Part shown: one piece after another, positions 1 to 64,000 of the stretch
Numbering within the stretch: position 1 is the first letter of the stretch
How the letters are laid out: each line of letters starts with the position of its first letter
Assembly (NCBI GenBank): GCA_963514005.1
Contig: OY740786.1
Coordinates: 67,890,001-67,954,000 of the forward strand
Reading direction: 5' to 3'
Length of the DNA stretch: 64,000 bases
Source: Raja brachyura
Taxonomy: Eukaryota
Position numbers and translations under genes: made by a program
Notes under the pieces: generated by a model
The model's input: the letters and a program-made list of their open reading frames with translations, nothing else
Database searches by the model: none
What the model was told of the DNA's origin: nothing

Positions 1-310
1 ACAAAGGGTGGCGGGTGTATGGAACGAGCTGCTGGAAGAGGCAGTTGAGGCAGGTACTATCGCAACGTTTAAGAAACATTTAGACAGGTACATGGATAAA
101 CACAAAACGGAGGAGTAACTCAGCGGGACCGGCAGCATCTCTGGAGAAAAGGAATGGGTGACGTTTTGGGTTGAGACCCTTGGATAGGATAGGTTTAGAG
201 GGATATGGGCCAAATGCAGGCAGATGGAACTAGTGTAGATAGGACATGTTGGTTGGTGTACGCAAGTTGGGCCGAGGGCCTATTTCTACACTGTATGGCT
301 CTATGACTCC
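1..310 (+). mobile_element. CR1/HER1-like LINE 3' end, interrupted by a hammerhead micro-insert at 99-180
   Basis: CR1 tail (gtatggaacgagctg...tttaagaaacatttagacagg...ctatgactc), repeated at 28300-28563, 33890-34250 and 50510-50765. Confidence 0.8.
99..180 (-). mobile_element. Penelope-derived hammerhead micro-element, TSD TGGATA
   Basis: TGGATA at 93-98 and 181-186 flanks the reverse complement of the Penelope tail. Confidence 0.8.
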
Positions 311-345
311 ATTACACAGATTTGTTCCCCTCAACTGCAAATTAC

Positions 346-486
346 CTTGACCAGCTGCCTTCTCTCTTTGCCATCGGACCCCACACAATCAATGATTTTT
401 GGAAGATTCACTCCTCCTGCTAATCGAAACTGAGACTTGAATGATTGTACAGTTATCAGGTTTTCATACTTTCCAGATGGATCAAC
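346..486 (-). CDS. ATM: ATM exon 55 equivalent (141 nt), kinase N-lobe start
   Basis: [47 protein letters not shown]. Confidence 0.98.
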
Positions 487-3400
487 CTGAAAGCAGAATA
501 ATAAAAAGTTATAAATTGGAAACTGCAGGTGCTCATTTACAAAGAAAAGACACAAAATGCCAAAGTAACTCAGCGGGTCAGGCAGCATCCCTTGAGAACA
601 TGGATAGGTGATGTTTTGGGTCAGGACCCTTCTTCAGTCTGACTGCCTTACAAATTAGTAATGGAATAGGGTACAGGGAAAATACATTGAGATAGTTATA
701 AACAATAGGGTACTGGTGAATACTTTGAGATAGTTATGAAGACGGATACATCAGGACCTAATGGGCAAGTCCCACTTAGGCAACTTTTTTGGCGACTGCA
801 GTCGCCACATGTTCGGGGTTGGTTGCAGGGGAGTCACCTTCATGGTCGTGAGGAGTTCCTGCATTCTGAGAACTATTCGGGGCCTCATTATGGTTGCCGT
901 GAATTTTTCAACATGTTGAAAAATTAGCGGCGACTAGAATGAAGCCGCCATGGAGAGTAGCGAGAATTCTCGTGCCGTAGCTGGGTCGCAAGGAGGTCCT
1001 AATGGGTTGCCAGGAGGTCGAAGGTTCTCGTAGGTTGTAGCCAGTGCTGACCGGTGAATTTCATTGGCTCATTGGGAAAAGAAATGTAAGCAGTAGTTTT
1101 CAGAACCAAGGATAACCTTGGTTAAATGTCCGCCGAACTTCACAGCCGTGTATCTCTGGCTTCTTAAAAGTGTTCTCCACCCTTCTCCCCCCCACTTTTA
1201 AAGGACTTACCATACACTGTGCTTGAACCGCCTTAATTATAGCACCAACCTTCCTGTTCATCGTGATGTGTGTCTGTATCACATTGGCTTTTTGTGTGTG
1301 TGTGTGCGTGCGTGCGTGCGTGTGTGTGTTCCACTCTGACAGTCGCCATTCCAGTTGCTGGTTTTTCAGGCGACTGCCGGCAACTTGACGATTTCTTTAA
1401 GAAAGACCGTCGGCAACTTGTCAGTCGTCGGAAAAATTGCCTAAGTGGGACAGGCCCATTAGGATAAACTATTAAATTGGGAGAGGAGAGATTGTAACAT
1501 CATTAGGCAGTAAAGTGAGAGCAGCAGTTATTGAATAAGCCAACACCCGACATGTGGGATTTGCTTAAAGCCACTGATCAGAGTTCAGGAGCGATAAGGA
1601 TGGCAAGTTAAGGGAACCTTGGATGGTAGATAGGTGTAAATTTGGTCTAAAATAAAACATTTGTAAAGTTAAGGAGGGTGAAATCAAATAGGGCCTTTTA
1701 TAATGAAAGTTGGAAAGACCTCATGGAGGGAAGTAGGAGGGCCAGAAGGGGCCATGAAATGTCAATGGCAAATTGGATTAAAGGGCAACCCAAGGTATAC
1801 ATTAAATACAAAAGGGTAGCTGAGGTTGATTTAAAGCGAATCCCATGTGTCAGGTGTAGACTTACTCAATAATTGCTGCTCTCAATTTATTGCTTTATAA
1901 TGTTATAATCCTTATTCATACATTAAAAATAAAAGGTAATAAGGTCACTATTAATGATTTTACCTTGACTTCCATGGTTGGAATAACAACTTCAAGATTC
2001 TTTATTTTTGTGATAGGCTGTGTTGCAGGAATTTCAATGGCTTCTACAATTAGAGAAGGCACAATACATTTTAAATACTTTGTTATATAGAAGTAATTAA
2101 TCATTTAAAATCATACAACTGAGAAAGATTAGGAATGCAGGAAAACAAAACTAAATATGGAAAGTGCCAGACCAATTCCTTCCACATATCATCTATATAT
2201 TTTGTTTTAATCAGCATAAGCACCAAAGATCTATCGAAGTAGTTCTTCACTTCCTTCTCTTAAACAGGTAGCCCAAGTAACCAGACCAAAAGTAAGAATG
2301 TTTTTTAGAAGTAAAAGTATCTAAATATGCAACATATCCAGCTCACTACCAAACTTGACTTACATAAGAAACCATATTATTTAGAGAGGAGCAATAGAAA
2401 ATGGGAAATGTAAGACAAATCACTTTTGATACCCTTAAAGAGCCGCCAGAAAATATTTTTTTCCTTTTCTATTAATATTGGTTTCCATACATATTTTTAA
2501 ACCATTAATGAAACTTGGGTTCGTAAATAATGAACATAAAATGTTAACAAATACTTACTTCTTTCTGTTTTCCATTTACTAGTGTCCATATTTGCAAGCG
2601 TGATTAAGGAATCGCATAATCTCTCAATGTCCTTTATCATTTTAGCTTTAGATTTTCGAACCGTATTTATTATGTTACTGGCAGCATCCATTCTCTCCTA
2701 AAGCAGTAATAACATAGTTGAGACGATCTGAAATGAATACTATCCACAGCAATAAAATATCAATTATTTTGCAAATGTGAAAGAGATCCTATGGTCTCAA
2801 ATAAAAATATCCAAATCAGAATGTAAATGTATCAGTAATTTGCTTTAAAAAAAAAATAACTTTCACACTTTTTATTTTAAATGTCAGTCCTATCAAATCT
2901 CCACTTTATAAGGTTATCAGTGAAGGAAGGAATGGATTGACAATTCAGTCACTCGGAATGTGTATCCATTCCATGTGCAAAGTTGCCAATTGTGATCATT
3001 TTGGAGAAAGCAGGAACTGCAGATACCGGAATTTTGAGCGAAACACAAAATGCTGGAGTAACTCAGCAGGTCAGACAGCATCTCTGGAGGATAGGAGTAA
3101 CTCAGCAAGTCAGGCAGCATCACTGGAGGACACAAGAGATGTTGCTTGACCCGCTGAGTTACTCCAACGTTTTGTAGTCAATTTGGTGCATCTGTTACGC
3201 CGAGGACTTCATGGACAGCAACAAAAAAAAGCGTTAGATGCACAGCAGCTTAGTTATGTGCAGATAGAGAAGGAACAGGTGGCCACCAGGCAGAACAGGA
3301 GAAGCAAGCAGGTGGGTACTGGTAAAGGCAATTGTTCCTGGGGGGAATGGCACTGGGAGGAAAGTGAGTGAGAAGTAATAAAGAATTCATGAGTAGTTTA

Positions 3401-6400
3401 CAATTGAAGGGTAATCTGATTCTCATTACTCATCACAATTTACCAACAAACCTGATCTAAATGTGGCATCTCCTTTTTTGTATGTTTACCCCTCCTCAGT
3501 TCTTGAGGTTTCCCTAGAATGTCATCCTTGTTTGCATTGGATAAGGCTAAAATGATAAACAGTGTGTGATGTGGATGATCCAATGAAGTTCTTTCAATTA
3601 GCTGTAAGACATTAATAAAACAAAATTATGAGAATACATTGTTATTTATGAAGGAGACAGATAAAAATTCAAGATATTCCACTCTTTAAAAAAAAAAGAT
3701 GTCATTCCTTGGTCTTTCTTTTGTATAAACAATTCTACTATCCTTCTTACACCTTCCGATTCCTAACTAGCATTCTTCTCCCCAAGAACCTATTTGTGTC
3801 TACCTAATTATGGACGGCAGGATCGAATTTCAACATTTTATGCGAATTAAAAGCTCTCTCACTGATTTTTGCTCTTACTCTCCTGATGAAATTAGAATTT
3901 CAAACATGTAACCATGACCAAGGGTGTATCAATATCTACTGCATCCGTTGCTCCAGATGCCAGCTGATCTATATCAGTGAGACCAAGCGGAGGCTTGGCA
4001 ATCGTTTCGCCCAACACCTCCGCTCGGTCCGCAATAACCAACCCGACCTCCCGATGGCTCAGCACTTCAACTCCCCCTCCCATTCCGTATCCGACCTCTC
4101 GGTCCTGGGCCTCCTCCACGGCCAGAGTGAGCAACACCGCAAGTTGGAGGAACAGCTCCTCATATTCCGCTTGGGGAGTCCGCATCCTTTGGGTTTAAAC
4201 ATTGAATTTTCTCAATTCTGTTAACCCTGGCTGTCTCCTCCCCTTCCCACCTCTCCCTCAGCCCTCGGGCCCTGGCATTCCTTCTCTCTCTATCTCTCCC
4301 CCACCCAAGTCGCACTAGCTTCTCATTTTCACACTACAAACAGCTTACAATGGCCAGTTTCCTTTATCATCGATACTTTTTTGCATATCTTTCATTCATT
4401 GTTCTTTATCTCTCCACATCACCATCTATATCTCTCGTTTCCCGATCCCTAACCAGTCTGAAGAAGGGTCTCGACCCGAAACGTCGCCTATCTCCTTCGC
4501 TCCTTAGATGCTGCTGCACCCGCTGAGTTTCTCCAGCCTTTTGTGTACCCTGTATCAATATCTATATGGGTCGGTGGGGGCGCTGCAAGCCGGCAGCCCT
4601 GCCAGCAATGTGTTAGTTCTTTCTACTTTTTTGTTTTTTTAGTGTGTCCTAATGTAGGTTTTCAATGTTTCTCTGTGTGTCTTGTGTGTGGGGGGGGACA
4701 AGGGGGAAAACCGCTTAGGTCGCCTCCTCCATGGAGCGGCGACTTTATCCATGTCGCCTCCCCGCGGCCTAACATTGAGGATCGGTGCAGCCTTTCTCGG
4801 AGACTTCAGCAGTGGGCGCAGCGTGGACTTTCGTCGAGGAGCAGGCGAGCCCTAGCCGGGGGTCGCCGGAGGGGAGCGCTCCGTTCGCTGGCCCATGGCA
4901 GCTTGAAGCCGCGGTCTGCGGAGCTCCAGCTGACGCAGCGTCTGCAGCCTGGGATCCCTCGTTGGGGACCCAGGAGGAGAAGAGCTCTGACCGCTGGTCC
5001 GCGGCCTATTTTTACCGCGGACGCGGCAGGGTCTTACCATGCTGAGCGGGATCCCTCACCGGGAACCCCTGGAAAGGAGCTCCGACTGCCGGCCCTGAGG
5101 TGCTTCTAGCTGCAGCGCAGCGGGGACTTTAGATCTTCGACTGCCGGCCTACACCAACTTGAAGCCGCGGTCTCCGGTGGGGAGGCACCGATTCAGTACT
5201 TACCTGGACTTTACCATGTCTACACATCTGGACGCCCGCAGCGGCGACTGCGGAGGGTTGAGGTCCTGACCACAGGGGAAATGGAGGAGGAATAGCTACA
5301 TTTTGTGCCTTCCACCACAGTGATGAATGCTGTGGTGGATGTTTGTATTAAATTTTTATTGTGTATTGTGTGTTCTTTTTTTATTGCACCGCTGCTGGCT
5401 AATTAATTTAACTTGCACTTTATGTGCAAGTGACGAATAAAACTGATTGACTGATTGATAGATATATATGACCCACACTGCAATGATCTTTCAAACTTTA
5501 AGATTAAATAATTTTATCAAAGCACGTTTGATTATTTGTACCAATCCCATTTAGAAGAGATTAGAATAGGTGTTGTATATAGGCCCCTGAATATCAGTTG
5601 TGATATCAAACACAGTATGAATAAGGAGGTGCACGTAATAGGAGTAATACAGAAATCAGATCAAAAATACTTCTTCACGAAAATCGAAATTGTGAATGGC
5701 TCATGTTGCCCCACACCCTCATGAACAAGTTACAAATTGAATAATCCAAATAAAAAATAACGAGAGAACTCAGTGCATAAAATTATAAAAATGTGCAGAA
5801 TGTAAGATTATTTAATGCATATGACGGTCAACAACAAAATTTGAAACAGTGGGATGTCCTGGAGAAATAAACAAAACTATGCAAGTACAAGTGTTTTACT
5901 TCCTTTGGATTCTGTCACTTTTCTAGTCAAGACCACTGGAGGGGCACCACCCATCAGTGGCAGATGCAGTATGTGCAAAAGCTGTGCAGAAAAACAGCTT
6001 CCAGCAACAGGTGTACCTATTGAGATACTCCAAGATTGTATCAATGATGGGCCATTCAGTTCTATCCTGGAATATTATGGATTTGCCTTATCCGGGCAAC
6101 TGCATAATCTGCTGCAGAGTAATTGTGTATGGAATGTGTATCACATTTTACTAGCTTCAGATTTCCCTACAATGTAATCTTTGCATTTTTATGTTTTCAT
6201 TTGTTTTAATATATATTTTTTATTTTTTTTATATAGATAGAAAATAATAGAGGGAGAGAAAAGAAACCAGAAAGTTAAAAGAGAATGGAATAATCAGCTA
6301 ATTATACATAATTGGAGATATGTCCATGGATTATAAAATGTAATTCTTCATCTAATCCTTGATTCGGGTTTCAGTCAGGTTCTCGTGCCGAACCGGTTTG

Positions 6401-9400
6401 CCCCTTCAAATATTCAATGAATGGAGACCATATTCTAGTAAATAGTTCTTGTTTATCCATTAAGCCAAATCTTAATCTTTCCAAATGTAGGGTCTCCGAC
6501 ATTTCCATAGTCCACATTTTAATTGTGGGGGTTATAGGACCTTTCCAAAATTTTAATATTATTTTTTTCCCAGTTATTAAACTATAATCGATAAAGTTTC
6601 TTTGGTTTGTTATAAATAATTGATTTTGTTCTAGTATTCCTGATATTATTAATTTTGAATCTGGGTCCAATTGGATATTGACAACTTCCGAAATTATCTT
6701 AAAAATTTCCGTCCAAAATAATTAATTTTTATACAACTTACAAATGTGTGCGTTAAGTTAGCCTCTGAGTGCTGATTTTTCACAAATAGGAGATATGCTT
6801 GGGAAAATTCTATTTAATTTTTTTTTGAATAGTGCAATCTATGTAATACTTTAAATTGTATTAAAGAGTGTCTAGCATTTAACGAACAGTGATGTATATG
6901 TTGTAAGCTTTCGTCCCATATTTCTGGCCTTATTGTTTGGCCTAGTTCATTTTCCCATGATTGCCTATATATTTCCGTCATGGGTGCATCATTATCTAAT
7001 AGGATATTATAAATATAAGATATCATTTTTTCTGTGTTAGGGTATTTATTCAAACATTCATCAAAAATTTCTGTCTTTCTATTTCTATAGTCCTGTGTAC
7101 TTGATTTAGCGTAGTCTCTAAGTTGTAGATATCTAAAGTAGTCATTTGAGTGAAGCCCATAAATTTGTTGTAGTTCCTGAAATGAGAGGAATGTACCTTT
7201 CCTATAGAGATGACCCATCTTTGTAATTCCGTGATTTTTCCATTGTAAAAAACCCTTATCCATCATTGAGGGTTTAAATGTAGCGTTGTTTACAATGGGA
7301 AGAGGTAGTAGTAAATTATCCAATTTTAGTGTATTTTTTAATTGTTTCCAAATGCGTATTCCACTATATATTATGGGGTTTTCACTATAGGTTTTTTTGC
7401 TTAATTTAGTAATAGCAAATAAGATCGACCCAATTTCAAAAGGTAAACAGTCTTCCTTTTCCATTTTTAACCAATCTGGTTGTTGGTCCAGTTCTTCCAA
7501 CCAAAAAATCATATTTTTAATGTTAACTGCCCAAAAATAGAGCATAAAATTCGGTAGGGCTAAACCTCCATTTATTTTTGATTTACATAAGTGTTTTTTA
7601 TTTATTCTGTGGTTTTTATAATCCAAAATAAAATAGGTGACTATGGTGTCAACCTTTAAAAAAAAAGTTTTTGGGAGATATATCGGGATTAATTGAAAGA
7701 GGTACAATAATTGCTGGAGAAAATTTTTTATTGCATTAATTCTACCCAACATTGAGATAAGAATATTTTATATTGGAAAACATTACCTATGTAATTTGGT
7801 CAATAAAGGCAGAAAGTTAAATTTACATAAAGAAGTATGTCTTTGTTACATAAATTCCAAGATATTTAAATTTGTCATTTACTATTTTAAAAGGAAATTG
7901 TTGTAATATATGTGGGTTACTTTCCATTATTGGCATGATTTCACTTTTATTGCAATTAATTCTATATCCTGAAAACGAGCCATATTGAGTTATTAAATTT
8001 AATAAATTTGGGATACTAACTTCAGGTTTTGTAATGTAAATTAATACATCGTCTGCATATAAGGAAATTTTATTCTCAGTATCTTTGGTGTTATACCCAT
8101 ATATTTCAGGATGGGACCTCACGCTTTCTGCTAATGGTTCTATTGCGAGTGCAAATAATAGCGGGGATAACGGACATCCTTGTCTACAGCCTCTAGATAA
8201 GTTACATTTAGCTGATAAGAATTGATTTGTTGATATTCTAGCTGTTGGGTTAGTATATAAAAGTTTTACCCATGTACTAAACTTCTCGCCCAAATGACAA
8301 ATTTTCATAACCGAAAATAAATAGGGCCATTCCACCTGGTCGAAAGCTTTCTCAGCATCTAATGAAGTAATTGCTAGATCTTTGTTAATACTTCTCTTTG
8401 AGTATATAATATTGAATAATCGTCTCAGGTTATATGAAGAGTAGCGTTTTGGTATAAATCCTGTTTGGTCCGGGTGTATTAAGTTATTAATCACTGTGCT
8501 TAATCTTTGTGCTAGGATTTTAGTTAATATTTTTTGATCAGTATTTAGGAGAGCTATAGCCTGGATCATCCAGGTCCTTATCTATTTTTGGTATAAGTGT
8601 TATTATAGATTCATTTAACATTTCTGGTGATTTCTGTTGGGTATAGATATGTTCATACAGTGTCTTTAAACGCGGAACAATCAGGTCATAGAATGTTTTA
8701 TAGAATTCGGAACCTATGCCATTGGGGCCCGGGGATTTACCGTTTTTTAGAGATCTGATAGACTCTTCAATTTCTTTTACTGTTATTTCAGCGTCTAATA
8801 ATTCTCTATCTTTCAAATCTAACCCTTTAAGATTGCATTTTTGTAGGAATGCTTCTGTTCCTTTGTATTTTTAGATAAGGACAAAATAAAATAGTATCTG
8901 CAAATGTATTAGCAATGTATTAATCTGCCAGAGAGACTAATCATACTCAAAAAGGATTCTGGATTCCCCGGATATATATTTTTATTTGGCCACAGAGACG
9001 GCACAGTGGTGCAGCTGGTAGAATCATTGCCTCACAGCGTCAGAGACCCAGTGTGGAGTTTGCACATTCTCCCTGCGACCGCATAGGTAAATTCCCCTAG
9101 TGTGCAGGGAACAGGTAAGTGGGATAACATAGAACTCATATGAACAGGTGATTAATGGTTGGCGTGGACTCGGTGGGCTGTAGGGCCTATCTCCATGCTG
9201 TATCTCTAAATGTTAAAACAATGCTAAAAAAGATACATTATGTTGTGCTCATTCAAGACTTTAGTACCTTGTTTAACACTTCATGGAATCTTTGCCCTCC
9301 TGTCATCTTTGTTCCCATTCGAGCAGCCAGCTGGTACATCAAAGGTAAAAACTTGTAAGATGGAATATTTTCTACACCTTTCTGTTAAAATAGAAAGCCA

Positions 9401-12400
9401 AGGAAAAGTAGAATTTTTATAAAAAGCTCTTTCTGCAGTACAAGCCTGTACATGGACAAACATTATTAATCTAGGTTTTGATTCAGACTTTGCTTATTTG
9501 CTTCAAGGTTCATATCATTCTATCTTTTACAGAATTAAGTAGTTCAGTTCAGTAGGAGTGTGAGCACATCTTCTGTTCTAATTTTTTTTTTTTTTGTAAG
9601 TATCTTATTTTCCTGGAAGGTGAACCAGAGATTAATTAGACCAAATCATAAGAAAGTAATGTGTAGGAAGGAACTGCAGATGCTGGTTTAAACCAAAGAT
9701 AGACACAAAATGCTGGAGTAACTCAGCGGGCAGGCAGCATCTCTGGGGAGAAGGAATGGGTGACTAGACCCTTCAGTTCAGGCTAGACTGAAGAAGGGTC
9801 TCGACCCAAAACGTCACCCATTCCCAGATGCTGCCTGTCCCACTGAGTTACTCTCGCTTTTTCAATCAATCAATCACAATAATACTTTATTAGCCAAGTA
9901 TGTTTTGCAACATACGAGGAATTTCATTTGCCAAGTCAGTCATACAAATAAAAAGAAAAAGAACACACAAAAACATTTTCACATAAACATCCATCACAGA
10001 GACTCCTCCACATTTCTCCCTGTGATGGAAGGCAAAAAAAAGTTCAATCTCTTCGCTTTGCTCTTCTGCGGTCAGGGGCCTCGGGGTTTCCGTTGACAGG
10101 ATGATCTTGACTCCCTTAGCCAGCGGCAGGCCCTCCGCGTCGAGGCGATCTGCTCCTGCATCGGGGGGATGTCAGCTCCCCTGCGCCAGACGATCGAACC
10201 TCGCGTTGGGGCTGGTCGAACCTTCCACGACGTTGGAGCTCCCGACAACCACGGCCTCTCCCGAGACTGCGAGCTCCTGAAGTAAAGACCGCAGGTCGCG
10301 GTTGGAGCTATCCAGGCAAGGGATCGACTCCGATGTAAGTCCATGCCCCGCGGTGGGTCCCAAGGTCAGTCCGATAAAGCCTCCAGCTCCATCGATGTTA
10401 AACCGGAGAATGTGATCCGAAAATGAATCGCATCTCCGGCAAGGTAAGAAACTGAAAAAAATGTTTCCCCCGACCCCGACCCATCCCCCCACATAAACAA
10501 ACAAACAAACAAACCGGAGAAAACTTATACAAACTTTTAACACATACTAAAAATTAAAAAAGACGAAAAAACAAACAGATTGTTGGCGGGGCTGCCACTC
10601 ATACCATTTGTGTCTATCTTCATAAGAAAGGAAATTTGAATGTAGGTCTGAGGCAGGTTGATCAGTCCAAATTGTTCAAAATCTGCTTATCTTTTTTATA
10701 TTTGTAACTAGTTGTGCAGAGATATTCATATAACCAATAATACTGGCAGTATAATGAAGAATAATTACAGCTATATTAACTTTAAATGACTGAACATAAT
10801 TGCTCAGTAAAATCAATATAAAATGTCTTCATTGAAGGAGCAAGGCATTAAAATAAAGTGTATTTTCAATTACCAGGCAAGATATTTCCGTCAAAGTTGT
10901 CCATGTAAATAAAATGGGCACACAGGAAACAAATGATATGAAAAAGTAAGGTATTGCAAATGCAAGATTAAATTAAAAGCATTTCACATCAACGACGTTT
11001 CACAAGAACATCAGAAAATATGATTGTGTCTGATTTATGTTGGACCAAACTCCTTTCTGTGCCATTGATCATACGTGTCTGTTCCTCAATATATCATATG
11101 CTTATACCACCTACCTTTTAAATACTTCTACAAGAACACATATTGGTAATGGTTTAATATTGTCATGTGCACTGAGATAATCTTCTTCTTGCGAATGAAA
11201 CATAAACCAAAGGAATAGTTAGATCTCAAGCTGGGTGTTGAGCAGCCAGGTTGTTGTCTCTGCGTCAATGTCTGCCAGGCCCTGGGCTCCATTTGGTGGG
11301 TGGTAGAACGGGCACCCAGAGATGACGTGGTTGGCTGTCTGTTGTTCTGCTCTGCATTCACAGGCTGGGCTCTGGTGGAGCCCCCATCTCCACATGCTGG
11401 CATTGAAACGCCCAACTCTAGTACTAAGTCTGTTGAGCTTCACCCATGCTCCTCTGGGGAGGTCAGACCCAGGACAGCTTTAATCTGGTGAAGAGATGTA
11501 GCTGCATAATGGAGATGAGGTTGCCTTCCACTCCAGAGACCACTTGGTGGCTATCCAGTATGCTTTTGTCTCAGTTCGCTGGATGGATGCTAGGAGTTGT
11601 TTTCCATGTGGAGCAAAGGGGTGACGGGACTTCAGTCAGGGTGGCCTCTGCTCTCTGCTGACAGCCTGATGGATGAGGTGATCTGGGTCCATGGGACGTC
11701 GAGATAGTGCCAGAGTTGCTGCTTGCCTTCGGATCCCTGCAGGCAGAATGCCTGTAAGTATAGGGAGCTGCTCGACTGGAGTAGGTTGAAGGCACCCTGT
11801 GATGGTTCACATGGTGCAGTTCAGAACCGTGTCTACCAGGCTAGTATGTCTACTTCTACTCCACATGGGTGCGCAGTGCTCAGCTGGAGCATACACAAGA
11901 GCTAAGGCAAAGGTGCAAAGAGTTGCTGGACTGGCTCCCCAACTAGTTCCTGCCAGGCGTCAGATGAGGCCGCTACGTGCCATGACCTTGTCGCGGAGAC
12001 CAGCCAGGTGTTGACGGAATGTAAGCGACTTGTCCAGCTTTACGCCGAGTAAATGAGATAACACTGAGATAATGAAAACCTTCTACACAATCCAGTCAAA
12101 TCATATCATACATCATACCATATCCTGTCCATGATCCTGATAAAAGATCATTAACCTGAAACACTGACCTTGTTTTTCCCACCATAGTATCTGAACTGAA
12201 CTGCATTTCCAGCATGTTATATTTATATTTTAAACTTAGTCTAAAGTGGGACCCGTTGGATTGGGTTGGGTCTCCGACGCTGGGCTGCTGCTTGGGGCTG
12301 GACTGCTGCATGGGGCAGGGCTGTTGCTTGGGGCAGGGCTGCTGCTTGGGGAGGGGCTGCTTTGGGTCCCTCCGAAAGTCCGGTTGGAAACCTCCGCCGG

Positions 12401-15400
12401 CCATCCTCAGCTCCACTAAAGATGCGATGGAGCAGGAAGGGGCAGACCGCACCGGGGAGTGACAGGGGAAGAGACTAATCCGTGCGGCGCTGGAAGGCAG
12501 GAGAAGAGATCGATCTGCGCACACACGGTTTTTAAGATTTCGAAACCTCGCTAACTTTTACGACATTCAACCGATCGGAACGAAACTTGGTGCAATCGCA
12601 GCACAGGAGAACGGCGAGTAAACTGGCGAAAATTCGTAGCATTATCACAAACCGTTTTTGCGCAAATAGAATGACCGCCAAACCAGAAGACAACAAGATC
12701 AGAGTTTTAGTTATGTATAGATACATATGTAAATATATCTGGTAAATATCAACATCCAGAGTGGAGGGTATCATATGAGGGAGGTTGGGAAAGGGGGAGG
12801 GTTATGTGATTACCTAAAATTGGAGAATTAGATGTTGATACTGTTGGGTTGTAAGCTACCCAAGCAGAATACATGGTATTTTTCCTCCAGTTTGTGTGTG
12901 GCTTCACTCTAGCAATGGAATAGGCCCAAGGCAGAAAGGTCAGAATGCAAATTGTAAGAGGATTTAAAATGGATAGAAACCAGGCGATCCTGACCCTTGG
13001 CAGACCAAGTTTAAGTGTTTGGCGAAACGGTCGCTGAGTTTACACTTGGTCTCACTGATGTACAGGAGGCCACTTTGTGCAATTTTACCTAAACTCAGTG
13101 CTGATACAAGAACATTCACACACGATAATGTTCAGAAGAGAAAATTGTAGAATATAAATTATAGCAGAGATCTGCAAACTATTTATGATAACCTAGTTGT
13201 ATCTTGAGATGAGCAAATATAAAATGAGGAATAGAAATATTACATATTCGGAAAATGATCTTTGTAGCTTGAAACAACCTGCTATCAGAGCTCTGCTTAG
13301 TCACCAGACATTACCTTCATCATTTCGTTTACTTCTGCAACTCCCGAGTTTTCAAGCCACAAGGAGCAGAGTCTGAACATGCGCATGTCATGTTCTTCAC
13401 CACTCTGCAAGCAGTTGATGTAGTTCTCCACAGCTGTACACAGAAACTGCTTACGATCTTCTTGCAATGCACACATCGCTCGTTCATCCAATTCACATTC
13501 CCGCTGAACCTTCACTACATATCTAGTCAACAGAATATATTTAGAGTGTCAAATCCATTGAGGAAAGTTAGTTATTTCCAAATCTTTCAGTTTTACTTCA
13601 TGCATTTTATTTCCCTCCAATCGCTTAATATTAAACATGCATAACAGCAAATGCTAGAGAATTACAACAACATTTGTGGCTGCTCTTCCCTTTTCAATGG
13701 AGAATTCATGTGCTTATCTGTTACTCAACGTCTGCTTATTTTAACTTGTGCTTCAAAATATGCGCTCAGTTCCCACGCTTAGCTTAGAATCGTGATTGAA
13801 TCTTTTATTAGGATCCTTATAGAACCTATCTAACTGACCGAGCACTGTAGGAGGGGAATCCTATGTTTTCATCAATACTTTATCAGCTAACAGTGAGTAT
13901 GGTTTACACTAAATCAGTTAAAATATCTTAATATTACTCTGACGGACAGCTGTGGTTTTAGAAAACTAAGCAAAAACTAAACCTATAATTTCTATATGTC
14001 ATTCAACTTTTTAATAATCTAACAATGAATAAGTTAATAATCTAACAACAAAATGAAAGACAAATGTTGTCCAATGCAATTTTTAGAATATGAATTCAGA
14101 TTACAATACAGAAGAGACCATGCTATTTCGCTGGAGAATACAAAATGCTCTAAAGGATAATGGTAAGCAAAACACAGTGGTGGAGGAACTCTGTGGATCA
14201 GGTGGCACCTGTGGAGTAATTGAAAGGACCACGTTTTGGGTTGGAACCCTTCTTCAGATTGATTGCAGTGGGGGTGGGGGATATTGTGGGGAGAAAGCTG
14301 AAAAAGAGATGAGTGTGGGACAAAGCCTGGTGATGATGGGTGGATAATGGTAATTCAGTGGTCTGCGCGAGGAGAAGAAGGTCGTCTTCAGGCAGCCGCC
14401 CTATCGGGTGGCTAGGCCTTGAGCAGTGGTCGGCGAGGTAATGGACGGGCGCTTTCTCTCTCTCTCTCTCCCAACTCCCGAGGCTGTCAGGTGGGAGTCG
14501 GTGATGCTGGGGGCTGCTGTACACGCAGCCCCTGCTGCAGCTAGTGGGGGAACTGCGGCTGGTGGGGGAGCGATGGCAGACACGGCCTCCGAGGGCAACT
14601 CCGAGCAGGTCCTGCGGGAGAGAAAGAGAGGGCTGAGGCTGCTGCTGTGGTGGGCCAGGGACGTGGGCTGGCCATCCTGGTGGCCTGGGATCAGCTAGAC
14701 CAGGTGTAAGCAGGAATCAAGCGGCCCGACCGCGGCGGCAGAACCCAAGATGGCGTCCGGTTGCCGCACATTTGATGGCTGCATACATAGCGTTAATTAC
14801 CGTTGAGCTGGGCTGGGCTGTTGGCTGCAGACATCAGGTCACCACCAATTTGAAATCCAAAATATCAGTTTTGGATCGTCGGATCACCAGTGTAGAGACA
14901 CAAACGTCGTGAATAAATGGATTTTTTATTTAGGCATTGTAGGTTAAATATACATGCACGTTTAGCACTCTAACATAACAGTAATTGTTGTTGCTGAGAG
15001 GGAGTTGCCTTCTGGGCTCAAGCTGAACTCCTGCTGAGGTGGCAAGACACTCTCATGAAGAGAGAGATAGGAAGAGGAAAAGAGCGAGAGAGGGAAGGTC
15101 GGTTCTTATATACTAGGGCACACCCCTATATCCCGTGGCACCATAGAGGCACCTTGCGTTTTATGCAGAGATCATGTTTCTTAAAAGCAGCGCGTAATTC
15201 AGAAACATGTAAATTAAACATATACATTCAAACAGGCCTAAATTTGAATGTGTTATCTCAAAAATAAAGCATGTAAATTAGGTTTACGTAATAATTATAC
15301 CAGCGCGTTATTTCAAAAATGTATAAATCGAACACGTGTAAAATACGAGGTGCCAGTATTATTAAATCAGCACGCAAATTGTTTTCATGAGATAATTTTT

Positions 15401-18400
15401 TCACATCTGTTTACCTGTTGATCTGAACTTTATGTTCCTTCATTAAATGGATTTCTGCTTTGGCATTTTTGAGAAGTGCACGTTTGTTTTCAAACTCAGA
15501 CGACTTCATATAATTATCAATACTCTGATACTGTGCATCGGAGAACCGTGCCAACGATAAAAATGCTTCAATTTTCCCATTGTGAACTATGCCCTTATGT
15601 TGAATGCTATGAGTCACAGCCTGAATAAACAAAAAGCAATAGTCTAAAACTATATATTACACTGTATAATATTATTGCCATTAAATTTGTTTGAAAGTAA
15701 AAAGTTCAATATTTCCCAAATAGGTCAGTACAAATCAGAAACAACTGGTAATTTACTCCTTACTTTTTCTAAATACATCTGCATGATAGTGCCAGGGCTT
15801 TCTAAACATGTTTCTGCCAACCAATTTCCACACAGTCTCAGGCACTCGACATAGAGTGGTACTAATGCTTTGTCATCAGTTCCCTAAGAAGAAAAAACAG
15901 AACAGGTGGAAAAATACTAATGCAACAGGATTCTAAAATTAAGACCACAGCTGAATACTGAAGAAAAGATAAAATGATAGGGACTATCAACTTGGCTTAA
16001 TCATGCATATTCAACGTTCTTGAAAATCTTTTCAATGCCTACACAACAAATCTGTGAAAGTAATTTCAAAAGTCATGTAGAGATCTAAATGAGCACGAAT
16101 GGATTGTAACGCTTCTGCGTTTTTACATCCTGAAAATCCATTGTTAGAGGCAAAGAGAGACTTGTTCATTTCTAATCCAATTGATATGCACAACAACATA
16201 AAAGGTTGTGTTTCTTTTGATTTGGGAATGGCTTACCTGTTCTCGTCATTGTATTAAAAATATATTTTCAATACAACTGACACATTGTCCTTCAAATTAT
16301 GTCATCATGTATTTATACATTTACTTTGCCCTCAATAAATAATAACTATTTGACTTAATTTTTTCCATTTAGGTGTTTTGCTTGCAAGACGAAATATGTT
16401 GCAATCACCCCAATATTAGATTCGCCAGGTTTTTGGTAATCTATCAAGGGTTTATTTTTGAGATGGCATTCAAATTTAGGTCTGTTTAAATGTACGTTGA
16501 ATTTACATGTTTTTGAATTTCGTCCTGCTTTTCAGAAGCATGATCACTTACTTTTACTAATTCTGATGAAACCATTTTGAGTATTTGCGTAATTTGAGCC
16601 TAATGAATTTACCTCTAGCTTGTCAATCATCTGTTTGAGAATATCAAGAGAAAGACTCTGTTCCTGTTTATCCCAAAAGACTTGGGCTTCTTCCAGCTGC
16701 CAGGTAGAAACACCAAACCCAACTGGGTTGTGCTGTTTGATTTGGAAAATTGCCTTTTCTGCCAACTGGAACCAAACAAAAGTTATAAATATGGACAAAT
16801 TGGAAATAGTGCATGAAAACAAAATCAGTTCCTTTGTTAATTATTTTGGTACAGTGATAAATGAAGCTCCAAGCAATGCATAGAAATCACATGCTGCTTT
16901 TAATTAAAAGCCAACAGATTAACATCTTAATAGCTTAACATTTTGTATCACTTAATGCCCACTATAAAAAATGTCAAAAAGATGCTGAACCTGGGAATTT
17001 TTTGCTGCCCTTGCTAATTTTGCCATTTCAAGTAAATGCTCAGTCAGAGCATCTTTAATGAGTTCCTTCCTTTGACCATCCGTTTCTTTTTTGATAAGCA
17101 GCTCTTGAATGACAGTCCTCATGGTTAAGACAGGCTCCTGGAATGTAAAGTCACTGTCCTTGAGAAGCAGGAGCTGTTGCTGCCATTTTCTGTGTACTGT
17201 ATTCAAAGCATCATCTGGGTCAGATCTGAAAACGAAGAAATGTCATATATGAAAATGAAAACATTTAGAATATGATTCTCATTATTTAGAAAGCATTATT
17301 TCTTTTTGCCCTCTTTTCGATGTATTTCCTTTGTATCCGTTCCAAATCAGCAGATGTTGACTTCATTGATCTGTGATTCAACAGGCATTATGCAGCCTTA
17401 GTGGCTATTAGTTAAACAGCCAACTATAAGGGGAGGTTATTTAAGTCTGGTGACTGCAGTTAAATCTAGTCCTGTCCTCACCAGTCCTTCAGCCGCGTAA
17501 AAATAATTTAAACTACTTGACAAAGGCTAATTATAATCCTCAGTAAAAATGATGATAAAACATCAGTTCATTACCTGCAGAGCATGTATCCGATGATTTC
17601 TAGCTCTTCCAGTATTTGCAATCTGCATAGTGTGGGGTATAGAGAGTAGACAGACTCCAGGCTTCCTTTGCACAATTCTTCAACTTCTTTAATTCTATCA
17701 ACACAATAAATTGAAACTCAATTAGTTGGAAGGGTTGAAACACAATTAACGTATGAAATATAGTTGAGGTGAGCAATTGTATCAGATATCGGCAAAGTCA
17801 GGTTTTACGGGACTTCTAACGACAAGGAGAATTGAAACTTTCTTTATTATGCCAGAGGTGGATAAAATCTTGAACAAATCATCTGTAATGAGTGAAACGT
17901 TACCTGGCAACCTTCAAAACCTCATGGAAGGCAGAGAATTCTTGATCTTTCAGAGACTGCAAAGCATGGTACACAGATTCATGATACCCAGGTCTCGAAC
18001 TCCCACCTCTGGGAAAAGACAACAAAAAGTTTCCAACTAAATCATTTTGGAAAACAAAGGAAGAATCAAAGAACATGAACATCGGAAAAGTTGAGCAAAA
18101 TCTGTAGCATAACATTTGCCTTCCGAATGGCCTCCCTATCTACAGGTACATTTTTTGTAATTTATGTATCAGGACCCATAATCTAAATGAATATTTGCAC
18201 TTACAAGTCTCTCTCATGTTAAAACACATTTTGCTCTTCTATTCTTCTTATTGAAGTGGGTAGTTTTATACTTGCACAAGGTGTACTCCATCTATATCTT
18301 CTTTGTTCATGCATTACAGCACGGAAACAAGCCCTTCAGCCCAACTTATCCATGCCTACCAGCTTTTATAACTAAGCTAGTCTCATTTGCCTTTGTTTGT

Positions 18401-21400
18401 ATCTGATCACCTCTAAACCTTTCCTATCCACATGGGGAGCATCCGCGAGAAAAGCAGTAGCGCACTGCTACCAAGATGCATAACTCCAAAATAAAGCAGT
18501 GGGCTTAAGAGAATTGTTTATGTAAGTGTGTGTTCATGTAAATCGTCTATTGCGCAAGTCAGGGAGTGTCTGCATTTTGATTGTGACCTGGTTTGAAGTC
18601 CAAAATCTGCATTTATAATTAAAGCATAAGTATGATAAGATGACAATTTTACCATAAAAATGAGCGCAATTCAGTTTATTGCAGCAGAAAACTTTGTATT
18701 TACTTGCTTGGAGGGATATGATCCCACTGCATGTTTCTCCAGGCTGCCTGGAAGCGGATTTCCTGCAGTTCCTCACACCATTCTGTATTTTCAACTTCAA
18801 GCCCCTTTAGATATGTAGTTAGAATATGGCATAGTCCAAAGTTCTGTAAAGCCTCCAATAAACAAGTACAAATTAATCTTGGTTATCATCAAACTGAGCA
18901 TGTTAAATAGAAAAATACGTGCAGAAAAGCATTGTCCACAAATAGATCGACATCTTATTAATCAATAGTTGTCAGTTGATGGCACTACCTTGACTCCCTC
19001 CATTACTTAGCTTATAATTGTGATGGCAACATACAGCAACTGCAACTAACCCCAAGTGGATGTTAGCTATTTTTCATGAGTAGATTATTTTGGTTTCATG
19101 GTTTTATGTAATTGAGGAGTGAGTGAGGTGCTACTGTTTAATGCATCAAATTGCGTCCCAGATATCTAGTATTCAGCATCAAGGCACATTGTCCCAATTT
19201 CGGAGATAGTTGTGGAACACAATAACATGAAATGGTGGCTTCATTTTGGAGACAAGAATCTTGACTTTGTTTTTATTAGTGCTCAGCTGTGTGTGTAACT
19301 TGTCAAGTAGTTACAAACTCCTGCTGATTCAATAAAATTTAAGCAATTGGAAGTGGTCTATTATGAAAAAAAATTGTTTACATGTTATGCAGTCAAATCA
19401 TACGAAGTATGAATACAATCAAGCCACACATAAGTACAACAGGTAGTGCAGAGAAAAAATACCAGAAGTGGAAGGGCCACAATTGGTACAATTGATCACT
19501 TCCCTCTGGACTCTGGACTGCCAAAGCTGCCACAGCCAGACATAAAAACAGTTTTTTTCCACGAGTAGTAGCTCCGCTCAATAACCAAAAATCTGTAGCC
19601 CCCTTTTGCTCTGGTATTTTATTTAATTCACATGTTTGATCAATGATGTTTTATTATTAATGTTTAATGTTTTATGTATCATTTTTAACTCTAACTGTAT
19701 GTCATGTCACTTGTGGGTGGAGCACCAAGGCAAATTCCTTGTATGTGAATACTTGGCCAATAAATTTATTCATTCATTCGTTCACAATGAGGTAGGGTGG
19801 GAGATCGGGACTACACAGGTTGTGTTGTTGAAAATCAGTTTAGTCAGTGGTAATAGAACTAGGCTACTCTTTATGTTGAACCTTGATCACCCCAAACTAG
19901 ATTATAATCTCTTTCCTTGCTATCTTTGATGCTTTCTCAATTTAAAATGTTCAATTAAAACAGAATTGATTAATCAATTGAGTGCTGTGTCGTGATCTTC
20001 AGGCTTCCTTGGCCTTACTTCCCATAAGACTTCGACATCTAAATTTACTACTGAGGACTTCCCAAGCCACGATGTTCATTATTCTAGTCATTTTTTTCCA
20101 ATCAGCGCAACAGTGATGCAGGATTCTAGAAACTTATTAAATAGATACAATTTAACATATGTGTATCAGAATATATTGCTATTTTCCAAAGATTTGAACA
20201 CAAAAACCTAGACACACTCAAATACACTAGGAAAGTCATATAATGGGGTGCTATTTTCGAACTAAAGTATTTTCTCTGCATACAGGTAGATACGCAAGAT
20301 ACCTTTGCAGGGTAATTATTCACAGTGAACTGGCCAATTTCTTGCTTTCTACCAACATTACTAAAACAGGTCTGAAGAAGGGTTTTGGCCCAAAACGTTG
20401 CCTATCTCCTTCGCTCCTTAGATGCTGCTGCACCCGCTGAGTTTCTCCAGCCTTTTGTGTACCCTCGATTTTCCAGCATCTGCAGTTCCTTCTTTATTAC
20501 TAAAACAGGTTATCTGGCCATCACAAACATGCAGAAATTGGGTGCTGCTTTTACCACTGCGACTATACGTCATAAGATACTTTTTCATTGGCTGTAACGT
20601 TCTTTGACTATTCTGAAAATATAAAAGATGTTATAAATGTGTAGAAAAGAACTGCAGATGCTGGTTTAAATCGAAGGTAGACACTAAATGCTGGAGTAAC
20701 TCAGTGGGACAGGCAGCATCTCTGGAGAGAAGGCATGGGTGACGATTCAGGTTGAGATCCTTCTTCAGATTGAAGAAAGACATTATATAAATGCATGCCT
20801 TTCTTTTCACATCAGTTTTTTTTGTAACTGAGCTTTTATCTTTTGACGCTAATGAGGAAGAAACCAAAGGAGCAACTGGGCTGAAATTGTCTTGCTCCCA
20901 ATTGCTAATGATTATCGGATGTATAATTATGAAATTATTCTTATTTAATTTTCATTATTTAGGTTGCTGGTTGAGTATTACGGTAATGGCATGACTAAAT
21001 CAAAAAGGATATTCTTTCAGGCTCATTCACCTCACCACAAATACAATGCAACGCACCAGTAAACTAAGATAACATTTTGTAACGTTAAAGGACTGTCCCA
21101 CTTGGGCATAATTTGCGCCTCATTTACGCGACATCATTTACGCGTCGTGACGAGCACGTGATGCACGCATGGCGAGGCGTGGTGGCGTAGTCAGTTACGC
21201 GCGGCGCCCCAGGATTTTGGGATTCACAAAATCTTCGAGCGCCACCTGCGTGACTCGCAAATGATGCTCAAGTGGGACAGACCCTTTACTCCTTCAGTGA
21301 TATATATATATATATTTTTTTTTAATGTAACACAGTACACTGTCTGTGAACAACTGCAGGTCCCGGTGTTCAAACACATCCCAGTTGGTCCTGTCGAGGC

Positions 21401-24400
21401 AGTCCTGCAGCTGCTGAGATGCACCATCAGGCCAGGTTGTGATGGTCTTTGTGATGGGAGGAGCGGTTTTCCTGAGGGGGGCATATGCAGGAATTAAAAG
21501 CAGGGACATATGGTCCGACTGACCCAGGTGTGGTAGTGGTCTAGCCCTGTAGCCCAGCTTGATGTTGGAGTAGACCTTGTCTAGTGTGTTAGCTCCTCTT
21601 GTAGCACATTTAACATGCTGGTAGACTTTTGGGAGCATTTTCTCCAATTCCACGTGATTAAAGTCCCCTGCTATGATGTGTCGCACTCACACCAGTGGTG
21701 ATGAAGTGCTTTGAAAAACTGGTCCGGGGTCATATCACATCACTCCTGCCCCGAAGCTTTGACCCCCACCAGTTTGCGTACAGAGCGAATAGATCTACAG
21801 AGGACGCTGTAGCCACAGCTCTCCATGCTGCACTGTCCCACCTGGAGCAGCGGGGCAGCTATGTGTGAATGCTCTTTGTGGACTACAGCTCTGCCTTTAA
21901 TACTATCCTTCCCTACAACTGGTGGACAAACTGGGGGACTTGGGACTTCCACACTCCACCTGCATGTGGATAAATAGCTTCCTGTCGGGCCGCAGCCAGA
22001 GAGTCAGAATGGGCCATCACACATCCACGGCCCTCAGCCTCAGTACCGGCTCTCCACAGGGCTGCGCGCTGAGCCCCCTGCTCTACACCATCTACACACA
22101 TCACTGCACCTCCGCCCACCACAGCAACACCATTGTCAAATTTGCGGATGACACTACGGTGGTGGGGCTCATCTCCGGGGGGGACGAGTACGCCTATTGG
22201 GATGAGGTGGAGCAGCTGACAGTGTGGTGTGGAGAAAATAGCCTGCTCCTGAACACCTTAAAGACCAAGGAGACAATAATAAACTTCAGGAAGAACAAAA
22301 CGGAAATGGTACCACTAATCATCAGAGGGGACTGTGTGGAGAGGGTGGCGGATTTCCGCTTCCTGGGAATCCATATTGAGGAGGACCTTCAATTCAATTC
22401 AATTCAATTCAAGTTTAATGTCATTGCACAAATACAAGTATAGGTACAACGAAATGCAGTTTAGCGTCGTTCTTAGTGATAGCGATATAGAAAAATAAAT
22501 ACAGAGTGCAGTGGTAGCAATATGGAAAATAAATAAATACAGGGTACAGACAAGTCTATCAGCTGGGCTCCGAGTTCAGCAGTCGGATGGTGTAGTTGAA
22601 GAAGCTGTTCTTCGTCCTACTGGTGCGGGACCTGAGGCTCCTGTACCGCCTCCCTGATAGGAGGAGGGCAACCAGTCCATGATTAGGGTGTGAGGGGTCC
22701 TTGATGATCTTCCCGGCCCGCTTCAGGCACCGTTTTCGGTGGAGGGCATCCAAGGCAGGGAGCGGGGCACCGATGATGTACTGGGCGGTTTTCACCACCC
22801 GTTGTAGTGCCTTCCTGTCTGCCACGGTGCAACTGCTGTACCATACCGTAAAGCAGGTGGTCAGGATGCTTTCGATGGTGCAGTGGTAGAAGTTCGTCAG
22901 GATCTGGGGGGACAGGTGGGCTTTTTTGAGCCTCCTCAGAAAGTAAAGGCGCTGCTGTGCCTTTTTGATTAGCTTTGAGGTGTTGAGGGACCAGTAGGAC
23001 CTGACGTGGAGCGTGAACACCTCTGTGCTGCTGAAAAAGGTCCAGCAGAGACTGCACTTCCTGAGGGTGCTCAGGAAGAATAACATCACACAGAGACTGC
23101 TGCTGGCCTTTTATCGGTGCTCCATTGAGAGCATCCTAACATACTGTGTATGCGTGTGGTGCACCAGCTGCACAGCGGCTCAGAGGAAAGTGCTCCAGAG
23201 GGCCAGTGACAACACCCAGCGGATTGTCGGCTGCCCTCTCCTTACCTTGGAGGACTTACACAGTTCCCGCTGCATCAAAAAATCCCAGAATATTATAAAA
23301 GACATTTCCCACCCCGGACACTCCCTGTTTGAACTGTTGCCATCAGGCAGATGGTACAGATCTACAAGGACAAGGACAAACAGACTTAAAAACAGTTTTT
23401 ACCCCACTGCTGTAAAGGCACTAAATGTAGCCGCCAAGGAACGCGGGGACTAAGGGAGTGTGGTTGGTTCACTGTGAAATCGACAGAAGGATGTAGGGTT
23501 GGGTGTTTATGAGTACTATTTTCATATTTCATATTTATTTTAGTTGTTTATCTTTTTTAATATTTTACCTTGTATGTATCGTTAGCTTTAATGGTTTGAA
23601 TGGTGCACTGACTGGTTGACATTTTTAAATTTCGTTGTACATGGTTCATGTTACAATGACAATAAAGAAACTATATATATCTGTAGCACATGAGGATTGC
23701 AGGCAAGTAGCTGGGCATTTAAAAAGTTGCCAGAAATAGTGAAAATACCCAATACCATAGAATGGACGGTCATGGAAATGTTCCGTAACATTTTCCACAG
23801 ATTTATTGAATGAAAACAGTGCAGATCACGTTCTGATTTTCCATTATCTAAACTAGGCAATTATCATGGTTATAGTCACATAGTGCATGTTTAATACTAG
23901 TGTTAAGACACATATGAAAATAAACTACCTGGACAATACCAGCTTGGCGTGTAGAGACAGGAAGATTCATTTCAATATCATATGTTACAAGAGCCTTGTC
24001 CCACAGCACTTCATGCTCATATGTTCGAACTCTGTTACATTGAAAAAAAAATTAAACGTTAATAATATCTAAAGAATTAGGATTGGTTGCAAATGAAATT
24101 AAATATTAGCTGGTATTTTGTGCAAGAATATCTCTTTTATATTGTCTGAAACTAGTTTCTTGGAAATATTACATTCACCTGTGCACATGATAAATATTTG
24201 CAGTTGTGCATCTTAAGTTCAGTTATACGAATACCAACTTCCATTTTGAAGCTCTAGAATTTTTGAGCAAAACAACATGATCAATTAAGAGAATGTTATT
24301 CCCCATAGGTCTACAAATCTATTCCAATCCTGCTTACTCCGTATCGTTAGAGATTCACCTTTTTAAAATATCTATCTAATTATCTATGTTCCACTGCATA

Positions 24401-27400
24401 ATTATATTTTCTATCCAACCACCTTTAGTAATTTCTTTCTCATGTCCCTGCAGTTCCATCAGATGCTCTTGTTGGGTCATGGCAGGGAAATTGAAATATG
24501 TTGTCCTGGGGCCACCTTTCAATGGGCAATCCTGGGATAACATGGTCTAAATAGTACAATATTAAGTCCAGGCACGTACTTGACTTACCTTCATCTTTGG
24601 ACCTCCATGCAGTGTCCTGAGAGCTACCACGCTGCAGCTTGACCTCAGTGACCTATGCTTGGTCCCTGACACTGCCCCGCTCCCACGCATACTCAAACTC
24701 TCCTCTGACATTGGTCCTGATCTCCCCATCAATGTACTGCTGCTTCCCAATCCCAGGACCTACTTTCCCAACTTGTGCTACATTTCATCCTAACCATTCC
24801 AACGACCAAGTGTTGGTCTCTTTCTTTCAATATACACTGCCAGATTCTGCTTATCTTCCAAGATCAAACGACTGTCTCAGAATTCCCATCTCTACTTTGC
24901 CCACCAAGGACATATTTCTTCCACAACTACCAAGATTCAGACTGCCCCTATCCCCCACACCCCTACCCTGTAAGCTGTGCTCTGATGTCCCCAACCTTAG
25001 GCTTGGGGCCGTCAACATCTTGATACCAAATTCAAAATAATTGCAGCTAAGTGAATTTATCACTGCTGCAAAGTCCAAGAAGTATGGTAGGATTTACAGA
25101 TAATAAGGGGAGAAAGAATACAGAATGTAACTAAATCAGTCAGTCATAGTGGGAAGTATCAATAACGTCAGGTTTTACCTGGCAAGTGGGTGCAACATCT
25201 TCCCTCCACCACAGCCATATAAACTATCAGGTTCTCCTATACTTCTGTAGACTTCAATCAGTAGTTCCTGTTGGAAAATACACCAGCTTAAAGATGAACA
25301 AGATATTTTATCAACTTAATTTTTCTGATGTAGTAATACTATTTTCTGGAGCCTTTTGACCTGCCAAAGATTGCCCTTATTTATTTTGAAAACTTTTATT
25401 TATTATTAATTCAAAGGTACAGACATGGTTAAAGGTTATCTGGCTGAGTTGGTTGTTGATGGTATGTGATCTGGTGATGACACCTCATGGAATATTCGAT
25501 TTTTGCTCTGGATAGTAAGCAGAGAATTGGTCTTCTGTTTGGCATACCCTCAGATTTGAGGATGACATATTTTCACTGAATAATGGAAAATGCATATTCC
25601 CAAATTATTTTCATATGTGATGACTTTTCCACATCAGCTATCACAGGAACATGACAGAGAGACCGGTTGGAAGGTTAAGGATGACCATGGTGATGATGTT
25701 CCTTGCGTCATACGGAGACTGCTCTGTAACTACCATGACTGGATTCACCTTCCTACTTGAAGGCGCAATAATGATGTCTCTTGGCATTCCCTCCTTTTTC
25801 TAGACATGGGTGAATGTGAGACTTAAATTTCTCTGCTAAATTTTAGAACCACAAAGGATACCATCCACTTCTGTGACATTTGGATTTGGTATCTTCAAAT
25901 TCTCATTGGTCAGGGGTGGAGACTGGGTCAGATGCTATTGGACAGTGTCAAGGACACAGTCGGGGTTGAGTAGTTATTTTAAGTATTTACCCTAGAAGAT
26001 GCTGAATACTTCTCTGTCTTGGTAAATTCACTTATGTTCTTGGTCACTTCTGCTCCCTATCATGTGCTTGCAGAGGAGATTAGTTTAACTTAGCATAATG
26101 TTGGCACGGTTATTGCAGGCTGAAGCACAGGTTGTTCCTGTGCTGGTATATCTATTATTCATAGATTCCACTGTTATAAGATGAGGTTTTGGAGATATAG
26201 AATGGAAACAGGTTGGGGTGGACTCGGTGGACCTTTGGCCCACCGAGTCCACCCCAACCAACAATCACCATTCACACTAGTTCTGTTTTCCCAGAAGAAG
26301 AGTGCTGGGGTGTTTGACCTCCATGGGGAACGTGGAGAGATGACTTTTTAGATTGGGACACTTCTTAATTTGAGAATTTCTTCAAAGACGGCCTACCTTG
26401 AGGAGATTTCACAATGGAGCAGTGCAGTGTAGAAGCTTCTTTTTGTAAACCAGTATCTGCAGTTCCTTATATAAGCATTTAAGTTCTTGTCTTGGAGACT
26501 TTGTTGCAGATAGGAGATGCAAGAGCCATTTACAAAGCCATTTAGTTTCTGTACCTGTAAGCTGATCCCTGTTTCTTCTCTGCTTTTACTGCTCAAGCTG
26601 GAGATCGTTTGTTCTTGGCTGCCTTCATCAAACTTTAAGTTGCGAGCTGCTCTGCGGGAACTCCTAAATACCATAAATAATTATTTTTAAATGGATTGTG
26701 TTACTGAAGCATCTTTTACAAGTATTTGTTACCAGTTATACAAAAAAAATAACCATTCACTAACTATGTTAGTTTTGTAGCTACTGCTACATTTTATTTT
26801 AACACTAAACATTCCTTTGGGTTAATTTTTGACCATCAAAAATGATTAAGTTTGGGCTGAGTGGGAAATTAACATTTGGAACCCAAATCCAAGCCATACT
26901 TCATCCTTTAATTTAATTTAGAGATACAGTGTAGAAACAAGCCCCTCGATCCACTGAATCCGCGCCCACCAAATGATCATCTGTTCACACTAGTTCTATC
27001 TTACACACTAGCGACAATTTACAGAGGCCAATTAACTTACAAACCTGCATGTCTTTGGAATGTGGGAGGTAACACCCAGAGAAAACCCAGGTGATCACAG
27101 GGAGAACGTAGAAAGTCTATACAGACAGCACCCGTAGTCAGGATCGAACCTGGATTTCTGCTACTGCAAGGTCAGCAGCTCTATCATTGCGCCACTGCGT
27201 CGCTCACTTTACTGAAGGCATGAGATAAACAACTAAAAATCACTCTCAGAATGTGGATAGATCAATTAAAGCTTTTACGCTGGGTGCAAAACTCCATTTG
27301 AACACGTTCAGCAGTATGAACATTGACTTCGCTAACTTCAAATAGCCCTTGCTTTCCCCCTCTCTCCATAGGGAGGTTGCACGGCAGTCGAGGACACGAC

Positions 27401-30400
27401 CAGTGACCCGTAATGTTGCCATACAACGGCTACTGGAGTACACAAGGTGAACTGCAGGTAAGCATTTACTATGGCTACCAGCACAGCAGGCCCTTCTTCT
27501 GTCCCAGCATCCGGGGGGGGGGTGAGAGGGGAGGAGTTTGGAGCGTCGGTGACTCTGGGTGGACGGAGGGCCCAGGCCGTCCCCAACACTGCTGCAGCTG
27601 ACGGGGACGTTGCCAGGTTTTCGTCCCCGTGTGTCCACTGCCCGGAGCTGCGGCCCCGTGTGTGTGCGCTGCCGACCCACATCCCGTGATAACCCGTGGA
27701 GACTGGGCTGAGGGCTGCCGTGGAGGACAGCGCTGACCCCGGGGGGAGAGTGGGGGCTGTCCCGAGGGATGCGCTCCTTCGGCCGCTTACACCTTGGTGC
27801 TCGGGTTCAGAGCAAAAATACTAGAGCATTTGGTTCAGAGCGCTCAGTCACCCGCGACAATTATTTACACCGCAGAAATTTCCCATTTTGGCGGGTTTTA
27901 ACAGGTAAGAAAGTACGCGTTTCGTGTGTTAACAGTGTATGCCGAGGCTGCCATGTCCTCCAGACGGATTGAGCTGCTCCATGCGTCACGCCTCTTGACC
28001 CGATGACCTTACGCTTAACCCCCATATACCCTCCCGCTTCCCATTTCTCCCACCAGTCTTACTGTCTCCAACTACAATCTATCTCTGTCCCACCCAATCC
28101 CCTGACATCAGTCTGAAGAAGAATCTCCACCTGAAACATTACCCATTCCTTCTCTACAGAGATGCTACCTGTCCCGCTCAGTTACTCCATCATTTTGTGT
28201 CTACCTTTAGTTTTGAGAAAATAGGCATATCTCAATTTCTCCACATATGCTGGTTACCAGTCAGTGATCCTACTTCAGTTTTACTTAGCTCTCGAGAGCC
28301 AGAGCAGATATGTTTAAAGTGAGGGGAGAAAGATTTAATATGAAACTGAGGGGTAACTTTCTCCCCCACAAAGGATGGTGAGTGTATGGAAGGAGCTGCC
28401 GGAGGTACTATCACAACATTTAAGAAACATTTAGATAGGTACATGAATAGGATAGGTTTAGAGGGATAAGAGCCAAATGCAAGCAAGTGTAGATGAGACA
28501 TGTTGGTTGCTGTGGACGTTGGGCCGAAGGGCCTGTTTCCATGCTGTTTGACTTTATGACTCTCAATGTTTGTACATGTTCTGCCGTAGAATTTAAAAAG
28601 ATGAATAAAATGTTCTGGTCTTAACTTTTAGATCTCCCTTAGTTGATCCCTTAGCAATCCTTTGTTTGCAATCTTAAGCTATTATCTTTTCAATGTTTAC
28701 TAACTTTAACTGAGGCTATACATTTAAAAAAATTCTGAGGTTCCAGATAAATTCAGATAGCTGTCAAATCAAAACAGAAAGCTGTTGATTAAATATATAT
28801 TATTTCAGACAATTTAAGAATACAGTGAAACTTCTGCAAAATATGGTAACGTTTAAGATGGCACTATTTTATATTTTAGGGCAAATTGTTATTCGTTTGT
28901 GGACACACTGAAGGTCATAGCAGATAACTAAAGAAGGGTTCCAACCCGAAATGTTACACATTCTTTTTTTCCAGAGATGCTGCCTGATCCATTGACTTAC
29001 TCCAGCAATGAGTTTATCTTCAATATAAACTCGCATCTACAGTTCCTTCCTACACATGACTTTTTATGATTTGCTACAATTTAAAGGGAGTACCGTGTCA
29101 ACTCTTCCTCGTCAGATCTGATTTTATCAGCATAGATTTCTGCATAAAGCAAGGCTGTAAAGTGAGCTGCACATGACTGGGCTGTCAAAGCAACCTCCAA
29201 ATAATTCAGATCCAGCCAGAAGTTGTCATCCCATACAGTGCTCAGCTGATGTCTGAAATGAGAAAAATATCAAATATCAAAAATAAAAGTTTTCTCTTGA
29301 CTTCATTTCAAACATTTAGAAACATAGAACTAAACTAAATTAAAATTAAACTAAATCAAATATGCTGTAATCAACTTGAAAAATGTGATAGTATTGATGC
29401 AACATTAAAATAGAAGAGGCCACTGTGTTCAGGTTATTCATTCCAGTAACAGTCTGATAAACAAGGCTAGATTAATACTTTAGATGCAACCAATCACCAA
29501 TACTCATAGGAACTTGAATTCATATGAAGAGTTGCAGCTTTTTATGCTAACCTACATTTCTTCTTCAGATGCTGAATGATCTGTTGTGACATTTTAGCAT
29601 CATCTGCTACGTAAATTAAAATATGAACAAATTTTGTTGAAACCTTTTTTGCTTGCGCAGGTAATCGACCACAGCCAGCATTGTGCGCCGAGAGGTCTTA
29701 TCCATAGATCCGAGGGGAAGGCTGTCCGTTTCTGACAAAATAATAAAAACAGGTTTAACAAATGGGAATACAGAAAAAGCTTCATATAAAATGTAACCGC
29801 TTTCACAACAACTAGATTGTTTGTGAACATTAAATTCTCTAAATTTAGGTGACTAAAGGGCCTGTCCCACTTAGGCGATTTTTTCGGCGACTGTCATATT
29901 CGTAGCAGTTCACCGAAAAACCGGCGACTGGACCCCCCTAGAACAATGTCTACGACAAGCTACAACAACCTACCACCTAGTCGACGTCAAGCTACCAGTA
30001 GGTATGTTCCAAAACTTACCTTTAGCGGTGCTGCAGTTCTGCAGTTCTGCCGCTGGCCGTGTGCGCGACTTGGGTGCCTTTAAGGGGGGCGGGGGGGTGG
30101 GGCGTGGTTAAAATGCAGTTTTCCCCATGCCATCCGGAATAATATTTTGTCGGAGTGCGATCTATTTCTGGAGATTCGTTCCGACTACCGGTAAGTTAAT
30201 TTTTTTTTAAAAATCACCCAATTATTTCTGCGCTGCAGTAAAATAAAAATTAGCCCCTAATGCCGTGAATGCCGACAACGGGGACCGATTTTACGTAGGG
30301 GACAGGTCAGTGAAAGCTGTTTATTTTTACATATACACTTGCTTGTTTAGGGGACGTTAATCAATATTTCATGTTACAAAACGGTAATTTAGTCCCCATA

Positions 30401-33400
30401 TGAACCGGCAGAATTTTTCCTGCCGATATTGGGTTTAAATTCACCACAACCGCAACGTTCCAATCCATCGCGTTCCAGAAAATCCCACTCGCAAGCTGTT
30501 TAAAAAGCCCATTAATTTACAGGCATTAAACACAAAATTCCTTCAATTTGACCTATAAATTAATGACAATGAGATTTAAAAATCATGTTATATTGTGAAT
30601 TCGTGTGTGAATGTTATTTGGACACTTGGGCTTTAAAAAAAAGTTAATATTTTCTTAAGAAATGGATAGATGTTTAGATCTAGTAATTGAATTTTATAAT
30701 TAGCTACAATTGGGTAACTAACTAATTATATGCTTTAATTTCAGGTCATCCAAGTAAGATTGTTTCATATTAGTTTCAGAATGCTTCAATCCATAATAAC
30801 TGAAAATTTCTTTCAGTTCTCTTAATGTTTAAGAAAGTTATGGGCTTTTGACTGTCCTCGATCACAACTTTTGTGTTAAGTCAATGGAAAAGCAATGGGG
30901 AACAAAATGCTAATTTCCGAGTATGAAAATGGCCATAACTTTTTTAATACTGAAGATATGAAAGTAAATTAGGTGTCAAATTAAACTTCTTTGTATGCTT
31001 TATCTGATGGGATAAATTGCAGACTTGATTTTTAAAATCTCAAAATTCTGTAACATTGCTAACCATTAGGATTAGGAACCATTAGGAACCATTACCAGCA
31101 ACCCATTAGGATGTTCACTTACGACCACACCTACGACAACCTACGTCCACCCGCGACAAACTCCGACAAGCTACGACCCTGTTGGCGACAATTGAAGACA
31201 CCTTAAGGCAATTCAGGCGTCGGTACCTGTCGCCGGTTGACATAGGTAGTAGCCAATGGAATTCACCGAAGTCAGCACCGGCGACAACCTGTGTCACCTG
31301 GCGACAACCTACATCATCCTGGCGACAACCTACGACAGCACCTACGTCAGGAGAAGTCGAGCTACACTCATTGGCGTAAAGCCCACTGTCGCCAATTTTA
31401 AAAAAAAAATTTCAATATCCAGTGGCGACCAGAAAAGCGCTACGACGGGCGGCTGAGGAGCCGACTCACGACCATACAGCCTAGTCGCCTAAACAAAATT
31501 GCCTAAGTGGGACAGGTCCTTAACCCACAAAACAACACCCCCATTCTCCCTCCCCTCCCCTCCCCTACCCCCTCTCTTCCCAGTAGCCAACCTGGACTCG
31601 CACCTATTTCTCACCTTCCCTTCCATTTATATTTCTTCTTCTGGCTTCACAATTTGCACTTTCATCCTTATCTCACACCTTTTGCCTTTTCATGTCTGGC
31701 CTTTGTCCAACCATCTGCCTTTCGAAAACTCCCCTCACCTGTATCCACCTATCACTCGCCAGGCTTCGTCCTCTCTTCCAGCTTTTACCTCCCGCCAGCA
31801 CAATCAGTCTGCAGAAAGGCCCGACCCGAAACGCCACCTATCCATGTTCCCCAGATATGCTGCCTGACTCACTGAGCTACTCCAGCACTTTGTGCCGTCT
31901 TTTGATTATACTCACTACTATTCAGAAAATGTGATTATCAGAAATGCTTTCTCAAGGCGTAAACTTTGATTCATCAGAAGATAAAAAAGATCCCTACCAT
32001 ACTGATACCAATATGGTAATCTAGCCATACTTGAATGGGAGAAATTAATGTTGAATGACAGTCACTGCCATACTTTCCTTGAAGGAACTTCAGAAGGCAG
32101 AGGAACAATGAAGTGCAAATTTGGTGGAGCAGAGGGATGGGTGTTGCGAAAAGATAGAGAATATTCACGATACAAAACTGATGGCGTCAAAGTAGAAATA
32201 CTCAAAAAGCCTCACGTTCCAAGAGATAAATGTCACCAGCAATTTGGCCTGGACCAGCCACATCGAAGCTAAGGCCAAGAAAGCACACCAAAACCTCTAC
32301 TTCCTTAGTTGGTTTAGGATGTTTGGCATGTCCCCAATAGCACTGTAGAAAACATTTTATCGGGATGCATCACAGCCTGGCTTGGGAACTGCTCCATCCA
32401 GACCACAAGAAATTGCAGAGCACTGTGGACGCAGCCCAGATCGTCACGCAAACCAACCTCCCTTACACCGACTCCATATATTCTTCACACTGCCTTTGGC
32501 AAGGCCACAAGCATAATCAAGGACCAGTCTCACCCCAAACACTCCCTCTTCTCCCCTCTCCTCTCAGGCAACAGGTACAGACATTTCAAAACATAGACCT
32601 CCAGATTCAGGGACAGTTTCTCCCCAGCTGTTGTCTGGCAATGGAATGGTCCTCTCATCAGCTAGGGTCTGGTCCTGACCTTCCATCTACCTCATTGGAG
32701 ACCTTTGAATTATATTTAATTGGACTTTCTCTTACACTAAATGTTGTGCCCTTTATCCTTTATCTGTGCAGTGTGGACAGCTGGATTGTAATCATGTATA
32801 GTCTCTTCTTTGACTGGATGATAAGCAAACAAAAGCTTTTCCCTGTACCTTAGCACACGTACCAAAATAAAATAAAATAAATTAAGCTAAACTGAAAAGA
32901 TGAGGACTTTATTAATGGAGTACTTTTAAATGATGGAGCTTTTTCCTGGAGTTAATTAGAAAAAATATAAATTATTTCTGTTGTTGGTTTGACAATAAGA
33001 GGCCTTTAATACTGTCAGTGTGAGAGTAAGACGAGAATCTATATACAGAGATACTGTTAAAGTGAAGAAAATTGCAACATCATAGAGAACTTTACTAACT
33101 CAGACAAATTAGTGGAAAGTACAAAGCTAAGGGGAGAAGTTCTATGTCCTATAGTTTTTACTTAGGCAGTCACTGGAGATTAAGGATCACTTACTTCCAC
33201 TTGCTTGTGGGTTCTGATTTAATTGAAGAGGACAATGTGAGACCCATATGAGGCAGTTGATGAGGCAACGAATGCGTGGCAAAGTACATGGTTAATCTGT
33301 GCAGTTCTGCAATTGCACACTGGGCAGGGATTCCCAGCAGACGGTGGGGATGTATGATTTTTTTTTAAAGGAGGTTTTGAGCATATTGAATCTTTTCCTG

Positions 33401-36400
33401 TTTGTCTGGTAATATTTTGCATGCCAGATTTCGGAAAAGATTGTTTGCTTCAGAAGTATGCTGTGGGGCATCCAAAAAGGAATAATGGATTGTCCCGTGT
33501 ACTGTAGTATTTTACAAAGAAATCTCAAAAAGGCTGATCCAAAGTTAGCTACGGTCTGAAAGAGGCTGCAACAAACATAGGACTAGTATTGCTAAAACAA
33601 TCGGAGGGATGGTAGAATATTCAAAAGGATAGATATGATCATCATAAAACATAGGAGCAGAATTAGATCATTCGGTCCATTGAGTTTGCTCTGCCATTCA
33701 ATATGCGCACAAAACAAAATTTAAGTATTCAGCTTGAACAGATAGACAATCTATGTGGAACGCTCACATTATTTTAAATTTAGAAAATGATCAAATGAAA
33801 AATATATTTTATTTAAGAAATATACGGAGGACAATGATCCCAATTAATGGCTCAGTGGTGGAAATACCAAAGGGACAGGCATTATTTCAAAATAATGAGA
33901 GGATTAGATTGGGTAAACACACAGTCTCATGCCCAGAGTTGGGGAATCGAGAATAGAAGAGAGGTTTGAGGTAAGGGTGGGGGAAAGATTTAATGGGAAC
34001 CTGAGGGTAACTTTTTTTTTACACAAAGGGTGGTGGGTGTATGGAACGAGCTGCTGGAAGAGGTAGTTGAGGCAGGTACTATCCCAACGTTTAAGAAATA
34101 TTTAGATAGGTACATAGATAGGATAGGTTAGAGGAATACGGGCTTTTTGCTGGTAGGCGGGACTAGTGTAGATGGGACATGATGGGCAAGTAGTGGGCAT
34201 GAGTGTGGGCTAGTTGTGCTGAAGGGTCTGTTTCCACACTGTATGACCCTAATTAGCTAATTATCTGAGGTCTCATGCATTCTTACTTTCCAAAGTAAGA
34301 CTTACTTTCCAAAATAATTTTATACAAACTGATGTACAACACCATCAAATTGAATTGCTTATTGAAATACATTTTCAGTGGACTCGTGCAAAATCCATTA
34401 CCTGAGTCAATAATGGCTGGTGTGGTGGATCTGCTAGAGCTTGATCCCATTCTACAGCACACATTAAAGAAACTCTGAATTTGGTTAGATAACAACCCCT
34501 GCCGGCAACTGTTATCGTCATGAAGGAGAATATCATGGATCAAGTATGGAAGAACCATCTGGCAGAAGTCAGCCTTCACCTGATGAAACAAGGTAACAAA
34601 CATGAACAAAATCAAATTCAAGGTCATAATGTACAATGTTCAAACTCTGCAGATAGCTTTTTAAAAACTTCAAATTCAATTCCAACTATGTTCCAAAACA
34701 TTATTTTTGATTAAAGCCTGCCAGTTCTTAGTTTTGCTAAATCTATAATAAAGAGAAAAGATAAATTGATAATAGAGAAAAACTAGAGGTTGTGCTAGTG
34801 ATGTAACTGGAATAAGTGTTTCCAAACAACCTGGATACTTTGTAACTGGGTACTTGCTTCTTTCAAACTCCCCAACAAAATGGTCATTACATTAGACACA
34901 AGGAACTGTAGATGCAGTTTTTTTCAAAAAAGACACAAAGTGTCAGAGTAACTCAGCAAGTCAGGCAGCATCTCTGGAGAACACAGACAGGTGACGTTTC
35001 TGGTTGGGTCCCTTCTTCAGACTCACTTCTGATCTGCTGAGTTATTCCAGCACCTTGTGTCATTTTTGGCCATGATGTTACTCAAAATCCACAAATGTAA
35101 TGAAATAAAGAAAACAATTATTAATATGCAGAAATATTTAATAATCTGATTAGAGTGCAGGGGCCACCCAGACTGAGCAGTCAACAATGTTGGTTGCATT
35201 GGTACACTGTTAATGTTTAAATATACATTTCAAGCAAAGGCACAAAAACAAATCTGGAAAATTAAAAAGGTACCAGATTACCTCACATAGTGACTTTATT
35301 AACTGCAGAACTTCACTCCTCACACCTCCACTGTCTAATAGTTTACAGGTTAGTGTTTTCAGCCATGTGTCATGGCTTACACCCTGAGGTATCCACAAAC
35401 AGCTGTCATCAAGAGTTTCAGAAGGACTGGATCTGCTGTCTGCTAGCAACTCAGGAACCTATATCAACAAATCATAGGTTTACACAATGGTTTTATTGAA
35501 AGGATTTTAATAATGGTTTTATTACAGGAAAGACACACTACAGAATCACAGATGAATGCGAAAGGTCAGAGGATAAAGACATTATTTTAAGAAAAGGAGT
35601 TGCATTTTGGCAATGGATAAGGTTCAATATACAACAAAATGTGTTCAAAACCATGAAATAATCATTTCATCTATTAGAAAAATGATGAACAGTAGAAAAG
35701 AAAGACCAAGTTGACAGAGGAGAATTTAACTTTAGTGTTAGTACCAGAGCCAAAAAGCAGGATGTGACATTTTAAAATTTGAAAAACATTATCACAATAA
35801 TTGCTGAAAAAAATTTCATCAGAAAACTTAAGCAGGTTTCAGAAAGACTGAAGCAGGTTATTTGAAAAGCAATAACATGATATAAAATAGACAGTTTAGC
35901 AGTGGAGCTATTATCTGCACATTAGCTAAGATGTAGCTTCAGATCAGATTGTTATTCTGCATCTACACAGTGAATATGATGCTTCACTGTGTTCAGGGAT
36001 ATTTACCTTCATTCTGGGTGTTCGGAAAGGTTGTAAATACATCAACATGGGATCAGGACCATTGGGTTCATTCTTACTTAACTCCCAGAATTGGTGGCCT
36101 GTTTGGGTGGCAAGTATGTTCTTTGCACATTTAGCAGCTGCAAAGCGAACATCAATACTGGCAGAAAAGAACAGGAAGGCTAGATTTTGTAAAAGCAATT
36201 AGTAAAATTACAATAATTTTTGTTCACATCTCTTTGACTCTATGCACTCTTCTAAACCAATAGTACCTGAAAATGAACAAATTACATTCCTTTGATGGAA
36301 CTGTAATATGCCCAAAATAATCTATCGATCACTTTGAACTGGATTAACTGGGCAAGTTTAGTCTGGGTTCACTTTGAACTTGGGCCGATTGCACCTCCAA

Positions 36401-39400
36401 TTCTTAAATTACTCCAAAAATTGATTTATTGATTAAACTTTGCTCTCATGGAAAATACTCTCATGGAATTTGTGTGGAAAAAATTAATAAATCAAAACAA
36501 CTTTTTTTTTCCCAATTTGCAGATGAGAAGTATCACGTTATGGAAAAAAACCCTAATTTTTTAGCAAAGCAACTTCCACCCTTCTCCTGGAACCTGTAGC
36601 GAAAGATTAGAACATCATTTCGAGCTGACCAAATGAACATAGCAGCTATTTTAGACTATTTTAGAAATTTTAGACTATTACTTCCAACACAGGATGAATA
36701 GTCACAATGCAACATCTACAAGGGAAAATCGAGATTTTATCTGGGAGTTATATGTACATGTTACATGTACACGGAAGTATGCAATAAACTCTTCAACAAA
36801 ATTACGCACAAGCAAGGCTAATTAAAACCGCTGTGTACATTTTGCTGATATGATGCTACAAAACTATACAAATAATATTCTGTGCAATAAATATAATGAT
36901 TCACACAAATTCACTCTAAAGGGTATATGTAATGCAGACTATAGCGATCTGCAAGGCCTTTTTTTTGCTCTTTGCTTCATTTCAAAACATGCATAAACTC
37001 ACCATTGGTCAATGAGAGCATTATTAATTACACCGAGGAGAATGCAAACCAATTTAGAATTATTTTCTTTCAAAACTTCTGACGCCTTGAAATGAAATTC
37101 ATCTTTCTTGTTTTGTAAAGCAATGGTGGAAAAGTCAATTGGACCCATTTCTCCAAAGCACCTGCCTGCAGCTTCTGAAATCACAAAATGAATGTAAACC
37201 TCAAGGATATATTCAAATAATAATTGCTGCAAACTAAATAATCCAGAACCTATAAATTGCTTTGAAGGTTTTCATAATGAATTGACTAACACATCAAAGT
37301 GCAACTTGCTAAACTTGTAATGTAACAGGTTCAAGGGAAATTATCTTCTTCAATGTTTACATACAAAGGTATTATCAAGTGAAGATACACCCAAAATGCT
37401 GGAGTAACTCAGCAGGACATGCAGCATCTCTGGAGAGAAGGAATGGGTGACGTTTCGGGTCAAGACCATTCATCAGACTATTATCAAGTGGCTCCGGAAT
37501 AGAATACTGTTTGATCAGATGCATACCAACCCCAGTTTCAAACACATGCCATTTTCTACACCAGTCATTAAAATGTGAGTTGGCTCAGAGATAGAAGGAA
37601 CTGGAATCTTGAGCAAAACACAAAGTGCTGAGGAATACAGCAGGTCAGGCAGCATCTGTAGAGGGATTGGACAGACGTTTTAAGCGGGACCCTTCTTCAA
37701 TCTGAAGAAGAGTCCAGACCCAAAACATCATATGTTTATTCCCTTCACAGCACGGTGGAACAGCGGTAGAGTTGCTGCCTTACAGCTCCAGAGACCCGGG
37801 TTCAAACCTGACCATGGGTGCTGTCTGTACGGAGTTTGTACGTTCTCCCTGTGACCGCATGGGTTTTCTCCGGGTGCTTCCAATTCCTCGCACACTTCAA
37901 AGACATACAGGCTTGTAGGTTAATTGGCTTCGGTAAAATTGTAAATTGCCCCATATGTGTGTGTAGGATAGTGGTAATGTGCGGGAATCGCACAGACTCA
38001 GTGCAGCGCAGACTCAGTGGGCCGAAGGGCTTGTTTCTGTGCTCTATTTCTAAACTAAACCAAAAAAAAGATGTTGCTTGGCCCACTGAGTACCTCCAGC
38101 ACTTTGTGTATTGCTCAGCGTTAATTGTCCTTTATTTAATGATGAAGACTAATTTAAGCAGGAATTGGAGAGAAATGGCTCAAACTAATTCTGGATAGGA
38201 TTCTTACATCAACTGAACAGTTCAGGCTGGGTTTTACATCATATGAAACATATTCTACGTTTTAAATACCAATCCATTTGTCACTTTTGAACTCAGCTGG
38301 GAGGTACTGGTTTGTGGTCCTGTGATGTGAGTTTCAAATATTACTATGTTAAAAGAGCTACACAGTGAAAGTTTTTGTTTGATGATATTTGTTTATTCAG
38401 ATTGAAAGGCACTAAAACCCCTTAACAATATCCATTTGTTCCTTAAAGTTTTCTAGGTTATTGGTTCCAGTGTGTGTTGATAATGCTTTACTAAGAAACA
38501 TTTCCAATCCTAAAATTGCCATTTACATAAATGAACCAGTGTTCATTTGCTCAATTAAAAACATTTAAAATACAAGAAAAATTAGTCCGTAAATCTAAAG
38601 TGTCACTTTTGAAAGGAAGACTTTCTAGTTTTCTTTTCTTTTTTTATTTTCTTTATTAGAAGTAATGTACATTACAATGACATAAGCCAAAAATAACATA
38701 ATACATTTCCTGTGCCACTTCTTATTTTATACTTTAAGAAGAAGAAGAATAGGAAGAAGAATAGAGAGTTACATAGGATAGTAAGTGCGTGAAAGAGTGA
38801 TCAGGAAGAACACGTAGAAGCGTAAGGCACAAGAAAGACTAAAAAAGAAAAACAAAGGAAAAGAAAGAAAAAAAAATAGAAGAGAAAATATGAGAAAGTA
38901 AAATAAGCTAAGATAAAAGGGATGTACCTACTTCGTATCTTTACACACCCCTCACCAGGTCCTGATACCATTTATTTTCAGAGTTGTGTTGCACCCTATG
39001 CTTGTAATAAGTCGATAAATGGAGACCAAATCTTTTGGAAATGGTCTGATTTGCCTGCTAGGAGGAATCTCATATCTTCTAGGTGTAACATTTCAGACAT
39101 ATTTGAAATCCACATTTTTATCATTGGTGTGGGAGCGTTTTTCCAGAATTTAAGTATAAGTTTTTTTGCCATTATTAAAGCATAATTAAGGAAGCTCTTT
39201 TGGAACGAAGTCAGCTCAAAGCTGGCTTCCATTGTTCCAAAAATAATCAATTCTGCATTCGGTTTCAATTTTATTTTGAATAATTTTGTAAAAATTTCAA
39301 AGATTTTGTTCCAGAATTTTTGGATTTTTATGCAAAAAACAAAGGAATGTGCTATTGAAGAAGGGTCTCGACCCGAAACGTCGCCTATCTCCTTCGCTCC

Positions 39401-42400
39401 TTAGATGCTGCTGCACCCGCTGAGTTTCTCCAGCTTTTAATGTAACCCAAGGAATGTGCTATGGTTACTTCTTGGGATAGACATTTATCACAAATTGGGG
39501 AAACATTAGGAAAAAAATTACTTATTTTAGTTTTTGAATAATATAGTCTATGTAAAGTTTTAAATTGGATTAAAATACATTGATTAAAATACATTAAATT
39601 ACATTGATCGAGCATTTGTGCACATATAGCAAGTGTTTATCCCAACTCTCTTTCTAGATTTTTATAGCTAGTTCTTGTTCCCAATCTCTTCTAATTCTGT
39701 CAGATGATGGTATTTCTATATTTAGGATAGTATTATACACATATGATATTAAATTAGTTGAATCCGCCTTCATATTCATTCCTTCGTCTAATAAGCCTGG
39801 AGGCAAATTTTGATATTCTTGTGTATATTTTTTCAAGTAATCACAAGACTTTCTAGTTTTCTAATGCATTGCTATTGTCTATGAAGACTGAGGATCATGT
39901 TTTTTCTCTCCCACACATTGAATCATAGGCAGATTAAGCACTCACCCAATATATCTTTTCCAGCAGGGTGACAGATAGCAGATTTGCACAATTGCAGAAG
40001 ATTCACGACTAGTTTCACAAGGACACTGGACTCTGGATCATCTGAAGACATTTTAGAAATGTATTAAATCAAGTCTAACAGTATAGCTTGTAACCTTTAA
40101 AATAATACAGCTGCAGAAACTTCCACCGTTTGTACTAAAATTGATATAAAGTATGCACACATTACAATTGTACATTCATAATGCAGTCTTATTGTATGGT
40201 GGAAATTCAGCCATCCACAACACTGAGCAAGGCATCTTTTCATTTTAAGAAAGGAAATGTACACACTTTCTCAAGTCCCCTGATACAACAAATAAAACTA
40301 AGGATTGAACTTGGATTGGGAGGTTAAAGCTGCTATCTACGTTAACATGTCATATGATCTGAGTGGTTTACCAAGTTTTGACAGAAGGATAAGATAAGCA
40401 AACCTAATCACTCCGAGGGCCACTTGCTGAATCTCCTGGGAGGGCAATACTGCTCTGGTACTAGATTCCTTATTGAGTTGAGCAAAATTCAAACCTTCTA
40501 TGGCTTGGAATCAAAGAGGCTAGGGGCCGGGGTAGAGTAAGGCAAAGGTGGGTAGCAAACACATGCCTTCTTCTTGGCTTATAAAATCCCTTTATTCTAA
40601 TTTGTTTAATTAATTAATTTATCAATTTGGAGTAAATTCCTGCTATAAACAGTAGGTTTAATGCACACCATCTAATTTAATCTATTGTAACAGTGGTGCA
40701 GTCGGGTCAATATGTTGATACTGTATCATTTATCTGCAAGAAAGATTTAGTGAAGCGCAGCTCAATTTTACAGCTTGTTTTTAACACAATTGTGCTCTGT
40801 TGAAATAACATTTTAATGTACCGCTGCCAGGATCTTTATTCATTAAGATACTATCAAGTTACCTTGACATTCTTTTAGCAGGATTTTAGTGTCCTCTTTA
40901 TGAAGTGCTAGCTGATTTTTTAGATCATTTAATCCCACAAGCCTAGTCAAGGGCAAGGACTCACAGGAATTGACTGAGAGGAAGTGATTGATTTCCTGAA
41001 ATAGAAAAAATAAAGTAGGTAAAGGAAAACATAAATTTATAATCACCTTATTTTTTCTTCTACAATCAACTTCTACCTCATTTTCTGTTATCAAACTTCT
41101 TCCGTTCTCCAGGGAATGAAGTCTGTGTTTCTGTAATCTCTCATTTATGGCCTGTTATTTCTATTTCCATTAGTCTTTTGTGTCATTGTCTGTGAATACA
41201 GTTCCTCTAATCTTTGAACTTAGTTATTTGGATGCTTCATGTTTACCGTCCTTCATTGTCTTTCGCTTCTTTGTCCTTCTGGTGTTCTAGACCAGTGGTT
41301 CCCAACCTTTTTTAGTTCATGGCTCCCTTAGGCTCTTTAATTTTTCTGTGGCCCCCCCCTGACATTATTAGCAGAAAAAAAGTGGCCCCCTTCATTGAAC
41401 CTGTGGCCCCCTAAATCCCCACATTTTTCTGTGGCCCCCCTGAAATTTGCCATGACCCCTTTGAGGCCATATGGCCCCAGGTTGGGAATCACTGTTCAAG
41501 CATTCATCGATTTCAGCCCTGTTTGATTTGTTCTTTCATAACATGAAACTCAACTCACTTCTTCCAATATTTATTTCCCTTTACCAACCACAGGCATCTA
41601 AATCTCAAGTTACCAAGTCCTGTAAACATTAGCACCCAGAAATACATGGATTCAAATGCCAGAATGAACTTGAGTGGATAATGTTGGCTGAAATTTCAAT
41701 TTAGCATCGATGGTGTGTTGCATTATCAGAAGTTAAGTCTTACTGATTAGGTTTAACTGAGGCTCTATACATCTATATGCACAGTGACATGGTGCATTCA
41801 AAGAAAAGCAAAGAGTTGTATCGTGTCCTAGTCAATATCGCTACTTCAAAAATTTCTCTCCCACAAAATAATTAATTGGCAAATTATTATCAGTTTATTA
41901 CTGTCATGTGTATCAATACACTTTGAAAACTGCTTTGGTGTTATTCAGTCAAATCACATTATACACGAGTACAATCAAATCACACGAGTATAACGGGTAC
42001 TGCAAAGTGAAAAATAAACAGTGCAGAATATAGTATTAGAGCCAAGAGATAATGCAGATCTTTTAAAAAGTGCAAGGGTCAGGATTGGGAGATCAGGACT
42101 ACATCCTTAGTTTATGTTAGATCTGTTCAATTGTCTGATAATAGTGCCATTTCCATAGCACCAGATTGAGGAACAGTTTCTTCGCCATGGTTATTCAACT
42201 TCTGAACGTACTTCTCATAAACTAGGTGTGCAATTCCAATTCTCCAACTACCTCATTGCAGCCCTTGCACTTTATTTTTGTCTGCACTTTCTGATGTATT
42301 ATATCTTGCTCTGATTACATTTCTCCTTGCAGTATCTATTGTACTTGTGTATGATTTGATTGTACTCATAAATGGAATGATTTGACTGCGTAGGATGCAA

Positions 42401-45400
42401 AAGAAAGTTTAATTTGTTTTGTGGTAACATGCCATAGTAGGTTTCTTTTTTGACAGTTTTTCACTCTTCTTGCTCTTTAATTGATCTCATCTTCTTCAGA
42501 CCAGAGATACAGCACTGAAACAGACCCTTTGGCCCACAGAGACTGTGCTGACCAGTGATCACACCTTACACTAGCACTATCCTACACACTAGGAACTTAC
42601 AAACCTTTGGAGTGTAAGAGGGAAACAGAACTGGCTCCCGGAGAAAACCCACAGGGTCATAGGGAAAACGTACAAATTCCATACAGACAGCACCCATAGT
42701 CAGGATTGAGCCCGGGTCTCTGGCACAGTAAGGCAGAAGCTCTACCGCTGTACCACTGCTCTCCAACTTATTATGAATTTGTTTGAAAATTCTCAATTTA
42801 ATAAATTCAGGAATAGTCCAATCTATAATGTTTCTAGCAGGAACCAATAAAATAAGCAATATTGGATCCAACAGAAATCAGTGTCAAGTGGCAATACATT
42901 CTGCAAAGTGCATGGCTGTCTGGACATTGACTATAGAGACAAGGTACACACAAGGAACTGCAGATGCTGGTGTGACAAAAATACATAAAGTACCAGAGTA
43001 AGTCAGTAAGCATCTCTGGAAAACATTGATAGGCACCATTTTGGCTCGAGATCTTTCTTCGGACTTTAGAAGAGTCCAAACACGAAACATCACCTATCCC
43101 TGTTCTCCAGGAATGATGCCAGACTCACTAACTTTGAGTCTCTAGCACTTTGTGTCTTTTTTGGTCATTGACTATATTAATGCCAAGAAATTCAGAAGAT
43201 ATAAAGAAAGTTGACAGGATATTACTGAGTGGCAATGCATACTCAAAAAGCTGTAGGAAATTGGAGGATCAGCACCTCATATTTCACTTGGGCAGCTTAC
43301 AACCCAGCGGTATGAATATTGATTTCTCTAACTTCAAGTACCCTTGCTTTCCCTCTATCTACATCCCTCCACATCCTCGTTCTACTGTCTTCCTGTTAAA
43401 TGTTACCGCATTGTATGCCGCAATGTCACCTTCACCATAGCTTAAAATGAACCATTTCCTTATTTGTTATCTGCTTTGATCTTTCATTTTCACACCTTAC
43501 CCTTCCACATATCTCTAGTTTCCCTCTCCCTTGACTCTCAGCCTGAAGAAGGGTCTCGACCCGAAACGTCACCCATTCATTCTCTCCAGAGATGCCACCT
43601 GCCCTGCTGTCTTACTTTTCTTGGTAACTTTACATTGAATTCTTGGACTCTGCCTTCTACCCGAGCATTAAATCTTTACCCAGTTATAAGGTTTTTTGGA
43701 TTAATGATAGTAATGTGATACTTCATGTAAAGTTAAAAGCTGCATTTATGAGCTTTATAAGTATGTTCACAAAATAAAAAGCATGAAATTCAAACCTCAA
43801 AATTCAAACATTAAAAAAATATTTTTACCTCCAATAATGTGAACCTTTTCTTACTATACTTGATTTTCTCCTGGATAAGACGCAGCTCTTTGAAATCAGG
43901 AAGATCGGGGAATGGATCCAACCGCCTAATTGCATGGTATAGGTTTTTATTGTCTTGATTAGAAATCACTAGATACTTCAACAACGTAAGGGCCTGGAAG
44001 AATTATAACTATAAATCACTAATTGTTTATATCACAATTAAAATTGAGAATAACAATCACAAAGAATCTTAAAACATTTATAAATCAGAATGGGAATAAT
44101 TATATGCATGATTCTCAGCTCCTACGAAGTTGAACTTTAAAATAACTTGTCCCCTATTTGTATACTCCAGAGATGCTGCCTGACCCACTGAGTTACTCCA
44201 TGTTAATGCATGAGGCGCATTTGGGGGGTCTGAGCCTGTATTCGCTGGAGTTTTGATGGAAGAGCGGGAAATCGCATTGAAACCTACCGAATAATGAAAG
44301 GCCTAGATGGAGTGGATGTGGAGAGGATGTTTCCAGTAATAGGAGAGTCTAGGACCAGAGGGCACAACCTCAGAATAACAGGATGTACATTTAGAATGGA
44401 GATGAGAAGGAATTTCTTTAGCCAGAAGGTGGCGAATCGGAGTCATTGGCACAGACGATGGTGGAGGCCAAGTAATTTGGTATTTTTTTAAAACGGAGAT
44501 TGACAGGTTCTTGATTAGTACAGATGCCAAAGGTTATGGGGAGAAGGCAGAAGAATGGGGTAGACAGGGAAAGATAGATCAGCCATGTTTGAATGGTGGT
44601 GTAGATTTGAAGGACCAAATGGCCTAATTCTGCTCCTATCACTTATGACCTTTTTAATGGCCTAATGCTGCTCTTATGTCTTATGGTCCCTTGACTCCAC
44701 CAATTTACAATTCTTATAGGTAGACGCAAAATTCTGGAGTAACTCAGCGGGACAGGCATCATCTCTGGAGAGAAGGAATGGGTGACGTTTCGGGTCGAGA
44801 CCCCAAAGCAGTACCCATTCCTTCTCTCCAGAGATGCTGCCTGTCCCGCTGAGTTACTCCAGCATTTTGTGTCTAACTTCGATTTAAACACGCATCTGCG
44901 GTTCCTCCCTTACAATTCTAATCGCCGTATCAGAATCCCAGCTTCCTTTGGACTCATAATTAGTGACTTCCTTTCAGCCTTGTCAGTCTGAATCTTGAGA
45001 TAAACCCCTCTAAATAACTATCCCTTTGCTTCCCACTAAAGACCTAACCCAGCCTATTAAAAGCTTAGGGTTACAGATGATTTTCAACCAGCTATTGACT
45101 TTCTGATTGTGTCTTTGATATATCATGGGATATTATTCCACATTAAAAGTAGCTCAATTTGTAGTAAGTGTTCAATTTTGTAGTAAGTGTTTAACATTTT
45201 CTTGCTAAGTTTGAAAACATATATAATTCATCCAATAAATCATTAGAACAAAAAAATGAATCCAATAATCATTAGAACAAAGAAGCCAACAGAATTGTTA
45301 TTGCACATCAATGTCTGACCTGTTGACGAATCTCTGGCTGTTCCTGGACCAATGGTGTTAATGTACCCACAATGACGTGAAGATGATTTTCCAGTGCATC

Positions 45401-48400
45401 CCCACAATGTTCTACAGCAGTTTTACAAGTGGCATTCAAGAGATCACAGCACAGAGAAAAACTGCGTGTGGATACATCATCCATGTGCGCTGGCCTATAA
45501 AGAAAAAAAAGTACAATGCACAATCTGAAACAATGATATAAACATAAAAAATAGGTGCAGGAGTAGGCCATTCGGCCCTTCAAGCCTGCACCGCCATTCA
45601 ATACGATCATGGCTGATCATTCAACTCAGTATCATGTACTTGCCTTCTCTCCACACATGATGTGGAAGTATAAGATGTTGGGGATATATTTTGGTCTTCC
45701 AAGTCACCCGAGCACGTACTGCTAATTCGGACATCAGCGAGCCACTATACTGCCTGCCTGATAATTTTGTGTTCATCAAAGCTAATGGAAATCAAATTGT
45801 TTTGCAAGAGTGGCCCATTCACCAACATAATAGCATATCATGTTTTCCACACTGTCACTTTGCATTCTGTAAGTAACATATGCTTGAAACAGAGCTGTGG
45901 TGAGCTTATGCAAGATCTATAGGAGAACTCATGAGCTTAACTTTGGGATCAGAGGCCTGAGTAAATTTAAAAAAAAATTGTATTTATTTTTTTTTAAGTC
46001 AGCTTATTTAGAAAGTGCAGACTACATTTGCAATTGCAAGAGATGTATCCCAAGGCATACAATGATCAAGAATTAATTGAAAGCAAACTTGAAATAAATT
46101 ATCAATAAGAAAAGAACTGACCGACTATTGATGTGGTGAATCAGACTATAGATGACGTCACGGAGAACAAATGCCCACAATCTTCCCAGTCCGCCCATAA
46201 TCTCTTTCAGTAGCAAATTTACAAACAAGCGATACATCATCAGAATTCTATGCTTTTCATAAGCACTGGTACTGTCTGCTGCCTTCTTACAAATTGCCAG
46301 CAAAATCTTTTGTATTGAATCCTGTTTACAACACAAGTTCCAACAGATTTAATTATACAGGGTTCTTAAAAAGATTTGGTGAGATTTTCAGTAATATACA
46401 TTTGAAAGACAAAGAGTTGCAATGAGCTAAAGCAGAGATAAGAAAAATAAACCCAACATGACATATTGTAAAAAATAACCAATAAGAAATTTTTGTTATT
46501 AATAAATAATGACAGAAAAAATATGATATCTCTTGAAAAATCCTCTGATGTACTTTTTGCTCAGAGTTAGTGCTTGATGTGGTGGGTAATGTCTGGTTCA
46601 GTTATGCTGTAACGGTTGAGGAGTTCCTGGAAGTGGTCTTTGCATCGGGGGTTAATGGACTCATTGTCCTTCAGCAGTTCTTGTCCGTCTTTTGAGCACA
46701 GGGGGGTTAAGCCGCGGTAGCTTGGACCATAGACGGCCTCAGTAGCGCTGAAGAAGCCTCTGGTGTCACCCGAGTCTGCCAGTCTCTGGATTTCCAGAGC
46801 CTTATCTGTACACCAAGAGTTCTTAAGCACTTTTGTAGTGCATGCACCAAGGAGGTATATTACTGTGAACATCTACTCCCACTCACCAATCAGTTAAAAC
46901 AACTAAAAAGCTGGATTTATTAGCAAGTTCACAAATGCAAGCATATAAAGTGGAGACAAGATGGAACTTACAGGGTTTTTTGAAAGTACTGCCACAAGTG
47001 ATTTGAACTTCTCTTTATGGCAGCTGCCAATATATTCCAGAGTAGCTTTGATAATGTAGGAAGGAAAATGTGGTGGGTTAGGAGCAGGATCCATTGCCCT
47101 GAATAAAAGAGGGAAATAGAACAGCTTTCGTCTCTTAAGCAGAAAAATACATCTCTTATATCATCATACAAAATTCTGGAAAAAAATCCACGATGGATCA
47201 CAATAACTAACCGATTCATTTCCTAGTAAAATGGCAAGTCATATCTATCTATTTACTTTGAAGTTAATGCTGCACAATTCACACTATTTGCAGATTTGAT
47301 CTCCAGTTGGATAAAAAATATTCAAAGGATAATGGATAAAATTAATTGGATTGTTCTTTTTCTCATACAAATTAAAAGATCTATTTAAATACAAACACAC
47401 AAATGGAATGAAACAACCTTGTTTAAACATATATAAATTAATACTTTATTCAATAGAGTTTGTTGCTTATGAAGTAAAAGTACTAGGTTAAAACATATTT
47501 CTTAATGTGGAAAAATAAAACAAAATTACAATTACAATAAGCTTGCTTAAAAAATAATTACCCTTTCCACAAGGTTTGTCACAGGCAAATCATTGCCCAT
47601 TATGTCTTATCAGTAGAAAAAAGATTCAAATGTACTTTAGTTTCCTTACCCAACAAACATCCCCAGCTCTCCACCATTTGCTACATCTTGGTTAGGAAGA
47701 TCATACAGGGTATTGAGCACCTCAACAACAATTTCTGGCAAGTTGTTGAGGCTCAAATGGTCAATTTGCTTTTAAAAAAAAAAGGAAAAGAGAAACACTA
47801 ATGTTAAATATTATAAACATCCTAATTTTTAAAGCTTTGAAAAAAAATGCATTCAATACCATCATTATTTTTGAAATATTTCTTATCTTTTTTGATAAAT
47901 TACGATAGGACCGTATCAATATACTGACTTCAGATTGTATGTAACTGAAATGCACCAGAGTTTACATTGTCTATTGGAGTCACAACAATAACAGGATACA
48001 TATGGGTAATATCCAAATTTTAACTGGAGAGTAAAAGGGAGAGGCAAAGTTACTGTGTCCACCTTGGCCTACGCAATCTTCCCGTTACCAAACACTTTAA
48101 CTCCCCTTCCCACTCCCATACTGACCTTTCTGTCCTTTGCTTTCTCCACTGTCAGAGTGAGGCCACACTCGTACTGGAAGAACAGCACCTCATATTTCAC
48201 TTGTGCAGCTTACAACCCAGAGGTATGAGTATTGATTTCGTCAATTTCAAGTAACCCTTGCATTCCCTCTATCTCAATCCCCCCCCACCTTACTCATCCT
48301 GCTAGTTTTACTGTTCGTATCTCTTCTTTATCACCTCCTCCATAGCCAACAATGGGCCATTGTGGGTTCTTTGGGTTTGGCATCAATCCATTCTGTACCT

Positions 48401-51400
48401 TTTCATACCTCTGTTTCCATCTCCCCTGTATCTCAGTCTGAAGAAGGGTCATAGAAACATGGAGACATAGAAACATAGAGACCAAAGGGACTCAAACCTA
48501 TTTCTTTTCCCTAAAGATGCCACCTGACCCACTGAGTTATCCCACCTTTTGAAACATAGAAAATAGGTGAAGTAGGTCATTCGGACCATCGAGACAGCAC
48601 CGCCATTTAATATGATCATGGCTAATCATCCAAAATCAGTACCCCATTTCTACTTTCTCCCCATATCCCTTGATTCCATATTTTGTGTATATCTATGATT
48701 ACTTCAAGATTACCTTCATCAGCAAGGCTAGAAAGCAAGAAAATAAAAACCAACCTCTTGATGCCCATTGGGATTCATTTTATCAACAGCTATCTTGCTG
48801 TTGGAGGCTGCCCCTCTCAACTCACTTCTGGGATTCAGCTCTTTGGTCCATATTTGGATCAAGACTGCAATAGGTCTAGAGTCAAGTGATCCAGGTGAAA
48901 CTCAAACTCAGTATTAGTGAGATTATTGGAGAGTAAATATAGTATGCTTGCCTGCATTGCTAGGGTCATTGAACATAAGGGTCAGGAAGTCGATGCTGCT
49001 CTATAGGGCTTTGGTTAGGTCGTATTTGGAGTATTGCCTTCAGTTCTGGTCATCCTATTACAAGAAAGATGTGGACGCTTTGCAGAGGTTTACCAGAATG
49101 CTGCCTGGATTATAGTTTCAGCTCCAGGGGAGGTTGGATAGACTTGGGATTGTTTTCTCTGGAACATCAAAGATTGACGAGAGATTTGATAGGTATATAT
49201 TATGAAAGGCATAGATAGGGTAGACAATCAGAACCTTTTTCCCCCAGGGTGGAAATGTCCAACACTAGAGGGCATAGCTATAAGGTGAGAGGAGGAAAAG
49301 GTTTTAATCGAGATATGCGGGATGTTTTTTCTCTTTTTACACACACAGGAAAATAAAAGCCTGGAACGCATTGCCTGGGGTGATGGTGGGAGCAGATGGG
49401 ATAGTGGCATTTAAGAAGCTTTTGATAGGCATATGGATCTGTGGAAAATTGAGAGATATGGATCACTTGTGGGGATATGAGATCAGTTCAGCTTCATGTC
49501 ATCATGTCGGGCACAAACATTGTGGGCCAAAGTGCCCGTTCCTGTGCTTTACTGAATTACTATAGAACTGTCAATGACATCTTCCACCACTTTTAGAGAA
49601 GATTGGATGATAATTAACCAGATTCGATGTGCTCTGCTCTTTGTAGAGTGGATGTACCTTGACTCTCTTCCGCATTGTTTGATTGGTGCCATTGCTGTAC
49701 ATGTAATGGCAGGAGTTTGGCAGAGATGCAGATAGCTCTGGAGCACGCTTTCACGTAAAGCGTGAAATAAACTAATCGTGACAATAAACTAAACTAATCC
49801 CTTGTTATATGATTTTTCCCCATGGTGGCATAATAACTCACCGTAGGGCTCTAGTATTAGTAAAATACCTCAAAAACTGTACAACAAAATGGCAGTATAT
49901 CTCACCTGCTTTCCCAAGCAATCATCTTCTTTCAGCATGTCATACACCTTGGATGCATTTTCTCTCCGTTGTGCAAAAATATTATCAGATCCATTATTTT
50001 CTTGATATGCAAAGTAAGGCAGAATATTAACCATTATCTTTGGAAGACAATCAGCAAGCAATTCTTTCCACTGTCTGTTAATGTGTGAAGCAATTGATTT
50101 CACTTCCTTTATGTTCCCAGTAACCATCAGGTGGGGGATAAGTACTTTGTAATAGGACCTAAAACAGTAACCAACAAAAAAAGTTAATAAAGAGAATCAA
50201 TTACAACTGTTATTCCAAATCAGTAGCTATCAAAATAATAATTTAATCATTTAAATTATTCTGAACAACTATATGATCCGAGTATATTTATTTAGTACTT
50301 AGTTTGTTACGGAATTCTGGTGCAGAAAAGTGAAGCATATTCATTGAGAAATATCTTAAATTCTCAGTTTATGCTGTTATTCTCACAGAAGGTGCAGTAC
50401 AGTTATACAACACGGATGGAAAACCAGATGAATGCAGTATCAAACTCAGACTACTCTTTTACTTCAATCTCAGCTGCAAGATCAGAAGGGCACTTCCCAC
50501 AGCAGCACGTTGAGGTGGGAAAATATTTAATAGGAACCCGAGGAGCAAAGTTTGTTTTACATAAAAAGGTGGTAGGTATATGAAAGAAGCTGTAGGAGGA
50601 GGTACTTAAGGCAGGTACTATCAGAACAGTAAAAAAAAAAACATTTGCACAGGTACATGGATAGGATAGGTTTACTGGGATATGGGCCAAACACAGGCAG
50701 GTGGGACATGTTGGTCACTCTGGGCAGGTTGGGCTGAAGGGCCCCGTTTCTACTCTGTAAGACTCGTTAACAGCAATATTAATGTTTCCACAACTTTTTC
50801 AAAAGTTCTGTAAGTCACAGTCAAATTTAGAGCATGTCCAGAGATGCCCTGAACTAATTGCATAAAAGGCCCTTGATCTGGGCACATAAAGAGGAGATTC
50901 ACTGTGATAGATGTTTGTGTAAATTGTGTTGTGTCTCGGTTCTTTTCTTGATTGTATGACTGCAGAAACTAAATTTCGTTTGAACCTCAATGAGGTTCAA
51001 ATGACAATAAACGGTATTGTATTGCATTGTATTGTAAAAGGCCAAGAAAACATATATGTCTGCTGAACGCGAGAAAAATTGTTGGTCTATTTTTCTTTAA
51101 GCCAATAAACTTATTACCATCGACTTTGAGCACATTTACTTACACTTAACATAGCACTGTTAATGATCAGTAAACAAGTTTAGATATATTGCAGAAATGC
51201 AGGACCATTCTGGTATTTGTTGTTGTGACTTGCACACCATTTACCTGTAAAATCCTTCCAGATTAGAGCAGTTCAATACAATGCAAGGGAATGTAGACAA
51301 TGTGTAGTCAGGATCAGTCACTGCCAGCCATTCATGGATCAGATAATCTATATGAGAAACCATGAAGCTCTCCAAACTATCGTAAGTCAAACACTTTGAT

Positions 51401-54400
51401 GTAGACTCAAGAATCTAAGCAAAAGTAAACAGACATATGTATAACTCAAAACAATATGGCTTTATAAAATCCTGAACAACAAAAAATATTCTGCATTCGT
51501 TATTGACTGCCAGACAGGAACAATTGGTCACTACCGATTTATTATGCAATTCCAAAAATATATTCTGCATCACAAAACATTTGGTGATATTAGACTTTAT
51601 GTTAATATTTTTCCTTTCCGACCAGCAGGTCTTCCCAACATTGATACTTCATTTGCGTGACCGGAGTTAGAGGTGTTGGGAAATTTAAATGTAAAGATTT
51701 TAGACTTGAGATACAGCATGGAAAAAGGCCCTTCGGCTTACCATGTCCTTGTCGAACAGTGATCACCCCCGTACACTAACACTACCCCATGCACTACGGA
51801 CAATTTACAATTTTACAGAAGTCAATTAATCTAAAAACTTGTATATCTTTGGGATGTTGGAGGAAACCGGAGCATCCGTGGAAAACCCATGTGGTACAGG
51901 GATAATGTACAAACTCCGTACAGACAGCACCCGTAGTCATGGTCGACCATAGGTCTCCTGCGCAGTAAGACAGCAGCTCTACCACTGCGCCACACCAGAG
52001 ATTTCTGCACACAGAATGTTAATCTTTGACATGCATGCGCTTGATGTGTTATTCTTATACACAAAAAGAAAACAGGATGAGGAAGTAAACAGTGCCATTT
52101 GAACATCTGTTATGAAGATAACTGTTTACTTTCATAGTTACCTTTTTAACAAGCATAGGGTCTAGCTTGTTCTCCTTTAATGATTGGCAAATAGCAAATA
52201 GGGCCTGCTTTTCACATATGGGGCTGCAGCACATGATCAATGAAAGCACGATAAGCAACGTAGCTCTTCTGTTGCATTCCTCATCCTGAAGTTCTTCTGG
52301 GGATGTACGATTCTGAAGAAATGGAGAACATATTTTAAAAAGCCATGTACAATTGCACAGACAAGGCATCTTGGATTTGCATTGTGACATTAATGAAGAA
52401 TAATCTCTTACGTTGGTCTTGAGAGGCACCAGGAAGAGGCTGATCACAGGGAGAATGGAAGCAATATTAGATGGGATGACCAAAATCAACGATGCAGAGC
52501 TCAGCATTAAGAGGACAGAAAAAGGTGGAGATGTAGGTAGGAACTACTGGAGACAGAAGAATGGGAGTTTGGTCAGGGACTCTGAAGAAGATTAGAAATA
52601 AGGAATAATATTAATGCTAGACACAAAATACTGGAGTAAATCAGCGGATCAGGCAACATCTCTGGTGATAATTGATAGGCGGCATTTTGGGTCGGGACCC
52701 TTCTTCAGACTGATTTTAGGAGAGAGGAACTGGAAGCAAGAAAATAAAAGGGTATTTTCTTGCTTCCAGTTCCTCTTCGCTTTAATCAGACTGAAGAAGG
52801 GTTCATACCCGAAACATACCTATCCATTTTCTCCAGAGATGCTACCTGACCCACTGAGTTACTCCAGCATTCTGCGTTTCTCTTTGGTATAAACAAGCAT
52901 CTGCAGTTCATTTTTATTAATGATAATATTAATGTTTGGGAGAGAATTAAATATAATTGTCAAATACAAAATAATGCTCTGGAAAAGACACAAAGTGCTG
53001 GAATAACTCGACAGAGTAATGCAGTGAATAAGGTGGTAACTTTGAAAAACATGGATAGGTATTGTTGTAGGTTGAGACCCTTCTTCAGGCTCTGGATTTA
53101 GTTTGTCCTCTACGTCCTTCATAAAGGATTAATTGCCACGATTCATTTTCAGGTTACGATTTGGTGTTTCATGGATTCCTAATATTCCAGACAGTACTGT
53201 AATATGTAACATTATTTCACCATTTAGTGTCACAGACTGCCATCTATGGTTGCACATTGGGAATGAACTTCAAGTAAAGTTGCCTCCAGTATAATTGGAG
53301 CAATCTTTCTCTAATGCGAATGATGCAATTATTATAGTATTCATATATTTTTGTGAGCTTCCCTGTTACATATGGCAGGAATGAATAACGGAATAGTTAA
53401 TATTCCAGTGCCTTGCTGTGCCTCTGCAAGGTTATAAAATAGTTATATAGAGAAGAGGCTTTTAAAATTTAGAATTCTTAATGAAAGTTTAAAGCTACAT
53501 TACATTCAAAAAGTATTCAGACTCCTTCACTTTTTCTACATTTTGTTACATTACAGCCTTATTCTAAAATGGATTAAAATCTTTTTTTTTTAATCATCAA
53601 TCTACACACAATACCCCATAATAAAAAAAGAAAATAACAGGTGTATAGAAATTTTTGCAAAGTAATTCAAAATAAAAAACTGAAATGTCACATTTACATA
53701 AGTATTCAGTCCCTCTACTCAGTACTTTGTTGAGGCACCTTTTGCAGCAATTACAGCCTCAAGCCTTCTTGGGTATGATGCAACAAGCTTGGCACACCTG
53801 TATTTGGGTAATTTCTCCCATTTTGCTCTGCAGATCTTCTCAAGCTCTGTCAGATTGGATGGGGAGTGTCCATGCACTGTTATTTTCAGGTCCCTCCAGA
53901 GATGTTTGATCAGGTTCAAGTCCGGGCTCTGGCTGGGCCACTCAAGAACATTCACAGACTTGTCATGAAGCCACTCCTGCATTGTCTTGGCTGTGTGCTT
54001 CGGGTCGTTGTCCTGTTGGAAGGTGAACCTCCGCCCCAGTTTGAGGTCCAGAACGCTCTGGAGCAGGTTTTCATCAAGGATCTTTCTATACTTTGCTCCG
54101 TTCATCTTTCCCTTGATCCTGACTAGTCTCCCAGTTCCTGCCTCTGAAAAACATCCCCACAGAATGATGCTGCCACCACCATGCTTCACCATAGGTATGG
54201 TATTGGCTAGGTGATGAGCGATGCCTGGTTTCCTCCAGACGTGACACTTGGCATTCAGGCCAAAGAGTTCAATCTTGGTTTCATCAGACCAGAGAATCTT
54301 GTTTCTCATGCCTTTTGGCAAACTCTAAGCTGTCATGTGCCTTTCACTGAGGAATGGCTTCTGTCTGGTAACTTTACCATAAAGCCCTGATTGGTGGAGT

Positions 54401-57400
54401 GCTGCAGATATAGTTGTCCTTCTGGAAGGTTCTCCCATCTCTACAGAGGAACTCTGGAGCTCTGTCAGTGACCATCGGGTTCTTGGTCACCTCCCTGACC
54501 AAGGCTCTTCTCCCCCAATTGTTCAGTTTGGCCGGGCGGCCAGCTCTATGAAGAGTCTTGGTGGCTCCAAAGTTCTTCCATTTAAGAATGACGGAGACCA
54601 CTGTGCTCTTCGGGACCTGCAATGCTGCAGAAATTGTTTTATACCCTTTCTCAGATCTGTGTCTCGACACAATCCTGTCTCGGAGGTGTATGGATAATTC
54701 CTTCGACTTCATGACATGGTTTTAGCTCTGACATGCACTGTCAACTGTGGGACCTTATATAGACAGGCGTGTGCCTTTCCAAATCATGTCCAATCAATTT
54801 AATTTACCAACTGTGAACTCCAATCAAGTTGGAGAAACATATCAAGAATAATCAATGGAAACAGGATGAATCTAAGCTCAATTTTGAGTGTCATAGCAAA
54901 GGGGTAAATATATATTTATGTAAACATGATATTTCAGTTATTTCTTTTTAATTACTTTGCAAAATTTCTAAACCTGTTTTCTCTTCTTCATTCTGGGGTA
55001 TTGTGTGTAGATTGATGATAAAAAAAATGAATTGAATCAATTTTAAAATAAGGCTGTAATGTAACAAAATGTGGAAAAATGTAAAGGGTCTGAATACTTT
55101 CTGAATGCACTGTATGATTTCAAAATGATCCCAGTCCATTTTCTCGCCCTTTACTTCTTATGGAACTCTACAAAACTGGCATGAAAACAGAAGCAATGAT
55201 TAAAGCTCAAACAATGAAAGAGTTTTGGTAGGCCATTCACTGGAAAAGGAGTACCATATACTTAACTCTAGTTTTGCCTGTGGTGCTGCTACAAGAATTC
55301 AATTGATCTGTTTCAGGACACATGACAATAAAACACTCTTGACTGTTGATTGGTTGAGGTTAATGGACCATCTTCACAGTGCCAGTCATTCAGATCAACG
55401 AATTTAATGGAGTAAAGAATTTATGATTTCTCTGATTTGTAAGTTTTAGCTAATGATCTAGTAAACATTGTCTGGAGACATGCAAATATTTACAGTGAGG
55501 CACCGAAGATAGAAAAAAAGTGTACAAATCTAACTAATTACAGCATTGCAAACACAGTGAGCATCAAGAGAATGGTAGCAAAGAAACAGAAAGAAAATAA
55601 AACAGGAATCACAATCAGAAAATTAACTTACTGAAAATGAATCAATCCTAATTAACCCATCATGATATTGATGTAAGAATTTCACTTGGAGGTAAAAAGA
55701 AACGATTGAGTGCACTACTTTACATTTTGTGTCAGTTTAATCACTAAACATTATATGGGACATGAGCCTGCAAACATCAGGGAACAATGGAGAATAAAGG
55801 AACATGGAAAAAGGTGATGACCTTCCCTAAACTGGATGATCTCTTTTTAGAATTTCATTAAGATGTACCTGAACTGAGGGAAGAAAAATGCACACAATTT
55901 AAAAATAAAATTAAAGAAAATTACCTGATATCTCATTCCTGATTGCACTTTCATATACACATTTTCAAAGGCTTTTTGCTGCAGTTTCACGGGAAGAGCT
56001 TTCAGCTTTACAGACGTATCCTGTACCCGAGTCTCCTGGAAAAGACTAGAGAGAAGAAACTGTTCAACATAAGTGACCCCATTTTATAAAGAGTTTAAGA
56101 AGGAACTGCAGATGTTCGAAAATCAAAGGTAGACATTCATTTTATAAAGAAGTCACATGGTTCCCTTTGTTAAAAGTCCCAGATTGAAAGAAATACAGTA
56201 ACTAGAATAGAGATTACACTCTCACATAATTGTCTGTGTAAAATTTGTAGAGGCTCAACTGTCAAGCTGTATTGGATGTATTGATAAACCTTTGGGGAAA
56301 AAACTGCATATGTTGGAAACAAAGGTCCTGGCGGCATCTGTGGAAATGGAAACAGAGGAAACATTAAACTCTGGTCTAACACCCTTTTTCAAAACTGAGA
56401 AAGGAAGAAAAAAGGCACAAAGTGCTGGAGTAACTCAGCCGGTCAGGTAGCATCCCTGGAGAACATGGATAGGTGATGTATCAGGTTGGGACCCTTCGTG
56501 AACCAGCATCTGCAGTTCTTTGTTTCTACAAGGACAAAAAAAAAGCTTTTAGCAGCAGAGAAGATGTGGGATAGATGGAACAAAATGAATAATTCTGATA
56601 ATGTGAGAGCAAATGAGATTATGCTTATTTTTGTACGTAGTGCTCTGCTGATGCATGTGCAGCAGGTAAGACCATACTAAAAGAAAGATTACCTGGGAGT
56701 TAGGTGCACAAATGTACTACTAACACATTATATGCACAGGTGAGAGATGGATGATGGGCAAAGGGGGAAGGGAAAGGGTGGGGCGGGGGGAGTTGAGCCA
56801 TGGGAGAAGAAACCCAGGTATATAGGCTTGGGTAATGGGCAGATAGTGGGGAAGGGAATGTGAAGGGTAGAGGCTGGTAGATGGGCAGAGCGAGGAAAGG
56901 GAAGGATGGTAGCAAGTTGAGGTAGTAAGGGGGGGGGGGAGAAATAGATTGAAACGGTGAATAAAGATGCTGGATGAAGTGGGAAAGTGTGTTTCCAACT
57001 ACCATCTACAAGCATACCCTCCTCCCCCTCCCAACCTGCGTCCCTCTGTCCATCATTCCCCACCCTATCCCCTTCATCCCCCTCAACACACCACATTCCA
57101 CCTATCACCTTCCGAAGGGAGAAAGAGAGGAAGGAAGAAAGAAGAGAGGAAAGGAGAGAAATTGGGGTATCTCCCTACTAACCGCATTCTCCTGCTGCAG
57201 GTTCGAGGAAGCCATTTCGAGGTGTCATTTGGACAAACCTGAAATCACCAGTGCCACTGTGTGGTCTAGACTGGGCCACCCTTCTTCAGGCTTCCCGAAG
57301 AAGCCATAGACAGCCAGTGCCTCTACTGAGGCCAAGGCTGAGTGGTTGGGGAAAGCCTGAAATGCCTCTTCCTGTCCACGGACATTGAGGAACGTGTCCA

Positions 57401-60294
57401 CACACAGAGGCAGACTGAGTAGCCAGGATAAGCTAGAATCTGCCAGAGCCTCCTCTCATGGCATGGGTGAACTGCAGGGCGAAGCCTGAGACGCAATGGC
57501 TCCTTCGAGACCAGGAGTGCGCTGCCCAGACAAGCCCAAGATCGCTACTGGTGCACTCCTGGTCTCGGAGAGAGGTTTATGGAGGAGTTACAAGCTTGCA
57601 GTCTTCATAGTTGACAATAGACAAGAAGTTGATTCAAATGGGATTTTGTAAGCCTTGTTTTCTCCAAGATACATAGAAACATAGAAATTAGGTGCAGGAG
57701 TAGGCCATTCGGCCCTTCGAGCCTGCACCGCCATTCAATATGATCATGGCTGATCATCCAACTCAGTATCCCGTACCTGCCTTCCCTCCATACCCTCTGA
57801 TCCCCTTAGCCACAAGGGCCACATCTAACTCCCTCTTAAATATAGCCAATGAACTGGCCTCAACTACCCTCTGTGGCAGAGAGTTCCAGAGACCCACCAC
57901 TCTCTGTGTGAAAAAAATCCTTCTCATCTCGGTCCTAAAGGATTTCCCCCTTATCCTTAAGCTGTGACCCCTTGTCCTGGACCTCCCCAACATCGGGAAC
58001 AATCTTCCTGCATTTAGCCTGTCCAACCCCTTAAGAATCTTGTAAGTTTCTATAAGATCTCCTCTCAATCTCCTAAATTCTAGAGAGTATAAACCGAGTC
58101 TATGCAGTCTTTGTTCATAAGACAGTCCTGACATCCCAGGAATCAGTCTGGTGAACCTTCGCTGCACTCCCTCTATGGCAATAATGTCCTTCCTCAGATT
58201 TGGAGACCAGAACTGTACGCAATACTCCAGGTGTGGCTTCACCAAGACCCTATACAACTGAAGTAGAACCTCCCTGCTCCTATACTCAAATCCTTTTGCT
58301 ATGAAAGCTAACATACCATTGGCTTTCTTCACTGCCTGCTGTACCTGCATGCCTACTTTCAATGAGTGGTGTACCATGACACCCAGGTCGCGCTGCATCT
58401 CCCCTTTTCCTAATCGGCCACCATTTAGATAATAGTCGGTTTTCCTATTTTTGCCACCAAAGTGGATAATCTCACATTTATCCACATTATACTGCATCTG
58501 CCAAACATTTGCCCACTCACCCAGCCTATCCAAGTCACCTTGCATTCTCCTAGCATCCTCCTCACAGCTAACACTGCCCCCCAGCTTAGTGTCATCCGCA
58601 AACTTGGAGATATTGCCTTCAATTCCCTCATCCAGATCATTTATGTATATTGTAAATAGCTGGGGTCCCAGCACTGAGCCTTGCGGTACCCCACTAGTCA
58701 CTGCCTGCCATTGTGAAAACGACCCGTTTACTCCTACTCTTTGCTTCCTGTTTGCCAACCAGTTCTCTATCCACATCAATACTGAACCCCCAATGCTATA
58801 TGCTTTAAGTTTATATACTAATCGCTTATGTGGGACCTTGTCGAAAGCCTTCTGGAAGTCCAGATACACCACATCCACTGGTTCTCCCCCATCCACGCTA
58901 CTAGTTACATCCTCGAAAAATTCCACAAGATTCGTCAGACATGATTTACCTTTCGTAAATCCATGCTGACTTTGTCCAATGATTTCACCACTTTCCAAAT
59001 GTGCTGCTATCCCATCTTTAATAACTGACTCTAGCAGTTTCCCCACTACCGATGTTAGACTAACTGGTCTGTAATTCCCCGTTTTCTCTCTCCCCCCCCC
59101 TTCTTAAAAAGAGGGGTTACGTTTGCTACCCGCCAATCCTCAGGAACTACTCCAGAATCTAAAGAGTTTTGAAAGATTATCACTAATGCATCCACTATTT
59201 CCGGAGCTACTTCCTTAAGTACTCTGGGATGCAGCCTATCTGGCCCTGGGGATTTATCGGCCTTTAATCCATTCAATTTACCCAACACCACTTCCCGACT
59301 AACCTGGATTTCACTCAAGTACTCCTTTGACCTGCGGTCCCCTGCTATTTCCGGCAGATTATTTATGTCTTCCTTAGTGAAGACGGAACCAAAGTAGTTA
59401 TTCAATTGGTCCGCCATATCCTTGTTCCCCATGATCAACTCACCTGTTTCTGACTGCAAGGGACCTACATTTGTTTTAACTAATCTATTTCTCTTCACAT
59501 ATCTATAAAAACCTTTGCAGTCAGTTTTTATGTTCCCTGCCAGTTTTCTTTCATAATCTATTTTTCCTTTCCTAATCAAGCCCTTGAAATGAATTGATAC
59601 AAAATGAATTGATATACATCATCTTAATTTCTCAGAAATCTTTTCGGCCCTGGCATTACTCATGAGGTCAACTGATATAATCTTTTACAGCTCAGGATTA
59701 CTGCATTTGAAAACTGAAAAATTACCTGCTTATAGACATAGCAGTGAGCATTCGAACTTGGTGATGACTGTCTGTTAGGAACTCTGTGTAGGCTTCAGAG
59801 ACAGGCAATTCTTCATCTCGGATGGAAAGCACAGTCCACTTGGAGTGAGGATCTTTCTGAAAAGCCATAAAAAACAAAACATTATCAAAAAACATTAGTC
59901 ACACTAACAAAAGTGAACCATTTAACATGAACACAATATAGGCTGTAATATTCCATTTGCATCTTGAAGATACCAACAGACTATTAATGTAGGTTTTATT
60001 CACAATCAGGTCTCGAGTATTTTATTGTTATATGTCCCGAACCAGTAGAATGATATTCTTGTATATTATCCCGTGTACTATCTGATATCAGGATCTCAAG
60101 AAAAAGGCTACAAGGTGACTACAGTTTAAGCGTTGTGTAATAAAATTAGCCATTTATGAAAATCCAATAATTTCTCAGCAAGTACGGAAAACAATTAAAT
60201 CTGGTCAGAGGTCAGTGTTCAAACGAATGCTTCAGGTTGGAAACTATCTGTCAAAACTGATCACAACTCTCTCATTTTTGTAATTCAATTGTTA

Positions 60295-60336
<42 letters not shown>

Positions 60337-61014
60337 GTGAAAACATCTGATAATATGATGGAATTGGTTAAACGTTTAAAGATAATGTTATTACATTGCA
60401 ATTAGGTCATGTTCACAAGCAGGTAATGCCATTAATTGTTGTTACATAAAACATGGACCCATGTGTTGAGAATTGGATTTTCTGTTCTGCAAAGTGTTCC
60501 AAAACGTATTTTCCTATAGTTCCTGGAGTTTGTAGAATGAGCAATTTCTGTGATACAAACAATTTTAAGGGGTAAGGTGAGGTTGGCAGGATAGATGCTA
60601 AGAAGCTATTTAATCTTTAGTTGCATGTTCTAATTATCAGGAGTATAAGGGGACCTTTTGTACATGGTCAAAACAGTTAACTGTTCAAACCAATGATAAA
60701 TTTTAATCAAAGAAAGATACAAAATGCTGGACTAACTCAGTAGGTCAGGCAGCATCTCTGGAGAACAGGGATGAGTAATGTTTCAGGTCAGGACCCTTCT
60801 TCAGACAGATGATCTTTTAGATGAATACATTTAGATTAATAAAATAGACTGATATATTTTGAACATTTTGATCATTTGTTAGGTGAATATAAACACTTTG
60901 TTATGTGAATATATATAATTTATTATGTGAATATATACCTCAAGTAGGGCTTTCATGCATCTCACCAGAGCAGTTCTCACTTGCACGTTACATTTTCCTT
61001 CTTTGCTTAGATGC
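346..61014 (-). CDS. ATM: ATM serine/threonine kinase (PIKK), partial: 35 exons equivalent to human exons 21-55
   Basis: Exon translations match ATM (e.g. [51 protein letters not shown]). All junctions are GT-AG, phases are compatible, and the summed length 5083 nt = 1 + 1694 codons with no stop. Confidence 0.99.
762..1458. mobile_element. Non-autonomous PIF/Harbinger-like DNA element (MITE)
   Basis: Terminal inverted repeats (TIRs) TGGGCAAGTCCCACTTAGGCAA / TTGCCTAAGTGGGACAGGCCCA, flanked by TAA/TTA. Confidence 0.75.
1964..2043 (-). CDS. ATM: ATM exon 54 equivalent (80 nt)
   Basis: [26 protein letters not shown]. Confidence 0.96.
2559..2697 (-). CDS. ATM: ATM exon 53 equivalent (139 nt)
   Basis: [46 protein letters not shown]. 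Confidence 0.96.
3452..3601 (-). CDS. ATM: ATM exon 52 equivalent (150 nt)
   Basis: [50 protein letters not shown]. Confidence 0.95.
3920..4550 (+). mobile_element. Penelope-like element 3' remnant: GIY-YIG endonuclease C-terminus plus pseudo-LTR (pLTR) tail with hammerhead
   Basis: [28 protein letters not shown]...HFNSPSH...[13 protein letters not shown] (Cys-containing GIY-YIG, Neptune-type), followed by the hammerhead tail. Confidence 0.9.
4455..4489 (+). ncRNA. Minimal type-I hammerhead ribozyme motif (Penelope pLTR), intact core
   Basis: CTGAAGA(A) GGGT-CTCG-ACCC GAAAC GTC; helix III is reduced to the ACGT palindrome, as in the dimeric hammerheads of Penelope-like elements (PLEs). Confidence 0.75.
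4570..5460 (+). mobile_element. GC-rich non-autonomous retroposon with L2/Rex-like (GATT)n tail
   Basis: 5' ggcagccctgccagcaatgtgtt is shared with the copy at 9862-10598; ends aataaaactgattgactgattga. Confidence 0.55.
6200..8865 (-). mobile_element. L1-clade LINE, 5'-truncated, frameshifted ORF2 (reverse transcriptase, RT, plus C-terminus)
   Basis: [53 protein letters not shown] across ORFs at 8538, 7823, 6814 and 6371; A-rich 3' end near 6200-6235. Confidence 0.93.
8997..9215 (+). mobile_element. HE1-like tRNA-derived SINE (internally deleted)
   Basis: ggcacagtggtgcagctggtaga A-box head, gtggagtttgcacattctcc central domain, CR1-like tail. Confidence 0.75.
9268..9381 (-). CDS. ATM: ATM exon 51 equivalent (114 nt)
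   Basis: [38 protein letters not shown]. Confidence 0.97.
9657..10619. mobile_element. Head-to-head pair of Penelope hammerhead tails (TSD TCATAAGAAAG) with a later nested retroposon
   Basis: TSD at 9646-9656 and 10620-10630; inverted arms 9661-9860, right arm resumes at ~10600. Confidence 0.75.
9862..10598 (-). mobile_element. GC-rich non-autonomous retroposon related to 4570-5460
   Basis: (CAAT)n tail at 9862-9875; shared 5' motif. Confidence 0.55.
11182..12051 (-). mobile_element. Vingi/Ingi-like LINE 3' fragment
   Basis: [15 protein letters not shown] ... [21 protein letters not shown]...[11 protein letters not shown] zinc knuckle; (AAG)n tail; 12-bp TSD CACTGAGATAAT (11170-11181, 12062-12073). 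Confidence 0.75.
12235..12721 (-). mobile_element. Non-autonomous Helitron
   Basis: Minus strand begins TCTATAC and ends with a hairpin (gacccaac...gggtc) then CTAAG; inserted between A and T; no TSD. Confidence 0.65.
12280..12362 (+). repeat. 18-bp GC-rich minisatellite (GGGCTGCTGCTTGGGGCA-like x~4.5) inside the Helitron
   Basis: Visible tandem units. Confidence 0.8.
12760..13075 (-). mobile_element. Degenerate Penelope GIY-YIG fragment
   Basis: Reverse complement encodes [19 protein letters not shown]-like sequence, homologous to 3920-4224. Confidence 0.75.
13315..13522 (-). CDS. ATM: ATM exon 50 equivalent (208 nt)
   Basis: [13 protein letters not shown]...[21 protein letters not shown]. 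Confidence 0.97.
15415..15620 (-). CDS. ATM: ATM exon 49 equivalent (206 nt)
   Basis: AVTHSIQ...[32 protein letters not shown]...HKVQINR. Confidence 0.97.
15764..15883 (-). CDS. ATM: ATM exon 48 equivalent (120 nt)
   Basis: [40 protein letters not shown]. Confidence 0.96.
16613..16765 (-). CDS. ATM: ATM exon 47 equivalent (153 nt)
   Basis: [51 protein letters not shown]; donor GAG/GTAAAT chosen because it gives phase 0. Confidence 0.9.
16991..17225 (-). CDS. ATM: ATM exon 46 equivalent (235 nt)
   Basis: [39 protein letters not shown]...LARAAKNSQ. Confidence 0.97.
17575..17694 (-). CDS. ATM: ATM exon 45 equivalent (120 nt)
   Basis: [40 protein letters not shown]. Confidence 0.97.
17904..18008 (-). 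CDS. ATM: ATM exon 44 equivalent (105 nt)
   Basis: [35 protein letters not shown]. Confidence 0.96.
18704..18852 (-). CDS. ATM: ATM exon 43 equivalent (149 nt)
   Basis: [50 protein letters not shown]; acceptor is GAG. Confidence 0.96.
19490..19782 (+). mobile_element. Rex1/L2-like LINE 3' end
   Basis: cttccctctgga...aaaaacagtttttttcc; aataaa followed by (ATTC)n tail. Confidence 0.65.
20372..20495 (+). mobile_element. Penelope hammerhead micro-element, 15-bp TSD ATTACTAAAACAGGT
   Basis: TSD at 20357-20371 and 20496-20510; insert begins exactly at CTGAAGA. Confidence 0.88.
21089..21285. mobile_element. Harbinger-like MITE (197 bp)
   Basis: TIRs AGGACTGTCCCACTTGGGCAT / ATGCTCAAGTGGGACAGACCCT; TAA/TTA flanks. 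Confidence 0.72.
21325..23670 (+). mobile_element. Rex1/Babar LINE: RT on + (21681-22388, 22996-23453) with a 5' inverted endonuclease fragment (21325-21681)
   Basis: HIIAGDFNH...GQSDH on -; [62 protein letters not shown] on +. Confidence 0.92.
22389..22995 (-). mobile_element. Second Rex1/Babar 3' fragment nested antisense in the first
   Basis: [19 protein letters not shown]...KNSFF; (GAATT)n tail; TSD AGGACCT (22382-22388, 22996-23002). Confidence 0.9.
23929..24031 (-). CDS. ATM: ATM exon 42 equivalent (103 nt)
   Basis: [34 protein letters not shown]. Confidence 0.97.
25179..25267 (-). CDS. ATM: ATM exon 41 equivalent (89 nt)
   Basis: [30 protein letters not shown]. Confidence 0.97.
26555..26663 (-). 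CDS. ATM: ATM exon 40 equivalent (109 nt); contains the S1981-equivalent SQ autophosphorylation site (codon 26618-26620)
   Basis: [36 protein letters not shown]; an alternative in-frame acceptor is possible at 26651. Confidence 0.93.
26906..27203 (-). mobile_element. HE1-like tRNA SINE
   Basis: B-box ggttcgatcc, conserved central domain, CR1-like tail. Confidence 0.85.
27305..28210 (+). mobile_element. Penelope 3' tail with degenerate hammerhead, split by a nested DNA element
   Basis: atgaacattgacttc...agtctgaagaagaatctccacctgaaacatt. Confidence 0.7.
27371..28023. mobile_element. GC-rich non-autonomous DNA element (GGG...CCC ends, ATA flanks; PIF/ISL2EU-like?)
   Basis: Short imperfect TIR GGGAGGTT/AACCCCC; cleanly interrupts the Penelope tail. 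Confidence 0.5.
29094..29252 (-). CDS. ATM: ATM exon 39 equivalent (159 nt)
   Basis: [53 protein letters not shown]. Confidence 0.95.
29644..29731 (-). CDS. ATM: ATM exon 38 equivalent (88 nt)
   Basis: [30 protein letters not shown]. Confidence 0.95.
29857..31520. mobile_element. Harbinger-like non-autonomous element, TAA TSD, with a nested insert
   Basis: TIRs AGGGCCTGTCCCACTTAGGC / GCCTAAGTGGGACAGGTCCT; TAA on both sides; internal ctacgac repeats. Confidence 0.8.
29999..31061. mobile_element. Nested non-autonomous DNA element with imperfect TIRs (TAG...CTA)
   Basis: TAGGTATGTTCCAAAA versus reverse complement of the end, TAGCAATGTTACAGAA; possible TSD TACCAG. Confidence 0.55.
32250..32890 (+). 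mobile_element. Degenerate Rex1/L2-like 3' fragment
   Basis: gccaagaaagcacaccaaaacctctacttcc...ccagattcagggacagtttc; (AAAAT)n tail. Confidence 0.7.
34402..34579 (-). CDS. ATM: ATM exon 37 equivalent (178 nt)
   Basis: [21 protein letters not shown]...[11 protein letters not shown]. Confidence 0.97.
35282..35458 (-). CDS. ATM: ATM exon 36 equivalent (177 nt)
   Basis: VPELLADS...[44 protein letters not shown]. Confidence 0.96.
36007..36157 (-). CDS. ATM: ATM exon 35 equivalent (151 nt)
   Basis: [50 protein letters not shown]. Confidence 0.96.
37003..37174 (-). CDS. ATM: ATM exon 34 equivalent (172 nt)
   Basis: [20 protein letters not shown]...NNALIDQ. Confidence 0.96.
37382..37478 (-). mobile_element. 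Penelope hammerhead micro-element, 12-bp TSD TATTATCAAGTG
   Basis: TSD at 37370-37381 and 37479-37490; minus strand starts GTCTGATGAATGGTCTTGACCCGAAACGTC. Confidence 0.85.
37749..38068 (+). mobile_element. HE1-like tRNA SINE inserted in a Penelope inverted pair (37590-38120)
   Basis: cacggtggaacagcggtagagttgctgcc...ccgggttcaaacctgacc; (CTAAA)n tail. Confidence 0.85.
38635..39844 (-). mobile_element. 5'-truncated L1 (ORF2 C-terminus plus 3'UTR), 18-bp TSD AAGACTTTCTAGTTTTCT
   Basis: [23 protein letters not shown]...KIWSPFI; TSD at 38617-38634 and 39845-39862. Confidence 0.9.
39356..39448 (+). mobile_element. Penelope hammerhead micro-element nested in L1, 14-bp TSD AAGGAATGTGCTAT
   Basis: TSD at 39342-39355 and 39449-39462; insert starts TGAAGAAGGGTCTCGACCCGAAACGTC. 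Confidence 0.9.
39946..40041 (-). CDS. ATM: ATM exon 33 equivalent (96 nt)
   Basis: [32 protein letters not shown]. Confidence 0.95.
40863..40995 (-). CDS. ATM: ATM exon 32 equivalent (133 nt)
   Basis: [44 protein letters not shown]. Confidence 0.96.
41293..41494. mobile_element. hAT (Charlie-like) MITE
   Basis: TIRs CAGTGGTTCCCAACC / GGTTGGGAATCACTG; left flank TTCTAGAC. Confidence 0.8.
42500..42760 (-). mobile_element. HE1-like tRNA SINE
   Basis: Homologous to 37749-38068. Confidence 0.8.
43250..43610 (+). mobile_element. Penelope 3' remnant with intact hammerhead core at 43543-43570
   Basis: [26 protein letters not shown], then CTGAAGAAGGGTCTCGACCCGAAACGTC. Confidence 0.85.
43829..43993 (-). 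CDS. ATM: ATM exon 31 equivalent (165 nt)
   Basis: [55 protein letters not shown]. Confidence 0.96.
44205..44690 (+). mobile_element. CR1 LINE 3' fragment
   Basis: [37 protein letters not shown]. Confidence 0.85.
44715..44909. mobile_element. Head-to-head Penelope tail pair, 10-bp TSD TTACAATTCT
   Basis: TSD at 44705-44714 and 44910-44919; near-perfect inverted arms. Confidence 0.82.
45320..45494 (-). CDS. ATM: ATM exon 30 equivalent (175 nt)
   Basis: [19 protein letters not shown]...[27 protein letters not shown]. Confidence 0.97.
46122..46321 (-). CDS. ATM: ATM exon 29 equivalent (200 nt)
   Basis: [11 protein letters not shown]...[12 protein letters not shown]...[19 protein letters not shown]. 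Confidence 0.97.
46565..46815 (-). mobile_element. RTE-clade LINE internal fragment
   Basis: [28 protein letters not shown]...[10 protein letters not shown]...KDHFQELLN. Confidence 0.75.
46972..47098 (-). CDS. ATM: ATM exon 28 equivalent (127 nt)
   Basis: [42 protein letters not shown]. Confidence 0.97.
47650..47768 (-). CDS. ATM: ATM exon 27 equivalent (119 nt)
   Basis: [40 protein letters not shown]. Confidence 0.94.
48065..48550 (+). mobile_element. Penelope 3' remnant
   Basis: cactttaactcccc...ctggaagaacagcacctcatattt; hammerhead interrupted by a (CATAGAAA)-like insertion. Confidence 0.7.
48870..49550 (+). mobile_element. Degenerate CR1 3' fragment
   Basis: ttggagtattgccttcagttctggtc...actagagggcatagc. 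Confidence 0.75.
49906..50158 (-). CDS. ATM: ATM exon 26 equivalent (253 nt)
   Basis: [10 protein letters not shown]...[18 protein letters not shown]...[15 protein letters not shown]. Confidence 0.96.
51245..51414 (-). CDS. ATM: ATM exon 25 equivalent (170 nt)
   Basis: [30 protein letters not shown]...[16 protein letters not shown]. Confidence 0.95.
51698..51995 (-). mobile_element. HE1-like tRNA SINE
   Basis: Homologous to the other HE1 copies. Confidence 0.8.
52142..52312 (-). CDS. ATM: ATM exon 24 equivalent (171 nt)
   Basis: [20 protein letters not shown]...[29 protein letters not shown]. Confidence 0.95.
52617..52922. mobile_element. Head-to-head Penelope tail pair, 12-bp TSD ATAATATTAATG, with a perfect 24-bp central hairpin
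   Basis: TSD at 52605-52616 and 52923-52934; arms 52723-52746 and 52753-52776. Confidence 0.82.
53498..55112 (-). mobile_element. Tc1/mariner (Tc1) transposon, full length, defective
   Basis: ~210-bp TIRs, TA TSD; transposase 54712-53719 with [26 protein letters not shown] (catalytic E to K) and frameshifts. Confidence 0.95.
55925..56045 (-). CDS. ATM: ATM exon 23 equivalent (121 nt)
   Basis: [40 protein letters not shown]; AG/GT. Confidence 0.95.
57670..59586 (-). mobile_element. Young 5'-truncated CR1 LINE with near-intact RT
   Basis: 427-aa open frame ([32 protein letters not shown]) plus a 174-aa upstream frame, separated by one frameshift in a C-run at ~59091-59100; (TTCTATGT)n tail. 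Confidence 0.95.
59726..59856 (-). CDS. ATM: ATM exon 22 equivalent (131 nt)
   Basis: [43 protein letters not shown]; AG/GT. Confidence 0.95.
60297..60333. repeat. (CT)n microsatellite
   Basis: Direct observation. Confidence 0.95.
60939..61014 (-). CDS. ATM: ATM exon 21 equivalent (76 nt)
   Basis: [25 protein letters not shown]; taatag/ ... /gtatat. Confidence 0.9.
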
Positions 61015-62144
61015 CTATTATAAATGAGAACCAGAAGTTATAGAACCTCTCCAGCATGCCTCAACAACCAATAATATCTCAATTGATTCCCTACATTGTC
61101 TACTTTCACATCCAAACCACATATTTTTTAACCACCCCCCCTCGCATGAATACCTGGAATGTGACCAATGATTGTCATTCATGGGACAATGAGTTGAGAA
61201 ATTCAACAGATTCACACGATTCTGAGTTGTTTTATTCCTGGTATTAATGTTAAATGGATAACCCTATCCTTATCATGAACGTGCCCTCTAGTTCTAGAAC
61301 TACCAGTTAAAGGAAACAGCACTTCCCCACAATGATACGAGCTCTCATTCTTCTGTTCCATGAGGATGGGCCAATCTTGGCTGAGTAGCACACACAACAT
61401 TGGTACAGTAATAGAGAAATTAATGTACTAAACTAGAATTCAGAGTTCTGGACTAACAGTTCAGATGCACAAGCAGTCCGAAGAAGGGTCCCGAGCTGAA
61501 ATATCGCCTATCCATGCTCTCCAGAGAAGCTGCCTCACCTGCTGAATAATTCAGCACTGTGGGTCTTTATTTGTAAACCAGCATCTGCAGTTCCTTGTGT
61601 CTAGACAAGTTTGAGGCAGGCACTATTGCAATGTTTAAGAAATATTTAGACAGGTACATGGATAGGATAGGTTTAGAGGGATATAGACCAAATGCAGGTA
61701 GGAGTGGTGTGGAAGAATTATGTTTAACAAATCAGGAGTTAAAACTTGGTCAAGAAGGAACTGCAGATGCTGGAAAATCGAAGGTAGACAAAATTGCTGG
61801 AGAAACTAAGCGGGTGCTAAAACCTAGTACTCGCTTGTGACTTCTCCATGGTGCTTACTTGTAAATTCCTGAGCATACATATCTGCAGCTGTAGATAACT
61901 GTCCCCGGTATATTAAAACAACGAATGAACTAAAGGCAATAGCAGGGTAGAGGTTATCTCGCAACACACCACTGCATGGTCGGAAACTGGAGATAGCACG
62001 TATGTTGTTCAACTTACAAGTGATTTTTATGGATAATCACAAGAAGACTGGCCTTTTGGCCGATCGTTCATTTTAAAAAAGATATCGTACTGGAAAGGGA
62101 ACTAGAGGCAGGAGATGGAGATCCCACGCGTGATTCTAATTATA

Positions 62145-63920
62145 CAGTGCCCTCCATAATGTTTGGGACAAAGACCCATCATTTATTTATTTGCCTCTGT
62201 ACGCCACAATTTGAGGTTTGTAATAGAAAAAAAATCACATGTGGCTAAAGTGCATGTTGTCAGATTTTATTAAAGGCCATTTTTATACATTTTGGTTTCA
62301 CCATAAAGAAATTACAGGTGCTTATACATCGTTCCCTCATTTCAGGGCACCATAATGTTTTGGACACATGGCTTCACAGGTGTTTGTAATTGCTCAGGTG
62401 TGTTAATTGCCTCCTTCATGCAGGTATAAGAGAGCTCTCAGCACCTAGTCTGAAGAAGGGTCTCGACATGAAACGTCAGCTATTCCTTCGCTCCATAGAT
62501 GCTGCCTCACCCGCTGGGTTTCTCCAGCATTTTTGTCTCCCTTAGATTTTTCCAGCATCTGCAGTTCTTTCTTAAACAACCTAGTTTTTCCTCCAGTCTT
62601 TCCATCAGCTTTGGAAACCTTTATTGCTGTTTATCAACATGAGGACCAAAGATGTGCCAATGAAAGTCAAAGAAGCCATTATGGGACTGATAAACTAGAA
62701 TAAAACTGTTAGAGACATCAACCAAACCTTAGGCTTACCAAAATCAACTGTTTGGAACATCCTTAAGAAGAAAGAGAGCACTGGTGAGCTTACTAATCGC
62801 AAAAGGACTCGCAGGCCAAGGAAGACCCCCACAGCTGATGGCAGAAGAATTCTCTCTATAATAAAGAAAAATCCCCAAACACCTGTCCGACAGATCAGAA
62901 ACACTCTTCGGGTGTGGGTTTGTCAATGACCACTGTCCGCAGAAGACTTCATGAACAGAAATACAAAGGCTACACTGCAAGATACAAACCGCTGGTTAGC
63001 CACAAAAATAGGATGGCCAGGTTACAGTTTGCTAAGCAGTACTTAAAAGAGCAACCACAGTTCTGGAAAAAGGTCTTGTGGACAGATAAGACAAAGATTA
63101 ACATATCAGAGTGCTGGCAGGAGCAACGTATGGAGGAGAGAAGGAACTGCCCAAGATCATAAGCACACCACCTCATCTGTGAAACACGGTGGTGGGGGTG
63201 TTATGGTTTGGGCATGTAAAGCTGCTGAAGGTACTGGCTCACTTATCTTCATTGATGATACAACTGCTGATGATAGTAGCATAATGAATTCTGACGTGTA
63301 TAGACACATCCTATCTGCACAAGTTCAAACAAATGCCTCAAAACTCATTGGCCGGCAGTTCATTCTACAGCAAGACAGTGATCCCAAACATACTTCTAAA
63401 GCAACAAGAGTTTTTCAAAGCTAAAAAATGTTCAATTCTTGAGTGTGCCAAGTCAATCACCTGATCTGAACCCAATTGTGCATGCCTTTTATATGTTGAA
63501 GAGAAAACTGAAGGGGACTACCCCCAAAACAAGCACAAGCTAAAGATGGCTGCAATACAGGCCTGGCAGAGCATCACCATATAAGTCACCCAGCAACTGT
63601 TGATGTCCATGAATCGCAGACTTCAAGCAGTTATTGCATGCAAAGGATATGCAACAAAATTCTAAACATGACTACTTTCATCTACATGACATTGCTGTGT
63701 CCTAAAGATTATGGTGCCCTGAAATGGGGGGACAAATTATAAACTCTGATGTAATTACTACATGGTGAAATCAAAATGTTTAAAAATTGCCTTTATTAAA
63801 ATCTTACAATGTGCACTTTAACCACATGTGTTTTTTTTCTATTACAAATCTCAAATTGTGGAGTACAGAGGCAAATAAATAAATGATGGGTCTTTGTCCC
63901 AAAAATTATGGAGGGCACTG
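62145..63920 (+). mobile_element. Second Tc1 transposon, full length, defective
   Basis: TIRs CAGTGCCCTCCATAAT.../...ATTATGGAGGGCACTG, TA TSD; transposase ~62639-63665 with VLWTDKTK, KHGGGGVMVW, LQQDSDPKH; stops and frameshifts. Confidence 0.95.
62450..62578 (+). mobile_element. Penelope hammerhead micro-element nested in Tc1, TSD ACCTAGT
   Basis: TSD at 62443-62449 and 62579-62585; insert begins at CTGAAGA. Confidence 0.85.
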
Positions 63921-64000
63921 TATGTTGGGCTGTTTTGATAAATGATTTGAGGTGGCCAAAAGACATCAGGCTCCCAAAATAAAGGGTAAGAATAAAGTTG

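Follow-up and report, generated by a model that had tools for sequence, protein, structure and literature searches.

Why should several dispersed, hammerhead-derived insertions begin at nearly the same nucleotide of their parent? The question is raised by a 64,000-nt stretch of the Raja brachyura genome (contig OY740786.1, positions 67,890,001 to 67,954,000 of the forward strand; G000:C6:67890001-67954000 in a genome of 2.70 Gb), here called the window, which holds about 30 matches to the end of an element remnant at 4458-4550. Positions are numbered with the C of CTGA as +1 (window 4458 in the remnant). Five inserts had been noted as bounded by target-site duplications (TSDs), and the duplications are exact at all five coordinates (Table 1). 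Identity to the remnant is 94.8% for 20370-20465, 95.7% for 39356-39447 and 88.6% for 62447-62533. At three sites, paralogous host sequences join across the insert with an overlap exactly equal to the TSD: at 99-180 (47 paralog pairs at -6), in a repeat that we take to be CR1-like; at 39356-39448 (2 at -14), in a repeat whose translation presumably reflects an L1 ORF2 fragment; and at 62450-62578 (4 at -7), just upstream of what we assume from its translation to be a Tc1-like transposase. No host paralog of the other two inserts was present among the loci compared. The clustering of 5' ends is real and far beyond chance, as proposed, but the accompanying claim that all start at the CUGA box fails for two of the five, which have no intact box. 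The 3' ends, described earlier as variable, fall at two places: site A (about +89 to +95) for three inserts and site B (+126 to +129) for the other two.

Table 1. Features discussed in the text, in window coordinates.
Feature	Position	Strand	Details
Micro-insert, older subfamily	99..180	-	start +7/+8, without CUGA box; end site A; 6-bp TSD in repeated host element
5'-truncated long copy of parent PLE	3934..4550	+	broken GIY-YIG end, 3' UTR, hammerhead, site A end; 14-bp TSD 3925-3938 / 4551-4564, last 5 nt common to element
TATA-like motif, young subfamily only	4427..4432	+	~30 nt upstream of inferred start sites (-33/-32)
Initiator-like CCAGTCT	4453..4459	+	inferred start-site cluster -4..-2; fits YYANWYY
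Minimal type-I hammerhead	4458..4485	+	CUGAAGA, extra A, stem II, GAAAC-GUC; predicted cut after 4485
Micro-insert	20372..20495	+	start -2..+1 (GT common to TSD and insert); end site B, with tail; TSD 20357-20371 / 20496-20510
Micro-insert, older subfamily, CTGATGA core	37382..37478	-	start -3..-2; end site A; 12-bp TSD
Micro-insert, young subfamily	39356..39448	+	start +2 (without C of CUGA); end site A; 14-bp TSD in a repeat
Head-to-head pair, older-subfamily copies	44724..44872	.	same structure class as A+B pairs
Micro-insert	62450..62578	+	start -3..+1; end site B; 7-bp TSD

The predicted parentage was borne out: the inserts are the pLTR tip, from hammerhead to tail, of a 3,969-bp, probably Neptune-type Penelope-like element (PLE), whose full length was reached by walking stepwise upstream through genomic copies. 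One natural full-length copy (L157) carries the repeat at both ends with a period of 3,969 bp and has a TSD. Another (L152) has an open frame of 1,208 codons with DKG and YIDD motifs, a Cys-rich linker and GIY-YIG; its Pfam matches, to RVT_1 at 693-860 (E=0.0048) and to GIY-YIG at 1112-1144 (E=0.0017), are both below the gathering score. A single ORF with RT and C-terminal GIY-YIG is the arrangement of EN+ PLEs, and a pLTR derived from a partial tandem, with an optional 30-40 nt tail, is that of PLEs; here sites A and B lie about 35 nt apart, and the first ATG of the ORF is about 35 nt past the tail. The L152 translation has CxxxxCxxC ahead of EN, in a Cys-rich, Zn-finger-like linker. Passages of PMC8557442 give a Cys-rich linker between RT and EN as characteristic of Neptune and common to Nematis, and by this linker the parent would fit a Neptune-type PLE, with the trait shared by Nematis. 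The Neptune PLEs portrayed in parts of PMC8557442 and PMC3846280 agree with the present element in RT, linker and C-terminal GIY-YIG, in a pLTR with a minimal hammerhead and an optional tail of about 35 nt, and in the occurrence of 5' truncation, tandem and head-to-head copies and solo pLTRs. Elsewhere in the genome, four copies form a head-to-tail array with a period of 3,965 (G000:C18:46361386-46373531), and an element copy recurs about every 20 kb in a segmental array (G000:C55:14860588-15002195).

An anchor of 32 nt, taken downstream of the hammerhead, is matched exactly at 51,318 places in the genome. From the first 3.2 Mb of C1 and 264 kb of C6 we took 121 anchored copies and dropped nine (eight local duplicates and one at a locus edge). 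The 3' ends of the remaining 112 fall into two groups, 66 at +93 to +100 (site A) and 45 at +121 to +128 (site B), with one between. In the portions of PMC11167929 on Poseidon of Anolis (PAc), two internal RT start sites bound the PLE tail in vitro, downstream of the hammerhead, and by analogy with that biochemistry sites A and B would be the known pair of RT starts.

At the other end, the anticipated departure from uniformity along the pLTR is equally plain: 12 of the 112 copies stop at +10 to +60, 66 at -8 to +9, and 34 further upstream. The 17-nt boundary therefore takes 66 of the 100 copies that reach the hammerhead, while flanking rates predict 1.8-3.5% per 17-nt window. It lies about 27-32 nt upstream of the GUC cleavage site and, as suggested at the outset, is distinct from it. 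Genome-wide, the exact core from +1 to +31 occurs 35,267 times, and 62% of these lose parent upstream sequence within 5 nt. The classes ending at +1/-1 (5,910, by subtraction), -2 (7,033), -3 (4,464) and -4 (4,611, from a pattern one letter shorter) leave 13,249 of the 35,267 retaining CCAGT; of 30 such CCAGT loci, 27 run beyond -7, with ends spread over 1.5 kb. About 6 of 30 loci in the -4 class are other subfamilies passing through and many others reflect microhomology, so that the true limit lies at -4 to -2. Among older subfamilies, comparison of upstream sequence puts 45 of 58 copies at the boundary or in inverted arrangements, a less clean pattern with about four likely misclassed pass-through copies; mapping them by TSD alone was uninformative (a TSD in 40 of 227, many from tandems or pairs). 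An apparent second boundary at -614 was an artefact, being the truncation point of the reference copy. Parts of PMC8557442 and PMC3846280 describe pLTR length in Neptune PLEs as variable 5' truncation, whereas here two thirds of the cDNAs end in one 17-nt window.

Microhomology alone, at the palindromic CAG-T-CTG and at GGGTC, might concentrate junctions in this way, and it does account for the -4 class in inverted pairs and for many GG-TCTG junctions. As the general cause it is extremely improbable, given that 42 of the 66 copies ending at the boundary stand without an inverted partner and that chimeras joined by A linkers, described below, are not explained by it. The starts are heterogeneous (-4, -3, -2, +1 and +3), as for start-site clusters, and, judged from genomic copies, the boundary behaves like an RNA 5' end.

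The hammerhead at 4458-4485 has the features of the minimal type-I descriptor in the sections of PMC4209133 that define it (core boxes, an extra base before stem II, palindromic 15.2-16.2); its local helix I is only about 2 bp, and an Rfam scan returned no hammerhead, only 14 weak matches. The 5' ends at the predicted cut are rare, with 68 filtered matches at +29 and 67 at +32 (no clear +29 excess) versus about 22,000 at the boundary, and hence cleaved RNA is not the usual template. Five long copies (L442, L454, L455, L463 and L464), belonging to two haplotypes, carry an AAA insertion precisely at the predicted cut, compared with no insertions at +30. A scan for insertions from +21 to +34 had 208 matches; one of the first 100 listed carried AAA at the cut, and most reflected slippage, and a wider A-tract control scan was swamped by point mutants. 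The AAA-bearing copies hint at rare footprints of hammerhead cleavage in vivo. Three tandem units with A linkers (L448-L450; G000:C14:63772947-63773044) also end at the predicted cut. At four further loci (L090, L096, L104 and L117) the part downstream of GAAAC, without a CUGA box, forms a tandem repeat of about 65 bp, a pLTR-derived minisatellite.

In the original prediction, the folded ribozyme might itself act as an RT stop or junction signal; a protein bound at the boundary sequence would have the same effect. The boundary does coincide with the 5' edge of helix I, and a predicted helix pairs +2 to +10 with the tail, but the stop is beyond the fold, as copying of the hammerhead is complete by the time the RT gets to -3. 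The z-score of the fold is -0.81, the 5'-to-tail closing helix is missing from the consensus fold of 44 sequences (the single consensus helix there is invariant), and A- and B-primed copies stop alike (42/60 and 23/39). Longer copies bear on the same point. The best 40 matches to the ORF start were selected, whatever their junctions, and a full-length-type event was defined as one with the ORF unbroken to the end of the fetched stretch, the four-copy array being counted once (n=13); nine that stop downstream of +9 and three with an interrupted ORF (L190, L196 and L199) were left out of boundary-rate counts. The identical sequence is passed by 12 of these 13 events, compared with 34 of the 100 anchored copies (Fisher p=7e-5). 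Twelve of the 40 are tandem chimeras, and of their nine upstream units that reach +9, eight stop at -8 to +9 and one at -9, a rate again unlike the 1 of 13 for full-length-type events (p=2e-4). A sequence-intrinsic block predicts equal rates on the same sequence, and the unequal rates disfavor it; the boundary would instead seem to depend on RNA class. We regard a block by fold or protein as unlikely. If the main full-length RNA started at -4 to -2, its copies would be expected to begin there as well; 12 of the 13 do not, which counts against such a start unless a second RNA class or strand transfer is assumed for them.

The chimeras share a layout. The first unit starts at the boundary, crosses the tail and extends into the ORF, as far as +389 to +1290; a short, mostly A-rich linker comes next, then a fresh boundary start that ends at A or B. 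In the cases inspected the whole structure lies within one TSD. A G directly precedes the templated start (-4, -3, -2, +1 or +3) in 10 of the 12, versus 21 of 109 dispersed truncations (p=1.6e-5). A targeted search for A linkers upstream of CAGT gave 180 matches, with G in 35, A in 11 and T in 54 of the first 100 listed. A sense element fragment ends just upstream at 23 of 34 AAAG-CAGT loci, versus 0 of 16 AAAA/AAAT-CAGT loci; the equivalent pattern at -3 is weaker (2 of 11 G loci versus 1 of 19 others). In bulk, G precedes the start in 54 of 100 cases at -3 and 63 of 100 at -2. This excess is largely confounded: of 45 G cases inspected, 21 proved to be inverted junctions, several of them copies of a single amplified composite. 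Only five single extra bases could be resolved by TSDs, four of them G. G also precedes some A-tract junctions at +29 (four rows), so the extra G may simply have been added without a template, or may be the terminal base of a tail. The acceptor 3' ends of jumps recur (L408/L432 at +2091, L406/L436 at +2263, L409/L489 at about +2810, several near +200), which suggests preferred termination or landing sites. Jumps use other RNA ends too: L419 (+1916 to +1990), L190 and L400 show A-linker junctions within the ORF and one that leads to a poly(A)-bearing element fragment in antisense orientation.

If the boundary is an RNA 5' end, it could be a transcription start. The initiator (Inr) consensus is YYANWYY, and CAGT is retained across subfamilies with differing upstream sequence. 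The TATA-like motif occurs in 70 of 76 young upstream sequences, which as copies of one family are not independent, and in 1 of 32 older or other upstream types, though the boundary there is the same. In D. virilis, the Penelope start site falls in the pLTR, according to a passage of PMC2377424. Assembled RNA contigs of other organisms, from four of 24 listed runs, showed no starts. The physical 5' end at -4 to -2 might otherwise be made by processing, through a splice acceptor, an endonuclease or ligation to a circle, with tandems arising from rolling over ligated circles. AG at -3/-2 closes a pyrimidine-rich stretch with no AG from -117, CTRAC precedes the boundary in several subfamilies, and the D. 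virilis intron runs up to the 5' end of helix I (in the relevant part of PMC4209133). Against this, the 260 nt upstream contain no GTA/GTG donor, most TSD-resolved copies have no exon sequence between TSD and start, no GT..AG joint was seen among 15 joints listed of 89 (in assembled RNA contigs of other organisms), and the starts are spread over about 8 nt. As for circles, linkers are identical between units in L439 and L448-450, as rolling would have it, though such identity does not discriminate jumps from a circle or a duplication; in L424, four units all ending at +64 lie inside one TSD with linkers that change each round, and this locus would be easier to reconcile with successive jumps along a single linear RNA than with a ligated circle or a duplication of DNA. 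Overall, processing appears rather unlikely.

Head-to-head pairs add a further regularity. Of 19 neighboring pairs, 18 combine one A end with one B end (p=2e-5), and the copies of the sole exception lie 1.8 kb apart and are probably two events. Self-copying of one cDNA would not yield such strict pairing; the simplest reading would be twin priming on both target strands. In the in vitro work reported in parts of PMC11167929, PAc nicks and extends both strands and is a predicted dimer. Descriptions of head-to-head copies in passages of PMC8557442 and PMC3846280 differ in this respect, as the arms here are one A end and one B end. At least seven loci (L211, L330, L341, L352, L353, L376 and L378) share one pair, its junction and 3' flank included, and by that recurrence it is carried inside another amplifying repeat. 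Further older head-to-head pairs lie in the window at 52621-52877, 9703-9862 and 3043-3175, one with a 68-nt palindromic spacer.

Tens of thousands of copies of similar size might also point to an independent SINE- or retrozyme-like family, as first supposed, that amplifies from its own master copies, and parts of PMC8557442 and of bioRxiv 10.64898/2026.07.22.740005 describe non-autonomous PLE derivatives and pLTR-derived retrozymes, respectively. The sequences argue otherwise. Variants and their frequencies do not differ between micro and long copies (main haplotype in 51 of 66 micro and 24 of 30 long copies), none of seven variable columns separates the classes (all p>0.2), and 35 of 47 micro copies have at most one difference from a long copy. 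A SINE has its own lineage and an internal promoter; here haplotypes are common to long copies, and the 82-129 nt contain no tRNA-type head. The non-LTR retrozymes of the preprint resemble the inserts in being short, non-coding, hammerhead-bearing and pLTR-related, but the parts that define them describe at least two tandem units, each with a complete ribozyme, whereas the copies here are mostly monomers or A+B pairs, many without part of the core, and form no separate lineage. All five window inserts are monomers, two without an intact core, and rare tandems exist (L424, L439 and L448-450). A family of this kind is very improbable.

The inserts, then, are probably strong-stop-like cDNAs, primed about 95 or about 130 nt into a short RNA and running off its likely capped 5' end at -4 to -2. 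Sites A and B would be RT start sites on that RNA, as predicted by analogy to Poseidon, and the pile at -4 to +3 a Pol II start cluster, with Inr and a TATA-like motif at about -32. The RNAs from this cluster would be short, prematurely ended, oligoadenylated and sense. A single insert would result when the run-off cDNA, with some trimming, is joined by microhomology across to the far side of the nick; a head-to-head A+B pair, when it anneals to a twin whose synthesis was primed at the other site; and a tandem chimera, when it jumps to the oligo(A) 3' end of an RNA, often the one just copied, for another round. Lacking the upstream promoter part, micro-inserts would be dead-end by-products without a lineage, and long and full-length copies would derive from longer read-through RNAs.

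Minus-strand strong-stop DNA of retroviruses and LTR elements is primed near the RNA 5' end, runs off it and is transferred to the RNA 3' end. Transfer onto an RNA 3' end can also be likened to the R2 template jumping treated in parts of PMC8857657. Here, by contrast, priming would be by nicked target DNA, with the short product itself integrated and jumps made without terminal homology. The text of PMC11167929 finds hammerhead cleavage dispensable for Poseidon in vitro and, unlike the reading here, describes no run-off at the RNA start, twin priming or end-to-end jumps; Fig. S2 of that paper may show the same 5' drop in Anolis. The origin of pLTRs, one-sided tails and inverted repeats in PLEs is stated as open in passages of PMC2377424 and PMC8557442, and a passage of PMC3846280 proposes antisense self-priming. 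Solo pLTRs, tails, inverted pLTRs and single minimal hammerheads are already known. None of the open-literature titles, abstracts and passages searched describes, for PLEs, a fixed boundary at the 5' end, pairing of A with B ends, or jumps from cap to tail. The inserts are a by-product class of a known element type, with a mechanism that is apparently undescribed and testable.

The family is young, with >50,000 exact 3' anchors, and it records intermediates at base resolution: the 5' run-off point, A+B pairing, and jump junctions with an A linker and G. All three translate directly into predictions for the in vitro assay already available for PLEs. We offer tentatively, with somewhat less than even confidence, the fuller picture of a PLE RT that acts as a dimer priming both target strands at two internal RNA sites, with run-off of capped transcripts integrated as strong-stop DNA, cap-to-oligo(A) jumps on the same RNA, and rare in vivo footprints of hammerhead cleavage left in the genome. 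If true, one cycle accounts for solo pLTRs, the one-sided tail, head-to-head palindromes, and tandem and pLTR regeneration. The strong-stop reading likely explains the thousands of single minimal hammerhead motifs in animal genomes, and the poorly understood copying mechanism of PLEs would become directly testable.
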